Numbered from the stretch's first letter, positions 1 through 64,000 are shown. The stretch is DNA of 64,000 bases from Bdellovibrio sp. (GCA_043747435.1 JAYTPD010000021.1:75643-139642), one strand, 5' to 3'. Notes: generated by a model not told the origin, from the sequence alone. Translations and numbers: made by a program.

Positions 1-427
1 TCCCGTAGACGTCAGCTTTAATACGCAAATTAATATCTTTTGATATCAACTCAACTTTCGAGCGCGGATGTTGTTTTTGTAAAGCCAAAGCGGTGCTTAG
101 AATTCGATTGTCGGCTTTTGCTTGATCCAGCTCAGTACCAATTCCTGAAATTCCCATGTCTGTCGTAATGTAGACAAATGTTTCATGATTATCAATTTGT
201 ACCCCTTGAGCTAAACTTCCTTTGCCACGCAGTACATCGACAAAACGACTGAACTGACGTGCATTGCGGCCATTTTCTCCTTGGTCACGCTTAAATTTAT
301 CGACTTCCTCAATGACTGCAAAAGGAATGTGAATATCGGCATCACCGAATTTCAATAAAGCAAAAGCATCAAACAAGATGACATTGGTATCGATAACGAC
401 TTTGCGACGCTTAGTTTTTACAGTCAA
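1..427 (-). CDS. PhoH-like protein, N-terminal PIN domain part (C-terminus lies left of the window)
   Basis: Not in the ORF track because it runs off the window. Minus-strand translation from TTG at 427-425 follows a GGAGG (complement of 432-437). It reads TVKTKRRKVVIDTNVILFDAFALLKFGDADIHIPFAVIEEVDKFK, which is a PIN-type N-terminus as in PhoH2/YlaK-like proteins. Confidence 0.55.
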   Translation of the reverse strand, partial: MTVKTKRRKVVIDTNVILFDAFALLKFGDADIHIPFAVIEEVDKFKRDQGENGRNARQFSRFVDVLRGKGSLAQGVQIDNHETFVYITTDMGISGIGTELDQAKADNRILSTALALQKQHPRSKVELISKDINLRIKADVYG

Positions 428-532
428 AATAACCTCCGTATGATTTAGTTATGACTAACTAAATTCGACAATACAGAGCAGCTAATGTCACTGTTTTTTG
501 ACTTAAATTATTTTTTAATTTTTAAGAATAAC

Positions 533-1060
533 TTACGAAATTTTGGGAGCGATCAAATCGCCATCGTCTTTTCGCAAACCCGCACCGGCTGTTTCGATAA
601 AACGAACGAAATACTGTAGCGCAGCATCTGTGACAGAGTCTGTGGCTGCAGTTCGTAGAAAATTTGTGCCGTGACGTACAACGCCTTCAGTTGGTTCATG
701 TGTGATGTGCTTCACTTGAATCGTCATCGGGAAATAAGTTTTGTGATTAAGATAAACACGAATGGAAACGACTTCGTCAATTTTGAACTGACCTTGACCA
801 GCTTCTAAATCAAACGAAATACCCTCTTCCGAAATATCGTACAAGTCGACTTTTAAAAGACCCTTTTCAGGCAGAACAATCATCGCACTGACGAATTCTG
901 CTAAGACAGTTCGCTTTACTTGGCGTCTGTCATGAAATAAAATTTTCTGTTTTTGTTCAGCGTAATTTAGAACTTCACTTTCAACTGGAATTTGAAACAT
1001 CTTTTCAGAAACCGGCACGCCAGATCTTAACCGAGACGTTAAATCAATAAGTTTACCCAT
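533..1060 (-). CDS. PilZ domain protein (c-di-GMP receptor family)
   Basis: Carries RRQVKR followed by DISEEGISF, matching the RxxxR ... D/NxSxxG PilZ signature. Confidence 0.7.
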   Translation of the reverse strand: MGKLIDLTSRLRSGVPVSEKMFQIPVESEVLNYAEQKQKILFHDRRQVKRTVLAEFVSAMIVLPEKGLLKVDLYDISEEGISFDLEAGQGQFKIDEVVSIRVYLNHKTYFPMTIQVKHITHEPTEGVVRHGTNFLRTAATDSVTDAALQYFVRFIETAGAGLRKDDGDLIAPKIS

Positions 1061-2018
1061 GAGACCCCCATTAGCTACCTACTTATCGGACCAAAAGAGA
1101 ACAAACTTAAGATTAAAATCTAAGCGCTGTCTCATCTTGAGAATTGCCTTGAGAGGCACCGAACTTAAGACTAAATTAAAGGCCGTGAAAAGATTGATTA
1201 TTTTTATTGCACTCAGCTTAGCCTTTCATCTGATTCTTCAGTCGGGTCTTTTTGAATTGGCTGATTACTTTAAAAGTTCGGAGTTTTTGCCGCGACCTAC
1301 ACAGATTGAATTGGTTGAAAACGATTTAAAGACTGAATTAAAAATCAAACCCCTAATTAAACAATTAAATCCTCATTCGGTAAGCCCACCCCCAGATCAA
1401 AGTTTAGCGCGATTTGATTCTGAACAAACACAGCGCGTTCACCAAGAAACTCAGGCTCGAAATACTGGACTCACTCGAAATTCAAATCAAAAAAAATATT
1501 TTAAAAATCAAAAAAATCAGACCTCAGAAAATTTATCACAGTCATCTGACCTACCTGAGTTCACCAAAATGAATTACTCAAAAGCTCAAACAGAGTCGAT
1601 TCAAGAATCTGCGATCAGCCAAATTTTACCGAAAGATATTCAATTTTCGGATGCAACAAACCTAAATACTGACTCAAATACTTACTATTCGTTTTACAAT
1701 CGCGTAGAAGAGCTTTTTTATGTGCGCTGGAGTGAAAGACTTCAATCCTATTGGGATCGTTTATCTTACGATTTTAAAAAAAATCATCTTGGCGGAAAAG
1801 TTTGGTCAACAGTTATCGAAGTTTGGCTTCTACCTTCAGGAGAATTTCACTCGGCCTACATTCATCAATCAAGCGGCTACCCGCCTTTTGACGAAGCGAC
1901 TGTTTTTGCATTTAAAGATGCCAGATTCTTCCCGAACCCTCCAAAGGCCAAGGTCGAGCCCGATGGCTATGTCCGTCTTAAGTACAGATTTAATGTCCAT
2001 GTAGGTTCATTGCCTTAA
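1059..2018 (+). CDS. TonB C-terminal-domain family membrane protein
   Basis: Has one hydrophobic anchor (LIIFIALSLAFHLIL), a short Pro-rich segment and a TonB_C-like C-terminus (SSGYPPFDEATVFAFKDARFFPNPP ... VRLKYRFNV). The start is uncertain; an in-frame GTG at 1185 is possible. Confidence 0.5.
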   Translation: MRPPLATYLSDQKRTNLRLKSKRCLILRIALRGTELKTKLKAVKRLIIFIALSLAFHLILQSGLFELADYFKSSEFLPRPTQIELVENDLKTELKIKPLIKQLNPHSVSPPPDQSLARFDSEQTQRVHQETQARNTGLTRNSNQKKYFKNQKNQTSENLSQSSDLPEFTKMNYSKAQTESIQESAISQILPKDIQFSDATNLNTDSNTYYSFYNRVEELFYVRWSERLQSYWDRLSYDFKKNHLGGKVWSTVIEVWLLPSGEFHSAYIHQSSGYPPFDEATVFAFKDARFFPNPPKAKVEPDGYVRLKYRFNVHVGSLP

Positions 2019-2039
2019 ATCAAGAGGTAAACTAATGAT

Positions 2040-2600
2040 GTGAACAAATTCATTTTATTTTTTTTATCTTGTCTGTTTTTAGGTTTTAAATCCTCGGCCT
2101 TGGTGACTGAAGTCGGCTTATCTTACGGCTATCAAAAAAAAACTTTTAATGCCTCAAACTATTATCAAACAGAATCAAAAGCAGCCGAGCTGTCTTTTTA
2201 TTTTTTTGAAAAATTAGCACTTGAATCAAGTTACACCGATTCATTTTACGAAAGCCAAGAATCCGATAGCAATTCCACACGCACCGTTCAACAGGGTACA
2301 CAAATACTTGATACGTCGATTATCTTTGTTTTGCTTGACCGTAAAAGTGTTGTTCAACCCTATGTTAAAGTAGGTGCCGCCTACATAAAAAAAAATCAGC
2401 GCGTACGTTATTTAAATTCATCAACGATTGAAATACCCGAATCGATTGGCTGGGCACCCAGCTATGGGGCCGGTTTAAAATTTATGTTAAACGAAAAATT
2501 TTCGATCAAGCTCGGCTACGATGTGTGGCAAACGCCGTTAAGTGACGGCACAAAATCAGATGATACAGCACTGAAAGCTGGCCTAACGTGGTTTCTTTAA
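2040..2600 (+). CDS. Small outer-membrane beta-barrel protein
   Basis: GTG start, signal peptide (FILFFLSCLFLGFKSSA), alternating beta-strand pattern and a C-terminal LTWFL aromatic end. Confidence 0.55.
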   Translation: MNKFILFFLSCLFLGFKSSALVTEVGLSYGYQKKTFNASNYYQTESKAAELSFYFFEKLALESSYTDSFYESQESDSNSTRTVQQGTQILDTSIIFVLLDRKSVVQPYVKVGAAYIKKNQRVRYLNSSTIEIPESIGWAPSYGAGLKFMLNEKFSIKLGYDVWQTPLSDGTKSDDTALKAGLTWFL

Positions 2601-3662
2601 ATGCGCAGGCGCACCAAATATTTTATTTTTTCTATTTTAATTTTATTTCTTTCAAGTTGCCAAATTGGCTATTTGTTTCACGTGAGTTACAATCATTTAG
2701 CTTTACTGAATAGTAAGATTCCAATCAACAAAGCACTGCAGCTAGATTCTTTAACAGCTGAGCAAAAAAGAAAGATTTTACTGACTCAAGAAGTACGTAC
2801 TTTTGCATTTAATAAACTAGGGCTTCATCCATCAAAAAATTACACTGACTTCGTTGATTTAAAAAGACCCTCAGTCACTTATGCAGTTATGGCATCTTAC
2901 AAGTGGAAACTTGAATCCTATTTGTGGGACTTTCCGTTTATTGGCAAAGCTCCTTACAAGGGTTACTACAAAGAGGAACTGGCGATCGAAGAAGCGAATA
3001 AGATGAAAAAAAAAGATTTTGACGTCTATGTTCGTGGCGTCTCTGCATTTTCAACTTTGGGACGTTTGAATGATCCGCTGTTATCATCGATGCTTAGTTA
3101 TTCTGATCAAGACCTTGTCAATACGATCATTCACGAGCTGACTCACACGACTTTATTTATCAAAGACAATATTGACTTCAATGAACGATTGGCCGTATTT
3201 GTTGCCAATAAAGGCACCGAGATCTTTTACTTAGAAAAAGAAGGCGCTAATTCTAAAACTTTACAGCAAATTAAAAATGAAAACGAAGATGACGCTTTAT
3301 TTTCTAAATTTATTACTGAAGAGCTTGATCTACTTAAAAAATGGTACATCGAATTTGAAAATGATCAAAAAATTTCCACAGAACAAAAAGAAAGTCTCAG
3401 ACAAAAAAGATTTGACCTGATCAAATTAAATTTTACCCAAAATCTGGCACAGAAATTAAAAACAAAATCCTACAATAATTTCACAACTAAAATGATGAAT
3501 AACGCAACCCTTGGAAACTATCAGACCTACATGAAAGATCTCAGTGTATTCGAAAAAATTTATATAAAAAATGGTTCAAATATATCGGCTTTTTTGCAAA
3601 AATGTAAAGAACTTGAAAATGTCGATGACCCCGAAAAAGAAATTAAAAAGTGGTCTGAATAG
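2601..3662 (+). CDS. Putative zinc aminopeptidase lipoprotein (predicted-aminopeptidase family)
   Basis: Has a lipobox-like LSSC and an HExxH motif (IIHELTHTT). Overall it resembles the bacterial predicted aminopeptidase family. Confidence 0.6.
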   Translation: MRRRTKYFIFSILILFLSSCQIGYLFHVSYNHLALLNSKIPINKALQLDSLTAEQKRKILLTQEVRTFAFNKLGLHPSKNYTDFVDLKRPSVTYAVMASYKWKLESYLWDFPFIGKAPYKGYYKEELAIEEANKMKKKDFDVYVRGVSAFSTLGRLNDPLLSSMLSYSDQDLVNTIIHELTHTTLFIKDNIDFNERLAVFVANKGTEIFYLEKEGANSKTLQQIKNENEDDALFSKFITEELDLLKKWYIEFENDQKISTEQKESLRQKRFDLIKLNFTQNLAQKLKTKSYNNFTTKMMNNATLGNYQTYMKDLSVFEKIYIKNGSNISAFLQKCKELENVDDPEKEIKKWSE

Positions 3663-3672
3663 TTACAGTCGT

Positions 3673-4707
3673 CTAACTTTGAATAAAGTGAATCAGCTTA
3701 TCAGTTTGAATCTTCAACTGAAATTTTTCTAGTTTTTCTATTCTTTTAAAATTTTGAATTTCGATAAGGGCTTTATTAAATGTTTCTGTCGAGTAAAAAA
3801 CAGCATGTTGCTTAAATTCGTCTTTGCCTTCAAATATTTCGTGCATCAGAAGAATTTTATCAAAGGCGTAAGCTAAATTGTAGGCCCCGGAAATTTTAGT
3901 TTCAAAATATTTTTCAAACCATCGAGTTCCGGGATGCAGCAGTGGCATGACCGCTACAGACTTTTGAATAAAGTCGACCATGACATTGTCTAGCACATAA
4001 TCTGAAAACAAAATAAATCGATTCTGCAAATCGTATTTGTTAATCAAATCAACAATATGTGGACCATCATGATTTTTTGAATTACCTAGCAAAACAAATT
4101 TCAACTTTGGATCAAAGCTTTGATCATGCTTTCGAACCATTTCAACCAAACCAAAATAATCGCGACGATCTTGTTCAAGAACACCCGGGACGGCGATATA
4201 AATTGGGCCGTCAGCACCATGATGAGCTTTAGTTTGGGGATAAATCAGTGGATAAAAAGATTCGATTTGAATCGAAGTTGATTTTATCCTTTCCAAGACA
4301 TGATCTTTAATAAAATCAGCCAAAACAATATATTTTTTAATTTTAAAATGGATTATTTTTTGAGTAAAACTTTTGTAAATATTTTCGGCATTGTGATGAA
4401 TCCCGATCACCGGCGTTGGGTCAAACAAAAGCCGCAGACAAAGGTCACGAATTTTACGACCTTGAGACGAGTTCAATAAAATAAAATCCGGACTGAATTC
4501 TTTTTTTATTTTTAAAATATCTTTTAAGTAGGAGTCTTCATTTATTTTTATTAAACGAACTCGATCACCCAAAAAAGCTAAACGTTCATAAGATTTCTGA
4601 TTGATTGCGATTGCTAAATCAAATTTTGTACGCAAACTTTCTACAAATGAAGCCATGATTTCTGTATGAGCACTGCTGATTTCAACATAAAGAATTCTTT
4701 TATTCAT
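3673..4707 (-). CDS. Hypothetical protein, possibly glycosyltransferase-like
   Basis: Long ORF with Rossmann-like alternation. I recognised no diagnostic motif. Confidence 0.35.
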   Translation of the reverse strand: MNKRILYVEISSAHTEIMASFVESLRTKFDLAIAINQKSYERLAFLGDRVRLIKINEDSYLKDILKIKKEFSPDFILLNSSQGRKIRDLCLRLLFDPTPVIGIHHNAENIYKSFTQKIIHFKIKKYIVLADFIKDHVLERIKSTSIQIESFYPLIYPQTKAHHGADGPIYIAVPGVLEQDRRDYFGLVEMVRKHDQSFDPKLKFVLLGNSKNHDGPHIVDLINKYDLQNRFILFSDYVLDNVMVDFIQKSVAVMPLLHPGTRWFEKYFETKISGAYNLAYAFDKILLMHEIFEGKDEFKQHAVFYSTETFNKALIEIQNFKRIEKLEKFQLKIQTDKLIHFIQS

Positions 4708-5266
4708 TTTTTTCGATGATCACTTGAGGCGGAGGCAAAGGAGTATTTGTTACTTCTTTTAAGTCCGTATTTTCTTTTTCGCTGGCTTTATCACTCGTTT
4801 TGTCGCCAGCAATTAATGATTTAACTTTATTCGTCAGTTCTGATTTAATTTGAAGATATTTTACAAATTTTTTCGACCCAAGAAGTTTTTTTACTTGATC
4901 AAATTCACGAACTGAAAGCTGGCCGTACTCCAAAACAAGCTTTCGTAGTTCGCCAAGCTTCAGCTGTGCTGATGACTTTGTCGGATCGACGACTTGATAG
5001 AGCTCTTGCGAAAGATCTTGGATTTTTTTATTCAGTTCGGCTTTTTTTTTATTCAGGTTTTTGTTGATTTCAGTAAAGTTTTTCTCTTCTTTAGCAGAAA
5101 GTTTTAATTCATCACTTATTTTCCAAATAAAAATATCTTCTAGATAGGTTTTTTTCGTTTCTGTTTCAGAAACTGAAAATGCATTGATCGAGACAAGACA
5201 AATTAATAAAGTAATTAAAAGACTGTTCACATTTAGATTATGCATGACATGAACTCGGACGTCCAT
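4700..5266 (-). CDS. Secreted coiled-coil protein, last gene of the ECF sigma operon
   Basis: Signal-like N-terminus (LLITLLICLVSINAFS) and a K/E-rich helical body. It sits directly downstream of the sigma and anti-sigma genes on the same strand. Confidence 0.45.
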   Translation of the reverse strand: MDVRVHVMHNLNVNSLLITLLICLVSINAFSVSETETKKTYLEDIFIWKISDELKLSAKEEKNFTEINKNLNKKKAELNKKIQDLSQELYQVVDPTKSSAQLKLGELRKLVLEYGQLSVREFDQVKKLLGSKKFVKYLQIKSELTNKVKSLIAGDKTSDKASEKENTDLKEVTNTPLPPPQVIIEKNE

Positions 5267-5284
5267 TTCCGAGTTTGATTCGAC

Positions 5285-5794
5285 TTAAAGCGATTCTATT
5301 AAAACGCGATCAATCTGGACTAGAGTCCCCAAATCTTCGCGCCGGCTTAAGACATCAGCATAAAAATCATTTTCATTCTGATAGTTAGCCACCAATTCAG
5401 TCCATTGTGTTGGGTCTTGCTTCGCTTCTTGAATAATGCTTTGACGACTGGCTGTTAATTTTGATTGATTCAAATCATTTACAAACTTCAAGCTAAAATG
5501 GGCTAAGCCTAAGGCTACAATAAAAGCGAATCCAACAAAACTTGTTTTGATTACTTTTTTTGCCAATGTCCTATAGGGCTTAGCCTTAGCTTCTAGAAAC
5601 ACCCAAGTTTTCGACCAACGATTTAAAGGCTTCACTTCTGTTTGCTCGACAGCCGACATAATTCGGCTGTGCATAAGATCAAAAAATTTTTCATCCATCG
5701 GAAGTTCAATTGAATCTTCTTTTTTTAGTTTAAGCACAAGCAAAGCCGTTGTTTGGTCAGCTATCCTGTTCTTTTTTTCAAGATTTTTCTTCAT
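5285..5794 (-). CDS. Putative anti-sigma factor (single-pass membrane protein)
   Basis: Abuts the ECF sigma gene with no gap (5794/5795) and has one TM helix (FVGFAFIVALGLAHF). The call rests on position only. Confidence 0.45.
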   Translation of the reverse strand: MKKNLEKKNRIADQTTALLVLKLKKEDSIELPMDEKFFDLMHSRIMSAVEQTEVKPLNRWSKTWVFLEAKAKPYRTLAKKVIKTSFVGFAFIVALGLAHFSLKFVNDLNQSKLTASRQSIIQEAKQDPTQWTELVANYQNENDFYADVLSRREDLGTLVQIDRVLIESL

Positions 5795-6460
5795 TTATTC
5801 AGCCTCCACAAAATTTGAATTCAATTCCATAAAAAATCCACCAACATCCTCAGTCCATTTTCTGAGTTCAGATTGGTGCTCGAACGCTTCTTTTAATTTA
5901 AGCAGTGCGTGACGGTAATTTGCTTTCGCCGTATCATAAGGGCAATCCATCACTTCTGCGATTTCAGCAAAGCTCATGTCTTCATACACTCGAAGCATTA
6001 ATGAAGTTTTTTGTTTAAACGGCAATTGGTCGACTTGCTCTTGGATAATTTCACTGACCGCTGAATGAACCATTTTTTTTTCAGCTGTTGCTGCCACACT
6101 CAAGTGAACATCGTCAATGTTTGTGAAATCATAACGATTTTCTCGCAGTTTATTGCGTGCTGTATTGACAGCAATTTGAAAAAGCCAACTTTTAAAACTG
6201 GATCGCCCTTCAAACATATGAAGTTTTTCAAAAGCTTTGATGAAAGCTTCTTGCACCACATCTTGTGATAAATCTAAGTCTTTCATAAACCTCATACTCA
6301 ACCGAAGTAGTCCTCTTTGATGTCGTTTCACGAGCTCTGAGAAAGAAGCGCGCTTCCCTGAGCGAACCTCTTCAATCAATTCTTGATCGCTTTTTTCAAT
6401 CACTTTCTGATTTATCAGATCTGATTTCAGATCCTGATTGTTTTCTCTTTTCATAGACAC
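5795..6460 (-). CDS. ECF-type RNA polymerase sigma factor (sigma-70 family, group 4)
   Basis: Region 2 is DVVQEAFIKAFEKLHMFEGRSSFKSWLFQIAVNTARNKLR. Region 4 HTH is MSFAEIAEVMDCPYDTAKANYRHALLKLK. Confidence 0.85.
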   Translation of the reverse strand: MSMKRENNQDLKSDLINQKVIEKSDQELIEEVRSGKRASFSELVKRHQRGLLRLSMRFMKDLDLSQDVVQEAFIKAFEKLHMFEGRSSFKSWLFQIAVNTARNKLRENRYDFTNIDDVHLSVAATAEKKMVHSAVSEIIQEQVDQLPFKQKTSLMLRVYEDMSFAEIAEVMDCPYDTAKANYRHALLKLKEAFEHQSELRKWTEDVGGFFMELNSNFVEAE

Positions 6461-6700
6461 GCCCCTGTCCCATTTCGGTTAAAGCATTTTTATTTTTGTA
6501 AACTCTGTCAGGCTAATTTTACTTTTTTCAAGACTTGTTGTCTGGGCCTCCATCCAGTTGCAATTCGTCTCTTGCTATAAGTAATAGCAATACTGAAGCC
6601 ATTTTAAAGGGGCCAAAAATACACTAAGTAATTGAATTTACTTACTATTTTATTATTTTACTAATTTCTAAGATAAGAAAAACTTATGGGCAAAACTGAT

Positions 6701-7384
6701 TCAAAGGTCAGTGGATCGATGAGCATAAAAGTAGCTCATGTCATCGCAAATACTTAAAACTTTTAATTTATTTAGATCACTGATTTCAGTGAATTCAATT
6801 CCTAACGTAGGCCCGCCCGTTTTATTTTTTTTAAGATGGCGTACAAATCCAAAAACCGAGACTTGGGCTCGCTTATGAATTTTAAATTGAATTTTTATTT
6901 TTTGATTTACTTCATAACGAGGTAACTCAGGATTTAAAGTGATTTTCATTCCCGATCCAGACAGTTCATTAATACGCGCTAAAGCTTTAAAATTTTTTTG
7001 GGAAGAAGTGTAAACCATTGCAAATTGCAACCAATTTATCGGAACTCGGAAACGTGGCTCTTTTCGGCGAACCAATTCGTAAATAGACGTCATTCTATTA
7101 ATGATTAAAGTTTTTGAATCAGGAATGCTATCAATTTTAAAAAAGAAAAGACGACCCGCTAATTCAGCTTTAAAAGTTAAAGTTATCGCGTCGTCAAAAT
7201 CTTTACCTTTGTAAAGAATCGTATAAGTGTTTTTTTTTGAGGTTGTCAAAAGCTTAACTAGATGAATGGTATCAGATCCATAAATCTTCATTTGAATATT
7301 TAATTTTTCAAAAACAACTGAATCGATTATTTTTGAAGCTTGATCCGTATTTATTTTAACTAAATAATCTAGTACAACACTCAT
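6701..7384 (-). CDS. PilZ domain protein
   Basis: Carries RRKEPRFRV followed by NELSGSGMKI (RxxxR / DxSxxG). Its start overlaps the stop of the upstream GGDEF gene by 4 nt. Confidence 0.65.
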   Translation of the reverse strand: MSVVLDYLVKINTDQASKIIDSVVFEKLNIQMKIYGSDTIHLVKLLTTSKKNTYTILYKGKDFDDAITLTFKAELAGRLFFFKIDSIPDSKTLIINRMTSIYELVRRKEPRFRVPINWLQFAMVYTSSQKNFKALARINELSGSGMKITLNPELPRYEVNQKIKIQFKIHKRAQVSVFGFVRHLKKNKTGGPTLGIEFTEISDLNKLKVLSICDDMSYFYAHRSTDL

Positions 7385-8292
7385 GGCGCAACAGACACTC
7401 GATTTCGGCCTGTTTGCTTACTGACATAAAGAGCTTTATCCGCGCGGTTATAAAGATTATCCCAGCTGTCATTTTCTTTTTTTTCAGCTACACCAATTGA
7501 GATCGTCACCTTAATCCGTTGCTCTTGAAAAACAAAGGGATGCATTTCTATTGTTTGACGAATTCTTTCAGCCACATCATGAGCTGTTTTGATGGGTGTG
7601 GCTTGCAAAATTAAAACGAATTCTTCACCACCATAACGAGAAAAATAATCATTTGAACGGACAAGTTTACTTTGAATTAACAAACCCATTTCTTTTAATA
7701 CATAGTCTCCGCCAGGGTGCCCGTAAGTATCATTAATTTTTTTAAAATGGTCGATATCGAAAGTAATCACAGACATGGGCTCGGTCAGAACTTCGGCACG
7801 CTTAATGGTTTCGGGACCTTTTTCTAACAAGGCACCTTTACTAAAGGCGCCCGTTAAAGCGTCTTTTTGAGCTTTCTCGAAGACCTGTTGATTTGAAATG
7901 GCTTCAAGACTGCCTTTTTCTAAAAACTTAAAAATAATATTTCCAGCTTTAATTTGATCGTTATTCGCAAGCTTCTTTGAAATCATCGCTGGCAAAGAAA
8001 CTCCATTAACCTGCGTTTTATTTGTTGATCCTAAATCAAGGATAGAAACATCGTTTGCAACGACAATAAATTTTGCGTGGGCACGACTTAATGAGTTGTC
8101 TGAAATATAAATATCACTTTCAACAGATCGGCCTATTGTGATATCCGTTTTTGTCAGTAACCACTGTTTACCAATATAGCCCGCGGGTCCAACAAGAACA
8201 ATAATCGCCGGAGGAGCTTCATCAGCCGCACGTAACCGTCCCTTAAATGTTTCGCTTGAAACGATACTGGTTTTCTCTGCGGATTCAGCCAT
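7381..8292 (-). CDS. FHA domain - GGDEF diguanylate cyclase
   Basis: FHA-like TIGRSVESDIYISDNSLSRAHAKF ... STNKTQVNG, with a GGDEF active site RYGGEEFVLIL and DHFKKINDTYGHPGGD. I prefer the ATG at 8292 (AAGGA upstream) to the TTG at 8364 used in the track. Confidence 0.85.
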   Translation of the reverse strand: MAESAEKTSIVSSETFKGRLRAADEAPPAIIVLVGPAGYIGKQWLLTKTDITIGRSVESDIYISDNSLSRAHAKFIVVANDVSILDLGSTNKTQVNGVSLPAMISKKLANNDQIKAGNIIFKFLEKGSLEAISNQQVFEKAQKDALTGAFSKGALLEKGPETIKRAEVLTEPMSVITFDIDHFKKINDTYGHPGGDYVLKEMGLLIQSKLVRSNDYFSRYGGEEFVLILQATPIKTAHDVAERIRQTIEMHPFVFQEQRIKVTISIGVAEKKENDSWDNLYNRADKALYVSKQTGRNRVSVAP

Positions 8293-8384
8293 TCCCACAT
8301 TCCTTTTAGATCTCTTTACTATGACTGAAATCACAGTCTTAGACAACACAGACTCTGGACCCAATATTAATTATGAGCTATCAA

Positions 8385-9500
8385 TTACGAAATTGCGACA
8401 TCTTCTTCAATACGATGAAATCCACGCCACTCTTTCAACCTTCCACGAGGTCGTGGCTCTTGATCGATGTATTCCAGCAGGACGTAAGTCAGTTTAGTTA
8501 TTTTTCCAAGTGAAACGATATCTAAAGAGGTTAGTTCAGTCCACGTTCCGGTGTTAAAATATTCTTTTTGTGCACCCCACTGTCGGTATTCGTACACGTG
8601 AGTGTGTCCAAATATAACTGTGTGAACTCGGTTGTCGTTTAAAATACGCTTGGCCGAGATACTTAAGTCAGGAAAGATAGCGCTTTCGAAAAAAATTTTT
8701 AAAAGTTTTTTGACAGTCCATCTGAATCGAAGTTCGGTTGTAAAAATAATTTTGTAAGCATACTTGAAAAGTTCGTAAAAAGCCTTCATCGTGAGTTGAG
8801 TTTCGTTGACTAAAGACCATCGAATCATTCGACCAAACGGACGAACTTTATCAATGTGGGGATATTTTTCTTTAATTTTAAGGACAAGCTCAACAAAAAA
8901 ATGAGATCCAAACGGCAAATTCAAAATGGGCTCTGGTAAGCCTTGTTTTAAAAAAAACTTTTTAGGGTCCATACGATTCGCCGCTTCGTGCATGTGACCA
9001 TGTTCGATGTGCACTCCATCAAAAAAATAAATAATATTTTTATACTGCAGTCGATGCCCAATCACTTGATCTAAGTAATCACGACATACTTGAAACATCA
9101 TACCTTGATCATGATTACCAACAATATAAGTGATCCGGCGATTTGCCGTCGACAAAAATTCTCCCATGGCCTTAAATACCATAGGATGACCATTGATCAC
9201 AGACTTAAGCACTTCTAACGCAATTGACTCTGTTATAACTGTTAAAAAATGACCACGGTAGTCGACTTGCAAAAAATTTAAAAAGTCTCCGTTAATAATA
9301 ACTTCGACATCGTAATCACGAAATGCCCCGGTCGAATAATACTGAAAAAATTCGACAAGTTTCTCTGAATAATAAAATTCTTCGAGCGAATTGATATGTC
9401 CATCTTCTAATTGACGACCTTTACCTAAATGGAGATCACTGATCACAAGTTTAATTTTTTTAGGAGCTTTGACTTCAATCGTAGGTTCCACGTTGGACAT
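8385..9500 (-). CDS. Calcineurin-like metallophosphoesterase
   Basis: Motifs ISDLHLG, GDFLNF, GNHD and GHTH occur in the canonical order. Confidence 0.8.
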   Translation of the reverse strand: MSNVEPTIEVKAPKKIKLVISDLHLGKGRQLEDGHINSLEEFYYSEKLVEFFQYYSTGAFRDYDVEVIINGDFLNFLQVDYRGHFLTVITESIALEVLKSVINGHPMVFKAMGEFLSTANRRITYIVGNHDQGMMFQVCRDYLDQVIGHRLQYKNIIYFFDGVHIEHGHMHEAANRMDPKKFFLKQGLPEPILNLPFGSHFFVELVLKIKEKYPHIDKVRPFGRMIRWSLVNETQLTMKAFYELFKYAYKIIFTTELRFRWTVKKLLKIFFESAIFPDLSISAKRILNDNRVHTVIFGHTHVYEYRQWGAQKEYFNTGTWTELTSLDIVSLGKITKLTYVLLEYIDQEPRPRGRLKEWRGFHRIEEDVAIS

Positions 9501-9502
9501 TT

Positions 9503-10744
9503 TTATTCTGCTTTTTTGAGTGGAGTTTTGTTCTCGTCTTGCAGCTCAAGATTAGCCATGGCTAAGCGAAGAGCTCGTGTGGTTCTTTTAAACGATTCTT
9601 GGCTGGATTCAATTTGTTTATTAAGCTCGACGCACTTTTGACGATAGCTGTCGACTTCCATCTGCATCGTGTCCATTTTTCTTCGGAGATCAAGAATTTG
9701 CTCATCTTTATTTTTCGATACCGCATTTTTTTCGGCCCGAACAAGTTCCAAACGATTTTCAAGTTCTCGTTCGCGAACTCGAATTTTTTTCATATCAAAC
9801 TTTAATCTAGATTCAAGCTCGTCAACTTTAAACTGTGTCTTTTGCAATTCGGCTTCTTTGCGATTCAAATGGTTTTTTAAAAGTGTCATTTCATTTTTAA
9901 AAGACTCTTCAAGTCCGTCGCGATCGTTCTTAAATTCAGTCACTTGTGATGTCAGTAAATCACAGCGCTCTTTAATAATTTCAGTTGCTGCTCTGAGTTG
10001 TTCATTGTGACGTCTTAGTTTTTCATTTTCATTTTCGAGATCTAATATTTTTTCTTGCGCCATTCGCAAGTTGTCAGCTTGACCTAAATTTCCTTCAACG
10101 TCTTTACCGCCCCAAGAAGCAAAACCTGCCGATCGACTTTGCTTTCCGACTGAGACTTTAACTTTATCATCAATGTTTTCTTCTGTTTTGATTTGAAAAC
10201 CAGTGACCGCCAAAGTTTTATCAGATTCACTCAGCCCCGTTGATGCTTGGGTTGCCATCGTCTTCACGTCAGAAAGTTGCTGATGGGTCGCCAAAGTCGA
10301 ATCATTTTTATCAAACAAACTAGGTGGGCTTGTTTCAATCGCGACCGTCCGATCATTATTTATTGACAGACTTGCTGCTGGCTGTGAGGGCGTGTTCACT
10401 TCAAGATTTAGAAGTTCAATTTTAGTTTTAAGATCTTGTGATCTTGGATTCGAATCGATTTGAGTCGCATCATAAAAATTTTTAGTCTGATCACTGAATG
10501 TATTATCTAAGGCGTGAGAGTCATAAGCTTGTTCTGATTTTAAGATATTCGTTTCTAGATTCAACATATCCGGACCATCGGACGAATGATCAATCACGGT
10601 TTCTAAATGCGAACTCATTTTTTGAGGCTCTTCTTCATCCTCAAGATGAAAAGCTTCAACGTCAGGCTTTTTGGACGGGCTTACATCATTAAGCAATGAT
10701 TCAATAAGTTCTTCGGCTGGTGTCTTTTTAGAGCTTGATGACAT
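9503..10744 (-). CDS. Coiled-coil protein of unknown function
   Basis: S/T/D-rich N-terminal half and a heptad-rich C-terminal half (LENENEKLRRHNEQLRAATE ...). It is the first gene of the phosphoesterase/GGDEF/PilZ operon. Confidence 0.5.
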   Translation of the reverse strand: MSSSSKKTPAEELIESLLNDVSPSKKPDVEAFHLEDEEEPQKMSSHLETVIDHSSDGPDMLNLETNILKSEQAYDSHALDNTFSDQTKNFYDATQIDSNPRSQDLKTKIELLNLEVNTPSQPAASLSINNDRTVAIETSPPSLFDKNDSTLATHQQLSDVKTMATQASTGLSESDKTLAVTGFQIKTEENIDDKVKVSVGKQSRSAGFASWGGKDVEGNLGQADNLRMAQEKILDLENENEKLRRHNEQLRAATEIIKERCDLLTSQVTEFKNDRDGLEESFKNEMTLLKNHLNRKEAELQKTQFKVDELESRLKFDMKKIRVRERELENRLELVRAEKNAVSKNKDEQILDLRRKMDTMQMEVDSYRQKCVELNKQIESSQESFKRTTRALRLAMANLELQDENKTPLKKAE

Positions 10745-10800
10745 GATTTACTTATCGGTTTTGAGACAGTAAAACTTAATCAATCAAGCCCACTCAAACG

Positions 10801-11706
10801 CTAAATCATCATTTTTTTTAAGTTGATCAATTGACTGTCGAACACTGACTTCTGGACTTTTGTCAGGGCATTCAAACTAAAGTCTTGGATCGTCTGACTG
10901 GACATCACTGTACCAGCTAAAGTCGCAAGCTTTAAATTTTCCCAAGTTGGTGTTCGATTATGAGACGACAATGTACCAAAAAAACCACCCGCGAAACTGT
11001 CACCAGCACCGGTCGGATCAATCACCGTTTCGATCGGAAGTGCGGGTACTTGGTAAAAACCATGTTCAGCACTGTACAAAGTCGAACCGTATTCACCCTT
11101 TTTTAAAACAACGTACTGTGGACCAAGTGCTGCGATATTTTTAATTGCGCGAATTGTATTTGAAGTTTGAGTCAGCATTTTGGCTTCAGTTTCATTAATA
11201 AAAACGATGTCGACTTTTTTTAGAACATTTTTGAGTTCTTCTTGTTTTGAGTTGATCCAAAAATTCATTGAGTCCATTCCTACAAATAAGGGCTTTTCAA
11301 CTTGCGAAAGCACTTGCAATTGCAGAGTTGGATCAATATTCGCTAAAAATACAAATTTCGAGTTACGGTAAGCTTCAGGCAAAGTTGGATTAAAGTGAGC
11401 AAAGACATTCAACTCAGTTTTTAAAGTGACCGCTTCATTGAGGTTTTGCTCGTAAGTTCCTTCCCAATGAAAGGTTTTTCCAGGAACTGTCTGAAGACCT
11501 GTTAAATCCACTTTTCGATTTAATAAAATTTGCTTATCAGCTTCTGAATAGTCTTCTCCGACGACTCCAACAACTCGAACATGTGAAAATAAGCTGGCTG
11601 CGACTGAAAAATAGTTTGCTGAGCCTCCTAAAGATTTTTCTGCTTTCCCTGATGGTGTCTTCACTGAATCATAAGCCAGACTACCCACGACTAAAACTTC
11701 GCTCAT
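10801..11706 (-). CDS. PfkB-family carbohydrate kinase
   Basis: N-terminal GSLAYD and the C-terminal PfkB signature DPTGAGDSFAGGF. Confidence 0.8.
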   Translation of the reverse strand: MSEVLVVGSLAYDSVKTPSGKAEKSLGGSANYFSVAASLFSHVRVVGVVGEDYSEADKQILLNRKVDLTGLQTVPGKTFHWEGTYEQNLNEAVTLKTELNVFAHFNPTLPEAYRNSKFVFLANIDPTLQLQVLSQVEKPLFVGMDSMNFWINSKQEELKNVLKKVDIVFINETEAKMLTQTSNTIRAIKNIAALGPQYVVLKKGEYGSTLYSAEHGFYQVPALPIETVIDPTGAGDSFAGGFFGTLSSHNRTPTWENLKLATLAGTVMSSQTIQDFSLNALTKVQKSVFDSQLINLKKMMI

Positions 11707-12820
11707 TTGTTCCTCCTATTTTTGAATTTGAAATATCCATTTTTTCTGGATGTTCGATTTTTACTTTTGTGGCCAACTGCCCGCAAGCTGCAAAGATGTC
11801 ACGCCCCATTGTGCGTCGAAGTAACACCTGTGCACCTAATCGCATAGCTTCCGTGTGAAATGCTTGAACTGTTTCGTCGTCAGGTCTTGTAAAGCCTGAT
11901 CCAGGATGTTCATTGAATGGAATCAGATTAATTTTGCAAGGGACATCACGCAATAACTTCACAAGTTCGCGAGCATGGGAAATTTGATCTGTTATTCCTT
12001 TTAATAAAACATACTCCATTGTGATTTTATCGCCAGTAGCACGGTAGTGTCTCTTACATTCTTCCAGTAAATCTTTGAGAGGGTATTTTTTATTGATCGG
12101 CATAACTTCAGAACGTACGGCATCATTGTATCCATTTAAGCTCACTGCTAAACGAACTTTAGCGTCTGCCACTCGATACATTTCGGGGATAAGGCCCGAC
12201 GTGGAAACCGTGATCTTTTTTCTAGAAAGATTCACACCCCAAGGAGAATGAATCACTTCTATTGAACCAAAAACAGCTTCCGAGTTATCTAAGGGCTCGC
12301 CCATTCCCATAAATACGATATTTGAAAGTTTTTGGTTTGTTTTTGCTAAAGAATCTTGAACCACCATAAACTGGCCGACGATTTCTTCCACTTTTAAACG
12401 ACGTTTAAGTTTTTGTTTTCCTGTAAAACAAAAGTGACAACCCATATTGCAACCGATTTCTGAGGAAACACATAAAGTCAGTCGGTCATCCGAAGGAATC
12501 ACAACGGCTTCAATTGAGTTACCGTCTTTCACATCAAATAAAAATTTCTGAGTTCCATCGACACTAATCAAATGTTTTAAAACTGCAGGTAATTCAAAAG
12601 TAATTAATTTTTTTAGTTCAGCACGAAGGTCTTTCGATAAGTTCAGCATAAGATCGAAGTCTGTGACCCGCTGATCATAAACCCACTTAAAAATTTGCTG
12701 AGCTCGAAATTTTTCTTTTCCGTACTGCTTAAGATAAGTTTCCAGTGATTCAAGAGTGAAGGAATAAAAATTTTTAACTTCTTCAGCCGTATCGGCTGAA
12801 GTGTGATCGGTAAGGTGCAT
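11681..12820 (-). CDS. rlmN: 23S rRNA/tRNA (adenine-C2)-methyltransferase RlmN (radical SAM)
   Basis: FRAQQIFKWVY N-terminus, CNMGCHFCFTG radical-SAM cluster, and GMGEPL, SLNG and ACGQL motifs. Confidence 0.9.
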   Translation of the reverse strand: MHLTDHTSADTAEEVKNFYSFTLESLETYLKQYGKEKFRAQQIFKWVYDQRVTDFDLMLNLSKDLRAELKKLITFELPAVLKHLISVDGTQKFLFDVKDGNSIEAVVIPSDDRLTLCVSSEIGCNMGCHFCFTGKQKLKRRLKVEEIVGQFMVVQDSLAKTNQKLSNIVFMGMGEPLDNSEAVFGSIEVIHSPWGVNLSRKKITVSTSGLIPEMYRVADAKVRLAVSLNGYNDAVRSEVMPINKKYPLKDLLEECKRHYRATGDKITMEYVLLKGITDQISHARELVKLLRDVPCKINLIPFNEHPGSGFTRPDDETVQAFHTEAMRLGAQVLLRRTMGRDIFAACGQLATKVKIEHPEKMDISNSKIGGTNERSFSRG

Positions 12821-12900
12821 CGAAGGCTCCCGTTTGTTTTGCTTATGACAGCGTTTAGGGCCACAAGCTACAAAAGAGAACTCAAAAAGTAAAGTCTTAG

Positions 12901-13938
12901 CTAAGGCTGACCCGTCGTTTTTATAGAAGTTATAAGCTCCGAGGCCTCACAAGGAACACAGCCGATTTTAGCAACGACAACACCTGCCGCAAAGTTTGCG
13001 ATCATACAAGCTTCACTAATTTCAAGGCCGGCCGAAATACCCAGGGCTAAAGCTGCAATCACCGTATCACCCGCCCCTGTCACATCAAAAACTTTGCGCG
13101 CAAAAGTCGGAACACGCTTCACATTATTTTCAGAAAAAATCGTCATTCCCAATTGACCTTGTGTCAAAACAACTTGCTTTGCTCCGGTCATTTTTTGTAA
13201 CGACTTTCCTACGTGCAGCACTCTTTCAGAAGCGTCTTCAATATGATCTTCGTGAATTTGTGTTAAAGCTAAAGCTTCATTGTAGTTGGGTTTTATTAAA
13301 TCGACACCTTTGTAAAATTCAGCAAATTTAGTTTGATGCGGATCAACCATCAGGAACTTATTATTTTTTTTTGCTAACGCCACAACTTTTTCAACTAAAG
13401 TCTGTGACAAAATTCCTTTGGCGTAGTCTTCTAAAACAATCACATCACAATCTTTGAGTTTTCTTTCAATCATATTCAATAATTTTGTTTCAGATTCTGT
13501 TGAAAGATTTTTTCGAATTTCGTGGTCAATGCGAACAAGGTGATGCTGACCTGACATCACGCGTGTTTTGCGGGTTGTCGGGCGATGCGAGTCGGCGACC
13601 AAGCCATCCGTTGAAACTTTTGATTTGTGCAATAGATTTTGTAAAATTTCAGAGCCTTCGTCAGTTCCTATAACAGAAACCAAATGCACTTGCCCGCCCA
13701 GGCTGACAACATTTTGAGCCACATTCGCGGCTAGGCCTAAACATTTGTCCTCTTGTTCAACTTCTAAAACAGGCACAGGCGCTTCAGGGCTAATGCGTTT
13801 AACGGAACCAAGAACATATTCGTCGACGCCAACATCGCCGATCACAAGAATTTTTTTATTTTTAAATAAAGAAATTTTTTCAATTAATGAGCTTCGCACG
13901 TTTGCATCGACGCTCAGTGTTTGAATCAAATTTGACAT
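12901..13938 (-). CDS. D-glycero-beta-D-manno-heptose-7-phosphate kinase (RfaE domain I type)
   Basis: VIGDVGVDEY ... RISPEAPVPVL and DVTGAGDTVIA, typical of the kinase domain of RfaE/HldA. Confidence 0.7.
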   Translation of the reverse strand: MSNLIQTLSVDANVRSSLIEKISLFKNKKILVIGDVGVDEYVLGSVKRISPEAPVPVLEVEQEDKCLGLAANVAQNVVSLGGQVHLVSVIGTDEGSEILQNLLHKSKVSTDGLVADSHRPTTRKTRVMSGQHHLVRIDHEIRKNLSTESETKLLNMIERKLKDCDVIVLEDYAKGILSQTLVEKVVALAKKNNKFLMVDPHQTKFAEFYKGVDLIKPNYNEALALTQIHEDHIEDASERVLHVGKSLQKMTGAKQVVLTQGQLGMTIFSENNVKRVPTFARKVFDVTGAGDTVIAALALGISAGLEISEACMIANFAAGVVVAKIGCVPCEASELITSIKTTGQP

Positions 13939-13967
13939 AGAAGGGTCTCCTGTAGCATGGGTAGTCT

Positions 13968-14786
13968 ATGCGATTTTCTTCTCAATATCAAAATCTAATC
14001 TATCAAGCTGACTATATTACGAAACAACAAAAAAATGATATTTTGAAATACTTAGGAACATTGCACCCGATTTGGGAAATGCGCTTTTCAAAATCAAACC
14101 CACCTCCAGCGGGAGAATCAAACAGAGCCCTCTTACGCCCGGTTTATTGGCTTGGAAACTGGCAATTTGCCTGTTTGAATTATTATCATCCGCCCCAAGG
14201 ATTGCAGAACCGCTGCGTTCAAGCCGAAAATTATCCTGAAGTTTTGGAAAAAATAATTTTTGAGATTGAGCAAATTGTACGGCAAAAATTTTCACCAAAA
14301 GATATTCCAGAAAAATGGCATCTGAACACCTGCTTGATTAATTTTTATGGTTATAAAATAACTGAATCCGAAAAAATCGATTGCGCTCGGGTTGGTGAAC
14401 ATAAAGATTTTGAACCGGGCCCTGTCGCATCGGTTTCTTTTGGAGAAAAAGCTTTATTTCAATTTGTTCGAAGTGCCGGTAAAGCCCAAAAAAGTGAAGT
14501 GGTTTTACAGCAGTGGTTAGAAGATTCAAGTTTACAAATTTTTGGTGGAGATAAGTTTAAAAAACAACTTTTTCATCGCGTTCAAAGAGTTGAAGATAAA
14601 GGAACTTTATTTGATCAATTGAACACGACTCATTTTGAAACCCGTCGTATTAATTTTACTTTTCGCTATGTGCCGACCGAACATATCAGACCGTATTCAA
14701 AATTACCAGCTCATTTACAAGACGACATCAAGTCTTATGTTGCAGAGCTTTCCAGTCAAAACCCTTACTGGAAAGCTGAACTCTAA
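13968..14786 (+). CDS. AlkB-like Fe(II)/2-oxoglutarate dioxygenase
   Basis: LINFYG ... GEHKDFE ... ASVSFGEKALFQF ... HRV ... RINFTFR is consistent with the HxD...H...R jelly-roll pattern. Confidence 0.6.
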   Translation: MRFSSQYQNLIYQADYITKQQKNDILKYLGTLHPIWEMRFSKSNPPPAGESNRALLRPVYWLGNWQFACLNYYHPPQGLQNRCVQAENYPEVLEKIIFEIEQIVRQKFSPKDIPEKWHLNTCLINFYGYKITESEKIDCARVGEHKDFEPGPVASVSFGEKALFQFVRSAGKAQKSEVVLQQWLEDSSLQIFGGDKFKKQLFHRVQRVEDKGTLFDQLNTTHFETRRINFTFRYVPTEHIRPYSKLPAHLQDDIKSYVAELSSQNPYWKAEL

Positions 14787-14789
14787 AAA

Positions 14790-16376
14790 TTACTGCTGGT
14801 TTAATAGTAATTCACCGACAATAGGTAAACTTAATAAGTTGCTCCAGAAGTTTTTACTGCTGTGTCGTGCTGCAATTTCAGAAGTAATTTGGTTACTTTC
14901 TACAACTGACAAATCTTGTTGAACTTTATCCTCACTGTTTGTTACATGCGTTTCTACATTCACCAATTTTGACGTCGCTAAAAATTCACTGATTCGGCTT
15001 CGAATGTCTTCGGTTGGATCAGATTTTTTTGTACCTTGAAGCCCAACAACAATTCCGACTTCGCTGTTTAAGTTTTGACTTCGATAGTCCCAATTGTAAG
15101 ATCCTATATAAGCTTTCGTGTTGTCCATCAAAACAATTTTAGCATGAAGAGTATCCAACGTTTTGGTAGAATTAATAATTTTTTGATCGGCACCTGTTAA
15201 AAATGCATTGCTGATATTATAATATTCGTAGATTTTTACATGCTGACCCGATTGAGCATTTTTGATATTCAACAGACGATCACGTGTTTTTAAATAACCT
15301 GATTGCGCAGATGGAACATCATTCGCATGAGTCGAATTTGTTATAAAGCGAACAGATACATCTTTTGTTTCGACTAAATACCTCACAAGTTGTTCCATTT
15401 CACGAGTTACAACCAAATAAGGTGTCACGATATAAAGATCTTTTTTTGTGTGATCCTTGATTGTGTCGTACAAAGTTTTACCTATATTGTACTCCGGATT
15501 TTTCCCTTTGCAGACAGAGTGGCTTGGATCATCGTGAATAAAAGTAATATCGTCTGTCTCGTAAGCTGTTTCAAAAGCTTTTAAAAGTGGGCGCTCAGAA
15601 ATTGTTTTTTCATTTTTAGCACTGACATCAGCGTAATGACGATCAAGAAGATCCATTTCAGATTTAATTTTGCGAACACTTTCTAAACGTTTATTTTCAC
15701 AGCTAAAAAAATCACCTTCACCTGAACTGCAGTACGAGTAATCAAGTTGGCTTGCTGAAAAATCATAAAGGTTAACAGCTTTAACATCAGATGAGTCCCA
15801 ACGTTTATTAAAGTACATTTCAGCTTCTTGAACAGATTTTGTTCCCTCGATCACGGCGTCTGTGCCTGCATAGGTAGGCAAAGACTGTTTGTTTTCGATT
15901 CCTGGAATTTGATAATATCCATTTGCAACATTTCGATCACCAACGATTAAATATTTTCCGTCTATAATTAAGGATTTATCGTGCATTCGTCGTGTGTAGC
16001 AAAACGGTCTAAAAATATTGAAGTTGTTAAACTCTTTGATTTGAATATTTTTTTGAGTGGTGCTGTCTAGACTATCTAACACAGCGGACATCAATTCGCG
16101 CGTCATCAGGTTATGCATTGAATCGACGATGATTCGAACTTGAGCTCCACGGCGTGCAGCTGCACGAAGCAGAGCTAAGCCCGAAATTGAAATATAATCG
16201 TGTTCGACAGTAAAGTATTGCACGTCAATTTTTTTTGCATGAGCCAAAAGCTCAACTCGCGCTTGTAAGGATTCAGCAGGTTTTTCTAAAACAATGATTT
16301 TATCGGCCAAGCTTGTCATGGCAAAAAAAATCATGGGCACTGTTATTTTAAGTAAAGCTTTGGTTAAAGTTGTCAC
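14790..16376 (-). CDS. Phospholipase D family protein (two HKD motifs), secreted
   Basis: HDKSLIIDGKYLIVGDRN and HAKIVLMDNTKAYIGSYNWDYRS, plus an N-terminal signal-like segment. Confidence 0.85.
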   Translation of the reverse strand: MTTLTKALLKITVPMIFFAMTSLADKIIVLEKPAESLQARVELLAHAKKIDVQYFTVEHDYISISGLALLRAAARRGAQVRIIVDSMHNLMTRELMSAVLDSLDSTTQKNIQIKEFNNFNIFRPFCYTRRMHDKSLIIDGKYLIVGDRNVANGYYQIPGIENKQSLPTYAGTDAVIEGTKSVQEAEMYFNKRWDSSDVKAVNLYDFSASQLDYSYCSSGEGDFFSCENKRLESVRKIKSEMDLLDRHYADVSAKNEKTISERPLLKAFETAYETDDITFIHDDPSHSVCKGKNPEYNIGKTLYDTIKDHTKKDLYIVTPYLVVTREMEQLVRYLVETKDVSVRFITNSTHANDVPSAQSGYLKTRDRLLNIKNAQSGQHVKIYEYYNISNAFLTGADQKIINSTKTLDTLHAKIVLMDNTKAYIGSYNWDYRSQNLNSEVGIVVGLQGTKKSDPTEDIRSRISEFLATSKLVNVETHVTNSEDKVQQDLSVVESNQITSEIAARHSSKNFWSNLLSLPIVGELLLNQQ

Positions 16377-16845
16377 AGCTATCCTCCGTCAAATTAAAAT
16401 TTCAAACAGTATGATGCAAACCCAACTCCAATTTGATTTAATCTTCACAATTTAGATTATGTCTTAGATTGAGACAGTCGAAATCGAATTTAAGATCTCT
16501 TAAACGAAATAAAGCTTGAACGAGTTCCATTTTTAAAATTTTTAAAAAATGCGTTGTTGAGTTAATTTAAAACTTGAGCTGTCGAACTTGCCCAAAATTG
16601 TCGTTCAAAAGCTATTCGAATCTCAAAACGACTTAAAAAGACTGACTAATTTTTTGACGTCGACCAATGTTTATCTATTTCATGTTTTTAGATGACTTAT
16701 TCTAATGAGTTAGAAGACTTAAAAAAATATAGAATGAAATTTAAACGACACATCGTCTTAGGTTGCGACGTTCTAAACGATGTTAAAAGTTTTGGCTGGT
16801 CTCATGTTTGATATGTTTTATAACGATAAGAGACCGGGGGATTTT

Positions 16846-18114
16846 ATGAAACTGCAGCAAAAGCATCGATCCTATTTAACATTATCAATCTTAGGTTTGT
16901 TGCTATTGTTTAATTTTCAGAATTGCGGCCAACCTGGCTCGATCAATGTTTCTAGTAAAGACGATGTCGTTGATCTTTCAACAAAAGATCCTGCCGTGGA
17001 TCCCGTGACAACGAAAGCGCCCGAGGCAGATTCAACAAACAACACAACCACATCGACAACAATCCCCGTTTCAACAATGCCCACACCTGTGTATAAAACT
17101 TTTGAAAAAACTTTGAGTGTGAATGAAACTTTAGGAAAAGTTGACGTTTTAGTCGTGATCGACAATTCAGGTTCGATGAATTACGAACAACTAAGTATGT
17201 CGAAAAGATTCGGATCTTTCATCGATAAATTGAAGGGTTTAGATTGGCAAGTTGGAATTGTCACAACAGACATGGATAAAGATACTGAACTGCGGGACGG
17301 ACGCCTTGTGAAATTTAATTCTTTGAATAAATATTTGATTTCATCGAGCGATGATTTAACTGCAGCTAAAAGCGCTTTCGCTGCAGCAATTCAACGCCCA
17401 GCTAACGAAGGATCTGGCCTTGAACAAGGAATCAAAGCGACTTACCGAGCTCTTGAAAGGTCTTCAAGTTCGGCAACTTTATCCGTAACCGTTTCCGGAG
17501 ATACAACCACTTATAAAAATAATAATATCGGACTTATTCGCGAAGGTGCTTCGCTTGCGGTGATCGTCGTCACCGACGCTGACGAAACTTCCGCTGTATC
17601 TTCAACGGGTGTTCAGCTTGCTGGCGATGAAAAAGTATTTACGGACAAAAACTTTCCAAAAAGTTTATTCAATTATGTTTCAACTCAGTACCCAGCAAAA
17701 CCTTTTAAATACAGTGGAATCATCGTTAAACCTGAAGACTCAGCTTGCCGCAGCAACAGAGCTTCATTCACAACAGCATCCGGCTCAACATTACAAAATT
17801 CAAACGAGGGCTATGGAGATCACTACAAGCAACTGATTGATCTGACTGGTGGCGTGATGGGCGACGTTTGCGCAACAGATTACGATTCTCAGCTAAAAAT
17901 TATAGGTCAGAATTCAACCGATGCAGTAAAAGATGTTTTACTTGATTGCGCTCCTGTAGATTCGGATAAAAACGGTCGGATTGATGTGGTTGTACAAGAT
18001 TTAATTTCTGGTGCAGAGCTTACAAACTATGTTGTGGCTGGAAATAAAATTACTTTTGACCAGCTATTGGCCGTCTCAAAATATAAAATTAATTACCGCT
18101 GCTTAGAAAAATAA
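16846..18114 (+). CDS. vWA-domain lipoprotein
   Basis: I prefer the ATG at 16846 (GGGGGA upstream). Lipobox FQNCG; MIDAS start VLVVIDNSGSM, later VIVVTDADE. Confidence 0.7.
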   Translation: MKLQQKHRSYLTLSILGLLLLFNFQNCGQPGSINVSSKDDVVDLSTKDPAVDPVTTKAPEADSTNNTTTSTTIPVSTMPTPVYKTFEKTLSVNETLGKVDVLVVIDNSGSMNYEQLSMSKRFGSFIDKLKGLDWQVGIVTTDMDKDTELRDGRLVKFNSLNKYLISSSDDLTAAKSAFAAAIQRPANEGSGLEQGIKATYRALERSSSSATLSVTVSGDTTTYKNNNIGLIREGASLAVIVVTDADETSAVSSTGVQLAGDEKVFTDKNFPKSLFNYVSTQYPAKPFKYSGIIVKPEDSACRSNRASFTTASGSTLQNSNEGYGDHYKQLIDLTGGVMGDVCATDYDSQLKIIGQNSTDAVKDVLLDCAPVDSDKNGRIDVVVQDLISGAELTNYVVAGNKITFDQLLAVSKYKINYRCLEK

Positions 18115-18116
18115 AT

Positions 18117-19439
18117 TTATTTAAGATCTAAACCCGCTTTGATCATTTTAACAATCGAAGTCCAATCATACGCTGTTGCTAAACCGCAATGAAGGCCCCG
18201 ATCTAATCGAACGTATTTCAAACCCTTGTAAAATCCCGGTTGCTTGCCTAAAAACAATCGCTCGGAATTAAGTCCATTAATCACCAGCGGATCATTTGGA
18301 GTTGTGTAAATCATCATTTTTAAATTGTCGCCCTTATAAAACGGCCAAAAGTTATTCAGCTCATCAAAACTTTTCGATTTTGAAATCAAGTTCATAAATG
18401 ACTCGGGCCATTTTAGTTTTGGATAAAGATTTTTTAATTCCGTCGAACTTAGAAGTGTTTGTTTGCGCTCTTCATTCAGAATTTTCAAAACCAAGGGCGT
18501 AAAACGGGGTTGAAAATCAAATAAACTTTTCCATGAGTTATACTTTGAAAATTGATCCGCATAATGATCCAAGAGCGCTTCCATGCGTTTTGAACTCCAT
18601 AGATCAACCAAGCTATTCTGCAAGCTTTTTTGGCTGTGATACTGAAAAGTCTCGGATAAATTAATCAACGGACAAAACTGAAGTGAAGATGAAATTTTTT
18701 GACCGTTCAATTGATCAAGCCAATTCGTTACAAAAACTCCTTGCCCGCCTAAACTGACCCCGATTAAATGAACTTCAGAAATCAGTTGTTTCATTTTTGA
18801 AGTCTGATCCATGAGTTCATTTAAAATTAAAAGAGTGTGAATCCCTTCTTCGATTCCACCAAATGAAAATTGTTTATTTTTTGCGATAAACGCATGGCTT
18901 GTTAAGCTTTCCAGAATTAAAAAGTTCGCATCTAAATCTTCATAGACCGCTTTGGCTATAAATCTTTCGGCTAAAAGCTCATCGACATTTCCGTGAATTC
19001 CCATGCGTAAGATAATTAACGGTCTTGCTTTCTTGAAATCGTGAATTCCAAAAAGGCCTCGGACTTGTAAAGTGGGACTTAAATGAAACCAAACTTTTCG
19101 AAAATACTGCGCATCAGTCACTTCAAATTGCACCGACAAATTTCGCATCAGCTGTGTCAAAATAAATGGTTTTGATGAATTATTCAGCTCATTATTTGTG
19201 GATTGTAAGACTTCTTTGCGCGGGTCCCAGCTGACTATTTTTGTGAGTAGATATTGAATAAAGCTTGGATAGCTTGATAAAACTTCGCCTTGGCCCGAGC
19301 CAAAGGGCTCGATCGCAATCATTTTTGAGCTTAACAAATCCCAGTTGATTTCGTCAGCTCGAGTCAATTCAATCGCGAAGCAGCTCGCAAAAATCCCTAA
19401 CACAACAAGACCGAAAAGAGTTTTTACTCGACAGTTCAT
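18117..19439 (-). CDS. Alpha/beta hydrolase-fold protein, secreted
   Basis: Signal peptide and a GxSxG nucleophile elbow (GVSLGG). Confidence 0.6.
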   Translation of the reverse strand: MNCRVKTLFGLVVLGIFASCFAIELTRADEINWDLLSSKMIAIEPFGSGQGEVLSSYPSFIQYLLTKIVSWDPRKEVLQSTNNELNNSSKPFILTQLMRNLSVQFEVTDAQYFRKVWFHLSPTLQVRGLFGIHDFKKARPLIILRMGIHGNVDELLAERFIAKAVYEDLDANFLILESLTSHAFIAKNKQFSFGGIEEGIHTLLILNELMDQTSKMKQLISEVHLIGVSLGGQGVFVTNWLDQLNGQKISSSLQFCPLINLSETFQYHSQKSLQNSLVDLWSSKRMEALLDHYADQFSKYNSWKSLFDFQPRFTPLVLKILNEERKQTLLSSTELKNLYPKLKWPESFMNLISKSKSFDELNNFWPFYKGDNLKMMIYTTPNDPLVINGLNSERLFLGKQPGFYKGLKYVRLDRGLHCGLATAYDWTSIVKMIKAGLDLK

Positions 19440-19488
19440 AGCCTTATTTCTACACTTGATTCCTATTACATTTAAGGAGTTTTTTTAT

Positions 19489-20781
19489 ATGCCAATTCAA
19501 GGTCAACTGCACTCAGCCAGCGAAGCTCATTTAAACGGTCCACTTTTTTTAAACGCGATCAAAAATTTTGATGAAGCAGCAAAAGTGATCAACTGCGATC
19601 CAAATATTGCGACTCGTTTACGTCAACCCCGTCGGTGTTTGACTGTCAGCGTTCCTGTTCGCATGGACGATCAATCCGTCAAAGTTTTTACTGGCTATCG
19701 TGTTCAGTACAATTCAACTTTAGGGCCTTACAAAGGTGGAATTCGTTATCACCACAATGTGGATTTGGCTGAAGTTGTAGGGCTTGCCGCTTTGATGACA
19801 TTTAAAAACTCAGTTTTAGGTTTACCTTTAGGTGGCGGTAAAGGTGGAGTCTGCGTTGACCCCACTCAATTATCGCGCACTGAAAAACAAAATTTAACTC
19901 GTCGTTATACATCTGAAATTGCTTCTTTCATTGGACCCACAAAAGATATTCCAGCTCCGGATGTGGGCACAGATCCACAGACGATGGCTTGGTTCATGGA
20001 CACGTATTCGCAAGAGCAAGGCGGCTATGCTCAACCTGGAGTTGTCACAGGAAAGCCCGTTGAAATCGGCGGTTCATTGGGGCGCAATCACGCCACAGGC
20101 TTGGGCGTAATTTATGTTTGCGAACGCGCTATGGAAGTCAACCATATGAAAATGTCGGGCTCAAAAATTGCGATTCAAGGATTTGGAAACGTAGGCTCGT
20201 TCGCTGCCAAATTTGCTTTCGAGCGGGGCGCACGCATCATTGCGGTCAGTGATGTAACGGGCGGAATTTTTAATGGCGACGGTCTTAATATCCCTGACGT
20301 CATCGAATATGTAAAACAAAATAAAGGTGTTAAAGGTTTTCCAAAATCTCAAGCGATCACAAATGATGAACTTCTTGAATTATCTTGTGATGCTTTACTT
20401 CCTTGTGCTTTAGAAAATCAAATTGATACACACAACGCTGAAAAAATTAAAGCTAAATTAATTGTTGAAGGCGCAAACGGTCCCATTACAAATGCGGCGA
20501 CTAAAATTTTAGATAAGCGTGGAATTTTTATTGCTCCGGATGTGATCGCAAACGGTGGAGGTGTGATTGTGTCTTACTTTGAATGGGTGCAAGACATCAT
20601 GTCATTCTTTTGGGAAGAATCTGACGTCGATGCCAAACTTAAAGGAATTATTTTAAAAGCCTTTGATAACGTTCACAAGTTCAAGGTTGAAAAAAACATC
20701 GATATGCGAACAGCCGCAATGGCGGCCGCGATTTCACGACTTGAAAAAGCCATGTTATTACGTGGATTGTATCCTCGTTAA
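19489..20781 (+). CDS. gdhA: Glutamate dehydrogenase (Glu/Leu/Phe/Val dehydrogenase family)
   Basis: KGGIRYH and GLPLGGGKGG catalytic region, with QGFGNVG dinucleotide fold. The ATG at 19489 follows AAGGAG; the longer track ORF overlaps the upstream gene start. Confidence 0.9.
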   Translation: MPIQGQLHSASEAHLNGPLFLNAIKNFDEAAKVINCDPNIATRLRQPRRCLTVSVPVRMDDQSVKVFTGYRVQYNSTLGPYKGGIRYHHNVDLAEVVGLAALMTFKNSVLGLPLGGGKGGVCVDPTQLSRTEKQNLTRRYTSEIASFIGPTKDIPAPDVGTDPQTMAWFMDTYSQEQGGYAQPGVVTGKPVEIGGSLGRNHATGLGVIYVCERAMEVNHMKMSGSKIAIQGFGNVGSFAAKFAFERGARIIAVSDVTGGIFNGDGLNIPDVIEYVKQNKGVKGFPKSQAITNDELLELSCDALLPCALENQIDTHNAEKIKAKLIVEGANGPITNAATKILDKRGIFIAPDVIANGGGVIVSYFEWVQDIMSFFWEESDVDAKLKGIILKAFDNVHKFKVEKNIDMRTAAMAAAISRLEKAMLLRGLYPR

Positions 20782-20786
20782 GTTTG

Positions 20787-21794
20787 ATGAAACCTTGGCT
20801 TTGGTTACCTGCAAAACTAGCGCATGATTTAAGTCCGCTAGCGATTGATTTTTATTCTCAGTTTTTTTCTGAAAGAACTCCGGTATGGGGTTCTTTTGTT
20901 TGGAAAGAAATCGTTTTTAAAAATCGCTTGGGACTTGCTGGAGGAGTCGATAAAAATGCCGATCATCTTAAAGCATGGCAAAAGTTAGGTTGTGGATTTG
21001 TCGAAATAGGAACTGTCACCCCTGAAGCTCAATCGCCTAATCCCGGAAAAATTTTTGATCGCAGCCTGAATGATTTGGCCCTGTGGAATAAGATGGGGTT
21101 TCCATCAGCGGGAGCTGAAGATGTCTATTACAATTTAAAAGCGTACAAAGAAAATTTTTGTCTTCCGGTATTTGTTAACATTGGTAAAAATCGCACAACA
21201 AAAAACGAAAACGCGCATTTGGATTACATTCGCTTGATCCATCATTTTCAAAATTTAGCCGATACCTTTGTGGTGAATATTAGTAGCCCAAACACGACAG
21301 GATTGCGTGATTTGACTCAACCCGAAGCTCTTCAACTTTTTTTACGACCTCTGGCCGAAGCACAAAATAATTTCGCTGAAAAAAAGCCGCTTTTGCTGAA
21401 GTTGAGCCCCGACCTTGAAAAAGATGATCTGAAGCGAGTCATCGATACAGCCATGAAATTTGAGTTCGATGGTTTTGTTTTAACGAACACCACCTTAGCC
21501 CGCACAACTCAAAAAACTTTTTCCAGCGAGGGTGGAGTCTCTGGAAAACCCTTAGCAACTCAGTCAAAACAAGCTTTGCGATCAATGATTGATCATTTGG
21601 GACAAGAAAAATCAAAAAAACTAGTCATTTCTGTCGGTGGAGTGATGACAGCCGATGATGTTTTTGAAAGAATACATATGGGTGCAGATCTTGTTGAAGT
21701 CTATACAGCTTTAATATTTTCTGGTTTAAATTTTTTCCGAAAGGTCGCCGAGAAAACTCATGAGTCAAAACAAGGATTTAAAAACCAACTCTGA
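20787..21794 (+). CDS. pyrD: Dihydroorotate dehydrogenase (quinone), class 2
   Basis: NRLGLAGGVDKN, FVEIGTVTP, NISSPNT, LLKLSPD and GGVSGKPL motifs. Confidence 0.9.
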   Translation: MKPWLWLPAKLAHDLSPLAIDFYSQFFSERTPVWGSFVWKEIVFKNRLGLAGGVDKNADHLKAWQKLGCGFVEIGTVTPEAQSPNPGKIFDRSLNDLALWNKMGFPSAGAEDVYYNLKAYKENFCLPVFVNIGKNRTTKNENAHLDYIRLIHHFQNLADTFVVNISSPNTTGLRDLTQPEALQLFLRPLAEAQNNFAEKKPLLLKLSPDLEKDDLKRVIDTAMKFEFDGFVLTNTTLARTTQKTFSSEGGVSGKPLATQSKQALRSMIDHLGQEKSKKLVISVGGVMTADDVFERIHMGADLVEVYTALIFSGLNFFRKVAEKTHESKQGFKNQL

Positions 21795-22248
21795 GACCTC
21801 AATACCCGCTTCGCAAGTTTTAACCAAACCTCGTGTAAAAAAAAATTGGATTCCGGTTTCAGCTGGTATTCTTAAAAAAGATAATAAAGTTCTGATTGGA
21901 CAACGTCCTGAAAATCACACTTTAGCAGGCCTTTGGGAATTTCCTGGCGGAAAAATTGAACTTGGAGAGTCCCCGGAACAAGCTTTAGCACGGGAACTAA
22001 ATGAAGAGCTCGGAATCGACGCTGAAGTAGGTGACCTTAAAATTGCCTGCACACATTCTTACGGCGATGTGGGCATTATTATTTTATTTTTTGAAGTTCT
22101 TTTTTGGAAGGGCGAACCCAAAACAAAACACCATATGAACCTTGAGTGGGTGACACCTGAAGATTTACCTAAAAAAAATATACCCGATGCGAATCGAAAA
22201 AATTTAGATCGCATTTTTAAAGCTTTTCAATTGAAAGTGAAGCCATGA
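21760..22248 (+). CDS. mutT: Nudix hydrolase, MutT-like 8-oxo-dGTP diphosphatase
   Basis: Nudix box GGKIELGESPEQALARELNEELGI. Confidence 0.75.
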   Translation: MSQNKDLKTNSETSIPASQVLTKPRVKKNWIPVSAGILKKDNKVLIGQRPENHTLAGLWEFPGGKIELGESPEQALARELNEELGIDAEVGDLKIACTHSYGDVGIIILFFEVLFWKGEPKTKHHMNLEWVTPEDLPKKNIPDANRKNLDRIFKAFQLKVKP

Positions 22249-23237
22249 ACCAGGTATTGGTTTATTCTCGCAAAAATAGTTTTTCTCTACAAGCTTCGCT
22301 TGAATTACTTTGTTCTGAACTGAATCAAATCGGTTTTAATGTTGAACAAACTCACTCAACTCATATTGCACGTTTGCTGCTGAACCCTTACCAGGTTGTT
22401 CACTTATTTGTCGAAAACTGGCCGCTGACGATCAGTGAACTTTTTTTGGTTTCTTTTGCTAAAGCAATCGGGCGCGCGACTGTTGTTTCTGTTTTTAATA
22501 ATCAGCTCAAATTAAATAAACCCCTTGCGCAGTTTTTTTGCCCCGACGCGATTACTGTCAGCCAAACAAATTATATGCAGTATTTTCGTGATTGGAATTG
22601 CACAAAAGCTGTATTTCCTTTATTTCCAATTTTAACAACATCTAAAAATAAATTTAAAAATGCAGAGATTCCATCTTCATTTTTAATCCCACTTGAAAAA
22701 AATCTTGAAGAAGTATTTCTGTATCCAAGTGATCACACCGTTTATTTTGATGCGCGCTCCTTAACTGAAAATCGTTCTTCTTCGGAGCTTAGAAAAACTT
22801 GGAATCAATTTCTTAAGTTAAAAAAAATTAAAGATACTCAGCATCTGATTTTGTCGGAAGAAAAACTTCAGCAACTGCTGGCCGATGAAAAAATAATGAT
22901 TGTGCTAGCCAGCCCCTTGATGAAACATATCGATTTTACAAACTGGCTGCAGCTTTCTTTGAATCAAGGACATTTAATTATTTTAAATGAGTTTCAGGCA
23001 ACAGGGTTTTCGCAATCCTGGACTTCGGGCCAAAACTGCTTAGTTGTTTCAACTCAGCAGTGGCCAAAATCTATTCAAACCCAACTGAAACAAATTAAAA
23101 AAGCAAACACAGCTTCAAATTTTAAAACTTCCGAATTAATTGAACCGCTCATTAATGAGCTATCTCGACTTTACACCAAAATTATCCACCAAAAGACTTC
23201 CCTGTTGTCGACGGACTCAGCTAAAATAAATCTATGA
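22245..23237 (+). CDS. Hypothetical protein
   Basis: Long ORF translationally coupled to its neighbours by 4-nt overlaps at both ends. No motif recognised. Confidence 0.5.
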   Translation: MNQVLVYSRKNSFSLQASLELLCSELNQIGFNVEQTHSTHIARLLLNPYQVVHLFVENWPLTISELFLVSFAKAIGRATVVSVFNNQLKLNKPLAQFFCPDAITVSQTNYMQYFRDWNCTKAVFPLFPILTTSKNKFKNAEIPSSFLIPLEKNLEEVFLYPSDHTVYFDARSLTENRSSSELRKTWNQFLKLKKIKDTQHLILSEEKLQQLLADEKIMIVLASPLMKHIDFTNWLQLSLNQGHLIILNEFQATGFSQSWTSGQNCLVVSTQQWPKSIQTQLKQIKKANTASNFKTSELIEPLINELSRLYTKIIHQKTSLLSTDSAKINL

Positions 23238-24544
23238 CACTTGCTAAAAGTAGTGAGCTTCCCGAAAAGTTACGAATCTGCTTAGTAGGACAAAAAATAT
23301 CGGTGCTGAGTCGCTCATCCGACACGGGTTTACTATGGCCTTTGGCACGAGGCCTTACTGAACGCGGCCATGACGTCACAATTATTTCGACATCAACTCC
23401 GCTCAAGCGGCCCGAAATTTTTCGTGATGGAATTCGAGCTTATTATTTAAGTGAAGGTCAGCCTCACTATAAAACTTTTAAATTTTCTGACTTAGCCCAT
23501 CGAAAATTTGTTAGTCTTCATCAAGAAAAACCTTTTCATATTGTTCATAGCCTTGATCAAAGTGGTTTTAAAATTGGACGTCATAAAAAAAATCTGGATG
23601 TTTCAATCGCCTATGATGTTGAGGCAACTCATATGGCCCAACTGTTTTCGATTCTGTCTGAAAATCAGAATAATTTTAAAAATCGAATTAAAACTTCTTT
23701 TAAGCTGGTGTTTCGATTTTTACAAAATTATTTTATGTACGATCGCTCGTTGTTGCTTTCAGCAGATGGAATCTTCGTTACAACGCCTCAGCAGCGGCTG
23801 ATTCTTGAGCGTTATTATTTGTATCCCGATTTTCACACATACACCGTTCCTTATGGGATTAATTTAGGGGATTTAACTCCGAAATCAGAATCAGAAAACT
23901 TCAAAGCCAAGCTGAACATACCCGATAACTCGTCAATTATTTTAGCGATTTCAGATTTTACCAGCACCCACGAAGTTCAACCTTTGCTGAAAGCTTTCGA
24001 AAAAGTCGTCCTAAAAAAAAGTAATACGTATTTACTGCTTTTAGGCTCGGGACCCCAGTGGAAAAATGTTGAATATGAAATGCTTAAGTTGGCGCTAGGA
24101 AGCCGCGTGATCATGCCTGGGTATGTGACGGCAGAAGAGATGTTAGATTGTATTTTATCGTCTCCGATTTATGTGGATTTAAGTTCGCGATCAACGGGGC
24201 TTGAACCCAGTTTAATAGAAGCGATGGCTCAGAAAAAAGTTGTGATTGGTTCAGAGCTCAGCCCTATTTCTGAAATTATTGAAGACGGGCTTGATGGATT
24301 TTTAGTACGGCCAGCTGATGTCGAAACTTTGTCTGCTCTTTTAGATAAGCTGATTAACACTCAAGAAATCAACAAAGAGCAAATTGGCGAGAAAGCGCGG
24401 CAAAAAGTTGTCGATGTTTTTAATCGCCAAAAGATGATTGACTCATTAGTTAATGCATACAGTCACATTTTAGTGAATTCGGGACGCTTTAAACGCCGCG
24501 CAAGTCTAAAGAGCTTCTTTTCAAAGCTTGTAACACCAGTATAA
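23234..24544 (+). CDS. Glycosyltransferase family 4 (GT-B, GT1 clan)
   Basis: C-terminal EPSLIEAMAQKKVVIGS ... DGLDGFLV matches the E-x7-E type motif. Confidence 0.8.
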   Translation: MTLAKSSELPEKLRICLVGQKISVLSRSSDTGLLWPLARGLTERGHDVTIISTSTPLKRPEIFRDGIRAYYLSEGQPHYKTFKFSDLAHRKFVSLHQEKPFHIVHSLDQSGFKIGRHKKNLDVSIAYDVEATHMAQLFSILSENQNNFKNRIKTSFKLVFRFLQNYFMYDRSLLLSADGIFVTTPQQRLILERYYLYPDFHTYTVPYGINLGDLTPKSESENFKAKLNIPDNSSIILAISDFTSTHEVQPLLKAFEKVVLKKSNTYLLLLGSGPQWKNVEYEMLKLALGSRVIMPGYVTAEEMLDCILSSPIYVDLSSRSTGLEPSLIEAMAQKKVVIGSELSPISEIIEDGLDGFLVRPADVETLSALLDKLINTQEINKEQIGEKARQKVVDVFNRQKMIDSLVNAYSHILVNSGRFKRRASLKSFFSKLVTPV

Positions 24545-24575
24545 TAAAAGTGATTTCCAACACTTAGGGGACTTC

Positions 24576-24863
24576 ATGACAAAAGCCGACTTAATCAATT
24601 TCGTCTCTGAAAAATCAAGCATTACACGCGTTAAAGCCGAAGCTGTTGTGAATACCATTTTTGATACCATGGTGGAAGCTTTGATGAAAGACGACCGCAT
24701 TGAAATTCGTGGATTTGGTTCGTTTGTGAATCGCAAATACGATTCTTACAAAGGCCGCAACCCACGCACCGGCGAAGTGATTGCGGTTGATGAAAAAAAA
24801 TTACCTTTTTTTAAAGTGGGAAAAGAACTTAAAGAAGAAATTAATACGGGGCCTAAGAAATAA
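24576..24863 (+). CDS. HU/IHF-family DNA-binding protein (IHF beta-like)
   Basis: MTKADLI ... IEIRGFGSF ... GRNPRTGE ... PFFKVGKELK. Confidence 0.85.
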   Translation: MTKADLINFVSEKSSITRVKAEAVVNTIFDTMVEALMKDDRIEIRGFGSFVNRKYDSYKGRNPRTGEVIAVDEKKLPFFKVGKELKEEINTGPKK

Positions 24864-24880
24864 TTTTTTCTAAGAAAAAT

Positions 24881-25756
24881 CTATTTTCTTAGATCTCGTC
24901 CACTTTGATTCATTTTTTTTTCGATCCAGCCGCGATATGAGTCCACTAAAACCAAGCTCGATTTATTTCTGCACAAATCACCTTGATCATCGCCGTTCGA
25001 GACATAAGAGTTAACGCCCAATATTTGCAGCTCTCCGTCGATATTGACAAGGCCTGGACCACCTGAATCGCCTGTGCAAACACCAGCTCCGTTCGACTGG
25101 TCAACAGCAATTTTTTTATCATCTTCAAGAATTTCGTACATCAAGCTTGAAACTTGAGTTTTTCTGAGCAGGCCCGCACCTTTTTTATCGTAACCAACAC
25201 TTCCGTAGCCATAAAAATAAAGAGCACTCTTGCTGATTTTTTTCGGATCAGCGATTTTATAAACAGGATAGTCAGAAGGTAAATCCTCTTTCAAAAAAAC
25301 TAAAGCCAAATCGCCTTTGAGCTTAGAGGCCTTATGAGCAACTAAGTTTTGATCAAATTCTTCATTCACAACAAAGCGCGAAACTTTAACAGTGTTCTTG
25401 CGCAAATCAAATCCGCTTTCACAAGATAAGCCCGAATATAAAGTCACAAATGAATCTTCAGCCGAATTCGTAATACAATGAGCTGCCGTCAGTAAAACAT
25501 CCGACGCAATCGCCGCCGCCGTGCAAATGTGAAGTTTTTCACCTTCAAATGCATTCAGCATCATCACATACTTCGAATCATAATCAGACTGCTGAATCCG
25601 ATTGCCACCAACGATACCATTCAACAACGATTCTTCAGTCGCACAAGTTCCATTTTCAGGATTCTTAATTTGAGCTGAGCTCGAACTACTCGAATTACAC
25701 GACGTTAAAAAGACGATCGCTGTGATAACATTTAAAAAAGATGAAACAATTTTCAT
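24881..25756 (-). CDS. Secreted trypsin-like serine protease (S1 family)
   Basis: Signal/lipobox-like LTSC, His motif LTAAHC and Ser motif GDSGGP. Confidence 0.85.
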   Translation of the reverse strand: MKIVSSFLNVITAIVFLTSCNSSSSSSAQIKNPENGTCATEESLLNGIVGGNRIQQSDYDSKYVMMLNAFEGEKLHICTAAAIASDVLLTAAHCITNSAEDSFVTLYSGLSCESGFDLRKNTVKVSRFVVNEEFDQNLVAHKASKLKGDLALVFLKEDLPSDYPVYKIADPKKISKSALYFYGYGSVGYDKKGAGLLRKTQVSSLMYEILEDDKKIAVDQSNGAGVCTGDSGGPGLVNIDGELQILGVNSYVSNGDDQGDLCRNKSSLVLVDSYRGWIEKKMNQSGRDLRK

Positions 25757-25860
25757 AAAAGAACCGCCTATTTCGATTCGTGTAATCTAACTAAAATTTT
25801 TTATTTAAGCGAGATTGAACTTAAAAAGTGAAAATAATCAGTGTCAAAGTTTTTGACAGT

Positions 25861-27063
25861 TTAGAAATGGTCCCCAAAAACTTTTTTAAGCTCTTGAATA
25901 TTGCGCACATTCATCATAGCCATAAAAAGCCTTTCAAGCCCGACCGCGATACCTGCTGATGGCGGAAGGCCGTACTCAAGCGCTTTAAAAAAACTTTCGT
26001 CTAAATTGATTTCTTTTTTACCGGCGACCTGTTTTTTTTGCAGATCTTCTTGGGCTCGAAGACGCTGCAAAGCGGGATCGTTCAGCTCGTGAAAGGCGTT
26101 TGCCAGTTCAAAACCTTTCCAATACACTTCGAATCTTTCGGCCCAGCCATCTGCACCAATGCGCGCTAATGCTGCTTGGTAAGGGGGGTATTTTTCGATA
26201 AAAACCAAACGATCTTGCGGCCATTTGTTTTCAATTTTTTCTAAAAAAATGAGATAAAAATAATCATCGACTGTCGTCGCTGATTTAACATCGACTTGAA
26301 GTTTTTCGGCTAGAGATTTTAATTCTTGTAAAGTTGTTGTTGATTTAAAATCAAAGTTGCAGTGCTGACGAAAAAGATCGGGAATTGTCAAAGTCATCAC
26401 TTCTAGGGGTCTTTCAACTTTCATTTGATCACACATTTGCTCAACCAATTCGATCATATCCATTTTAATGGCCGAAAACTGAGAAAAAGATCGGTACCAT
26501 TCAAGCATTAAAAATTCTGGATGATGCCGATCGGTTTTTTCGTCGTTACGAAAAACACTGGCGATTTCAAAAACACGCTCGGCTCCTTCGGCTAATAGTT
26601 TTTTAATGTTCAACTCTGGCGAAGTGGCTAAAAATAACTTTTTCTTTTGGCTGCCATTTTCAAAAAAGGTTTCAAAAACTTCCAGGGATGGTTCCGTGCC
26701 AGGGCAAGTGACTAAAATCGGCGTTGTCACTTCTTGAAAACGTTTTTGTTGAAAAAAACTTCTGACAAAAGTTAAAAACTCGAACCACTTTTTAAATTCG
26801 GGCCATTTGTCATCACGTGCCGGACGCAATGTTAAGTTAGGTGCTAAAATCATCAGCTCATTCGCCGGAAACAAGGCGACTAAATCGCCATCTTGTAAAA
26901 CTTCACCCGCTTTGTATTTGTGACCGTCTTTAAGATTCCATTCGGTCAAAATTTGCGTGCCCAGCCGAAGTTGTTCAACACGCCCATATCTTAAGGCTCC
27001 ACGCGGCATTTCGGGGTACTGCTTCCAATGATTTAACAAATAATCATCTCTTGTTTTGCTCAT
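25861..27063 (-). CDS. EpmA/GenX-like class II lysyl-tRNA synthetase paralogue with an N-terminal extension
   Basis: Class II core LATSPELNIKKLLAEG ... FRNDE ... HHPEFLMLEWY ... GLPPSAGIAVGLERL. At 400 aa it is longer than typical EpmA, by my recollection. Confidence 0.65.
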   Translation of the reverse strand: MSKTRDDYLLNHWKQYPEMPRGALRYGRVEQLRLGTQILTEWNLKDGHKYKAGEVLQDGDLVALFPANELMILAPNLTLRPARDDKWPEFKKWFEFLTFVRSFFQQKRFQEVTTPILVTCPGTEPSLEVFETFFENGSQKKKLFLATSPELNIKKLLAEGAERVFEIASVFRNDEKTDRHHPEFLMLEWYRSFSQFSAIKMDMIELVEQMCDQMKVERPLEVMTLTIPDLFRQHCNFDFKSTTTLQELKSLAEKLQVDVKSATTVDDYFYLIFLEKIENKWPQDRLVFIEKYPPYQAALARIGADGWAERFEVYWKGFELANAFHELNDPALQRLRAQEDLQKKQVAGKKEINLDESFFKALEYGLPPSAGIAVGLERLFMAMMNVRNIQELKKVFGDHF

Positions 27064-27092
27064 CTAAAAAAGATGTCTTATAAATATCGTCT

Positions 27093-28562
27093 ATGCAAAC
27101 TCAAAATCAAAAAACTAAAGACATGGGCGTTTCTGAATTTAAAAAATATAAGCAAGAGGCCGACTTCGTCGCTTTTAAAACAGTCACCGAAAAAACCCGC
27201 GATTTCTCGGTGCGAAATGGAAAACCCGATGACTTACGCGAATTTAATGACTCAGGTTTATTAGTTGAAATCATGATCGACGGACACATAGGCTACGGGG
27301 CCACAAGTGAAATCAGCAGTGAAGGAATCAAATCGGCGTTCGAAAAAGCACGGGACATGACGAAGGCCAATTCAAAAATTCCTGTTTACAAATTTGACGA
27401 ACGCATTCGCCCGCCCTCAAAAGGAAATTACAAAACATCCAGCTCACAAAAACTGGATCAAATTTCGATCAGCGAAATTTACGACTACTTAAAAAAAACA
27501 TCAGAAGCATTAAAAATCAGTGACAAGATTATCACCGCAACTGCGGATGCGATGATTGTCGAGTGCGAACAAAATTATATTTCATCGGCGGGTGCTGAGT
27601 TTCACCAACAATTTGATATCGTGGTCAATTCGATGGAAGCAACGGCGCGCGAAGGAAGTGAAACGCAATCGCGTTCATTGCACGGCGGCCGTGGAAACTG
27701 TTTACAAACAGGATCTGAATATTTTAAAGCCCCGGGCGCTTTACAAAAAGCTTTGAAAGATTGCGAACAAATATCGAAAGAGGCCTTAGAACTTTTAACC
27801 GCCGATAACTGCCCAAGCGAAACTTGCGATTTAATTTTAGCTCCCGATCAAATGCTTTTGCAAATTCATGAATCGATTGGTCACCCGCTTGAGTTGGATC
27901 GAATTTTAGGAGACGAAAGAAATTTTGCGGGCTGGAGTTTTGTTCAACCCGAAGATTTTGGGAAATTAAAATACGGTAGTTCATTGATGAATGTGGTTTT
28001 TGATCCGACGGTCGCAAACGAATTAGCCAGTTACAAATTTGATGAAGCCGGAAATCCTTCTGAGCGAAAATATTTAATTAAAGACGGCCTTCTTCAAGCT
28101 GGTTTGGGTAGCTTAGAAAGCCAAATGCGTTCCCAAATTTCAGGTGTGGCTAATTCAAGATCAAGCTCATGGAATCGTGCGCCGATTGACCGAATGGCTA
28201 ACATTAACTTGGAAGGTGGAGACCTCACTTTAGAAGAAATGATTGCAAAAGTTGAACGTGGCGTGATCATGTTTGCAAATCGTTCTTGGTCCATCGATGA
28301 CTATCGCAGAAAATTTCAATTTGGCTGCGAGTACGCGCGCTTGATTGAAAATGGAAAGCTCACAAAAATTTTAAAAAATCCAAATTATCGCGGTGTCACT
28401 GTGCCGTTCTGGAATGCGCTAACAGGTTTAACAAAACCCGATACTATTGAAGCTTATGGTTCGCCTTACTGCGGTAAAGGCGAACCCAGTCAAATTATTC
28501 GCGTGGGACACTCTTCGCCTTACGCTTTGTTTAAAAATATTGAAGTTTTTGGTGGAGGCTAA
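27093..28562 (+). CDS. tldD: TldD-family metalloprotease
   Basis: HESIGHPLELD motif and a C-terminal GGG end typical of TldD. Confidence 0.85.
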   Translation: MQTQNQKTKDMGVSEFKKYKQEADFVAFKTVTEKTRDFSVRNGKPDDLREFNDSGLLVEIMIDGHIGYGATSEISSEGIKSAFEKARDMTKANSKIPVYKFDERIRPPSKGNYKTSSSQKLDQISISEIYDYLKKTSEALKISDKIITATADAMIVECEQNYISSAGAEFHQQFDIVVNSMEATAREGSETQSRSLHGGRGNCLQTGSEYFKAPGALQKALKDCEQISKEALELLTADNCPSETCDLILAPDQMLLQIHESIGHPLELDRILGDERNFAGWSFVQPEDFGKLKYGSSLMNVVFDPTVANELASYKFDEAGNPSERKYLIKDGLLQAGLGSLESQMRSQISGVANSRSSSWNRAPIDRMANINLEGGDLTLEEMIAKVERGVIMFANRSWSIDDYRRKFQFGCEYARLIENGKLTKILKNPNYRGVTVPFWNALTGLTKPDTIEAYGSPYCGKGEPSQIIRVGHSSPYALFKNIEVFGGG

Positions 28563-28563
28563 A

Positions 28564-29895
28564 ATGAGTTCAGATTTAAAAAATTATCTTCAACAGTTTT
28601 CTGAACGAATTTTTAACGAACTTAAATCGAACGAAGATTTATCCTTGAACTTACATTCTGAAGAAAGTGAATTTGTTCGTTTTAATCATTCGAAAGTACG
28701 GCAGAATACAACTTTAAATCAGCACGAGCTGACTTTTGTTTATCAATGCGATCAACGTCAGTATCGTTTTACAACTTCATTAAGCCTAGTTCTTGAAAAT
28801 GATCTGAAACTTGCCGCAATTAAACTTCAAGAAATACGTGAGCAGCTGCCAAAAACCGACGTGAATCCAAAATTTACTCAAATGGAAAATCATGGAGTCT
28901 CTGCCGTTTACAAAAAAAGTGAAAGACCCAACACCACCCAAATTACGGAACTTGTTCATGAAGCTTTTTCAGATTCAGACTTAGCCGGTTTGTGGTGCTC
29001 GGGGCCCCTTCGACAAGCGTCGCTGAATTCAAAAGGACAATTTCATTTTTTTGAAAACGATTCGTTTTTTTTAGACTATTCACTTTATAACGGACCCCGT
29101 GCGGCATCAGGGTTTTTTTCAGACGCAAAATGGAATGAAAAAACTTTTTTAAATAAAGCTCAACAGACTAAAAATACTTTATCGCTTTTATCGAAGCCTG
29201 AAGTCAAAGTTAAACCGGGCGCTTATCGCACTTACTTAGAACCCATGGCTGTCTCGGAATTGATGGGGATGTTTTACTGGCGCTCTTTAAGCCGAAGTCA
29301 ATATGAACAGGGTTATGCTCCCCTCAAAAAATTGAACGAAAAAGAAAAACTTTTTTCAAAAGAATTTACTTTGCTGGATAATAATTTATTAGGACTTGAT
29401 TCGCATTTTAATTCGTTGGGTGAAAAAGTTCCTGATCAAATTAACGTGATTGAAAACGGAGAACTTAAAAATTTCTTAATCAGCACAGCAACAGCAAAAG
29501 AATATAATTTGGTTTCAAACCAAGCCGAGCCCCATGAAATGTTACGTTCTCCCGAAATTAGAGCTGGAACTCTAGACGAAAAATCTATTTTGAAAACTTT
29601 AGATCAGGGTTTGTACCTATCAAACTTACACTATATCAACTGGAGCGATCCACAAACCGCGCGTATCACGGGGATGACTCGATTTGCTTGTTTCTGGGTT
29701 GAAAAAGGTGAAATCGTGGGTCCTATTCAAGACTTACGCTTTGACGATACCCTTTACAATATTTGGGGTGACAAGCTTCTGGGACTGACTCAGACGCAAG
29801 AAACTTTTGTGAACACTTCAACTTATCAAAAACGTGACAAAGGTGGAATGAAAGTACCTGGGGCTTTACTGTCGGAATTTAATTTTACATTGTGA
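28564..29895 (+). CDS. pmbA: PmbA/TldE-family protein
   Basis: ATG at 28564, 1 nt after the tldD stop. Family-typical C-terminal block (LYLSNLHYINWSD ... TGMTRF) and adjacency to tldD. Confidence 0.75.
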   Translation: MSSDLKNYLQQFSERIFNELKSNEDLSLNLHSEESEFVRFNHSKVRQNTTLNQHELTFVYQCDQRQYRFTTSLSLVLENDLKLAAIKLQEIREQLPKTDVNPKFTQMENHGVSAVYKKSERPNTTQITELVHEAFSDSDLAGLWCSGPLRQASLNSKGQFHFFENDSFFLDYSLYNGPRAASGFFSDAKWNEKTFLNKAQQTKNTLSLLSKPEVKVKPGAYRTYLEPMAVSELMGMFYWRSLSRSQYEQGYAPLKKLNEKEKLFSKEFTLLDNNLLGLDSHFNSLGEKVPDQINVIENGELKNFLISTATAKEYNLVSNQAEPHEMLRSPEIRAGTLDEKSILKTLDQGLYLSNLHYINWSDPQTARITGMTRFACFWVEKGEIVGPIQDLRFDDTLYNIWGDKLLGLTQTQETFVNTSTYQKRDKGGMKVPGALLSEFNFTL

Positions 29896-29963
29896 TTTTT
29901 TAAAATCAGATATAAAGTGACCCGCGTTTAACAATTGAATCTAAATCTTTAAAGGAGTTCCCA

Positions 29964-30383
29964 ATGGCTTTGACAAAAATCCAAACTTTCATCAAAAAAC
30001 TTTCTGAATCACAAAATGTAAAACGAGTGGTTGGAGACATCCAAACACTCTCAACGGAAATTCAAAAACGAGTTCACGCGTTAAACACAGATCAAGCCGT
30101 AAAAAAATATAAAGAGATTATGAAAAAAGTTTCTCAAGCAGAAACTGATCTTGAAAAAGAAGTGAACAAAGTTGTCGGAAAAATCAAAAAATCAGCGACT
30201 GAAGTTGAAAAAAACCTCAATCAGTACAAGAAAAAAGCCGTTCAGCAAAAAGCCGTTTTTGAAAAAATCTTGAAAGGCCAAAAGCCAACAGCCAAAGCAG
30301 CCGCTAAAACAACGGCTAAAGTTTCTTCAGTAAAACGCCCAGCAAAGAAAAAAGCTGCGGTTAAAAAAGCTCGTAAAGCTTAA
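29964..30383 (+). CDS. Small helical protein with a Lys/Ala-rich H1-like tail
   Basis: GGAG RBS. C-terminus is PTAKAAAKTTAKVSSVKRPAKKKAAVKKARKA. Function unknown (phasin-like or nucleoid-associated are guesses). Confidence 0.45.
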   Translation: MALTKIQTFIKKLSESQNVKRVVGDIQTLSTEIQKRVHALNTDQAVKKYKEIMKKVSQAETDLEKEVNKVVGKIKKSATEVEKNLNQYKKKAVQQKAVFEKILKGQKPTAKAAAKTTAKVSSVKRPAKKKAAVKKARKA

Positions 30384-30494
30384 TAAAAAAAGCGCTTTCA
30401 CCAAAACCCCAATCCCTGATGGCCTTCGCTTCTGGGATTTTCAGTCCCGACCATACCGGACCTCCTTTTGTGGTTTCAAAAGTGAGAGCCTTCA

Positions 30495-30530
30495 AAAAGA
30501 GGTTTTGGCAAAAGCAAAACCTCTTTTTGC
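30495..30530 (+). terminator. Intrinsic terminator candidate
   Basis: AAAAGAGGTTTT (30495-30506) pairs with AAAACCTCTTTT (30516-30527) around a 9-nt loop, and the 3' arm ends in a T run. Confidence 0.5.
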
Positions 30531-30690
30531 ATTTTAAAGACCATTTGTAGTAACCAATCCGATAAAAAATATAGATATGCTCAAATTCAACCCTTGGAGC
30601 CATTTGTCATTTATGGGCTTTTGCAACCCGCTGATGCCCAAAAGGAGTCTCTATGGTAGAAAATTCTATCTTTTAAAAATGGGGTTTTCG

Positions 30691-33545
<2,855 letters not shown>

Positions 33546-33546
<1 letters not shown>

Positions 33547-34523
33547 TGCGTAAAAAGATTTTATTAATTCGTTTAGATAAAATTGGCGACTTGATCTGCA
33601 CTTTACCCGTTGATCAAGTGATCGATCATTTGAAATACGAAGTCTTTTGGATTGTGCAAAAAGGTATGGGTCAAGTTGTTGACTTGGGCGTTCAAAAAAG
33701 AAATTACTTTGAACTTGATAAAAATGACTCAAAAACTTCGGCTCAAAAACTTTCTGAAATTCTGAATGAAGTAAAACCTGAAATTGCGATTAGCTTTCAA
33801 GCTCCGTGGTGGGTGAATTTTGAATTATTCAAAGCGCGTGTCAAAGTGCGCGCAGGAGTCAAAAGCCAGTGGCATAGCTTTTTATTTTTGAATCAAGGCC
33901 TTCGGCAAAAACGCAGCCTTTCATTGATGCATGAATTTGATTACAACCTAGAACTCGTTTTAAAAACTTTGAATCAAAAAAAGCCAAATGAATTGATTTA
34001 CTTTCAAATCCAAAAGCCCACACAAAAAATCACCTTAAAAAAATTTAAACTTGAAGAAAAAAATTATGTTGTTGTTCATCCAGGCATGATGGGTTCGGCT
34101 TTGAATTGGAAGCAGTCTCAGTATATTTCTTATATCCATCAACAACTTCAGCTGAACAAAAAAATTGTCATCACCGGAACTGATTCCGATGAAAGTTACT
34201 TAGATGAAATTAAAAAAGAATTTCTGCACGAACCCAACATGGTGAATTTGCAATCGAAGCTCAATTTGAATGAGCTGATCCAAATTCTTTCATTCAGCGA
34301 ATGGGTCGTGGCTCCGTCAACAGGAGTGGCTCATCTTGCGGCCAGTGTTGGCGCAAAAGTTTTTGCGATTTATTCACCGATTCGTGTGCATCATCCAAGG
34401 CGATGGGCTGCCCGTGGTCGCGACGTAAAAATTATGTTACCCTTAGCACAGTGTCCTGCCAGTCACAGGTGTCTCAAAAAAAACTGCAGCCAATATAACT
34501 GTATGGATTTAGTCACGCTTTAG
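33546..34523 (+). CDS. Glycosyltransferase family 9 (heptosyltransferase-like)
   Basis: KKILLIRLDKIGDLICTLPV N-terminus and SPSTGVAHLAA. The likely GTG start at 33546 overlaps the gcvP TAG by 1 nt. Confidence 0.7.
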
Positions 34524-34603
34524 TCTCGTCTTAAGACGTTGTACTTGTCTGTATTGAGTTCTCTAAATGTTGGGTTCAAAATAGATTAATCAGGAGAATT
34601 CAA

Positions 34604-35506
34604 ATGAAAAAAATAATTTTAATCGCTCTTACTTTAACAATTTACAGTTGTAAAAAATCTAGCACTGACGACGCGACTTACTCTGTTGATGCAAATACAG
34701 AAAGTGCGCAACAAGTCGCCGATGCAATGGCCGGCGTGGATGAATCCGGGGGCTCTTCAGGCGGAACTATTTCAGAAAACGAAATCAAGTCTTATCAAAA
34801 AGCGTTTGCGCGCCTAAGCCCCAATGATGTGCCCGCATCCAAAGTATTTTTTGATCAAATCTTTCCTCAAGCCCATGCTGCCGCCTGCAACACAGTTGCG
34901 TTTTCGATGTGTAATAACAAGCAACAAGTTCGCGACTTAACAGGTTGTTCAACTTACGGTGGCGGAACCATGACCGGTAACGTAACTTTAAATTTTAGCT
35001 CAGCTTTGTGTCAAATTAATGGAGTCAACGGAGATTCAGTTTCACGCGTTCCGAACTTTTCAGTGGCGGGTCTACGTGGCGCGACTTTTTCAGTTTCATC
35101 AGATTCGACTGGGCAAACACTTACTCGCACAGGCGGTGGTGTATTTACTTTTGCAAACACGGGAATTCGCCGTACTTTTGTGACTCCGAAAGGAGTCAAA
35201 CTTCTGGATGTGAGCACTTCAACGACAGGATTGCTCAGCGTCAGCGGATTAAGTCGAAATGGAAGAACGATGAATGGTACTGGGTCACTTAATATTTTAA
35301 ATAATTTAACTGGCGTCAGTTGTTCTTTAACTCCAAATAGTGTCTCTTGGACAAACGCTTGTAACTGCCCAAATTCAGGAAGCTGGCAAGCCACATGTTC
35401 AGATTCAAAAACTTATAATATGGCGTTTTCGTCGACGTGCGGGCTTGCAACTTTAACCGTTGACGGAGTTGTCAGCACGGTTTCACTTGATCGCTGCCAA
35501 CCTTAA
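34604..35506 (+). CDS. Cys-containing lipoprotein of unknown function
   Basis: AGGAG RBS, lipobox LTIYSC, and an S/T/G-rich body with several Cys. Confidence 0.55.
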   Translation: MKKIILIALTLTIYSCKKSSTDDATYSVDANTESAQQVADAMAGVDESGGSSGGTISENEIKSYQKAFARLSPNDVPASKVFFDQIFPQAHAAACNTVAFSMCNNKQQVRDLTGCSTYGGGTMTGNVTLNFSSALCQINGVNGDSVSRVPNFSVAGLRGATFSVSSDSTGQTLTRTGGGVFTFANTGIRRTFVTPKGVKLLDVSTSTTGLLSVSGLSRNGRTMNGTGSLNILNNLTGVSCSLTPNSVSWTNACNCPNSGSWQATCSDSKTYNMAFSSTCGLATLTVDGVVSTVSLDRCQP

Positions 35507-36957
35507 TTTTTATTTTGATTCACATGGTTGAGCAAAAGCCAAAGACGGATTTCTTTTAAATAGTAATCCGTCATCCCAAAAAAAACAAATTGATGCAAAT
35601 ACATCTGAGGCTCCCCAGCTTTGGGAGCTTCAGCTTTTTCTTTGTAATGACAGAAGCCAGGTATTTCGACAGGCTCGACATCTTTACTGCTTAAGAAAAT
35701 AAATTCTCTGACTGTATTAAAATCAAGTTCACGTGGATATATAAAATTAATAAAGACTTCATTGATCTCGGAAATTTTTGCAATTTGAGCCGCTTTAATT
35801 TTTTCGTGACACGTAATATTTAAAAGAACTAAAGGCTCTGAAGTGCTTAAAACACTGCAAAGAGTTTTCATTTTTTTGTAGAAATACGACTTATCGACAG
35901 GTTGATAAAAAATTTCTTTATAAACTTTTACTAAATCTTTTAATTTATCATCAGCAGGAAGAGCTGAACGCATCCAAAAAAACTGCGCTTCTTTTTTAAA
36001 AAATCCCACTAACTTTTCAGCTTCTAAGTCTGTTAAGTTAAGAACTAGATCATGATCAAAGACAGATGATTTACTTGCGCTTGATCCAATGTCTATGATC
36101 TCAACTTTTAAGTTGCGGTAATGAGCTTGAATATCTTTACTTATCGCAATATTTTCAGCTGAACTTGGGGCTATAACAGCCATTTTGATCGGCATGCCTG
36201 ACGATTTTGCTTCTAAGTTCCAAATGGCACTGGATGTTTCATTCGTTTTCATTGAAGCCACGTATTTTCTCATCAAATTCAAAAACATTTTATCAACACA
36301 ATAAAATTGAAACTTATTAATATACAATTTTGGTTTTTGAGGATGAGCCGTGCTGACCAAACACTGGGCCCAGACGCTTTGTTTTTTTCCGACTTTAAAT
36401 AAGGGGCTAAAGTATTCAGCAACGCTCATCAAAGGAATGGGCATGTCACTAAAAGTCATAAAGCCAAGTTCTGAAATCGACTGAAGCTCGACTTCTTTAA
36501 GTACGCCAATCATTGCGTTGGCTTTTTGCGACTTGATCTCGTGAGTTTTTGCTTTTTTTTCTTTTTGCAGAGCTAAATAAATCGATTCTTTTAAAATCAA
36601 TGGGTCGTAAGGTTTAAAAATAAAATTATAAATTTCAAATTGCTGCAAAAATTTAACGGTTAAAGTAGCGTTTTCGTGACCGGACAAACAAATGGGTGAA
36701 GGCTTACGAGGCAGACTTTTAAAATCTTCAAAGTTTTTTTTCCAATCTTTAAGAGGTAAATCACTAAAACCTAAAAGAGTAAAATCAAAATTCAGAAATT
36801 CTTTTTTCTCGTCGTCGTTAAAATGACTTACTTTCAAATTAAACAAATGAAGATGCTCGAAAGTCTCAACGACTGCTTGGGGGTCAAGTAACTTGATTGC
36901 ATCTAATATAAGAGCTTGCAGCTTAGACTCATTTTCAATAATCAAATAACGACTCAT
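35503..36957 (-). CDS. Hypothetical protein (receiver-like N-terminus without clear phospho-acceptor motifs)
   Basis: Long ORF with no diagnostic motif recognised. Confidence 0.45.
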   Translation of the reverse strand: MSRYLIIENESKLQALILDAIKLLDPQAVVETFEHLHLFNLKVSHFNDDEKKEFLNFDFTLLGFSDLPLKDWKKNFEDFKSLPRKPSPICLSGHENATLTVKFLQQFEIYNFIFKPYDPLILKESIYLALQKEKKAKTHEIKSQKANAMIGVLKEVELQSISELGFMTFSDMPIPLMSVAEYFSPLFKVGKKQSVWAQCLVSTAHPQKPKLYINKFQFYCVDKMFLNLMRKYVASMKTNETSSAIWNLEAKSSGMPIKMAVIAPSSAENIAISKDIQAHYRNLKVEIIDIGSSASKSSVFDHDLVLNLTDLEAEKLVGFFKKEAQFFWMRSALPADDKLKDLVKVYKEIFYQPVDKSYFYKKMKTLCSVLSTSEPLVLLNITCHEKIKAAQIAKISEINEVFINFIYPRELDFNTVREFIFLSSKDVEPVEIPGFCHYKEKAEAPKAGEPQMYLHQFVFFGMTDYYLKEIRLWLLLNHVNQNKN

Positions 36958-37046
36958 ATCTTCAAATAATACATTTGTCTTTAAACATGAGGAAGAAATT
37001 GTTTAAATTTATTGTCATAAACTGGACATTATAGTTAATTGTTCAG

Positions 37047-38024
37047 ATGTTTCAGACAACACCACCCCCGGGTTTACAATCGATCGCAAATGCTGTTCTT
37101 AAGCTATCTGATTTTTACATCAAAAACCCCGATGCAGAGACCCCATGGACTGAAGAATTTTGCCAATTGGCCTATCGTTATTATTATTTACCTTTGAATT
37201 ATTTAAGGTGCAGACAAGTCGTCGCCCGAGGACAGAAAGTTGATTTTTTCCAAAACTTAACTCATTTTATTGACTGGGGTTCAGGCCCTGGAACAGCCAG
37301 CTTCGCTTTAAATGACGTCCTGAAAGATCAAATTCGAAAGCAAATTTTAGTTGATCGTTCAAAAGTTGTTTTCAATGAGTTTTCGGATGAACAACGATCG
37401 CTTAAAAATTTAGAGGTCTCGACCGAACTTAAGTTGCAAGCTTATCTTGGACAAAAGTCTAATGGGTGTTTGGTTTTTTCGTACTCAATGACCGAGATTG
37501 CAAAAAGACCTTTTGGTTGGGACCAGTTTGAGGCCTTGATGATTTTAGACCCTTCGACGTCACAAGATGGACGAAAACTTTTAAATTTAAGAAGCGAATT
37601 GATTGAAAAAGGATTTTCGATTTGGGCGCCTTGCACACATCAATCGGGTTGCCCGTTGTTGCTTGAATCCAATCATGACTGGTGCCACGACCGGGTCAAA
37701 GTGGAAGCACCCGATTGGTTTTGGGATTTGGAAAAATTATTGCCGATGAAAAATAAAACCATCACCACAAGTTATCTATTGGCGCGTAAAACTAAACCCG
37801 CTGAATTTTCAAAAAATATCGCACGCTTAACTGGCGACTCACGTGAAGAAAAAGGTAAAACTCGACAATTGGTTTGCCGCGGAGAAAAACGCGAATTTCT
37901 GACATGGATGCATAAACAAATCGAAGCTCAAACTTTTGCTCGCGGTGAATTGGTGCAAATTCCAGAAGATGTTGAACTCAAGTCGAATGAAATTCGTTTG
38001 AAAAAAGACTGTGTGTCTATTTAA
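37047..38024 (+). CDS. Rsm22-like SAM-dependent methyltransferase
   Basis: SAM motif I DWGSGPGTAS and a C-terminal Cys cluster (CTHQSGCPL ... WCHD) as in Rsm22-family proteins. Confidence 0.55.
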   Translation: MFQTTPPPGLQSIANAVLKLSDFYIKNPDAETPWTEEFCQLAYRYYYLPLNYLRCRQVVARGQKVDFFQNLTHFIDWGSGPGTASFALNDVLKDQIRKQILVDRSKVVFNEFSDEQRSLKNLEVSTELKLQAYLGQKSNGCLVFSYSMTEIAKRPFGWDQFEALMILDPSTSQDGRKLLNLRSELIEKGFSIWAPCTHQSGCPLLLESNHDWCHDRVKVEAPDWFWDLEKLLPMKNKTITTSYLLARKTKPAEFSKNIARLTGDSREEKGKTRQLVCRGEKREFLTWMHKQIEAQTFARGELVQIPEDVELKSNEIRLKKDCVSI

Positions 38025-38066
38025 AATCTCGTGACGGACTCTAATTCCAAATGTTAGTTTTTGCGA

Positions 38067-39179
38067 ATGTCAAATCACCCTCAAAAAACACCTCTTTACG
38101 ATGAACATGTCAAACAAGGCGCGCGCATTGTCGATTTCGCAGGCTGGATGATGCCCGTTCAATATGTGGGTTTAAAAGAAGAGCATTTTCATACACGAAA
38201 TCATGTTGGGCTTTTTGATGTTTCGCACATGGGCGAAATTAGATTCAAAGGTCCCAAGGCCGTCGAGTCTTTGCAGTGGCTCACCACAAATGATGTGTCC
38301 ACTTTGGAAAAAGGCGAAGCTCAATATTCTTTACTGCCAAACGATCTGGGTGGTTTGGTTGATGATATTTTTATTTACTGTTTAGAAAAAAATGCCGACT
38401 ACTTGGTTTGCGTGAACGCTTCGAACACCGATAAAGATTTTGCGTGGATGATTAAACACAATAAAGGTGCCGACATCATCAATGAATCAAGCTCATGGGG
38501 ACAAATTGCCATTCAAGGACCCGAAGCCCTGCAGCTTTGCGATGCGATTTTTACGGCTCATACAAACTCACCAATTAAAGTCTCTGAGATGGGCCGCAAT
38601 CAAATTAAAGTTGGAAAATTTCAAAACTTCACAATCATGGTTGCAACAACTGGTTACACCGGAGAAAAAGGCTGCGAAGTTTTTATCGAGTCCAAAGGCA
38701 CAGTCACTTTGTGGAATACGTTATTGCAAAACCCAGCAGTTAAAGCCAAACCCATTGGCTTGGGTGCGCGCGACAGTTTGCGTACTGAAATGAAGTTCAG
38801 CCTTTACGGCCACGAAATAGATGACACATCGAATCCCTACGAGGCCGCCTTAGGTTGGGCTATTAAGCCCAACGCAAAAGATTTTGTAGGAAAGAGTTTA
38901 ATTCTGAAAGCCAAAGAAAATGGTCTACAACGAAAGCTTATTGGCTTCAAAATGCTCGAGCGTGGAATTCCAAGGCAAGCTTACGAAATTAAAAAACAAA
39001 GTGGCGAAAAAATAGGCTTTGTCACAAGCGGTACACATTCTCCAACTTTGGATGAACCCATCGGCATCGGCTACGTTCCGACTGCCTTTTCAGCAGTAGG
39101 CTCAGAAATATTCATAGATATTCGCGGAAAACTAGTTAAAGCTTGTGTCGTGAAAACTCCTTTTGTAAATAAAGGGTGA
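38067..39179 (+). CDS. gcvT: Aminomethyltransferase (glycine cleavage T protein)
   Basis: TPLYDEH ... FAGWMMPVQY ... GLFDVSHMGE ... TGYTGEKG. Confidence 0.95.
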   Translation: MSNHPQKTPLYDEHVKQGARIVDFAGWMMPVQYVGLKEEHFHTRNHVGLFDVSHMGEIRFKGPKAVESLQWLTTNDVSTLEKGEAQYSLLPNDLGGLVDDIFIYCLEKNADYLVCVNASNTDKDFAWMIKHNKGADIINESSSWGQIAIQGPEALQLCDAIFTAHTNSPIKVSEMGRNQIKVGKFQNFTIMVATTGYTGEKGCEVFIESKGTVTLWNTLLQNPAVKAKPIGLGARDSLRTEMKFSLYGHEIDDTSNPYEAALGWAIKPNAKDFVGKSLILKAKENGLQRKLIGFKMLERGIPRQAYEIKKQSGEKIGFVTSGTHSPTLDEPIGIGYVPTAFSAVGSEIFIDIRGKLVKACVVKTPFVNKG

Positions 39180-39215
39180 TCATTTTTTATTTAAATTTAA
39201 AACAGGAGATGTCCC

Positions 39216-39608
39216 ATGGCTACTTTTCACATACCCGAAGATTTTTATTACTCGAAAGACCACGAATGGGCTCAGGTCGACGAAAATATCGTCACTGTGG
39301 GAATCACTGAATTCGCACAAGACCAATTAGGAGAAGTCGTTTACGTCGATTTGCCTGAAGAAGGTCAAAAAGTAACGCAAAACCAAACTTTCGGAGTAGT
39401 TGAGTCAGTGAAAGCTGTTTCGGACTTGTTCGCACCAGTTTCGGGAACAGTGATCGAAGTGAATTCAGCGCTGATCGACGATCCGTCTTCTTTAAATGAT
39501 GATCCAAATAATGAAGGCTGGCTGGTTCGCATCGAGATGGACTCTGAAAAAGAACTTGCTAACTTAATGCGCTCACCAGACTACAAAAAGCTCATAGCTG
39601 AAAAGTAG
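39216..39608 (+). CDS. gcvH: Glycine cleavage system H protein
   Basis: YSKDHEW ... GITEFAQDQLGEVVYVDLP ... VESVKAVSDLFAPVSG (lipoyl-lysine motif). Confidence 0.95.
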   Translation: MATFHIPEDFYYSKDHEWAQVDENIVTVGITEFAQDQLGEVVYVDLPEEGQKVTQNQTFGVVESVKAVSDLFAPVSGTVIEVNSALIDDPSSLNDDPNNEGWLVRIEMDSEKELANLMRSPDYKKLIAEK

Positions 39609-39662
39609 TTTTTGCTTTTTCAAAGTTCTTTGATTAAAACTAGTTTTCTTTACGTCGTCAGT

Positions 39663-39747
39663 GCCCAGTTGGTGGAATCGGCAGACACACTAGGCTTAGA
39701 ACCTAGCGCCGCGAGGCATGGGGGTTCGACTCCCTCACTGGGCACCA
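39663..39747 (+). tRNA. tRNA-Leu (anticodon UAG), class II with long variable arm, CCA encoded
   Basis: Hand fold: acceptor GCCCAGT/ACTGGGC; anticodon stem CTAGG/CCTAG with loop CTTAGAA; T arm GGGGG-TTCGACT-CCCTC; discriminator A plus CCA. Confidence 0.9.
39731..39747 (+). repeat. attL-like core: 17-bp 3' end of tRNA-Leu(UAG), repeated at 54270-54286
   Basis: TCCCTCACTGGGCACCA is identical at both positions in direct orientation. Confidence 0.75.
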
Positions 39748-40246
39748 CTTCCGACAGTACTCGAACCCACACGCGGGGTCGGACTGAACGGAAGAATTTT
39801 TCCTTCTTTTTCATTTAAATTTTGAGTTTGGTTTCCGGGTGATGGGGGTCCATCAGTTCCGGTGGCCTTGTATTGCTCTTTCGATGGAGCGTACATGCCG
39901 ATTTTTATTTTCATCGGGTGAATCTCGATGAACTTCACAAGGTTCGTGAAGATAGGTCTTTGTTTTTCTTTCGGTGCGTTTTCTAGATTTATGAGCGTTC
40001 GCTCGATCTTGGCTTTTAAGCCGTCTTGGTCAATGTCTTAGGTCATAATCTATTCAAGCTGAATCAATATAGGCTGTCTAAGGCTTTACCAGTGTCAAAA
40101 AGAGTCATCTCAACGGAAATTATCAGCCATTTCAAATATAAACCTTAATGGTGGCTTTTATTTTAAAACTAAAAAACCGATAGGAATATAGGAATTGCTT
40201 AAATTAGGAATTTTATGTTATTCTATAAAAGCATATGGAGGCTAAA

Positions 40247-40531
40247 ATGGCGGCAAAACAAGCTAAACTCTTAACCGTGGCAAGCAATGGACAAATTAGT
40301 ATTGGTAAGACTTGGGCTGGTCGTCAAATAGTCATTGAAGAGATCGGCGACAGCGAGCTTCATATCAAAGCAGGTTCTTTTGTTCCAGACTCTCAAAAAA
40401 CTTTTCATACAGTTGAGGCGAATGAGGCCTTGTCCGAGTTTAATAACTGGAGCGAAAACAAACCAAAATCTATAAAATCTTCTGATGTATTTGCTAAACT
40501 AAGAAAACAAAAAACAGCTCGTGGCAAATAA
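40247..40531 (+). CDS. AbrB/MazE (SpoVT-AbrB fold)-like antitoxin candidate
   Basis: GGAGG RBS 6 nt before the ATG at 40247. N-terminus LLTVASNGQISIGKTWAGRQIVIEEIGDSELHIK resembles the swapped-hairpin motif. Confidence 0.5.
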   Translation: MAAKQAKLLTVASNGQISIGKTWAGRQIVIEEIGDSELHIKAGSFVPDSQKTFHTVEANEALSEFNNWSENKPKSIKSSDVFAKLRKQKTARGK

Positions 40532-40892
40532 GAAAAATTCCATATCCAGTCAGCACGAACTAGTTCTTTGTGATTTGAACTTTCCAAGACTACAAAATGA
40601 ATTATTGGAGCTTGAATCAACGGAGTTTGATCAAGTCGAAGAGACTGCAAAAAAAATTGAAAAAATGACTTGGGATCAAGTTTACAAAACATCTTCGAAA
40701 ACTCAAAAAAGAGGGATCAACTGGGAAGTCATTGAAAATCAAGTCACCCAGCTTGGTAAAAAGATCGCATCAATTCGTATTTCTAAAAAATTCCGAGCTC
40801 GTGTTTGTCGTGATGGCAAATTCATGAGATTTATTTCGCTTCATCCAGATCACGATAGTGCTTATGAAGAAGATGGCGGCGAAGACTTATAG
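40521..40892 (+). CDS. RelE/ParE-superfamily-like toxin candidate
   Basis: GTG start overlaps the upstream stop by 11 nt. C-terminus ASIRISKKFRARVCRDGKFMRFISLHPDHDSAY resembles the ySiRi..yRa...i..HD.aY end of RelE/ParE-fold toxins. Confidence 0.35.
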   Translation: MANKKNSISSQHELVLCDLNFPRLQNELLELESTEFDQVEETAKKIEKMTWDQVYKTSSKTQKRGINWEVIENQVTQLGKKIASIRISKKFRARVCRDGKFMRFISLHPDHDSAYEEDGGEDL

Positions 40893-41085
40893 TTAACTCC
40901 TTGTCGAACAAACGCCTCTGATGCACCAATTAATTTAGCAACAACAATATGCAAACTATATTTTTTCACCAAATATTTCAAATTTGATGCCGAAAGCAAC
41001 TTAGCTTCAGGATAAGCTTCAAATTCAATAGATAAAATAGACTCAGTTCGATTTAATTGATCAGCACAAAGAAGGCGCGGTTCGT

Positions 41086-41784
41086 CTACTTCGGGTTCTC
41101 GCGCACCAATCTTCTCATAACACTACCCTGTCCTCCAAAAGGAACAGGGTTTTTTATTTCCCCATTTCCGATCACGAATCTCAATTTATAAGTTCCGGTT
41201 TCCTGGCAGGGCTCCGCCACGACCGCGTTGAACAGCTTGCCGTAAGCCCCTTTGATATGGACCGGATCGGCCTTTTGGGCGATCAAACTCTGGATCTTTT
41301 GGGCAGCCTCGAGCCGGTCTTTGAATTGATCATAAAATGTGTCCGTAACGACAGATTGGCTTCGCTCGAGCGTATCAAGTTGCGCTTGAAGCTTCGAAAT
41401 TTCGGTGTCGAGCCTATCGACTGTCGTTTCAAACTCCTGGGTGTATTGGCCGCGTTTTTCGCGAGAGCCGTCGGCTAATAAAGCTTCAAACCTCAACTCA
41501 GCTCGTCTTTTTTCTGCCTTATGGCCCTCGATCATATCGACAAACCTTTGCTTCTCGCATTTTAGCAGTTCGTGACGAGTGTCGGATTGCGAATGTCGCT
41601 TAATGGCTTTCAGCAATTTTTCTGAATCTTTGATGACCTGAACAACGGCCTTGGATGCCCCAAGTTCGGCCTCATCGGCATCAATACGAAGTTTTTTGTC
41701 CTTGTTAAAATAATAGTTCTTTCGGCCACCGTTTCCGTTGGCGCCGGTTCCGTGAAAAGTTGAGCCGTCAGGCAACTGAATCAA
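41086..41784 (-). CDS. Hypothetical coiled-coil protein (232 aa)
   Basis: Long ORF visibly more GC-rich than its flanks. About 40 codons near its 3' end are repeated at 52338-52458. Confidence 0.55.
   Translation of the reverse strand: MIQLPDGSTFHGTGANGNGGRKNYYFNKDKKLRIDADEAELGASKAVVQVIKDSEKLLKAIKRHSQSDTRHELLKCEKQRFVDMIEGHKAEKRRAELRFEALLADGSREKRGQYTQEFETTVDRLDTEISKLQAQLDTLERSQSVVTDTFYDQFKDRLEAAQKIQSLIAQKADPVHIKGAYGKLFNAVVAEPCQETGTYKLRFVIGNGEIKNPVPFGGQGSVMRRLVRENPK
41103..41223. repeat. 121-bp direct repeat, copy A (inside the intact 232-aa gene)
   Basis: Aligns without gaps to 52338-52458 with 5 mismatches by hand alignment. Confidence 0.85.
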
Positions 41785-42053
41785 GCCATGAAGAAGGTAT
41801 CAGCTTCAGATAATAATTTTTTCCAATCATCATCCGGTTCGCGCTTATTATTTTTCACATCGGCTTTAGATTCCAACTCTGCACGGTGGGGAAAGTACCG
41901 GAAAATAAAAGTTAGGTAAGGAACATCATTTTTTACAAAGTGATAGTCGGTAACTGAGATAATTTCTTTATCTTTTATGAATTCGCGAACTTCTTCGTCA
42001 TTGAACCCGCCGTAAAGCGTATCAAAAGCCAAAGAGATGACTTTGATCAACAT
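41781..42053 (-). CDS. Hypothetical protein (90 aa)
   Basis: A 4-nt overlap with the downstream 232-aa gene suggests translational coupling. No motif recognised. Confidence 0.45.
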   Translation of the reverse strand: MLIKVISLAFDTLYGGFNDEEVREFIKDKEIISVTDYHFVKNDVPYLTFIFRYFPHRAELESKADVKNNKREPDDDWKKLLSEADTFFMA

Positions 42054-42319
42054 GATTCCCCCTTAAATCAATGATAAGCCGTCCTCTTGCTCTAAATACT
42101 TTCGGCACCTAAGCATGGCTTAAGCAACGTGCTACCATCTCGATTTTTAATAAAGTTATTTTTTAAACCCAGAAAAAATAAAGAAATGGGTATTGCCGCT
42201 AAAGACTGAGCAACCAAGTGAATCGGTTAAATAAATTTGAAACTAAATTGAATTTAGCAGGTGTTTTTATTTACGCGGGGCGAAAAACGGTCAAAAAAAT
42301 TAAAAATTTTGGCTTACGC

Positions 42320-42383
42320 CAAAGGAATTTGAGGACTACAGCCGCGCTTTCAGCGGGCCTACGTCTTTCCTCAAATTCCTTTG
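42320..42383 (-). terminator. Long stem-loop downstream of the giant AAA+ gene (terminator or structured element)
   Basis: Perfect 16-bp inverted repeat CAAAGGAATTTGAGGA (42320-42335) / TCCTCAAATTCCTTTG (42368-42383). The 32-nt spacer contains a small inner hairpin (CCGC ... GCGG). A T-rich tract follows on the minus strand. Confidence 0.4.
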
Positions 42384-42424
42384 CCTCCAGCCATTCTAGT
42401 GTAAAAGGTAAAAAGAGCCAAGAG

Positions 42425-45400
42425 TTACGGGCTAATCCTCACGAGACGGAACCCCACATCGTTGCCAAGAGCACCAGGCGGGCCGTAGCTGCGATCACCG
42501 GAACGCAAGCGCTGCGCATCGTGGTACCAACTACCGCCACGCATGACGCGGGAAGAGCCCTTTACAGGGCCTTGTGGATCTTGTCCACCCTTGAGTTTTT
42601 TATTGTCCCAATCTTTATTCCATTCCCAAACATTGCCTTCTAGATCAAAGAAAGGCTTTCCATCAATCATGCGGGGTTGAAGCGTTGCTACTGCATGCGT
42701 TTTATTGCCTGAGTTTCCAGAAAACCAAGCGTGGTTCGGCACATCAGCCTCGTCGTCGCGATCAAAATGCTTTTCGTTAGCATTCCCACGATCACGCATC
42801 GTAAATTCCCATTGGGCTTCGGTTGGTAAATCGTAAACATCGCCTTTTTTATGTCCGGGGATTAGCTTGTCTAACAAAGCTTGATCTTTTGCATCGCCGG
42901 AATTTGAAAGCTTATTTAAACCAACTAAAAATTCTTTAATATCTTTATAGCTGACCTGTTCAACTGGATGGTCAGGCTTCATCTGAACATCAATGCCTTC
43001 TATATTTACCGTCGTGCTATCTGTACCAGTTTTAAATTTTGATGGATTAATTTTGCCAAGATCTTTTTCACCCATTGCAACTTTAAGTCGAGACCACATC
43101 ATTTGCGTCACTTGTGTCTGCATCATCGCAAAAGGTTTTGTGATTTTAGTATCAATTTGAGCATCACCCATTTTGAATTTTCCAGGAGTTATTTCATGGA
43201 AAGTCATTTTCTTAGCTAAGTTCACTGGATCAAGAGCTTCTTTAACAACTTTTTTCTGCTCTTCTTTTTTCTTTTCTTCCTGTTTACCAGTGTCTTTAGT
43301 TTCAGCTTGGATTTTTAAAATGATCTCTTTCATTTTTTCTTTTAATTGATCACGTGTCATAACTTTATGATCTTCAAGATACTTAATAAGCTCGGCCTCT
43401 TTTTTAACGTAATCCTGTTTAAGCGCAGTTAACTGTAAAGAACTTGCACCCTGAATTTTTTCTGTTTCAAGTTTTAGTCTGAATCTTGATAAGTTATCAA
43501 TAGCTGAGGCAACTGATTTTTTAATATCTGCTGGCACTTTACTTTGGTTTAAACCTGGGAATAGCTCAGGATATTTTGTAATTTCTGACTTGTACTCGGA
43601 CATAAAGTCGTGCGTGACTGAATTGACCACTTGAACGTAATCTCTGGCTTCATCAATCATCATTTCTAAATGAAATCTTGTGCGTGAATCCAGTACGCCT
43701 GATCCCAGAAGTCTTTCAATGACTTGCGAATCGTTTTTAAATACTAAAGTACCATCTTGATCGTATGCGCTTGTAATTTTTTGTGGAGCCCAGTAGCCAA
43801 GACCTTCAAAGAACAGATTTAAATCTTTCATCTCAACCGTAGTTCTAATATCTTTAAAAGCCACACCTTGCATCAGTTGATGAACGATGAATCTAGCCTT
43901 AAACTGATCAATCAATTTAATCACAGTTCTATCCGATGCACTTCCAGCGGCGGAAACATAGTAATCTGGAAATTCACGTGCATCCATTTTGTTAGCCTTA
44001 CGAGTTTCTTCTTCTTTTTTAATTCTTAAGGCCAAGAATTTTTCTTGAATCTTTGCTAACGCCTCTTTAACTGCTGGATTTTCAAATTCAACTTGATCAA
44101 CCAAAGGCTTAAGCTCGCCAACAGCTAAAAGACCTTTCCAGTTTGGTGAAATTCCTTTTTCAAGATTAGATAAAAACTGAGTTAAAGCTTGCTCTGATGA
44201 AATTTTGTTCGAGACGTAAACTTTGTTCGCTGCACGGTCCATGACCGCTTCGCCCGTTGATCTGTCTTCGTGATAAGAATCTAGAAACTCACTCGGCATT
44301 TTGTTTGATGTTAAAATAGCTGTTCTTAAAGCTGTTTTAATAACTTGGTTACCCGCAAAAACTTCACGTTCATTCAAAATCGAAAGAAGTGCTGTAATCG
44401 TTTGCGGATTGGCTTTATCAACTTCATCTAAAATTGCGAAAATAAATTTTTCTGATGCTAAGCTTGTTGATGTTTCAATTTCTTCAATACCATCGTTTAA
44501 TTGCTTCTCGATTTTTGGAAAACCAACTAAAACGCCTTCTGGTAATAACTTATGGAACTGAAGCAAAAATCGCTCAAACACTTTTGGCTTTTCATGGCGC
44601 ATTTTTTCTAAAACTGCATGAATAAATTTTTGATCCGCTTTTTTACTGGTTAAAACTTTTTTAGTAAAAGCGTCAATCTGATCAGCGTTCAACTTCTTAA
44701 GCTCTGATTTTAAAATCACTTCCGCTAACGCAGTTTTTGCTCCGCCCGGAGGACCAAACACATAAAGATGATTTTCCGATAATATTCCTGTTAAATGGGC
44801 TTCGATAGAATGTTCAAGCTCGACAAACCTTTGCTTGATGGCGCGAACTTCGTACCCCATCCAGTCGTAGTATCTTCCAACTTTCTCTTTTTCAGGAGCT
44901 GTCATCATTTCACGTCTGAAAGCTCTGATCTCTTTAGATGATCTTGGTGGCAGTAGCTTCTGTGCGGCTTGGGCTGGGCGCTGTGTGTTCTTGTCAGATT
45001 GTTGATTTAATGTCTCTGCAAATTGCTGTAAGTCCTGTTTAATACTTTCAAGCTCTTTCGCCGTTCGTTCTTTCACTGTGCCTTTAGCTAAAAGTTTATC
45101 AATAGATGTTGAATCAACTTCAAACTGAGGCTTTGTCAAATCAACTTTATTTGTGGCTAGGATTTCGTTCAGTCGATTTCCAATCGTGTTGTCATCAACT
45201 GAGTAGTCTTTAAATTCAGGAGTTTTGCTATCAACAATCCACTTACTTTGGCCAGCCTGATTTTCTAATTTTAAAATGATTTGCGTGTTTCCTTCCAGAT
45301 CTTGAAGGAAAAGCTTTCCGTCATACGGCGAGTATTCGACCTGAAGCTGCGATTTTATACCAAGGTCTGATTGGACTTGAATTCCATGAGCCGTTATTTT

Positions 45401-46588
45401 GCCGTCTTTAATTTCAGTGACTTTAAAAGTTTTAAGTCTAACTTGAGATGGACCAATGTAGAGTGCGCTTTTTGCTAATAATGCTAAATCTTCTTTCTGC
45501 GGAGTTAGACGCACTTTTTCAAATGGCACACCCTGCATCAACTGATGAGCTACAAGTGAAGCCTTAAAAACTTGAACCATTCTTCGTACAGAACGATTCG
45601 AGAACTGATTAGCCGGAAAGTATTCACTTTCGGCTTCATCGTATCTGACTTGTTCCCTAGATTTATCAGCCTTACTTGTAACGTAGCGATCAAAAGTTCT
45701 AGCAATTTCTACGATGTCTGCCATCATGTCGTCTGAAATTTTAACTTTATTGACTAATACTTCTAAAGCTCCCAGAGGAAGATTGATTTTTAATTTTTGT
45801 GGATTTTTAACAAGGTCATACATTGCAATCGTTTCGCGACTTGATAACTGCTGATTCGGGATGTGAATTTTAATTGCCATACGATCAAGTAATGCTTCGC
45901 CTGATGGACGATCAGAATAAAAACCTTGAATGAATTCACCTGTTGTTTTGTTCGACGTAAACACGCCGCTAGCTAAAATACTATCGACAACCTTAGATCC
46001 TAGAAAAGCTTTTCTTTCATTTAATACAGATAAAAGAGCATTTAAAACGGCCGGGTTTGATTTTTCAGCTTCATCAGCGATCAAAAATAAAAATTGATCC
46101 CCTACAAGTGAACTTTTGGTTTCAATTTCGTATTTTCCTTCTTTCATCATACTGGAAAACTTTTGAAATCCTGAAATTTTTCCTTCAGAAATTAATTTAT
46201 GAAATTGAAGCAAAAAGATCTTTTTATCACCCTCAGGAATAGAATTTAAAACTGATTGAAACATGATCCGAGATAAAAATGTTTTAGCGCCGCCGGGCTC
46301 TCCATTGATCCACACAAATTCTTTAGCTAAAATAGCAGTTGTCAGTGCCTCAATAACCTGTGATCTTCCGTAGACGGCTTGATCAATCTGCTTTAATGCA
46401 TTAACTGATTCTGCCCAAGTCACCTGTGATGATCTAGCTGGGGCTTGAACCAAAGCTTGTGGCGATACCTTCGAAGACACCTTATCTATAAATAGATCTT
46501 CACATCTATTTGTGGCATTTGCTGAAAGAGCATTTCCAGTTAAAGCTAACAATAATATAGAGGTCTTTAAACTAATTATTTTCGACAT
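42425..46588 (-). CDS. Exported giant protein: signal peptide + NRCEDLF motif + two RavA/MoxR-like AAA+ modules + C-terminal FGE/SUMF1-like (formylglycine-generating-enzyme fold) domain
   Basis: Signal peptide MSKIISLKTSILLLALTGNALSANA. Walker A GEPGGAKT (aa 96-103) and GPPGGAKT (aa 612-619). Walker B/sensor blocks LIADEAEKSNPAVLNALLSVLNER and AILDEVDKANPQTITALLSILNER. RavA-like SNRSVRRM / SDRTVIKL helices. FGE-fold motifs at aa ~1127-1387: LPTEAQWEF, GNVWEWNKDW, RVMRGGSW, GFRLVR. Confidence 0.85.
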   Translation of the reverse strand: MSKIISLKTSILLLALTGNALSANATNRCEDLFIDKVSSKVSPQALVQAPARSSQVTWAESVNALKQIDQAVYGRSQVIEALTTAILAKEFVWINGEPGGAKTFLSRIMFQSVLNSIPEGDKKIFLLQFHKLISEGKISGFQKFSSMMKEGKYEIETKSSLVGDQFLFLIADEAEKSNPAVLNALLSVLNERKAFLGSKVVDSILASGVFTSNKTTGEFIQGFYSDRPSGEALLDRMAIKIHIPNQQLSSRETIAMYDLVKNPQKLKINLPLGALEVLVNKVKISDDMMADIVEIARTFDRYVTSKADKSREQVRYDEAESEYFPANQFSNRSVRRMVQVFKASLVAHQLMQGVPFEKVRLTPQKEDLALLAKSALYIGPSQVRLKTFKVTEIKDGKITAHGIQVQSDLGIKSQLQVEYSPYDGKLFLQDLEGNTQIILKLENQAGQSKWIVDSKTPEFKDYSVDDNTIGNRLNEILATNKVDLTKPQFEVDSTSIDKLLAKGTVKERTAKELESIKQDLQQFAETLNQQSDKNTQRPAQAAQKLLPPRSSKEIRAFRREMMTAPEKEKVGRYYDWMGYEVRAIKQRFVELEHSIEAHLTGILSENHLYVFGPPGGAKTALAEVILKSELKKLNADQIDAFTKKVLTSKKADQKFIHAVLEKMRHEKPKVFERFLLQFHKLLPEGVLVGFPKIEKQLNDGIEEIETSTSLASEKFIFAILDEVDKANPQTITALLSILNEREVFAGNQVIKTALRTAILTSNKMPSEFLDSYHEDRSTGEAVMDRAANKVYVSNKISSEQALTQFLSNLEKGISPNWKGLLAVGELKPLVDQVEFENPAVKEALAKIQEKFLALRIKKEEETRKANKMDAREFPDYYVSAAGSASDRTVIKLIDQFKARFIVHQLMQGVAFKDIRTTVEMKDLNLFFEGLGYWAPQKITSAYDQDGTLVFKNDSQVIERLLGSGVLDSRTRFHLEMMIDEARDYVQVVNSVTHDFMSEYKSEITKYPELFPGLNQSKVPADIKKSVASAIDNLSRFRLKLETEKIQGASSLQLTALKQDYVKKEAELIKYLEDHKVMTRDQLKEKMKEIILKIQAETKDTGKQEEKKKEEQKKVVKEALDPVNLAKKMTFHEITPGKFKMGDAQIDTKITKPFAMMQTQVTQMMWSRLKVAMGEKDLGKINPSKFKTGTDSTTVNIEGIDVQMKPDHPVEQVSYKDIKEFLVGLNKLSNSGDAKDQALLDKLIPGHKKGDVYDLPTEAQWEFTMRDRGNANEKHFDRDDEADVPNHAWFSGNSGNKTHAVATLQPRMIDGKPFFDLEGNVWEWNKDWDNKKLKGGQDPQGPVKGSSRVMRGGSWYHDAQRLRSGDRSYGPPGALGNDVGFRLVRISP

Positions 46589-46750
46589 AGGTTCTCCATA
46601 ATTACATTCGATACAATAATTATGCCGCCATCTGTTTATGTATCACTTTAAAACATTCGTTTAATTTTTTAAAAAAAGTGTCTCAGTTCGATACACTTAG
46701 TTGATTTTTTGACAGCTCACGAGGCCCCAGTTTTGCAAAACATACATTTG
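46589..46750. promoter_or_regulatory. Divergent promoter region between the two giant genes
   Basis: A 162-bp AT-rich spacer between divergent starts. It contains two direct copies of TTCGATACA (46607-46615 and 46687-46695). Confidence 0.4.
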
Positions 46751-49700
46751 ATGAAAAAATTTATTTCGTACTTATCTTTAATATTAGCTCTTCATTTTAT
46801 AGGCGCCAATGCTCATGCGGCCAATCGTTGCGAGGATCTATTTTCACCCACTTCTACAGCTAAAACTGAAAACAAATCTTTAACTTCGACTAACGAATCT
46901 TGGGAACAACTTTATAAAAAATCTGATCTAAGTCCAAGACCCGCATTGTGGCTAAAGATTAGACAGTCGTTAGAAAAACACGTCACTCATCTTCAAAACC
47001 CTTTAGAAACGGCTGGCACTGATGCGAATAAAATTGGGGCCGTTTACAAATCGATGGTCTTAGAGCTTCCACTTTTAAAGACACTGATCGAAGCTGATCG
47101 GCTGCCAAGATTAAGTCATGCTGACTTTATTACTTTAAAAAGGCTAACCGCTAATCAAATTATTTCTATCAGCCACAAACCAAACTCGGCACTTCAAGTT
47201 TTTGCTAGCCTTGAAGCTTTAAAATATATTTCTTCAATCGAATCTCGCGTAGAATTCCCAAGAACTAAAGAGGAAATCGAAAAAGAGACTAAAAAACAAG
47301 AGGAAGAAAAAAAGAAGCAGGAAAAGAAAGAGAAAAAGAAAGAGAAAAAGAAAAAAGACAAAAAAGATCAGCCTGAAGACGATGAACCGCCTAAATGGAA
47401 TAAGACTGAAGATAAATACAAGCCTGAAAATAAAGATATAAGTTCTGAAGATGGCGGTAAGAAAAAAAGTGCCGACATCTTAATGACGAATGCCGATGTA
47501 CCAAAACGTCTTTTAAGACAAAAAATCTATGATCTTTTTGATCTAAATAATTGGTCATCAAATACTGTTCAGCGAAACGCTTTAGTTCGTGAAAATTCTT
47601 TTACTAAAAAGATGATTATCGACTCACTTGGTGAATCTGAAGTCGATGTTCCAGTTCCTTATGGATATACACTTGTTCCTGGAAAACACACAGGTTATGA
47701 GATAAAAGAAATTGGTCCTGGTGAATTTAAACTTTATCCAAGTTCTAAAGATAAATCCATAATCGGCTTAAGTCGAATTATTGATGAACCACATAATTCA
47801 AGCTTGCGCCGTCCTGTTGGGACTGATGTAACCGCGCACTGGCCGAAACACTTAATCACTTTTACTGAAAGCTTGCGCGGGCTATCAGCCGTCGATGCGG
47901 CTGCGAAAATGGAAAAGTATATTTCTTTAGATGGTGGATTTTTATATTACTCAAAAGGTGATAAAATCGATGAGGCCGAGCTATCTAAGATAGACCAAAA
48001 AATGAATTCTCTTTTATCACAAATGCCAAAACCAATGGCTATGGCAAACGCAGGAGCCTTTAACTGCGACGGTGCTGCGTGGATTGGTGCTATTTTACTT
48101 CGAGATGTTTTAGGACACCAAGTGCGTATTGCAGGCGGCAGAACTTCGGCTGGAGTAAAAACAATTGAAAATGACAAGTTCCATGTTGTGAGATCATCTG
48201 ATCCAGCCCATGCTTGGCTTGAAGTTTATGATGGCAAAAACTGGAAGCCGTTTGATATGACTCCGAAAAATAATACGCCTGATTCTGATTCAGCTTCTAC
48301 TGATTTAGAAAGAGACGAGCCGCAAGATTCGCCGCCAAAAGACAGTAAGCCTGATCAACAAAAAGGTGAACAAAAATCAAAATCTGACAGCAAAGATAAA
48401 GATGCTGAGAAAAAAGACGAAGAAGCCAAAGAAGAAGATGGCAAAGACGGCGAAGAAAAAGATAAGTCTGATAAAAAAGAAGCTGGCGAAGACAAGGGCG
48501 ATAAATCTGGAAAAGATGAAGTCATTGATGGCGAGACCAGAAAAATTGATGAGCTTATTAAAGCCAAGTCTACACAAAGACAAAAAGACGAATCGCACTT
48601 AGCTTTGATTGATAAGCTTTTAAAGCGAAATGAATTGATGTTTTTAGAACATCTTATTTATGACGGCCATCAAACCAAATTTATGGAAGAATCGAATCAA
48701 GTTTTAACAAGCTTAAAAGCTCAACCAAACTGGAAAAATCAAGTCGAGCGTTCTGAGCAAAAAATATCTGGAATTCTAAATGAATCAAAATTTTCTAAGT
48801 TTGGTGGCTTAAGTCATTTGATTAACGAAATCCGAGTTGATTTCGGTCAAAATAAATCTCGCGACGCAAGACAAAAAATGATGATTGCAGAACGTCTTTT
48901 ACTTAACTTATCTGAATACCGTAATTTAACACGTGCAGAAATTGAATCTTTAACTACAATCCAAAAAATCTCGTCAATGTTGGATCAAGTGAGGCATAAA
49001 AATTCTAAAGAGTTCGATGTGGTCGATGAGCTACTTAAAGATTTACCAGGTAATGTTTCAAAAGAATGGCTACGACGCCAGTACGGAAAAGATTTTGACC
49101 AATTAGGCACTTCGGCAAATATCAAACTTGCAAATGACTTAGTTTCTGGAAAATTAAAGCCCCTTCTTCAAATGGGTGCTGTAAGTGATTTCGTTGATAT
49201 GACGTTAAACTCATCTCAAGAGCCGCAATGGAAAGACGAACCTACTTTAAATAGAAGTATTTTGCCAAAACCACGTCAAGATTTAATCGTAACCCGTAAT
49301 CCACTTGATTTTGCAAAAATGCTTTGGAATTTACGCCCTGGTGAAAATATGTTTGCGCCCACTTTGCAAGGCCGTCAATTTGCTATGGGAAGCTTAGAAA
49401 CCCGCCGTGTTCCAAATCCTAAAAACCCAATCGAGAGAAAAGTTTCTGTTGTGTACTATGATATTTCAGGTTCTATGAACGGTCATCCTTTAGAAACAGT
49501 CGATGCGCTTTTAATGGCTTTTGCAGACACAGCATTATCAGAAGTAGATGCCATCGGTAGACCAACACATGAAATTTATTTAATCCCGTTTGATGATAAA
49601 ATTTACGAAGGCGTTCATATGTCATCACGTGAGGATGCAACAAATTTCTTAGCTAAAAAAATGAATATGCGAACCCAAGCAGCGGGTGGAACAGATATTC

Positions 49701-50392
49701 AAAAAGTCATTGAAAATTTCTACAGTTTAATTTCTTCAAGTTACCAAAATAAATCAGGCCAAGGTCGCGAAAAGTTATTTCAAAAGGCGAATATGGTCTT
49801 ATTCACTGACGGCGGCTCACAAATCGACATGCAAAGAATTGAAGAGGCTAGAAAAAAAATCCCAAGTGCCGTTCAAATTAACATGAATTTTGTGTCGATT
49901 GGTGATTCAGTAAATGAAACTCTTAAAGCTTTATCCTCGAACAGCAAGCTCTCAACAACGAAGCCGACATTCAGAAAAATGAATTCTCAGATGATTAGCT
50001 CGGTTGTTGGCGTTTCATCAAACTACGATCCAGCGGCTTTTGCGACTGCGGAAAAGATTTCTGGCAGAACTTTGGCTGAAATTAACGAGCAACTTCAAAA
50101 AATCAATGTTGATCCTAGACAGCCGGGAAACAAAGACCAAATTGATAAAGCCTTATCGCAGATCCAAATAACTAAATCAGATGTTAGTAAGCTATCTGGT
50201 CTTCGTGAAATTTTAAATTTACAAAAACTTGAAACTGTCATTGATGACATGAAAATTAACCAAGTCACTAAGCAAAGATTGGTTCAGGCCATTGTTGAAT
50301 CCTACACACAACTGACCGGAAGAAGCTGGAAAGATATGACTTATGAAGAGAAAGAAGCCTTAGAAAAATTAAAAAAATGGTCAAGCCAATAA
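46751..50392 (+). CDS. Exported giant protein: signal peptide + NRCEDLF motif + transglutaminase-like cysteine protease core + C-terminal vWA (MIDAS) domain
   Basis: ATG at 46751 gives MKKFISYLSLILALHFIGANAHA. Transglutaminase triad FNCDGAAW (Cys codon 48065-48067), HAWLEVY (His 48209-48211) and FDMTP. vWA MIDAS is DISGSM (from 49460), GGTD and LFTDGG. Two K/E/D-rich low-complexity linkers. Confidence 0.85.
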   Translation: MKKFISYLSLILALHFIGANAHAANRCEDLFSPTSTAKTENKSLTSTNESWEQLYKKSDLSPRPALWLKIRQSLEKHVTHLQNPLETAGTDANKIGAVYKSMVLELPLLKTLIEADRLPRLSHADFITLKRLTANQIISISHKPNSALQVFASLEALKYISSIESRVEFPRTKEEIEKETKKQEEEKKKQEKKEKKKEKKKKDKKDQPEDDEPPKWNKTEDKYKPENKDISSEDGGKKKSADILMTNADVPKRLLRQKIYDLFDLNNWSSNTVQRNALVRENSFTKKMIIDSLGESEVDVPVPYGYTLVPGKHTGYEIKEIGPGEFKLYPSSKDKSIIGLSRIIDEPHNSSLRRPVGTDVTAHWPKHLITFTESLRGLSAVDAAAKMEKYISLDGGFLYYSKGDKIDEAELSKIDQKMNSLLSQMPKPMAMANAGAFNCDGAAWIGAILLRDVLGHQVRIAGGRTSAGVKTIENDKFHVVRSSDPAHAWLEVYDGKNWKPFDMTPKNNTPDSDSASTDLERDEPQDSPPKDSKPDQQKGEQKSKSDSKDKDAEKKDEEAKEEDGKDGEEKDKSDKKEAGEDKGDKSGKDEVIDGETRKIDELIKAKSTQRQKDESHLALIDKLLKRNELMFLEHLIYDGHQTKFMEESNQVLTSLKAQPNWKNQVERSEQKISGILNESKFSKFGGLSHLINEIRVDFGQNKSRDARQKMMIAERLLLNLSEYRNLTRAEIESLTTIQKISSMLDQVRHKNSKEFDVVDELLKDLPGNVSKEWLRRQYGKDFDQLGTSANIKLANDLVSGKLKPLLQMGAVSDFVDMTLNSSQEPQWKDEPTLNRSILPKPRQDLIVTRNPLDFAKMLWNLRPGENMFAPTLQGRQFAMGSLETRRVPNPKNPIERKVSVVYYDISGSMNGHPLETVDALLMAFADTALSEVDAIGRPTHEIYLIPFDDKIYEGVHMSSREDATNFLAKKMNMRTQAAGGTDIQKVIENFYSLISSSYQNKSGQGREKLFQKANMVLFTDGGSQIDMQRIEEARKKIPSAVQINMNFVSIGDSVNETLKALSSNSKLSTTKPTFRKMNSQMISSVVGVSSNYDPAAFATAEKISGRTLAEINEQLQKINVDPRQPGNKDQIDKALSQIQITKSDVSKLSGLREILNLQKLETVIDDMKINQVTKQRLVQAIVESYTQLTGRSWKDMTYEEKEALEKLKKWSSQ

Positions 50393-50414
50393 AAAAATCT
50401 AAATTCAGCTTTCT

Positions 50415-50720
50415 CTAGGCGGCGGGCTTCACTTCCAAAATAAGCTGATAGCCCATAATACTTAAAATCCGGTGAATTGTTTCGATTGTAGGGGTTCGCC
50501 GATGATCCCCATTTTCTAGGCGAGCAATCATAGGCTGACTGACCTTGGCTTTTTTGGCAACTTCAGCTTGAGAAAAACCCACTTTTTCACGTAAGTCTCG
50601 AATCAAGTGGGCGATCTGAAGATAAAAGCGTCTTTCATCAAAAGCAATTTTGAACTCTTCATTTTTTTGATATTTTGAAACGATCTGATCCAAAGACTTG
50701 CTTGGAATTTTCTTTTTCAT
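50415..50720 (-). CDS. XRE-family helix-turn-helix protein
   Basis: REKVGFSQAEVAKKAKVSQPMIARLENG is a classic Cro/C1 HTH. Confidence 0.8.
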   Translation of the reverse strand: MKKKIPSKSLDQIVSKYQKNEEFKIAFDERRFYLQIAHLIRDLREKVGFSQAEVAKKAKVSQPMIARLENGDHRRTPTIETIHRILSIMGYQLILEVKPAA

Positions 50721-50789
50721 GACAATACCTCTTTCAGCAGTTTACGAGCAACTTCAAGCTCTTTTTTAGGAGCTTTCTGTCCTTGATAC

Positions 50790-51014
50790 TTACGAAGATT
50801 TTTTCCAAATCGTTTTAGGCGCCAGATTTTCTTCTTTGCAGTTTCTTAAAAAATCATTAACCAACGTCTGATAGGGAGTACTTGTTTTCTCACCTAGTTT
50901 TTTAAAATATTCAATTACATCATTATCAAGCCGAATGGTGACGCTTTTTTTAAGCTTGCTTGCGTAAGGGTTGGGCTTAAGTTTCATTTTTTTTAAATCA
51001 TATTCTTTTCTCAT
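50790..51014 (-). CDS. BrnA-like antitoxin (ribbon-helix-helix type)
   Basis: KKSVTIRLDNDVIEYFKKLGEKTSTPYQTLVNDFLR resembles BrnA. It lies immediately downstream of the BrnT-like gene. Confidence 0.6.
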   Translation of the reverse strand: MRKEYDLKKMKLKPNPYASKLKKSVTIRLDNDVIEYFKKLGEKTSTPYQTLVNDFLRNCKEENLAPKTIWKKSS

Positions 51015-51029
51015 AAAATACCTCTCAAG

Positions 51030-51308
51030 TTAAAGATTTTCAAAATCATGTCGTTCTTTTTTGGTAGCTTTTCTTGCGCTGATAATTCTGATTACATTTT
51101 TTTCTTCATGCGCAATGTGAACAACGAAAAGTAGTTTCTTATTGTAGCTATGGCCAATCAAAATCTGGCGATGTTCATCTTCTGAGTGATCTGGGTCAAA
51201 AGCGATTTTGGCTAAGTCATCAAAAAATACTGTTGAGGCCTCTTCAAAAGAAACCTTATGCTTTTTTAGGTTTTGGTCGGCTTTCCGCGCATCCCATTCA
51301 AACTTCAT
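51030..51308 (-). CDS. BrnT-family toxin (DUF497)
   Basis: MKFEWDARKADQNLKKHKVSFEEASTVFFDD ... IRIISARKATKKER matches the BrnT family pattern. Confidence 0.85.
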   Translation of the reverse strand: MKFEWDARKADQNLKKHKVSFEEASTVFFDDLAKIAFDPDHSEDEHRQILIGHSYNKKLLFVVHIAHEEKNVIRIISARKATKKERHDFENL

Positions 51309-51471
51309 TCCTCATTGTACATATACTGTATGTACAAGTCAAATTTTTATCTTGAGTCAGTTGGTTTTGAGTTATTGCGGGCGTCCAAAAATAAGAATAT
51401 TTGTGAAAACCCACCTCTTTCCGATGGGATTGCTGCTTCGATATTTATTAACACGAAAGGACAATAACAAA

Positions 51472-51762
51472 ATGAAACGTGATGATTTAGGACTTGCAAA
51501 TGAGCTGTCGATAATTGGACAAAAGATTTATGCCGTGGGTTCTCTTATTGGCTCAAAAACAGATTGTGATTCAGATCCAACCGAAACCAACAACGGAGTT
51601 TTTCTGATTTTGGCTGATTTGAGCAAACGCCTAGAAAAAATAAGTCGAGATATCGAAGCGCAAGCTCTGGCTTTAAATAAGAAGAAGCCTGAGAAAAGGG
51701 CCGCCGCCGAACAACAGGTCAGACCCCAGCTATTTTTAGTAAAGGAGGCCGCCGTATCGTAG
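51472..51762 (+). CDS. Hypothetical protein (96 aa)
   Basis: AAAGGA RBS before the ATG at 51472, and a strong hairpin right after the stop. An antisense ORF of similar length exists, so strand assignment is uncertain. Confidence 0.4.
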   Translation: MKRDDLGLANELSIIGQKIYAVGSLIGSKTDCDSDPTETNNGVFLILADLSKRLEKISRDIEAQALALNKKKPEKRAAAEQQVRPQLFLVKEAAVS

Positions 51763-51770
51763 GGCATTTC

Positions 51771-51802
51771 TTGAAGGCTGGCGATCCCAGCCTTCAATTG
51801 TT
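51771..51802 (+). terminator. Hairpin between convergent small genes
   Basis: TTGAAGGCTGG (51771-51781) pairs perfectly with CCAGCCTTCAA (51787-51797) around a 5-nt loop, followed by TTGTT. Confidence 0.5.
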
Positions 51803-52004
51803 ACTTGGAGGTCGAAGCTTTCCTTGGATTACTTGCCTTGCCCCAGAGCAATTGATTATAGCGCGTATAGGGCATTTGATCATGCATGTGCGCATGAATC
51901 GCAGCCTTGCCCATTTTGTAAGTCAAGTGTGCAAAAGAGTCGGCCAATCCTAAAGTGAATACGACCCCTAAAATCCAAGATAAAAACCTTATTGGCGTTA
52001 ACAT
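51801..52004 (-). CDS. Small membrane protein candidate
   Basis: Hydrophobic N-terminus (FLSWILGVVFTLGLA). Its start overlaps the stop of the upstream HTH-like gene. Confidence 0.3.
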   Translation of the reverse strand: MLTPIRFLSWILGVVFTLGLADSFAHLTYKMGKAAIHAHMHDQMPYTRYNQLLWGKASNPRKASTSK

Positions 52005-52288
52005 AGAGCCTTCTTTCTGAACTCGTCGCTCACTTGACTGAGCTTGAAATTCTTCTGTTCTTTGGCCAGTTTCTCGATTTCCCGATTTATTGCGTTTTGG
52101 ATGGTAATTTTTTCAAATTCTTCCAAATTCATCTTTGAAATCCCGCTGTTACGCATAGTTCGAATACTCACCTGAACGACGGACCGAGACCAGCCCAAGG
52201 CATTGCATATTTTTGAAATTGTCATGTTTTTGATCCAACGTAGTCTTGCCAGCTCATTTAAATCAATCTTGACACTATTCCATCGCAC
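51998..52288 (-). CDS. Small HTH-like protein
   Basis: NMTISKICNALGWSRSVVQVSIR looks like a helix-turn-helix. GTG start. Confidence 0.4.
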   Translation of the reverse strand: MRWNSVKIDLNELARLRWIKNMTISKICNALGWSRSVVQVSIRTMRNSGISKMNLEEFEKITIQNAINREIEKLAKEQKNFKLSQVSDEFRKKALC

Positions 52289-52337
52289 CAGTACCGTTTT
52301 AATTGCATCTGGCGGTTCAACTACTTGTACGTCACCT

Positions 52338-52458
52338 GCACCAATCTTCTCATAACACTACCCTGTCCTCCAAAAGGAACAGGGTTTTTTATTTCCCCAT
52401 TTCCGATCACAAATCTCAGTTTATACGTTCCAGTTTCCTGGCAGGGTTCCGCCACGAC
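52338..52458 (-). pseudogene. 3' fragment of a paralogue of the 232-aa gene (121-bp direct repeat, copy B)
   Basis: Encodes VVAEPCQETGTYKLRFVIGNGEIKNPVPFGGQGSVMRRLV, identical in protein to copy A. Homology is lost on both sides, so no complete ORF remains. Confidence 0.7.
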
Positions 52459-52686
52459 GGCTATGGTTGAACTGGTGAAGTGGTTGATTAAAAATTCGAA
52501 ATGAGTGTATTATAGAATGCCACTAGTGATAATTTGAATCGACTTATGACCTGTTAAATAAAACATAAACTACTGAAACTACTACGTATTTTAATAATGG
52601 AAATAATGTGGTTAAAATATGGTATATTTATGGTGATTTACAGCCGATAATAGAATATATAAGTTATCCACGATGAGGAGTTATTT

Positions 52687-53076
52687 ATGCCCACAGCAAA
52701 TGCAGCTTTATTTAATACTGTATCATCTCAAGATCTAGGAAAGTTTTTTTCTAAAGGCGGCGAAGTTGAAGCTGAAAAAGTTGTTAAATTTTTAAAATAT
52801 AAAAAAGAAGACGTAGCTGTTGCTTCAGATACACCTGTATCATCAATTCGTTATGATGAAAAAATGACTGCGGATTTAAAGCAAAGAATGGTCGAATGGG
52901 CTACCGCAATTAACGATGTGGCTTCTTACTTTAATGATCTAGACCGAACTATATTATGGTTTCAGGTTTCCAACCCACTATTAGGCGATATTTCGCCTAG
53001 AGATATGATTCGATTGGGTCGCTTTAAAAAATTACAAAAATTTATTCAGACTGCTTTAGACGAAAATAAGCGATAA
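52687..53076 (+). CDS. Xre/MbcA/ParS-like antitoxin (DUF2384-type toxin-binding domain)
   Basis: GAGGAG RBS. C-terminal LWFQVSNPLLGDISPRDMIRLGRFKKLQKFI is typical of antitoxins partnered with RES toxins. Confidence 0.6.
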   Translation: MPTANAALFNTVSSQDLGKFFSKGGEVEAEKVVKFLKYKKEDVAVASDTPVSSIRYDEKMTADLKQRMVEWATAINDVASYFNDLDRTILWFQVSNPLLGDISPRDMIRLGRFKKLQKFIQTALDENKR

Positions 53077-53079
53077 AAA

Positions 53080-54057
53080 ATGTCTACGCGTAAGCCTAAG
53101 AAAATTAAATTTAACTTAGAAAAGATTTTTAAGAAAAAGAAATCTAAGGCTGCTACGTATCTTCTAGAAAAAGGCACTTTAACTGAAATGCGTGCTGCCA
53201 AAGAATGGACAGCCAAGCTGCTTGATTTTCACTGGCGATTTTATTCTGAGCTTGCCTATCAGCGAAATCAAAACTTAGAGGCTTTAAAAGAGGCCATTTT
53301 AATCCAAAGTACATCTAACTTTGAATTTACTAACTGGCAGCGAGCCGTAAAATATAAATTTAGTTTGCATCCTTTAAGCGTAGTCGGAAGTTTAAATTAT
53401 GTGGGTGGCCGCTTTAATTCAGGAACTGAAATTAATTCTCAAATACCCGCCTTCGGTTGCCTGTACATTTCGTTAGATAAAGAAACATCGATTCAAGAAG
53501 CTTTATGCCAAGATAGTGAAAATAAAAGTAAAAATTTTACTCCACTTGAATTCGCGCTTACCAATTCGCAGTCAGAAACATTTGTGTCAGTATCTGGTAA
53601 ATTGGATAAAGTTTTTGATTTAAGAAAGAAATCTAATTTAAAAAAACTTGTCGCTGTTTTTAAGAAATTTAAGATATCAAAAGAATTAACAAAATTAGCC
53701 AATGAAATTTACGCCGACGAACCTGAGTTGGTTAAATCTGAGCAATTGCTGCTAGATTCAATTTTAGAAAGAAACTGGCGAAACAAGCCAGTTCAATTTG
53801 ACATACCTTCGAATTCTCAAATTTTTGGCTACCTGGCGTACTTAGCAGGCGTTGACGGCATTATTTATCCATCTAAATATACTGGTAAAGTATGTTTGGC
53901 CATATTTCCTAAAAACTTTGAAAATGGAGATTCATTTATAAAACTAGATGACGCGGCTCCACACGCTAAAGTGCCAGGTCGTATTGACGGCAAAAGCTGG
54001 CGATTAAGTGAACTTACCTTTGAAGAAATATCAAACTCTGGCGGAATCGTACACTAA
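53080..54057 (+). CDS. RES-domain toxin with long N-terminal extension
   Basis: R-E-S signature in order: GGRFNSG, SLDKETSIQEAL, GIIYPSKY. It starts 3 nt after the antitoxin stop and is 325 aa. Confidence 0.6.
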   Translation: MSTRKPKKIKFNLEKIFKKKKSKAATYLLEKGTLTEMRAAKEWTAKLLDFHWRFYSELAYQRNQNLEALKEAILIQSTSNFEFTNWQRAVKYKFSLHPLSVVGSLNYVGGRFNSGTEINSQIPAFGCLYISLDKETSIQEALCQDSENKSKNFTPLEFALTNSQSETFVSVSGKLDKVFDLRKKSNLKKLVAVFKKFKISKELTKLANEIYADEPELVKSEQLLLDSILERNWRNKPVQFDIPSNSQIFGYLAYLAGVDGIIYPSKYTGKVCLAIFPKNFENGDSFIKLDDAAPHAKVPGRIDGKSWRLSELTFEEISNSGGIVH

Positions 54058-54269
54058 GCAATTAGTTAGTTAGTTGGCTGACAGTAACCACAAAGATGTC
54101 GGGTTTAAATTTTGGGTGACTCTGTTTCAAAACGCTTAACTTTTCTTAATAATTTACATTTTGATTTTTTCATAAATTCGCTGTTAACTGCACGAAATCT
54201 AAAACGATTTAACAAATCTTGACAATTCTTTATGATGGTTAATAAACTACCAAAAAGTGCCTTTTGTAA

Positions 54270-54286
54270 TCCCTCACTGGGCACCA
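54270..54286 (+). repeat. attR-like core: second copy of the tRNA-Leu(UAG) 3' end
   Basis: TCCCTCACTGGGCACCA is identical to 39731-39747. There is no tRNA body upstream of it. Confidence 0.75.
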
Positions 54287-54419
54287 TTTACTTAATAAAA
54301 TCAATTTTCTCCTCTGAAAATTAAATCTTCTCGACCCTCACCTTCTTTGGTGTGGGCGAAATCTGGGTAACTCAACCACAGGATTTGAAAAAATAAAAAA
54401 TGTGTGCGCTAATTAACGA

Positions 54420-55637
54420 ATGAAAATGCATTTTCGGTTGGCGTTTAGAAATGTTTTTAGAAATCAAAGCCGATTGACTTTGAATTTACTGTTACTTGTT
54501 GGGGCATTTGCTTCACTTGTCATTTTTGATGGTTTTGAAAAAAATGTGCTTTTAACCATGCAAGATATCATTACAGACACACAAACCGGCCATTTACAGA
54601 TCACGAATAACTCGACGATAACTGCGGCATCAACTGAATCTGTTCAAGATTCACAAATCTCATATATCGAATTTGAAACGATTCAAAAAATTTTACTTCA
54701 TCAGCCTGAAGTTGAGTATGCTTCGGGAAGGCTGAATTTTTATGGACTTTTTAATTTTAAAAATAAATCGATTCCGACACACATGATTGCTTATGATCAA
54801 AATTTCGATTCAAAGATGAAAAATAGAATCATCCTTAAAGAAGGAAGACATTTGCAAAACTCAAAAGAATTTTTGATCGGCAAAGGGCTCAATAAAATAC
54901 TTCAATTATCAATTGGTGACGAGCTTACAGTACTAAGCCAGAATCAAAATGGAAATTTAAATGCCATGGATTTAAAACTGGTGGGCATTATAGCGACAGG
55001 GTTTTCGGAAATCGATAACACAACAGCTTTTATCAGCTTACTGGATGGAAAAAAACTTCGCGACACAGAATCGATCAACAACATTGTAATCCAACTTAAA
55101 GATAAAAATAAAACAATGATGGCTTTTAGTGATTTGTCAAAAACTTTGCCGCAAAATTTTAAAGTAAAAAATTGGCGGCAAATTTCTGAATTTTTTTTGC
55201 AGGTCGAAAGCTTTTTTAATTTTCAAAGTTTAATTGTTAAAATAATACTCGTTCTGCTTTTATTTTTATGTCTATCAAACTCGGTCAGTATGACGATTAA
55301 CGAGCGCTTAGCTGAAATCGGCACGATGCAAGCAATGGGCGACGAACATCATCATATAAAAAAATTATTTTTTTTAGAGATTTTCTTTTTTTTGATTTTG
55401 TCGCTGGTCATCGCAGCTCCTTTTTCTGTTTTAACGATGGTCTTTTTGTCATCGGCTCATTTTTTGATAACACTTCCAATGGCCAGCGAGCCCTTACCTT
55501 TAAAGTTCATCCCAACATTAACAGCCTATTTCGACGCGGCCCTGATTTGTGCTTTGGTTACAATAGTTGCAAGCTTAATACCCATTTCAAAAATTTCGAA
55601 GATTCAGATCATTACAGCGCTGAGAGCAAAAATTTAA
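54420..55637 (+). CDS. FtsX-like ABC transporter permease (LolC/E, MacB-type)
   Basis: N-terminus LAFRNVFRNQSRLTLNLLL, a large periplasmic loop, and a C-terminal FtsX block INERLAEIGTMQAMG. Confidence 0.8.
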   Translation: MKMHFRLAFRNVFRNQSRLTLNLLLLVGAFASLVIFDGFEKNVLLTMQDIITDTQTGHLQITNNSTITAASTESVQDSQISYIEFETIQKILLHQPEVEYASGRLNFYGLFNFKNKSIPTHMIAYDQNFDSKMKNRIILKEGRHLQNSKEFLIGKGLNKILQLSIGDELTVLSQNQNGNLNAMDLKLVGIIATGFSEIDNTTAFISLLDGKKLRDTESINNIVIQLKDKNKTMMAFSDLSKTLPQNFKVKNWRQISEFFLQVESFFNFQSLIVKIILVLLLFLCLSNSVSMTINERLAEIGTMQAMGDEHHHIKKLFFLEIFFFLILSLVIAAPFSVLTMVFLSSAHFLITLPMASEPLPLKFIPTLTAYFDAALICALVTIVASLIPISKISKIQIITALRAKI

Positions 55638-55638
55638 A

Positions 55639-56871
55639 ATGAAACATATTTTTCTAATTTCTAATTTAGCCTTACGAAATATTTTTAGAAACAAAGTCCG
55701 AACCTTGATTATATTTGGAATGATTGTGTCTTGTTTTACGGCGATGATTTTTTTTAAAGGATTTGCGACAGAATCTTTAACTGAAATTGAAAGTACGATT
55801 GTCAATAGCGAAAAAGGACATTTACAAATCGCTGATCGCTTGAATTGGTCCAATGATTTCTCAGTTGAAAAAAATCAAATTTATATCAGCCAGCCTGAAA
55901 ATCTTATTCAACAACTTGAGTCTATACCCGAAGTTAAAATCGCCGCAGGTCGCATTAATTCTTATGTTTTATTTTCGACCTCTGAAAAATCAGTCGGTGG
56001 TTATGTCATCGGCTACGATCACAATAATGAACCTCACATTGAAAAAAATATGAACTTAATCACGGGCGGATCTTTTTCGAATAAAAATCCCTACGAAATT
56101 ATCATGGGTGATGGTCTGCGTAAATTACTTGATCTTAAAGTTGGTCAAACGGTGTCACTTGTTGGACAGTCACTGACTGGCAGTATGACTTCGCTTGATC
56201 TTGAAGTAAGAGGATTTTTTTCGACAGGCCTAACTGAAATCGATAACTCGATAACTTATATAACCTTAGAAGCTGCACAAAAACTTTTGAATACAGATCG
56301 CGTCGAAAAAATATCGATTCTGCTCAAAGAAGGCCGTAATTTACCAATCGCCTTTGAAAAAGTTCAAAATGTTTTAAAAAATAATCCTAGCCTTCAAGTG
56401 AAAAGCTGGAAACAGACTTCAACATTTTTTAATGAAGTGTCGGCGTTTTATAAAATTCAAAATTTACTTGTTGAGATTATTTTATCGGTGCTTATATTCT
56501 TTGGATTGCTCAACACTTTGGGTATGTCGATCTATGAAAGAATCGGGGAATTTGGAACTCTTCGCGCCTTAGGAGACCAATTTGAGGACGTTTTTATTTT
56601 AATATTTATTGAAACAGCTTTTTTAAGTTTGATCGGTATTTTTATTGCCCTACCCGTTTCATTTGCTGTGACCCAAATTTTTAATTTATGCCAAGTTAAA
56701 GTTCTGATGCCCGGAGCCAGTACTCTAGCAATTATCCAGATTGTTCCTAGCCTGATTGATTTTTTTCAAACCGGCATGGTGATTATGATCACTTGCATTA
56801 TGTCTATCTTATTTCCCTTTATTAAAGCACTCAAATTATCAATTACAGATTCGTTGCGTTTTAATTCTTAG
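55639..56871 (+). CDS. FtsX-like ABC transporter permease (paralogue of the preceding gene)
   Basis: LALRNIFRNKVRTLIIF and IYERIGEFGTLRALG. It starts 1 nt after the upstream stop. Confidence 0.8.
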   Translation: MKHIFLISNLALRNIFRNKVRTLIIFGMIVSCFTAMIFFKGFATESLTEIESTIVNSEKGHLQIADRLNWSNDFSVEKNQIYISQPENLIQQLESIPEVKIAAGRINSYVLFSTSEKSVGGYVIGYDHNNEPHIEKNMNLITGGSFSNKNPYEIIMGDGLRKLLDLKVGQTVSLVGQSLTGSMTSLDLEVRGFFSTGLTEIDNSITYITLEAAQKLLNTDRVEKISILLKEGRNLPIAFEKVQNVLKNNPSLQVKSWKQTSTFFNEVSAFYKIQNLLVEIILSVLIFFGLLNTLGMSIYERIGEFGTLRALGDQFEDVFILIFIETAFLSLIGIFIALPVSFAVTQIFNLCQVKVLMPGASTLAIIQIVPSLIDFFQTGMVIMITCIMSILFPFIKALKLSITDSLRFNS

Positions 56872-57544
56872 AAACACCCGCAATGATATTTAAGCTATTT
56901 CCATTACGATTGACTTGAAAAATTTGAAGACCTGCTCTGATAATAAGTTCAGAAATTTCATCTGGCTCATAAGGCTTAAAAAGAATACCTTTTTTCATGC
57001 CCCAAACCATTAATGAACGTGCGATTTTTCCAAATAAATTATTTTCCTTAGAATTTAAGATCACGTTGATATAAAGCCGACCTTCATCACTTAAAACTCG
57101 GGTAAGCTCTTTGAGGGCCGTTGCTACATCGGGAAAACAATGGATCGCATTGGCTAAATTAATCGTATCGAAAGATTTATTTTCAAAAGGCAAATGACAA
57201 ACGTCAGCTAAAATAATTTTAAAATATATACCTTTAAATTTCTGAATTGCTCCATCGAGCATCGCATCTGAATAATCAAAGCCGTAGCCAATCCATTCTT
57301 TTTTTCGTAGTATGTAGCGGTCATAATAATAGATGATTTGCGCCAAAGTCCCCGTTCCAATAGCGACTTCAAGATGATTTCCGCTTGTATTTTCTGCAAA
57401 AAAGCGAATCTGTTTAAACAATGAATCTTGATAGGCCAATTTTAAAATAAAAAAACCTCTGATATCGTACCACCAAGTCGGAGAGTCATAGGCTTTTTTA
57501 ATTTTCTCGAGCTGAGCAGATTCATTTTTGATTTCAGGTTTCAT
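56861..57544 (-). CDS. Class I SAM-dependent methyltransferase
   Basis: Motif I LEVAIGTGT, with later FDTINLANAIHCF and GRLYINV. Confidence 0.75.
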   Translation of the reverse strand: MKPEIKNESAQLEKIKKAYDSPTWWYDIRGFFILKLAYQDSLFKQIRFFAENTSGNHLEVAIGTGTLAQIIYYYDRYILRKKEWIGYGFDYSDAMLDGAIQKFKGIYFKIILADVCHLPFENKSFDTINLANAIHCFPDVATALKELTRVLSDEGRLYINVILNSKENNLFGKIARSLMVWGMKKGILFKPYEPDEISELIIRAGLQIFQVNRNGNSLNIIAGVSKN

Positions 57545-57625
57545 GAAAATTGTCTCCGTACTCGTTATTTTGTATTGATTGCCTGACTGCGGCTAGTCTA
57601 TATTTTTATACAAGATTTACTTTTT

Positions 57626-57663
57626 AAAGCCAATTATGAAAATGTCTTTTCATAATTGGCTTT
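57626..57663. promoter_or_regulatory. Perfect 17-bp palindrome in a divergent promoter region (operator candidate)
   Basis: AAAGCCAATTATGAAAA (57626-57642), TGTC spacer, TTTTCATAATTGGCTTT (57647-57663). It lies 20 nt upstream of the ATG at 57683. Confidence 0.4.
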
Positions 57664-57682
57664 ATTTTATAAAAAGGTTTCC

Positions 57683-58798
57683 ATGTCTAACTCAAATTTA
57701 AATTCAAGCTCGAATACGTCTTCAGATTATGTGACTAAAAATTTTGATATAAGCCACTTTAAATCTAAGAATGAACTTCGATATCTTGAAAAACTTATTC
57801 TGATCAATTCGCGCGGAAAAAAATCCCAGCAGCAGCTAAGTCGCGCGCTCGGTTTAAAATTTAATCTTTACGGCAAATGGGAAAGTGGTTCTAAAAAGCT
57901 CATGTGGGATGATTTAGCAAAAATTCTTAAGTATAAAAAAATAAATGTTTCTGAAATCTTAGAAGATACGTATAAAATTTTAGATAAAAGTAAAACTTCG
58001 GATGCAGGCGTTATCTTAAAACATTTTTTAGATTTTTATTTTTTAGGGAATTATTCAAAGCTCGCCGAATACCTTGAAATGAGTCCACTTAAAATAAGAC
58101 GAATGATAAAAAAAGAATCACCCATAGCGGCTTCGATTGTTTTAAAATTATTTATTTATCGTCCCCAACATTTTGTTATTTTTCTAGAAAAACTACAAAT
58201 TTCTGACTCTATGCCTGAAATTAAAACTGAAATTGCCCGAATGAAAAAAATTGCACAAGGTCAAGTCTTTGCTCCGGCCAATGCAGCTGTTCTGTATTTT
58301 TTAGATACGAAAGAATACCAAGATTGCAAAAAACACAGTAACGAATTAATTTGTCAAAAATTGCAACTGAGCCTTCAGCAAGTTGAATCGGCATTAAGAA
58401 CGCTTCAAGCAAATTCGTCGATTGAGTTCAAAGATCCTAAGTATGTTCTGAATAGTCGCTCTTTAGAATTTCCAGCTTCAGACTACAAACAGACGATCCC
58501 CATGTTTAATTATTGGATTTATCGAAGCCTTTGTTATCTGAATGAAAAATTGCGAAACAATCGCGAGACAACGATTCCAAACGCTTCAAGCTTTCGTATT
58601 TTTTCAGTTTCTAAAAAAACAGCTGAAAAAATAACTGAAAAAATTCGTCAAACTCATCACGAGATTTTGCAGATGATCAAAGAAAGCGACCGCGAAGATC
58701 TTGTCGTGCGTGCGATCATTTTAAATCACTTTGGGCTTGAAGAAAGCCCACCATTTAATATGAAATCCGATGAGGATCTAGGCTTCATTATCCAGTAA
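57683..58798 (+). CDS. HTH-containing protein, TIGR02147/DUF4423-like
   Basis: SQQQLSRALGLKFNLYGKWESG is an HTH-like segment. Size and layout recall the TIGR02147 family. Weak call. Confidence 0.35.
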   Translation: MSNSNLNSSSNTSSDYVTKNFDISHFKSKNELRYLEKLILINSRGKKSQQQLSRALGLKFNLYGKWESGSKKLMWDDLAKILKYKKINVSEILEDTYKILDKSKTSDAGVILKHFLDFYFLGNYSKLAEYLEMSPLKIRRMIKKESPIAASIVLKLFIYRPQHFVIFLEKLQISDSMPEIKTEIARMKKIAQGQVFAPANAAVLYFLDTKEYQDCKKHSNELICQKLQLSLQQVESALRTLQANSSIEFKDPKYVLNSRSLEFPASDYKQTIPMFNYWIYRSLCYLNEKLRNNRETTIPNASSFRIFSVSKKTAEKITEKIRQTHHEILQMIKESDREDLVVRAIILNHFGLEESPPFNMKSDEDLGFIIQ

Positions 58799-58868
58799 TA
58801 TTGTCATAACGGAATACCGTTTGACTCGAAGTCTTTTTCTTGATTACTTGATTAAACAAATCATATCC

Positions 58869-58953
58869 GCGCGGGTGGTGAAATTGGTAGACACGCAGGT
58901 CTCAGAAGCCTGAGTCGAAAGATGTGCAAGTTCAAGTCTTGTCCCGCGCACCA
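58869..58953 (+). tRNA. tRNA-Leu (anticodon CAG), class II, CCA encoded
   Basis: Hand fold: acceptor GCGCGGG/CCCGCGC; anticodon stem CAGGT/GCCTG with loop CTCAGAA; T arm GCAAG-TTCAAGT-CTTGT; discriminator A plus CCA. Confidence 0.9.
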
Positions 58954-60671
58954 AATTGGCAAGTATTCGAACTATAATGCCCTAAAAATTGCGATGCGTT
59001 ACCTGAGTTTAAATCAGGTAACGCATTTTTTTTATCCAAATCCATTCCTAATGAATCTGACAACGCTTGAGCCTTTTTATTCTGACTTTCGCCATGATCT
59101 AGTTTTATCAAAAATATCTTCACATAGGATTCGCCAACCTTAAAATGCACTTCGAAACCATCGGCCAGAACATGGATTTTGTGAACCAAGTATCGGATCA
59201 CTTTCTGCCGAATTTTCAAATTATCATCTCTTCTTAATATTTCGCTCATAGCCTTTAAAAATCTTTGAAAATCCTGTAATTCGCAAGGCTCATCTTTCAC
59301 GAAACCAGACGACTGCATTTCGGCAAGCTTGCTCTGAGCTTCGCGCTTTTTTTCTTCTAACTTCTCCATCTGTTTGTAAATTGGTGTCGGCGAAATATTT
59401 TGTGGCAGTGACGAAAGCCTTTCAGCCATGACCTCAAGCTGACGATCCACGTTGAACGTCACATGATTATATTTTTCTGCCTCTTTTGATCCTGGGTTTA
59501 ACTGATGCGCGCGTCTTGCCGAAATCAATAATTCTTGTGCAAATTTTTCTTCGCCGAAAAGATTTACGATTTCATTCCAAAGCGAAGGTTCTAAAAGTTT
59601 GGCTTGAACTCTGACTGGGTTACAGGTTCTTTGAAGCTCTGGGACGTGAGCACCCGGAACTGTATTTGAGGCGTGTTCGTAATATCCAACTTTGGTTGTA
59701 TTTCCGTGAGCTGATTTTCCTATCATACGGTCTCCACATTTTTTGCAAAATACGAGCCCCGATAATAAATAAGGGTATCTGTCTGCCATAGAGTCTTTAT
59801 TCTTTCTGTGATTTTGACTTAAAAGTGCATTTGCTTTGTCAAAAGTTTCACGGTCAATGATTGCGGGCCAAACGGCTTCAGTTTCTTTAGTTTCTCCATT
59901 TTGCGTAAAGCTTTTTACGCCGACATAAAATTTAGATCGCAAAATGCAGCCAAGATTTTTCACCGTGTAATATCCAAGGCGTGTTCTAAGGCCGCCACCT
60001 TCACGAGCTGGCTTTATTCTATAATGTTGCTCATTGAGCCACTTCGCAGCGTTTCCTAGTGTGCCTTCAGAAATAATGGCTTTGAACGCCGCTTTCACAG
60101 AGGGAGCCCACTCATCATCAATTTCAAGAAAGCCTGGTTTGTCCTGAATTCGCTTGTAACCAAAAGGGATCGCGCCACCGTTAAAAAGCCCACGCTGTGC
60201 TCTAATATTAAAATTTGCAGACACGCGTTCTGAAATTTGACGTCTTTCAAACTGCGCAATATTTGCGACCGTAAATAGGACCATTTCGCCAGCGGCGGTC
60301 GTTGTATCAAAATTTTCTCTAAGAGACTGAAAACCGCAGCCGTTATCTTTCATCATCTGCCAGATATCAGAAAAATCTTTAATGGATCTTGAAATACGCG
60401 ATAACTCACTCACCATAACAAGATCAGTTTCACGTTTTCGAATCGACATTAAAAGTTTTTGAAGCTCTGGGCGATTGGTGTCCTTTCCGGATTTTGCACG
60501 GTCAATGTAGATCGCAACAATATCACCAAAGTGACCTTCCATATTTTTTAATTTCACAGTCATACGAAGTCGCTCTTCTTGATTTTTAATTGAACCTTCG
60601 GGATTTGAAGCTTGCTCTTCCGTTGAGACCCTGATGTACAAAGAAATTCTTCTGGCTTTAGAGACTTTCAT
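58932..60671 (-). CDS. Large serine recombinase (resolvase catalytic domain + recombinase domain + zinc ribbon + coiled coil)
   Basis: The ATG at 60671 follows GGAGGC. Catalytic RISLYIRVSTEEQ ... VMVSELSRISRS, recombinase domain GGAIPFGYK, zinc ribbon CKKCGDRM ... YYEH. The stop codon (58932-58934) lies in the T loop of the tRNA. Confidence 0.85.
   Translation of the reverse strand: MKVSKARRISLYIRVSTEEQASNPEGSIKNQEERLRMTVKLKNMEGHFGDIVAIYIDRAKSGKDTNRPELQKLLMSIRKRETDLVMVSELSRISRSIKDFSDIWQMMKDNGCGFQSLRENFDTTTAAGEMVLFTVANIAQFERRQISERVSANFNIRAQRGLFNGGAIPFGYKRIQDKPGFLEIDDEWAPSVKAAFKAIISEGTLGNAAKWLNEQHYRIKPAREGGGLRTRLGYYTVKNLGCILRSKFYVGVKSFTQNGETKETEAVWPAIIDRETFDKANALLSQNHRKNKDSMADRYPYLLSGLVFCKKCGDRMIGKSAHGNTTKVGYYEHASNTVPGAHVPELQRTCNPVRVQAKLLEPSLWNEIVNLFGEEKFAQELLISARRAHQLNPGSKEAEKYNHVTFNVDRQLEVMAERLSSLPQNISPTPIYKQMEKLEEKKREAQSKLAEMQSSGFVKDEPCELQDFQRFLKAMSEILRRDDNLKIRQKVIRYLVHKIHVLADGFEVHFKVGESYVKIFLIKLDHGESQNKKAQALSDSLGMDLDKKNALPDLNSGNASQFLGHYSSNTCQFGARDKT
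58994..59033 (+). terminator. Strong intrinsic terminator hairpin, potentially bidirectional
   Basis: ATGCGTTACCTGA (58994-59006), 7-nt loop, TCAGGTAACGCAT (59014-59026), then T7-8. On the other strand a TTTTT tract follows after 5 nt. It lies inside the recombinase ORF. Confidence 0.6.
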
Positions 60672-61035
60672 TTTTAGCCTCCGTGATGTTCCAAAGAATT
60701 GAATCAACATTTTCATGAACGCTTACAAATCGAAGTTGGTGATTTGTTATTAACTTAAAAAAGTTCGAAAGACCTTCTGATGATCGCGAAATTCGATTCA
60801 TTCTAGTGACAAAAACGAAATTTATTTTACCATTGATGATGTCATGTTGAAGTCGCAATAGTTCGGGACCGTATTTCATCCCAGACTGCTGATGATCTTC
60901 ATAAAAATCGATATCAGATTTTGTGAAGCCAAATCTTTGAAGACTATTTTCAAGCATTCTTTGTTGTTTTTGTAGATCTGCTAAATTTCCTGTTGCAGAT
61001 CTTAGGTAAAAAGCGACCTTGTTTGCGTTACTCAT
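60658..61035 (-). CDS. Serine recombinase catalytic-domain-only protein
   Basis: VAFYLRSATGN ... DHQQSGMKYGPEL ... VFVTRMNRISRSS ... RFVSVHENVDS covers a resolvase N-terminal domain. It has no DNA-binding domain and overlaps the large recombinase start by 14 nt. Confidence 0.6.
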   Translation of the reverse strand: MSNANKVAFYLRSATGNLADLQKQQRMLENSLQRFGFTKSDIDFYEDHQQSGMKYGPELLRLQHDIINGKINFVFVTRMNRISRSSEGLSNFFKLITNHQLRFVSVHENVDSILWNITEAKNESL

Positions 61036-61243
61036 TCACAACCTTCTTTCTGTTTAGAGATGCAATCTCAAAACCGACTGGTTGCGATGAAAAGTCTATT
61101 GATTTATTTGAGCCTGGCTGACTACAGAATTCATCATATATAAGACGCCCAAGATCTGCAAGTATTTCTGAAAACTCTGAATCCCTGATAACTTTAGGCA
61201 TCACTACGGTTTTTTGAATGGACCATTTCTTGCGTTTCGCCAT
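61028..61243 (-). CDS. Hypothetical small protein
   Basis: ORF only. Its stop overlaps the start of the small recombinase gene. Confidence 0.3.
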   Translation of the reverse strand: MAKRKKWSIQKTVVMPKVIRDSEFSEILADLGRLIYDEFCSQPGSNKSIDFSSQPVGFEIASLNRKKVVNE

Positions 61244-61317
61244 TGGTCATTCCTTCCAGAAAAGTTAACGCGAAACGTGGCTAAAAAACGGGGCTGGTTT
61301 TAAAACAACACTAAATC

Positions 61318-61782
61318 CTAAGTGTTGTTTTTGAATTCAGGCGACAGCGAACCAGCACCATTACTATTTTCAATGGTTTTTTTATTTCTGGCCTTTCGGA
61401 CTTTCTTAACTACGGTGTCGGATGCATTAGCCATGAGTTCACTACTTTTTTCAAAAAGATCTTTAAGCGAAACATCAGCCCCTTTTTCTTTAGCATCCTT
61501 GGCTTGAGTCTGAAGCCACGCAAGACACTTAAAAACATCGAAGTGCGTTTTTCTAAGCTCGTCGGTCTCTGCTTTCGAAAGCGCATTGTCATGAAGTTTT
61601 AAAATCAAATTCATGAAATCACTTTTACTAACCTCGGCAATGCCTTGCAGCGATTCATTGGCTGCCGCTGTTAGTGAATTTAATTTATCTTTTAGCTCAT
61701 CTTCAATCGTGACGCGCTCTAAGGCTTTATACACTTTTTTGTCTTTTTTGATTTCTCTAGGGTTTTCATTCTGGCTATTCAT
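61318..61782 (-). CDS. Hypothetical helical protein
   Basis: I prefer the ATG at 61782, preceded by GGAGG 8 nt upstream. No motif recognised. Confidence 0.45.
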   Translation of the reverse strand: MNSQNENPREIKKDKKVYKALERVTIEDELKDKLNSLTAAANESLQGIAEVSKSDFMNLILKLHDNALSKAETDELRKTHFDVFKCLAWLQTQAKDAKEKGADVSLKDLFEKSSELMANASDTVVKKVRKARNKKTIENSNGAGSLSPEFKNNT

Positions 61783-61783
61783 G

Positions 61784-62182
61784 TTACTTTTCCTCCGGCT
61801 TTGACCAGACTGCATTTTTATCGATTAGGAACTTCCAGTGCCCCGATACATACTCGTCACCTGAGATTTGATCTGGGACCCAAACTCTGCGCACTTCAGG
61901 GCGATTCAGTTTCGGCGCAAACTCTGTAAGCTTAGAACCAGCTTTGAGTTCACGTTCTTTCTTGATTTTATCAGCGCTTAGAAAGTATCCGATTGTACCG
62001 CCAATCAATGCGCTTGCCGCGAGGGACACATTCTTCTGTGAATTATCTTCCTGATTGTTAGCAACAATGCCGCCAACTCCAAGACCAACAGTTACACCAA
62101 GTAAAGTTCCCTTTGGAATACTTGAACACGCTGTGCTGAAATAGATCATAGCCATTAAAATATACTTAATTTTTAAATTCAT
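61784..62182 (-). CDS. Small lipoprotein with glycine-zipper segment
   Basis: Lipobox FSTAC and GVTVGLGVGGIVANN. Confidence 0.5.
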   Translation of the reverse strand: MNLKIKYILMAMIYFSTACSSIPKGTLLGVTVGLGVGGIVANNQEDNSQKNVSLAASALIGGTIGYFLSADKIKKERELKAGSKLTEFAPKLNRPEVRRVWVPDQISGDEYVSGHWKFLIDKNAVWSKPEEK

Positions 62183-62279
62183 TTTGTTCTCCGAAAATAA
62201 ATAGATGAATAAGAAGTCGGGACTGATAAGAATGAGACTGAATGGAGATGGGGCTGGTGAAATACGAGGGGGTATAGAG

Positions 62280-63236
62280 TTAGGTTTTTTGGGGCTTGTC
62301 TGATTTGGTGTAAGTGGCTGATTTTACAAAGCAAGTGGCGAAATTCATGAGCACGTTTTTTGATGAGCACTCCTGAGTCATACTGACCGTACTCCCTAGG
62401 GTATTACTGAGGGAACTCATGGGGGCTGAATCAGGATGAGTGAGAAATCCTGATAAATATTCTGCCAAAGTCATATGGAGCAGTTCGCTATTTTTGAATT
62501 TGGTTTGCCATAGATCTTTTCGAACTTCACTTGCAAGCAGAAACAAATGGTCACGCGGCTTTAAGGTTGAGTGCGTTTGCACTAGATTAAAGATTCGTCG
62601 GATCAGGTTCGGACCTTCGGCGATCCAAATGATTTTCTGAATTCCGTAGTGGTTGTCATACGATTTAATAATCTCGACATAGTCACTGTCGCTTTTGGTG
62701 TGAAGTTCGACTTCTAAAGCCAAAAACTTTTTTTCTGGACCAATTTCAAATCTCCATAGACCATCAGGCCTACGGCCTTTGTCATTTTGAAGCCCAGGAG
62801 CTACACCAGTTAGATCAAGTGATAACAACTCTTGCTCTGTGATGATGGTAACACCTCGCGGGAGCTTTGCAAACCAATCACCAAGTAAAACGCAGGACAC
62901 AAAGTGATCGTGGTTAAGACTTTGCGGTGCGAAACCCATTGTTTTAAAAATTTCGCCCTTGGCTTGAACAAGATAGGCCATTCCGCGCTTATCAAGACAC
63001 CAGTATCTATTTTGATTGCCATCAACACCGCGAGTAAGGATTAAACCTTGTCGTCTTAATTTATCGAGCCTGTTGTAACAGGTCCGCATTTGAATATTTT
63101 TGTAAAATAAAGTGTACAAAGTTCTAAATGTAGCCGCTCGGTGCCGCCATAAAAACTCAATCATCTGCTGGTCTCGATCAAAAATGGTAACCGCTTTTCT
63201 GTGACCTTTGATTTCATACGTCAATGCTTGGACCAT
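62280..63236 (-). CDS. Replication-relaxation family-like protein
   Basis: N-terminal wHTH-like IEFLWRHRAATFRTLYTLFY ... RLDKLRRQGLILTRG, then PDGLWRFE ... LALEVELHTKS (nuclease-like core). The resemblance to the Replic_Relax family is from memory. Confidence 0.5.
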   Translation of the reverse strand: MVQALTYEIKGHRKAVTIFDRDQQMIEFLWRHRAATFRTLYTLFYKNIQMRTCYNRLDKLRRQGLILTRGVDGNQNRYWCLDKRGMAYLVQAKGEIFKTMGFAPQSLNHDHFVSCVLLGDWFAKLPRGVTIITEQELLSLDLTGVAPGLQNDKGRRPDGLWRFEIGPEKKFLALEVELHTKSDSDYVEIIKSYDNHYGIQKIIWIAEGPNLIRRIFNLVQTHSTLKPRDHLFLLASEVRKDLWQTKFKNSELLHMTLAEYLSGFLTHPDSAPMSSLSNTLGSTVSMTQECSSKNVLMNFATCFVKSATYTKSDKPQKT

Positions 63237-64000
63237 TTTGACTCTCCTGTTTCATTTGAGGTTCCATTAATTTTCTGGCACCTTCTTCAGATAAAAACGG
63301 AGTCTGAATTTCATGTTCATCGGAGCCACGAAGATAAATCGCGCGACCTTTAATTTGTGGTAATTCACAAGCAGTCTTTGAACCAAGAACCGCAAGACTT
63401 CCGCCAAGATCGTTTAGCCTGAAACAAACAGTCGATGTCATATTGGATTTCACCTGAACATCAACGATTGATCGATCAGGGCGCTGGGTCGTAAGCACCA
63501 GATGAACACCACAAGATCTACCCAGTCGTGAAATTCTTGAAAGTGATTCGCGGGTTGCCTTAATGCCTTCGCCGTTTAGTTTTCCTCCTGACAAAACAAG
63601 TTCAGCAAATTCATCAACGACGACAAAAATTCTGTGACCGCAAGGATCTTGAAGTTTTTGCTCTTTTGTTTTTTCACCAAATTTTTTACTTAAGTGGTAG
63701 GATTCAAGATCTGAAACTCCGTGATTTCGTAGCATCTCGGCACGGCTCTGAATTTCTGTCACAACTCCCGCTAAAATGGCCGGAGCACTTTCAGGTCCTA
63801 GCTGAAGTTCAACACGGTCAACATTTGTAAAACAGTTAAAATCGCCAGATGCTTTTAAGTCGAAAAGTTTGATAACGGTTTCTGGATGATTATATTTCAG
63901 AGTGGCAATCATTTGTCGGGTAAAATATGTTTTGCCACCGCCGCTTTCGCCCGCAACTAATAAATGTGGATCTTTCGTGAAATCAATTTCAAAAAGACTT
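63214..64000 (-). CDS. FtsK/SpoIIIE-family DNA translocase (N-terminus outside the window)
   Basis: The reading frame continues to the window edge with Walker A GESGGGKT. Walker B is VVDEFAEL, followed by TTQRPD. Confidence 0.8.
   Translation of the reverse strand, partial: SLFEIDFTKDPHLLVAGESGGGKTYFTRQMIATLKYNHPETVIKLFDLKASGDFNCFTNVDRVELQLGPESAPAILAGVVTEIQSRAEMLRNHGVSDLESYHLSKKFGEKTKEQKLQDPCGHRIFVVVDEFAELVLSGGKLNGEGIKATRESLSRISRLGRSCGVHLVLTTQRPDRSIVDVQVKSNMTSTVCFRLNDLGGSLAVLGSKTACELPQIKGRAIYLRGSDEHEIQTPFLSEEGARKLMEPQMKQESQNGPSIDV

Follow-up and report, generated by a model that had tools for sequence, protein, structure and literature searches.

A Bdellovibrio gene pair related to DGR-linked MoxR-vWA systems and apparently acting outside the cytoplasm

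Ternary conflict systems of the VMAP type, in which MoxR and vWA proteins are associated with a diversity-generating retroelement (DGR), have already been described, and lectin domains diversified by the DGR and linked to MoxR and vWA were presented there as putative antigen sensors (Kaur et al. 2020, PMC7159879; Dore et al. 2024, PMC10907252). The Pfam family bpMoxR (PF20030) stems from another group, the beta-propeller MoxR-vWA ternary systems (Kaur et al. 2020, PMC7159879). What is known of DGR-linked MoxR-vWA systems comes so far from comparative genomics alone and concerns mainly multicellular bacteria, and these systems are presumed to work in the cytoplasm; Bdellovibrionota are unmentioned in PMC7159879 and PMC10907252. 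We report here on two divergent genes of a Bdellovibrio sp., A and B, which apparently form an extracytoplasmic variant of these systems, and whose function we infer. They lie in a stretch of 64,000 nucleotides, called the window, to which all positions refer; the predatory lifestyle of the host is deduced from taxonomy only. An earlier note on this DNA had not recognised the combination as a described system. This is only partly right, since DGR-linked MoxR-vWA systems were on record (Kaur 2020; Dore 2024).

The limits of both genes are exactly those claimed in that note. Gene A is organised as follows:

42425-46588, minus strand: gene A, 1387 aa, with predicted signal peptide, Cys tag, two MoxR/RavA-type AAA+ modules, adaptor helices and a C-type-lectin (FGE-fold) domain ending in the predicted DGR variable region
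46514-46588, minus strand: predicted signal peptide, aa 1-25, MSKIISLKTSILLLALTGNALSANA, an N-terminal pattern common to nearly all 65 homologues
46490-46513, minus strand: N-terminal tag TNRCEDLF, aa 26-33; Cys29 is the sole cysteine of A and is 98% conserved
45809-46411, minus strand: AAA+ module 1, aa 60-260, with Walker A GEPGGAKT, Walker B DEAEK and sensor-1 TSN
44189-44818, minus strand: AAA+ module 2, aa 591-800, with Walker A GPPGGAKT, Walker B DEVDK and sensor-1 TSN
43202-43519, minus strand: helical adaptor domain, aa 1024-1129; in distant relatives its homologue is the N-terminal domain of separate WD40 accessory proteins
42437-43192, minus strand: C-type-lectin / FGE-sulfatase-fold domain, aa 1133-1384, TvpA-like, zero cysteines
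42434-42559, minus strand: predicted DGR variable region, aa 1344-1385, GSSRVMRGGSWYHDAQRLRSGDRSYGPPGALGNDVGFRLVRI

The two AAA+ modules belong to the MoxR/RavA clade, as had been proposed. A Pfam scan of A returned bpMoxR (PF20030, E 1e-27, three stretches, 97 bits against a GA of 27) besides AAA_5, and the AlphaFold2 model of residues 26-1130 (pLDDT 85, pTM 0.83) had RavA 3nbx, MoxR 2r44 and BchI 1g8p as top Foldseek matches. The modules are paralogues of each other (35% identical, E 3e-46). Walker A Lys/Thr, Walker B Asp-Glu, sensor-1 Asn and the DR arginine are invariant in both across 66 sequences, and both look active from sequence. A is not a RavA orthologue, its score with the NCBIfam RavA model being 62 bits for a cut-off of 681. 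Because the best Pfam model, bpMoxR, comes from the work on computationally proposed NTP-dependent conflict systems, the link drawn to these systems was apt.

At the other end of A, the FGE fold announced in the earlier note is there, but under another identity. Residues 1133-1384 match FGE-sulfatase in Pfam (PF03781, E 1e-29), and the best PDB match is TvpA (2y3c, E 1.9e-21), against 4e-8 for true FGEs. The domain has no cysteine and is therefore not a formylglycine-generating enzyme: the catalytic cysteine pair is absent, the single Cys of A being residue 29. Taken jointly with the anatomy of the protein, it is with high confidence a C-type-lectin domain of the TvpA type that ends in a DGR variable region of ~42 residues. 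Upstream, an HMM of 14 accessory WD40 proteins matches residues 1024-1129 (E 6e-12); separate WD40 genes are present in three loci of distant relatives (L004, L011 and L013). The C-terminal 360 residues, adaptor helices plus lectin, are thus predicted to be a fused 'third component', for which distant relatives encode separate adaptor-WD40 proteins. Rather than an independent invention of two genes, the A/B pair is a multi-component family in reduced form.

Gene B has the following organisation:

46751-50392, plus strand: gene B, 1213 aa, with predicted signal peptide, Cys tag, helical domain, beta-sandwich, transglutaminase-like domain, helical domain, vWA/MIDAS and C-terminal helices
46820-46843, plus strand: N-terminal tag ANRCEDLF, aa 24-31, with Cys27, after a predicted signal peptide of aa 1-23
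47828-48280, plus strand: transglutaminase-like core, aa ~360-510, with Cys439, His487 and Asp502
49433-49990, plus strand: vWA domain with MIDAS, aa ~895-1080, with D904-I-S-G-S, T981 and D1020

A longer B, starting from a TTG at 46709, finds no support in the N-termini of homologues. In 56 sequences, the triad Cys439, His487 and Asp502 is invariant, as are D904-x-S-x-S and D1020 of the MIDAS, whose Thr is conserved at 86%. The profile searches suggested earlier recovered AAA_5, bpMoxR and PF03781 in A, whereas the matches of B itself stayed under the Pfam curated cut-offs (VWA_CoxE at 18 bits, Transglut_core PF01841 at 17.5-21 bits for a GA of 23). PF01841 was nevertheless the top Pfam family for 16/16 representative transglutaminase (TGase) regions, with a best E of 2.4e-7; the TGase region of B gave zero sequence matches in the PDB. 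In the AF2 model of B, secondary structure fits the TGase layout, the Cys being at a helix N-terminus and the His and Asp on or beside the following strands, and Foldseek returned the MIDAS domains of CLCA1, ANTXR and Rea1/MDN1. B is thus predicted, from conservation and the model, to carry a Cys-His-Asp domain of the transglutaminase-like superfamily, which would make it an enzyme, together with a vWA/MIDAS domain; both had been claimed. The vWA/MIDAS domain is the usual docking partner of MoxR ATPases, and the MoxR-vWA pairing logic of the earlier note holds for A and B.

Evidence on the variable region came from relatives. Complete HRDC-bAvd-RT-template cassettes adjoin A in four metagenome loci (L017, L018, L023 and L024), and RVT_1 and bAvd matches were found in the relatives' cassettes; in L049, examined for the HRDC, bAvd and RT genes, the cassette beside A has an insertion sequence inside its first gene. 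Mismatches between template and variable region fall at adenines in 14/17 cases in L024 and 15/17 in L018. When the window is compared with the 92%-identical L005, 14 of 31 template-adenine sites differ, against 5 of 104 other sites (Fisher p = 4e-7), and the variable codons keep their third bases. Finally, natural variants that are 100% identical over a 500-residue body segment have six different variable regions. Such patterns indicate that the binding domain of the relatives is actively hypermutated by a dedicated retroelement; that the variable region of A is a DGR target is, again jointly with the anatomy, very probable.

About 65 homologues of A and about 55 of B were found, all in Bdellovibrionota, with catalytic motifs invariant or nearly so (the MIDAS Thr being at 86%). 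B is adjacent to an A homologue in every assessable locus (about 23 distinct loci), and the two seem to be obligate partners. Down to about 30% identity, A and B are always inherited together and their catalytic motifs do not vary. This would suit a housekeeping envelope chaperone pair of the RavA-ViaA or MoxR-DUF58-TgpA kind, since assembly chaperoning is the general role of MoxR-vWA pairs; A/B would then serve the maturation or insertion of a periplasmic or outer-membrane complex, with the lectin as a substrate-binding module whose variability is incidental. The family, however, is tiny and patchy: it counts 242 representatives in a set of 1.84 billion proteins, and a set of 185,579 species genomes yielded only 4 relatives. 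Genomic context varies between relatives 84-92% identical and is an island here, and the dedicated retroelement which hypermutates the binding domain argues for a changing ligand, not a fixed client. We hold a housekeeping role to be improbable. Homology to close relatives begins and ends with the gene pair (window positions 42414-50387 for L001 and L006, 42187-50393 for L005), and the flanks are unrelated.

The surroundings of the pair contain the following features:

39731-39747, plus strand: attL, the 3' end of tRNA-Leu(tag), TCCCTCACTGGGCACCA
54270-54286, plus strand: attR, an exact 17-bp repeat of the tRNA 3' end (E 3.8e-4), closing a 14.5-kb island
42310-42393, minus strand: conserved nested hairpin just 3' of the variable region, z = -4.7
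41781-42053, minus strand: remnant of the first DGR cassette gene (HRDC-domain accessory protein), 90 aa, codons 1-89 kept, cut before the HRDC domain
41086-41784, minus strand: C-terminal fragment of a large serine recombinase, 232 aa (phrog_95 integrase, profile positions 383-525 of 651, E 1.4e-5)

A, B, the DGR remnant and the recombinase fragment all lie within the 14.5-kb tRNA-Leu island, so the tRNA-island setting reported earlier was correct; the decayed cassette directly downstream of A had been missed. Reverse transcriptase, Avd and template repeat are absent from the 64-kb window, where DGR parts survive only as codons 1-89 of the HRDC gene and as the target hairpin, and the island has no intact integrase, the 232-aa C-terminal fragment being all there is. 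Compensatory changes are seen in 13/30 pairs of the hairpin, which is probably the DGR target-recognition structure. The recombinase fragment abuts the truncated HRDC gene, and their contact marks a deletion junction. This genome would have lost to the deletion its Avd, reverse transcriptase and template repeat, along with the half of the island recombinase that is catalytic; with these parts gone, the binding head is probably frozen and the island probably immobile. An identical protein is present in another read set, which suggests that the window copy is static.

With cassette and recombinase truncated, A and B might in this genome be no more than functionless, decaying cargo, and L003 offers paralogues in which the variable-region scaffolds are degraded. 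Yet both ORFs, of 1.2-1.4 kaa, are intact and keep every catalytic, MIDAS and tag residue, and the close relative L001 has an intact pair with no trace of a cassette, which suggests usefulness with a fixed binding head. Decay of the pair itself has little probability.

A and B, and with them about 120 homologues and accessory proteins, have Sec-type signal peptides by inspection (n, h and c regions, AxA site); those on A and B had been noted earlier. Across the family, all components combine a predicted signal peptide with a single-Cys tag and are otherwise nearly Cys-free: A has 1 cysteine in 1387 aa and B 2 in 1213 aa, against 1.34% in neighbouring proteins (P = 1.5e-7). The tag co-varies between partners. 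It is not a bacterial lipoprotein lipobox ([LVI][ASTVI][GAS]C), position -1 being mostly Arg/Lys and position -2 mostly Asn/Val/Leu. Such extreme cysteine depletion fits an oxidising compartment, and the A/B system is likely to be located extracytoplasmically. Against this stands the lack of a known ATP source in the periplasm or outside the cell, whereas both Walker A/B sets of A are invariant. The system could act in a compartment which contains ATP (prey cytoplasm, leaky bdelloplast), or export could be mispredicted.

Alternatively, A/B could work in the cytoplasm as a ternary conflict system of the Kaur type, directed at phage or causing abortive infection, where the lectin senses the invader inside the cell, MoxR transduces, and the TGase-like peptidase on the vWA protein is the suicide or effector arm. 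bpMoxR, the best Pfam model of A, comes from such systems, in which DGR-diversified lectins with MoxR and vWA are the putative antigen sensors, and the island holding the pair is TA-rich. The predicted signal peptide on every component in every lineage and the cysteine depletion nevertheless speak against it, as do two absences: the island and Pfam scans of A, B and neighbouring proteins showed no third gene of the VMAP, iSTAND or FtsH kind, and PADLOC gave no match to the window system. We regard a cytoplasmic conflict system as unlikely.

Our preferred reading, held with moderate confidence, is that A and B make up the core of a MoxR-vWA machine which is confined to Bdellovibrionota, exported by Sec, and equipped with a hypervariable head for ligand binding. 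The lectin head would bind a variable molecule outside the cytoplasm, for instance a surface component of prey, competitor or phage; the AAA+ ring would engage B via its MIDAS domain and turn binding into remodelling or activation of the thiol enzyme, which might cleave or cross-link a target, while the common N-terminal Cys tag would hold or sort the subunits together. This coupling of sensor, ATPase and enzyme is put forward tentatively, and a defensive or prey-directed role may be envisaged. A wider proposal is more doubtful still: that Bdellovibrio-like bacteria may possess an extracytoplasmic AAA+ machine, made of Sec-exported, nearly Cys-free subunits that a single co-evolving N-terminal Cys tag joins or sorts, whose lectin head is continually rewritten by a retroelement to recognise changing surfaces of prey or enemies, as adaptive recognition for predation or envelope-level defence.

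The family is unusual in that its hypervariable binding domain sits on a double ATPase itself, its vWA partner carries a thiol enzyme in addition, all its parts are apparently exported, and it occurs in a phylum known for predation. If export is true, the questions become how an AAA+ ATPase works without cytoplasmic ATP, and whether programmed hypermutation aids predators in prey recognition or enemy sensing. The co-varying tag is a simple experimental handle on assembly, and the frozen window copy, set against actively mutating relatives, a natural experiment on retroelement loss.

With the Kaur/Dore systems, the A/B family shares the pairing of a MoxR AAA+ protein and a vWA protein, a linked DGR that diversifies a TvpA-like FGS/C-type-lectin domain, and a peptidase-type domain; transglutaminase-like thiol peptidases are mentioned there as rare variants. 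The arrangement differs: there, the variable lectin is on the vWA protein or a separate target, the peptidase on a third, VMAP protein, MoxR has a single module, and most components are predicted to be cytoplasmic; in the window, the lectin is fused to a tandem MoxR and the TGase to the vWA protein, and all parts of the family have predicted signal peptide and Cys tag. With no VMAP gene in the island and none in Pfam scans of A, B and their neighbours, the pair is not a VMAP ternary system.

As in beta-propeller MoxR-vWA systems, the modules of A score best with bpMoxR, distant relatives have extra WD40 beta-propeller proteins, and the N-terminal part of the vWA partner is a long stretch of helices. 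Membership fails on the P-loop, which is GxPGGAKT and not GxxxTAKS; on the third component with variable N-terminus, TM segment and TPR/beta-propeller, for which the window has no third gene; and on the C-terminal part of B, where AF2 shows only helices after the vWA domain. The counterpart of that component would be the signal-peptide WD40 proteins of relatives and, in the window, an equivalent fused to A, with the lectin replacing the propeller.

The p618/p892 pair of Acidianus two-tailed virus, which reportedly acts in extracellular tail growth (Scheele 2011), is the only precedent we found for a MoxR-vWA pair working outside the cell; it is an archaeal virus system without DGR or TGase, likened to A/B by role and not by sequence. 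RavA-ViaA of Escherichia coli likewise joins a MoxR-type ATPase to a vWA partner, and RavA is the closest solved structure to the AAA+ modules of A, but it has a single module, is cytoplasmic, and lacks lectin, TGase and DGR. TvpA of Treponema denticola (2y3c) is exported, as A is predicted to be, and also has its variable region at the extreme C-terminus, followed by a hairpin. As a small lipoprotein, TvpA has no domain besides the lectin, whereas the lectin here is the head of a 1387-aa double ATPase. LapG/BTLCP are periplasmic transglutaminase-like cysteine proteases, and TgpA-MoxR-DUF58 operons link MoxR and a vWA-like protein genetically to a TGase protein. By description, both involve an exported TGase-fold Cys-His-Asp enzyme, as B is predicted to be, with no sequence or profile match obtained, and differ from A/B in architecture and fusion partners.

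The two facing genes described in the earlier note were found at the positions it had given, with the same lengths:

42425-46588, minus strand, gene A, ORF of 1387 aa (tandem MoxR/RavA-type AAA+ modules, FGE-fold C-terminus)
46751-50392, plus strand, gene B, ORF of 1213 aa (transglutaminase-like, or TGase, and vWA domains)

Pfam searches recovered the expected domains of A, namely bpMoxR (PF20030, E 1e-27, in three stretches), AAA_5 and, over residues 1133-1384, FGE-sulfatase (PF03781, E 1e-29). The RavA equivalog model scored 62 bits only, for a cut-off of 681. The two AAA+ modules are paralogues (35% identical), and in both of them the Walker A Lys/Thr, the Walker B Asp-Glu, the sensor-1 Asn and the DR arginine are invariant among 66 family members. 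An AlphaFold2 (AF2) model of residues 26-1130 was confident (pLDDT 85, pTM 0.83), its closest PDB neighbours being RavA, the Cytophaga MoxR and BchI. Motif invariance, the bpMoxR match and these neighbours bear out the presence of two RavA/MoxR-like modules.

The C-terminal domain of A had been described as an FGE fold. The fold itself stands, but not the nature that its name suggests: the domain contains no cysteine at all, so that it cannot be an FGE enzyme, and its best PDB match is TvpA, the variable protein of a diversity-generating retroelement (DGR) of Treponema denticola (E 1.9e-21), compared to only 4e-8 for true FGEs. Close homologues of A are 93-99% identical in their AAA+ modules, and the last ~45 residues show hypervariable positions within a fixed scaffold, RVxRGGSW..A..LRSG.R....PG.R...VGFRLVR. 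Using the variable region of A in tblastn, Asn-rich template repeats were detected in relatives, for instance GSNRVIRGGSWNNNASNLRSGNRNNWRPGNRNNNVGFRLV; a template for the window copy would be expected to look like GSNRVIRGGSWNNNA..NLRSGNRNN..PGNRNNNVGFRLV. Mismatches between template and variable region are adenine-specific (14 of 17 in locus L024, 15 of 17 in L018). Each template repeat is immediately preceded by three genes, which encode an HRDC-domain accessory protein, bAvd and a reverse transcriptase (RT). These three genes are also found beside A in L049, where an insertion sequence splits the HRDC gene. Between the window and locus L005, which are 92% identical, 14 of the 31 template-adenine sites differ, against 5 of the 104 other sites (p = 4e-7), and the third bases of the variable codons are retained. 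Finally, 90%-identity clusters contain members that do not differ over a 500-residue segment of the body and yet carry six different variable regions, so that hypermutation of A is under way in natural populations. We conclude from these comparisons that the DGR targets the head of A in the relatives.

In the window, the cassette has decayed. BLAST of the variable region against the window itself and a scan for YxDD ORFs detected neither template repeat nor RT in the 64 kb, and tblastn with the L018 proteins detected no Avd or RT. The leftovers are the variable region, a hairpin downstream of it and the beginning of the HRDC gene. They are included, with A, B, a recombinase remnant and an HTH gene, in a 14.5-kb island bounded by repeats of a tRNA 3′ end:

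39731-39747 and 54270-54286, direct orientation, exact 17-bp repeat of the tRNA-Leu(tag) 3′ end
40235-40892, AbrB-like pair of overlapping ORFs, toxin-antitoxin-like
41086-41784, minus strand, C-terminal fragment of a large serine recombinase, 232 aa (only the C-terminal part matched, phrog_95)
41781-42053, minus strand, HRDC accessory gene remnant, first 89 codons
42310-42393, minus strand, nested hairpin ~35 nt downstream of the A stop codon (z = -4.7)
50790-51308, BrnT/BrnA, toxin-antitoxin-like
52687-54057, antitoxin-like gene and RES-domain gene, toxin-antitoxin-like

The repeats and the toxin-antitoxin-like pairs agree with the TA-rich tRNA island proposed before. The hairpin has a GAAA-type loop on a GC inner stem, itself enclosed by a long outer stem rich in AT; compensatory changes occur at 13 of 30 pairs across five loci. 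It is kept, with such changes, in the DGR-bearing loci L017, L023 and L024, and is absent from L001; Rfam returned only tRNA between 39 and 55 kb of the window. The recombinase fragment directly abuts the truncated HRDC gene, and the site is therefore likely a deletion junction. A single deletion probably took the rest of the cassette together with the catalytic domain of the recombinase, which would account for the lack of a functional integrase in the island. The HRDC gene was broken independently in three close lineages, through this deletion in the window and through insertion of an IS3-type element in L005 (12982-14126 of that locus) or of a Transposase_mut-type element in L049 (14835-16092); in L001 it is wholly missing. 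In the L049 lineage, variation of the variable region continues. An exact match to the A protein of the window was obtained from a second, independent read set, which fits a fixed variable region in the window copy.

A second mobile element lies at tRNA-Leu(cag), at 58869-63912. The gene for its 594-aa large serine recombinase overlaps the tRNA 3′ end; a second resolvase fragment, an FtsK/SpoIIIE gene and a Replic_Relax-like gene are also present, a content that resembles that of integrative elements of the mobilisable or conjugative type.

Pfam matches of B itself were weak (18 bits for VWA_CoxE, 17.5 bits for Transglut_core). Among 56 sequences, Cys439, His487 and Asp502 are invariant, as are the DxSxS motif and the second Asp of the MIDAS, the MIDAS Thr being kept in 86%. 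With a sub-alignment of the TGase region, Transglut_core was the top Pfam family for 16 of 16 representatives (best E 2.4e-7), and vWA/MIDAS structures, the MIDAS domain of Rea1/MDN1 among them, resemble the AF2 model of B (pLDDT 77). Foldseek with the whole model gave vWA matches only, none to a TGase fold; against PDB sequences, the full-length B profile found nothing at E <= 1 and the TGase-region profile only chance matches. Motif invariance, the result with the 16 representatives and the AF2 matches led us to accept the transglutaminase and vWA/MIDAS calls of the earlier note, despite the weak Pfam scores.

By inspection, a Sec-type signal peptide is predicted on A, B and all accessory proteins. 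A single Cys follows 1-8 residues past the AxA site, in a tag of motif [RK]-C-[ES]-[DE]-[LI]-F, which reads NRCEDLF in both genes of the window:

46490-46513, minus strand, tag of A
46820-46843, plus strand, tag of B

Tagged components are also seen in six loci of relatives (L004, L010, L011, L012, L013 and L028), and unrelated secreted neighbours have no Cys tag. A lipoprotein reading of the tag was rejected: position -1 is mostly Arg or Lys, and there is no lipobox. Among its 1387 residues A has no Cys besides that of the tag, which is also the sole Cys in 46 of 66 A homologues; B has two, that of the tag and the catalytic one. This compares to an average of 1.34% Cys in neighbouring proteins (P = 1.5e-7). 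Apart from the tag, components throughout the family are almost cysteine-free. Tags of A and B share 4.6 of 9 positions within genomes, versus 2.1 of 9 across genomes (permutation p ~5e-5). The tag-coding stretches of the window form an imperfect inverted repeat and differ at synonymous sites, making recent gene conversion unlikely as the sole cause of identical tags. Cysteine depletion and tag co-variation argue for an oxidising location of the components and a dedicated role of the tag, for which disulfide pairing, a ligand for the MIDAS or TGase, and a sorting signal are candidates. The obvious difficulty of this export reading is the ATP supply of the AAA+ modules; the only precedent found is a MoxR-vWA pair of Acidianus two-tailed virus, which acts outside the cell.

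In distant relatives (30-68% identity), A is ~1000-1130 aa long, without lectin domain, and is accompanied by one to eight separate proteins of 400-500 aa, several of them recognised by WD40 profiles. Residues 1024-1129 of A are matched (E 6e-12) by an HMM of 14 such accessory proteins, and this region corresponds to the helical domain that these proteins carry behind the signal peptide. This match indicates that the C-terminal 360 residues of A are a fused third component, with the lectin in the propeller's place. Locus L028 (50-9231) represents an unfused version of the architecture, its lectin targets still being encoded by genes of their own. There are five of these, lying ahead of a template-like repeat and of the A-like and B-like genes; their products are lectin-domain proteins of ~410 aa, each bearing a signal peptide and a tag that reads C-D-G-[LI]-M.

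A collection of 5.8 billion proteins contained ~65 homologues of A and ~55 of B, and the named ones all belong to Bdellovibrionales, Oligoflexia or Bdellovibrionota MAGs. Exhaustive HMMER search of 1.84 billion representatives, with the single B sequence rather than a profile as query, returned 242 relatives of B, including 74 at E <= 1e-30, meaning that the family is small. Four true relatives only, all MAGs, came from a scan of species genomes; a Heliorestis match (23% identity) was dismissed as generic AAA+ similarity. PADLOC defence models matched none of A, B and their small neighbours. Literature searches for DGR or MoxR in Bdellovibrio brought up no paper on the A-B system, nor one that links it to Bdellovibrionota.

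Linkage of the pair is obligate: A adjoins B in every locus where the contig permits judgement (~23 distinct loci). The divergent orientation was confirmed in clades with 50% or more identity to the window, but remoter clades have the two genes co-directional. Nucleotide homology with the closest relatives (84-87%) extends approximately from one stop codon of the pair to the other, i.e. 42414-50387 against L001 and L006, and 42187-50393 against L005, where it continues for a further ~240 nt past the end of A and takes in the hairpin. Flanking sequences show no relation, except for a 90-aa ORF common to the window and L005. Judged from these limits, the pair behaves as a discrete module.

Two further arrangements were observed. 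In L003 (4943-14588; also in L015), A is tandemly duplicated with a SnoaL-like gene behind each copy; there is a single B, no DGR within 10 kb, and the variable-region scaffolds look degraded (Trp lost, indels). Three remoter metagenome loci, L034 (4496-9210), L035 (9776-14723) and L039 (3323-8345), encode a single-module MoxR and a ~1160-aa B-like partner. A signal peptide is predicted at the start of both genes in L035 and L039; in L034, where the MoxR start is ambiguous, it is readable on the partner only. Exported MoxR-vWA pairs may thus reach beyond the tandem-MoxR family.

In the working that we propose, A and B would be exported, A would contact B through the MIDAS, and ligand binding would be coupled to the TGase-like enzyme of B, with predation or envelope defence as candidate roles. 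The combination had been considered undescribed, which holds in part: coupling of DGR-diversified FGS/C-type-lectin domains to MoxR and vWA has been described computationally (Kaur 2020, PMC7159879; Dore 2024, PMC10907252). Of the classes of Kaur 2020, the VMAP class is defined by a VMAP protein, which the window system lacks, and the beta-propeller class differs by its P-loop and by the propeller, absent from the window vWA protein. Unlike the systems of both studies, that of the window has a tandem MoxR fused to the DGR target and a vWA protein that includes a TGase, and all its components bear tags and predicted signal peptides.

Follow-up and report, generated by a model that had tools for sequence, protein, structure and literature searches.

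A short N-terminal cysteine tag on the separately encoded components of a predicted exported MoxR-vWA-sensor module in Bdellovibrionota

Two divergent genes in the window (the whole stretch of DNA analysed, 64 kb in length) encode giant proteins, A and B, that carry the same heptapeptide, NRCEDLF, just behind a signal peptide. Judging by alignments with relatives, NRCEDLF is this genome's version of a short N-terminal cysteine tag that every separately encoded component of the exported MoxR(AAA+)-vWA-sensor module formed with A and B carries; the module has so far been found only in Bdellovibrionota. We tentatively propose, with a probability of roughly 0.45, that it serves for homotypic assembly, with an intermolecular disulfide as the lock.

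A six-frame search of the window found exactly two occurrences of NRCEDLF, both at +2 to +8 behind the AxA sites of A (...LTGNALSANA/TNRCEDLF in translation, the slash marking the cleavage site) and B (...HFIGANAHA/ANRCEDLF), as the earlier note had claimed. Cleavage sites were placed by the -3/-1 rule and signal peptides were recognized by inspection and a simple rule-based scan, by which the tagged proteins showed the basic n-region, hydrophobic core and small -3/-1 residues of a Sec (type I) signal peptide. Gene A (1387 aa; 42425..46588, minus strand), described from its translation, Pfam matches and AF2 model, encodes in order a signal peptide, the Cys tag, a tether, two MoxR AAA+ modules, a helical adaptor and an FGE-sulfatase/C-type-lectin-fold sensor. 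Its signal peptide (residues 1-25, MSKIISLKTSILLLALTGNALSANA; 46514..46588, minus strand) combines a basic n-region with a hydrophobic core and an A-N-A site, a layout repeated in 65 homologues, and is followed by the tag at residues 27-33 (46490..46510, minus strand; Cys29 codon at 46502-46504). Gene B (1213 aa from the ATG at 46751; 46751..50392, plus strand), described from its translation, Pfam and a fold match and with orthologues that begin MKKFIS, encodes a signal peptide (residues 1-23, MKKFISYLSLILALHFIGANAHA; 46751..46819, plus strand), the Cys tag (residues 25-31; 46823..46843, plus strand; Cys27 codon at 46829-46831), a tether, a helical N-domain, a charged linker, a TgpA-like transglutaminase-fold thiol enzyme domain, a second charged linker, a helical region and a vWA domain with MIDAS. 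The two genes are separated by 162 bp (46589..46750), which contain a single weak sigma-70-like match on the minus strand, not above chance. Sharing a 7-mer is in itself unremarkable, since two unrelated chance 7-mers were also common to other ORF pairs in the window; the tag is significant because of its position, its rare residue and its conservation in relatives, not because of the sharing alone.

Cysteine counts agreed with the claim that the tag Cys is the sole spare cysteine of both giants: A has one (C29) and B has two, C27 and the catalytic C439 in FNCDG (codon at 48065..48067, plus strand), the only non-tag Cys of B. With Cys making up 1.0% of residues in the other ORFs of the window, the probability of at most one in 1387 residues is 1.3e-5 and that of at most two in 1213 is 4.4e-4. 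Among homologues, 51 of 65 A proteins have no further Cys, and the catalytic residue is the only other one in 47 of 53 B proteins. The accompanying claim that other secreted proteins of the window are Cys-rich held for two lipoproteins (11 and 7 Cys) but not for the other signal-peptide-like ORFs, which have 0-4. At the DNA level, the two tags differ at synonymous sites as previously described (aat aga tgt gaa gat cta ttt in A versus aat cgt tgc gag gat cta ttt in B). Across tags, codons were identical at 54 of 136 identical-residue positions versus 57.6 expected, indicating no gene conversion. Synonymous sites in the tag are thus randomised, which means that selection acts on the peptide. Orthologous pairs likewise keep the motif at the protein level, as the earlier note had proposed.

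The relatives were Bdellovibrionota MAGs throughout, with 27 and 39 homologues in the two A alignments and 27 in the B alignment. The tag Cys (C29 in A and C27 in B) was invariant down to about 31-32% identity, within the consensus A-x-A / x-x-[RK]-C-[ESA]-[DE]-[LIV]-[FLY], and in 73 of the 87 tag sequences its position was +3 to +5 relative to an AxA-like site. In orthologous pairs, C-x-x-hydrophobic-hydrophobic was kept but the exact heptapeptide was not, and the other positions co-vary between partners genome by genome. Specifically, A-B tag identity was 0.447 within genomes versus 0.198 between genomes, and orthologous tags reached only 0.20-0.22; none of 100,000 permutations attained the observed within-genome matching. 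Arg or Lys immediately precedes the tag Cys (position -1) in 60% of tags, and an acidic residue stands at +1/+2 in 79%; the latter was found in 49/52 tags with a basic -1 residue versus 20/35 without one, a statistic that ignores phylogeny. The charged positions vary and none is invariant. In the AF2 models, pLDDT was below 50 for residues 24-26 and 30-48 of A and residues 18-26 and 28-49 of B, suggesting that the tag probably sits on a flexible tether of roughly 20-25 residues.

The tag had been thought to be dedicated to the A-B pair, which proved incorrect: where the sensor is a separate gene, 2 to 7 extra proteins per locus carry their own signal peptide and the same tag. These separate sensors are of FGE, Kelch, WD40 or unclassified type and are otherwise almost Cys-free, with the exception of those at locus L030, which have Cys-rich repeat domains. 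Their number was six full-length and one partial at L009, five each at L022 and L023, three each at L010 and L030, and two each at L024 and L033. The A-sensor and B-sensor tag pairs showed the same within-genome matching as A-B. On the L009 contig, up to seven tagged proteins are present and the B gene is not. The tag occurs once per polypeptide. The post-tag region of the free-standing sensors, a helical adaptor, aligns to the homologous part of long A proteins (about residues 1010-1100; 43289..43561, minus strand) without the sensor's tag. In the P0012/L007 subclade, a lipoprotein signal with a canonical lipobox, a spacer of ~50 residues and another conserved Cys all lie upstream of the tag.

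Pfam matched A to bpMoxR (PF20030, 9.7e-28), AAA_5 and FGE-sulfatase (PF03781, 1.2e-29; residues 1133-1384, 42437..43192, minus strand). The Walker A/B residues of both modules (K102/T103, D172/E173, K618/T619 and D721/E722) were invariant in the homologue alignments. The AAA+ modules in the A model (pLDDT 78) gave their best PDB fold matches to RavA (3nbx, E 4.5e-5), which, like ViaA, is cytoplasmic and untagged. A catalytic role for A as a formylglycine-generating enzyme was ruled out, because the sole Cys of A is C29 and the FGE domain thus has no active-site Cys pair; orthologues sharing 89-92% identity overall are hypervariable over the last ~45 residues of this domain. For B, Pfam gave weak matches to Transglut_core (under the gathering score) and VWA_CoxE; Transglut_core was above the gathering score in the B protein of L024, and B homologues carry PF00092. 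The C439/H487/D502 triad and the MIDAS residues D904-x-S906-x-S908 are invariant. Given this Cys-His-Asp triad and a Foldseek match to the periplasmic domain of TgpA (6g49/6g4h, E 1e-9), the middle domain of B appears to be a TgpA-like transglutaminase-fold thiol enzyme, although TgpA itself is a membrane protein without a vWA domain.

The module resembles the MoxR-vWA ternary conflict systems (VMAP, iSTAND and beta-propeller types; Kaur et al. 2020, PMC7159879; PF20030), in which a bpMoxR AAA+ ATPase is paired with a vWA/MIDAS protein and the sensor, a beta-propeller or FGE/C-type-lectin domain, belongs to a third component. All three elements were found here: bpMoxR with intact Walker A/B, an adjacent vWA/MIDAS gene, and a sensor, which is an FGE domain fused to A in the window and a separate Kelch, WD40 or FGE protein in relatives. 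The occasional transglutaminase-fold thiol peptidase of those systems also recurs in B, and relatives show diversification of the FGE domain by diversity-generating retroelements (DGRs). Unlike the described systems, all components have Sec signal peptides, are near Cys-free and carry a Cys tag, the MoxR module is duplicated in one chain, and the family is confined to predatory Bdellovibrionota. No VMAP, iSTAND or effector-associated domain (EAD) was found by Pfam in the module, its predicted location does not match the cytoplasmic one of the described systems, and the literature searched on MoxR-vWA ternary systems makes no mention of a signal peptide, Bdellovibrio or a disulfide for them. 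The C-terminal domain of A has the C-type-lectin/FGE fold of DGR variable proteins such as Mtd and TvpA and of MoxR-linked DGR targets (Dore et al. 2024, PMC10907252), together with a variable region; some MoxR-linked DGR targets are reported with signal peptides. In relatives, an adjacent DGR targets this domain; at locus L027, 14 of the 16 differences between VR and TR fall on TR adenines. RT, Avd and TR were present in the relatives L003, L020, L021, L026 and L027 and absent from the 64-kb window; those of the window genome may lie outside it. In A, unlike in other DGR targets, the target-like domain is fused to a double AAA+ ATPase, and Dore et al. 2024 describe no Cys tag.

An intermolecular disulfide seems the most economical use of one invariant Cys per exported partner. 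After export and removal of the signal peptide, the tags of different components would recognize one another by their two hydrophobic residues and by complementarity between the basic (-1) and acidic (+1, +2) residues, and a Cys-Cys disulfide, whose chemistry would be possible only outside the cytoplasm, would then lock the pairing. The ATPase, the vWA/thiol-enzyme partner and, in other genomes, the exchangeable sensors would in this way stay coupled after leaving the cell. Since the sensor is already fused to A in the window, the expected product there would be a single A-B disulfide. A parallel is offered by EADs and the 'EAD principle' (Kaur et al. 2020, 2021; PMC8195603): core proteins and their separately encoded partners in a genome share an N-terminal module, which is believed to unite them by homotypic contact. 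EADs are globular, helical, cytoplasmic domains of about 80-100 residues, whereas the tag is not a globular domain but a one-Cys peptide of ~10 residues with a low-confidence model (pLDDT < 50); it is exported to where a disulfide could replace a folded interface. N-terminal disulfide knots also link the chains of some eukaryotic extracellular multimers, among them fibrinogen and von Willebrand factor; these intermolecular bonds form in an oxidising compartment and precede coiled-coil or vWA-containing regions. Those knots use several Cys per chain and have no sequence relationship to the tag, in contrast to the one Cys per chain and genome-specific recognition peptide found here.

Several observations weigh against a homotypic, disulfide-locked tag. 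One pairwise bond could not link all of the up to seven tagged proteins of L009, the upstream second Cys of P0012/L007 could pair with the tag Cys within the chain, and the charged tag positions vary. The ATPase also keeps intact Walker motifs although no ATP source is known for it after export, which raises some doubt about where the module acts. Moreover, a co-evolving shared receptor would explain the tag co-variation equally well, and it is possible that a shared receptor or sorting signal acts in place of tag-tag pairing.

A docking site might instead lie inside the module itself. The tag could be a peptide that docks in the Cys439 cleft of B, on the vWA MIDAS metal or in the AAA+ pore, with its Cys forming a mixed disulfide with Cys439 or marking a cleavage or ligation site at which the thiol enzyme releases or cross-links components. 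The tags within a genome are all alike, as would be expected if they bound one common site; besides the tag Cys, the system as a whole conserves only the catalytic Cys439 of the invariant triad; the acidic +1/+2 residues could bind the MIDAS metal; and peptidase cleavage of components features in published models of the MoxR-vWA ternary systems (PMC7159879, PMC10907252). We nevertheless consider docking unlikely: each B offers one active site for up to seven tags per locus, B itself is tagged, the acidic residues vary, and the tag has no conserved Gln or Lys, leaving no obvious transglutaminase substrate residue. No co-varying receptor residues were identified for it.

Alternatively, machinery encoded elsewhere might read the tag as a novel N-terminal signal for sorting or covalent attachment, for outer-membrane passage, surface display, prey delivery or thiol-linked anchoring. 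The near-fixed distance of the Cys from the signal-peptidase site and the single tag per exported polypeptide, lost once the sensor is fused to A, are consistent with this, and the ATP need of AAA+ ATPases suggests a final destination other than the periplasm. The pattern of variation is the reverse of that of known signals, which hold one consensus across genomes and vary freely among the proteins of one genome; direct recognition between tags, or of tags by a receptor, would account for the genome-specific co-variation better than a generic sorting signal. In addition, a genuine lipobox precedes the P0012/L007 tag, which lies ~50 residues in from the N-terminus, and no conserved candidate enzyme or transporter gene adjoins the loci, whose only recurrent neighbours are DGR genes. 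The earlier note had asked whether unrelated secreted proteins carry the motif; none did in about 0.5 Mb of flanking DNA, where only two of 106 other signal-peptide-like ORFs fitted a loose tag pattern, both spuriously. We therefore regard a sorting role as doubtful.

A metal ion or cofactor that bridges several N-termini, with the tag Cys and the adjacent acidic residues together as its ligands, is quite improbable. Such a multi-ligand centre would suit the several tagged chains per locus better than a pairwise disulfide, and a single invariant Cys flanked by Glu/Asp in most tags could supply ligands. However, the tag has no second conserved ligand (His or Cys), its acidic positions vary, a thiolate-metal site would be unusual in an oxidising compartment, and the strictly hydrophobic +3/+4 pair would be left unexplained.

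A coincidental match is effectively refuted by family-wide invariance and within-genome co-variation, the chance 7-mers of the window notwithstanding, and so is an atypical lipobox, despite the closeness of the Cys to the signal peptide. Like the lipobox ([LVI][ASTVI][GAS]C), the tag has an invariant Cys just past the signal peptide; unlike it, this Cys is not at +1 but 3-5 residues past a signal-peptidase I (AxA) site and mostly follows Arg or Lys, in line with the original exclusion of a lipobox. P0012/L007 have a separate canonical lipobox besides the tag, and the true lipoproteins of the window use canonical boxes, for example, LTIYSC and FLTSC.

A six-frame search of the window found the peptide NRCEDLF exactly twice. 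One copy (46490-46510, minus strand) forms residues 27-33 of the ORF at 42425-46588, which encodes the 1387-aa exported MoxR AAA+ protein (A), and the other (46823-46843, plus strand) forms residues 25-31 of its 1213-aa transglutaminase-fold/vWA partner (B), whose start was placed at ATG 46751 rather than at an upstream TTG because the orthologues begin with MKKFIS. Both copies follow a predicted signal peptide with a basic n-region and a hydrophobic core, then ANA or AHA. As the earlier note had described, the copies differ at synonymous codon positions, and cysteine is limited to C29 in A and to C27 and C439 (in FNCDG) in B. The sharing of a 7-mer alone is unremarkable, since two other 7-mers are shared by chance between unrelated ORF pairs in the window. 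Cysteine accounts for 1.0% of residues in the window's other 50 non-overlapping ORFs, and the depletion relative to these is therefore real (P = 1.3e-5 for A and 4.4e-4 for B). The accompanying statement that other secreted proteins in the window contain many cysteines held for two exported proteins but failed for the rest.

Protein searches retrieved 65 homologues of A and 55 of B, and every homologue bearing an organism name came from an uncultured Bdellovibrionales, Pseudobdellovibrionaceae or Oligoflexia MAG. The expected conservation in orthologous pairs was borne out for the cysteine, which does not vary in the alignment of either family, even at 31-32% identity, whereas the exact heptapeptide varies between genomes. 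No cysteine at all occurs downstream of this residue in 51 of 65 A proteins, and among the 53 B proteins whose N-terminus is intact, 47 have exactly one, the catalytic cysteine. Across 87 distinct N-termini, this short peptide (the tag) has the consensus [RK]-C-[ESA]-[DE]-[LIV]-[FLY], preceded by A-x-A and a gap of two or three residues. A hydrophobic residue occupies tag position +3 in 94% and +4 in 100%, and in 73 of the 87 the cysteine is at +3 to +5 when counted from the nearest AxA-like site. A basic residue at -1 is accompanied by an acidic one at +1/+2 of the cysteine in 49 of 52 tags, compared with 20 of 35 tags without a basic -1 residue (Fisher p = 6e-5, phylogeny ignored). This charge pattern, which is only suggestive, would suit a two-fold antiparallel, self-complementary pairing around a disulfide.

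A lipobox was ruled out, since 60% of tags have Arg or Lys at -1 and the cysteine falls past the AxA site; lipoproteins of the same genome use canonical lipoboxes. In one subclade (P0012, residues 1-80, and L007:9833-10070), a lipoprotein signal (LISLGC or ITSC) takes the place of the signal peptide of A, and the tag (AAAMRCENLF or AAVRCEYLF) follows after a spacer of ~50 residues, which itself holds a second conserved cysteine (D-F-C-E-N or E-D-C-N-Q). Therefore, the signal-peptidase site need not adjoin the tag. Nor was the tag found as a generic export signal in the flanks of ~30 loci: of 106 further ORFs there with signal-peptide-like starts, 2 matched a loose pattern, both of them spurious hydrophobic ORFs. 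A 39-position signal-peptide and tag profile built from 87 sequences gave four matches at E <= 1e-3 among 1.84 billion representatives, namely two fragments of the B family and two repetitive junk sequences; true family members also missed this threshold, and the profile result is thus too insensitive to serve as a negative. Clustering of all flanking ORFs revealed no neighbouring gene that might read or modify the tag (oxidoreductase, acyltransferase or sortase-like enzyme), and the only recurrent neighbours were genes of diversity-generating retroelements (DGRs).

The view of the tag as a dedicated feature of the A-B pair had to be abandoned, as separately encoded sensors, the third component of the system, also carry a signal peptide and tag in relatives. 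Approximately one third of the A homologues are short (~1000 aa) and are missing the FGE domain, and at loci with a short A, the sensor is encoded by separate genes adjoining A and B. These sensors comprise six full-length FGE proteins and one partial protein in L009, three proteins in L010 (WD40 in at least one), five tandem proteins each in L022 and L023 (the three scanned are Kelch propellers), two proteins each without a Pfam match in L024 and L033, and three proteins with repeats in L030, the most distant system. In each free-standing sensor, the tag follows a signal peptide of the protein's own, and all but the Cys-rich repeat proteins of L030 are almost free of cysteine outside the tag. 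Judging from these sequences, one tag per exported polypeptide is the rule. Behind the sensor tag lies a conserved helical adaptor of ~60 residues, the profile of which gave zero matches at E <= 1e-3 against 5.8 billion proteins. Because this adaptor can be aligned with residues ~1010-1100 of the long A in the window, the long form (with the FGE domain) equals a short A plus a sensor minus its signal peptide and tag. At another locus (L018:3-18475), three tandem long-A paralogues, one cut by the contig end, stand beside a single B, and the tags are near-identical (GPQCSTVF and GPQCSNMF, with GPMCSEVF in B).

Over ten positions around the cysteine in 36 genomes, A and B tags were 44.7% identical within the same genome compared with 19.8% between different genomes, and orthologous tags (A-A, B-B) were only 20-22% identical. 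The observed A-B match score was reached in 0 of 100,000 partner permutations, and in 1018 comparisons an A tag was nearer to the B tag of its own genome than to the A tag of another, whereas in 109 it was farther. Where the sensor is fused to A, both proteins carry RCEDLF in the window, NKCAELFL in L027 and LLCKDIF in the P0024/P0088 pair. In L022, CESLLRG in A and CNRILHA in B occur with five sensor copies of C-x-x-[LIV]-LSG; in L009, where B is absent from the contig, CSAEIL in A occurs with CSAAVL and variants in the sensors. Likewise, A-sensor and B-sensor tag identity was 0.31-0.32 within genomes versus 0.10-0.14 between them. Recent gene conversion between tags was ruled out by the random synonymous sites, codon identity at same-residue tag positions being 54/136 against 57.6 expected from codon usage. 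An inverted repeat of the two tags at the DNA level was also ruled out, since tandemly arranged A and B in L015, L024 and L030 are still tag-matched. As neither process applies, selection keeps the peptides of non-homologous partners alike.

A contains two MoxR-type AAA+ modules (Pfam bpMoxR PF20030 at 9.7e-28, plus AAA_5), and the top PDB fold matches of an AlphaFold2 model of residues 1-1063 (mean pLDDT 78) were E. coli RavA. The Walker A and B residues of both modules (residues 96-103, 172-173, 612-619 and 721-722, within 42425-46588) are invariant across the family. The C-terminal FGE-sulfatase/C-type-lectin-fold domain (PF03781, 1.2e-29) has no cysteine and therefore cannot be a catalytic formylglycine-generating enzyme. 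In B, the triad C439/H487/D502 of the transglutaminase-fold domain is invariant, as is the D-x-S-x-S MIDAS motif of the C-terminal vWA domain, and the B model gave a match to the Pseudomonas TgpA periplasmic domain (E 1e-9). For A, the NCBIfam matches were all below threshold, and B had none. In both models, the tag and the next ~20 residues have pLDDT below 50, and the first confident domain begins near residue 50; the stretch after the tag varies in length and sequence in alignments of homologues. As modelled, the tag resembles a short linear motif borne on a flexible tether. Additionally, the transglutaminase-fold domain of B lies between two long low-complexity linkers rich in Lys, Glu and Asp (47280-47460 and 48290-48530, residues ~180-235 and ~515-593), mostly with pLDDT below 50 (residues 203-210, 225-237 and 513-593).

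The MoxR-vWA ternary systems (Kaur et al. 2020, PMC7159879), of which the module is a variant, likewise have a bpMoxR ATPase, a vWA partner and a propeller or FGE third component. Unlike those systems, the module is exported and Cys-tagged, its ATPase is duplicated, and it is without VMAP, iSTAND and EAD domains. In cytoplasmic MoxR-vWA ternary systems, core and partner proteins share an adaptor domain that unites them, which is known as the 'EAD principle' (PMC8195603); the tag resembles this logic by analogy, but here a disulfide-locked peptide would act, outside the cell. The terms 'signal peptide' and 'Bdellovibrio' are absent from the two Kaur papers (PMC7159879, PMC8195603), as is 'disulfide' from the 2020 paper (PMC7159879). 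Dore et al. 2024 (PMC10907252) reported signal peptides on some MoxR-linked DGR targets and described neither the present family nor the Cys tag. A literature search found nothing closer than the Kaur and Dore systems, and we rate the tag as having no described counterpart in the literature found.

After export, the tags of different components may recognise each other, and a Cys-Cys disulfide would then fix this pairing; we put the probability of this reading at roughly 0.45, slightly short of even. It would account for the single invariant cysteine per chain, for the loss of other non-catalytic cysteines, since in an oxidising compartment these would form wrong pairs, for the one tag per polypeptide and for the need for matching tags in one genome. 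At some loci, however, seven tagged proteins are found on one contig, more than a single pairwise bond could join. Alternatively, the tags may bind a shared receptor in place of each other; the same tag co-variation would be expected, and the candidate receptors are the thiol-enzyme cleft with Cys439, the MIDAS site and an external sorting machine. If the tags instead pair and cross-link, they would represent a minimal evolvable adaptor (~10 residues, one Cys) for building multi-protein machines after secretion, replacing the folded adaptor domains of the cytoplasmic relatives. The co-variation between genomes predicts that exchanged tags would re-wire the assembly of the parts, and tags of this kind, short and orthogonal, might be used in protein engineering for the specific coupling of proteins in oxidising compartments.

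A wider proposal, which we consider unlikely, is that the tags form a genome-specific 'disulfide zip code' by which an ATP-driven receptor machine with DGR-diversifiable sensors assembles itself outside the predator cytoplasm from components that are exported one by one, and in which matching peptides select the partners and the single cysteine locks them. If so, a MoxR AAA+ ATPase would work extracytoplasmically where ATP exists, for example, in the prey cytoplasm or a leaking prey cell, and a cytoplasmic immune-type ternary system would have been redirected to the outside, to recognise or handle prey. In A, the AAA+ modules with conserved ATP sites lie behind a classical signal peptide, yet ATP is not known to occur in the periplasm. 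The module would either have to act in a place supplied with prey ATP or be localised otherwise than its sequence suggests. Exported ATPases in predatory bacteria are relevant to how energy-dependent machinery is used against prey, and to where this happens.

In L003, L020, L021, L026 and L027, a DGR with an HRDC protein, bAvd and reverse transcriptase (RT) directly adjoins the long A. The repeats of L027 (13939-14064 and 16367-16492) include a 126-nt variable repeat at the 3' end of A, and 14 of its 16 mismatches to the template repeat (TR) fall at TR adenines. Within the window, the last ~45 residues of A (42428-42562) are hypervariable relative to orthologues that are 89-92% identical overall, and no DGR TR, RT or Avd was found in the 64 kb. 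An inverted repeat at 42310-42393 (26-nt arms, 85% complementary, 32-nt loop), ~30 nt downstream of the A stop codon, could be a terminator or a DGR-associated hairpin remnant. Just downstream of B, two small ORFs on the minus strand (50415-50720 and 51030-51308; 101 and 92 aa) look by eye like an antitoxin-toxin pair consisting of an HTH protein and a BrnT-like protein.
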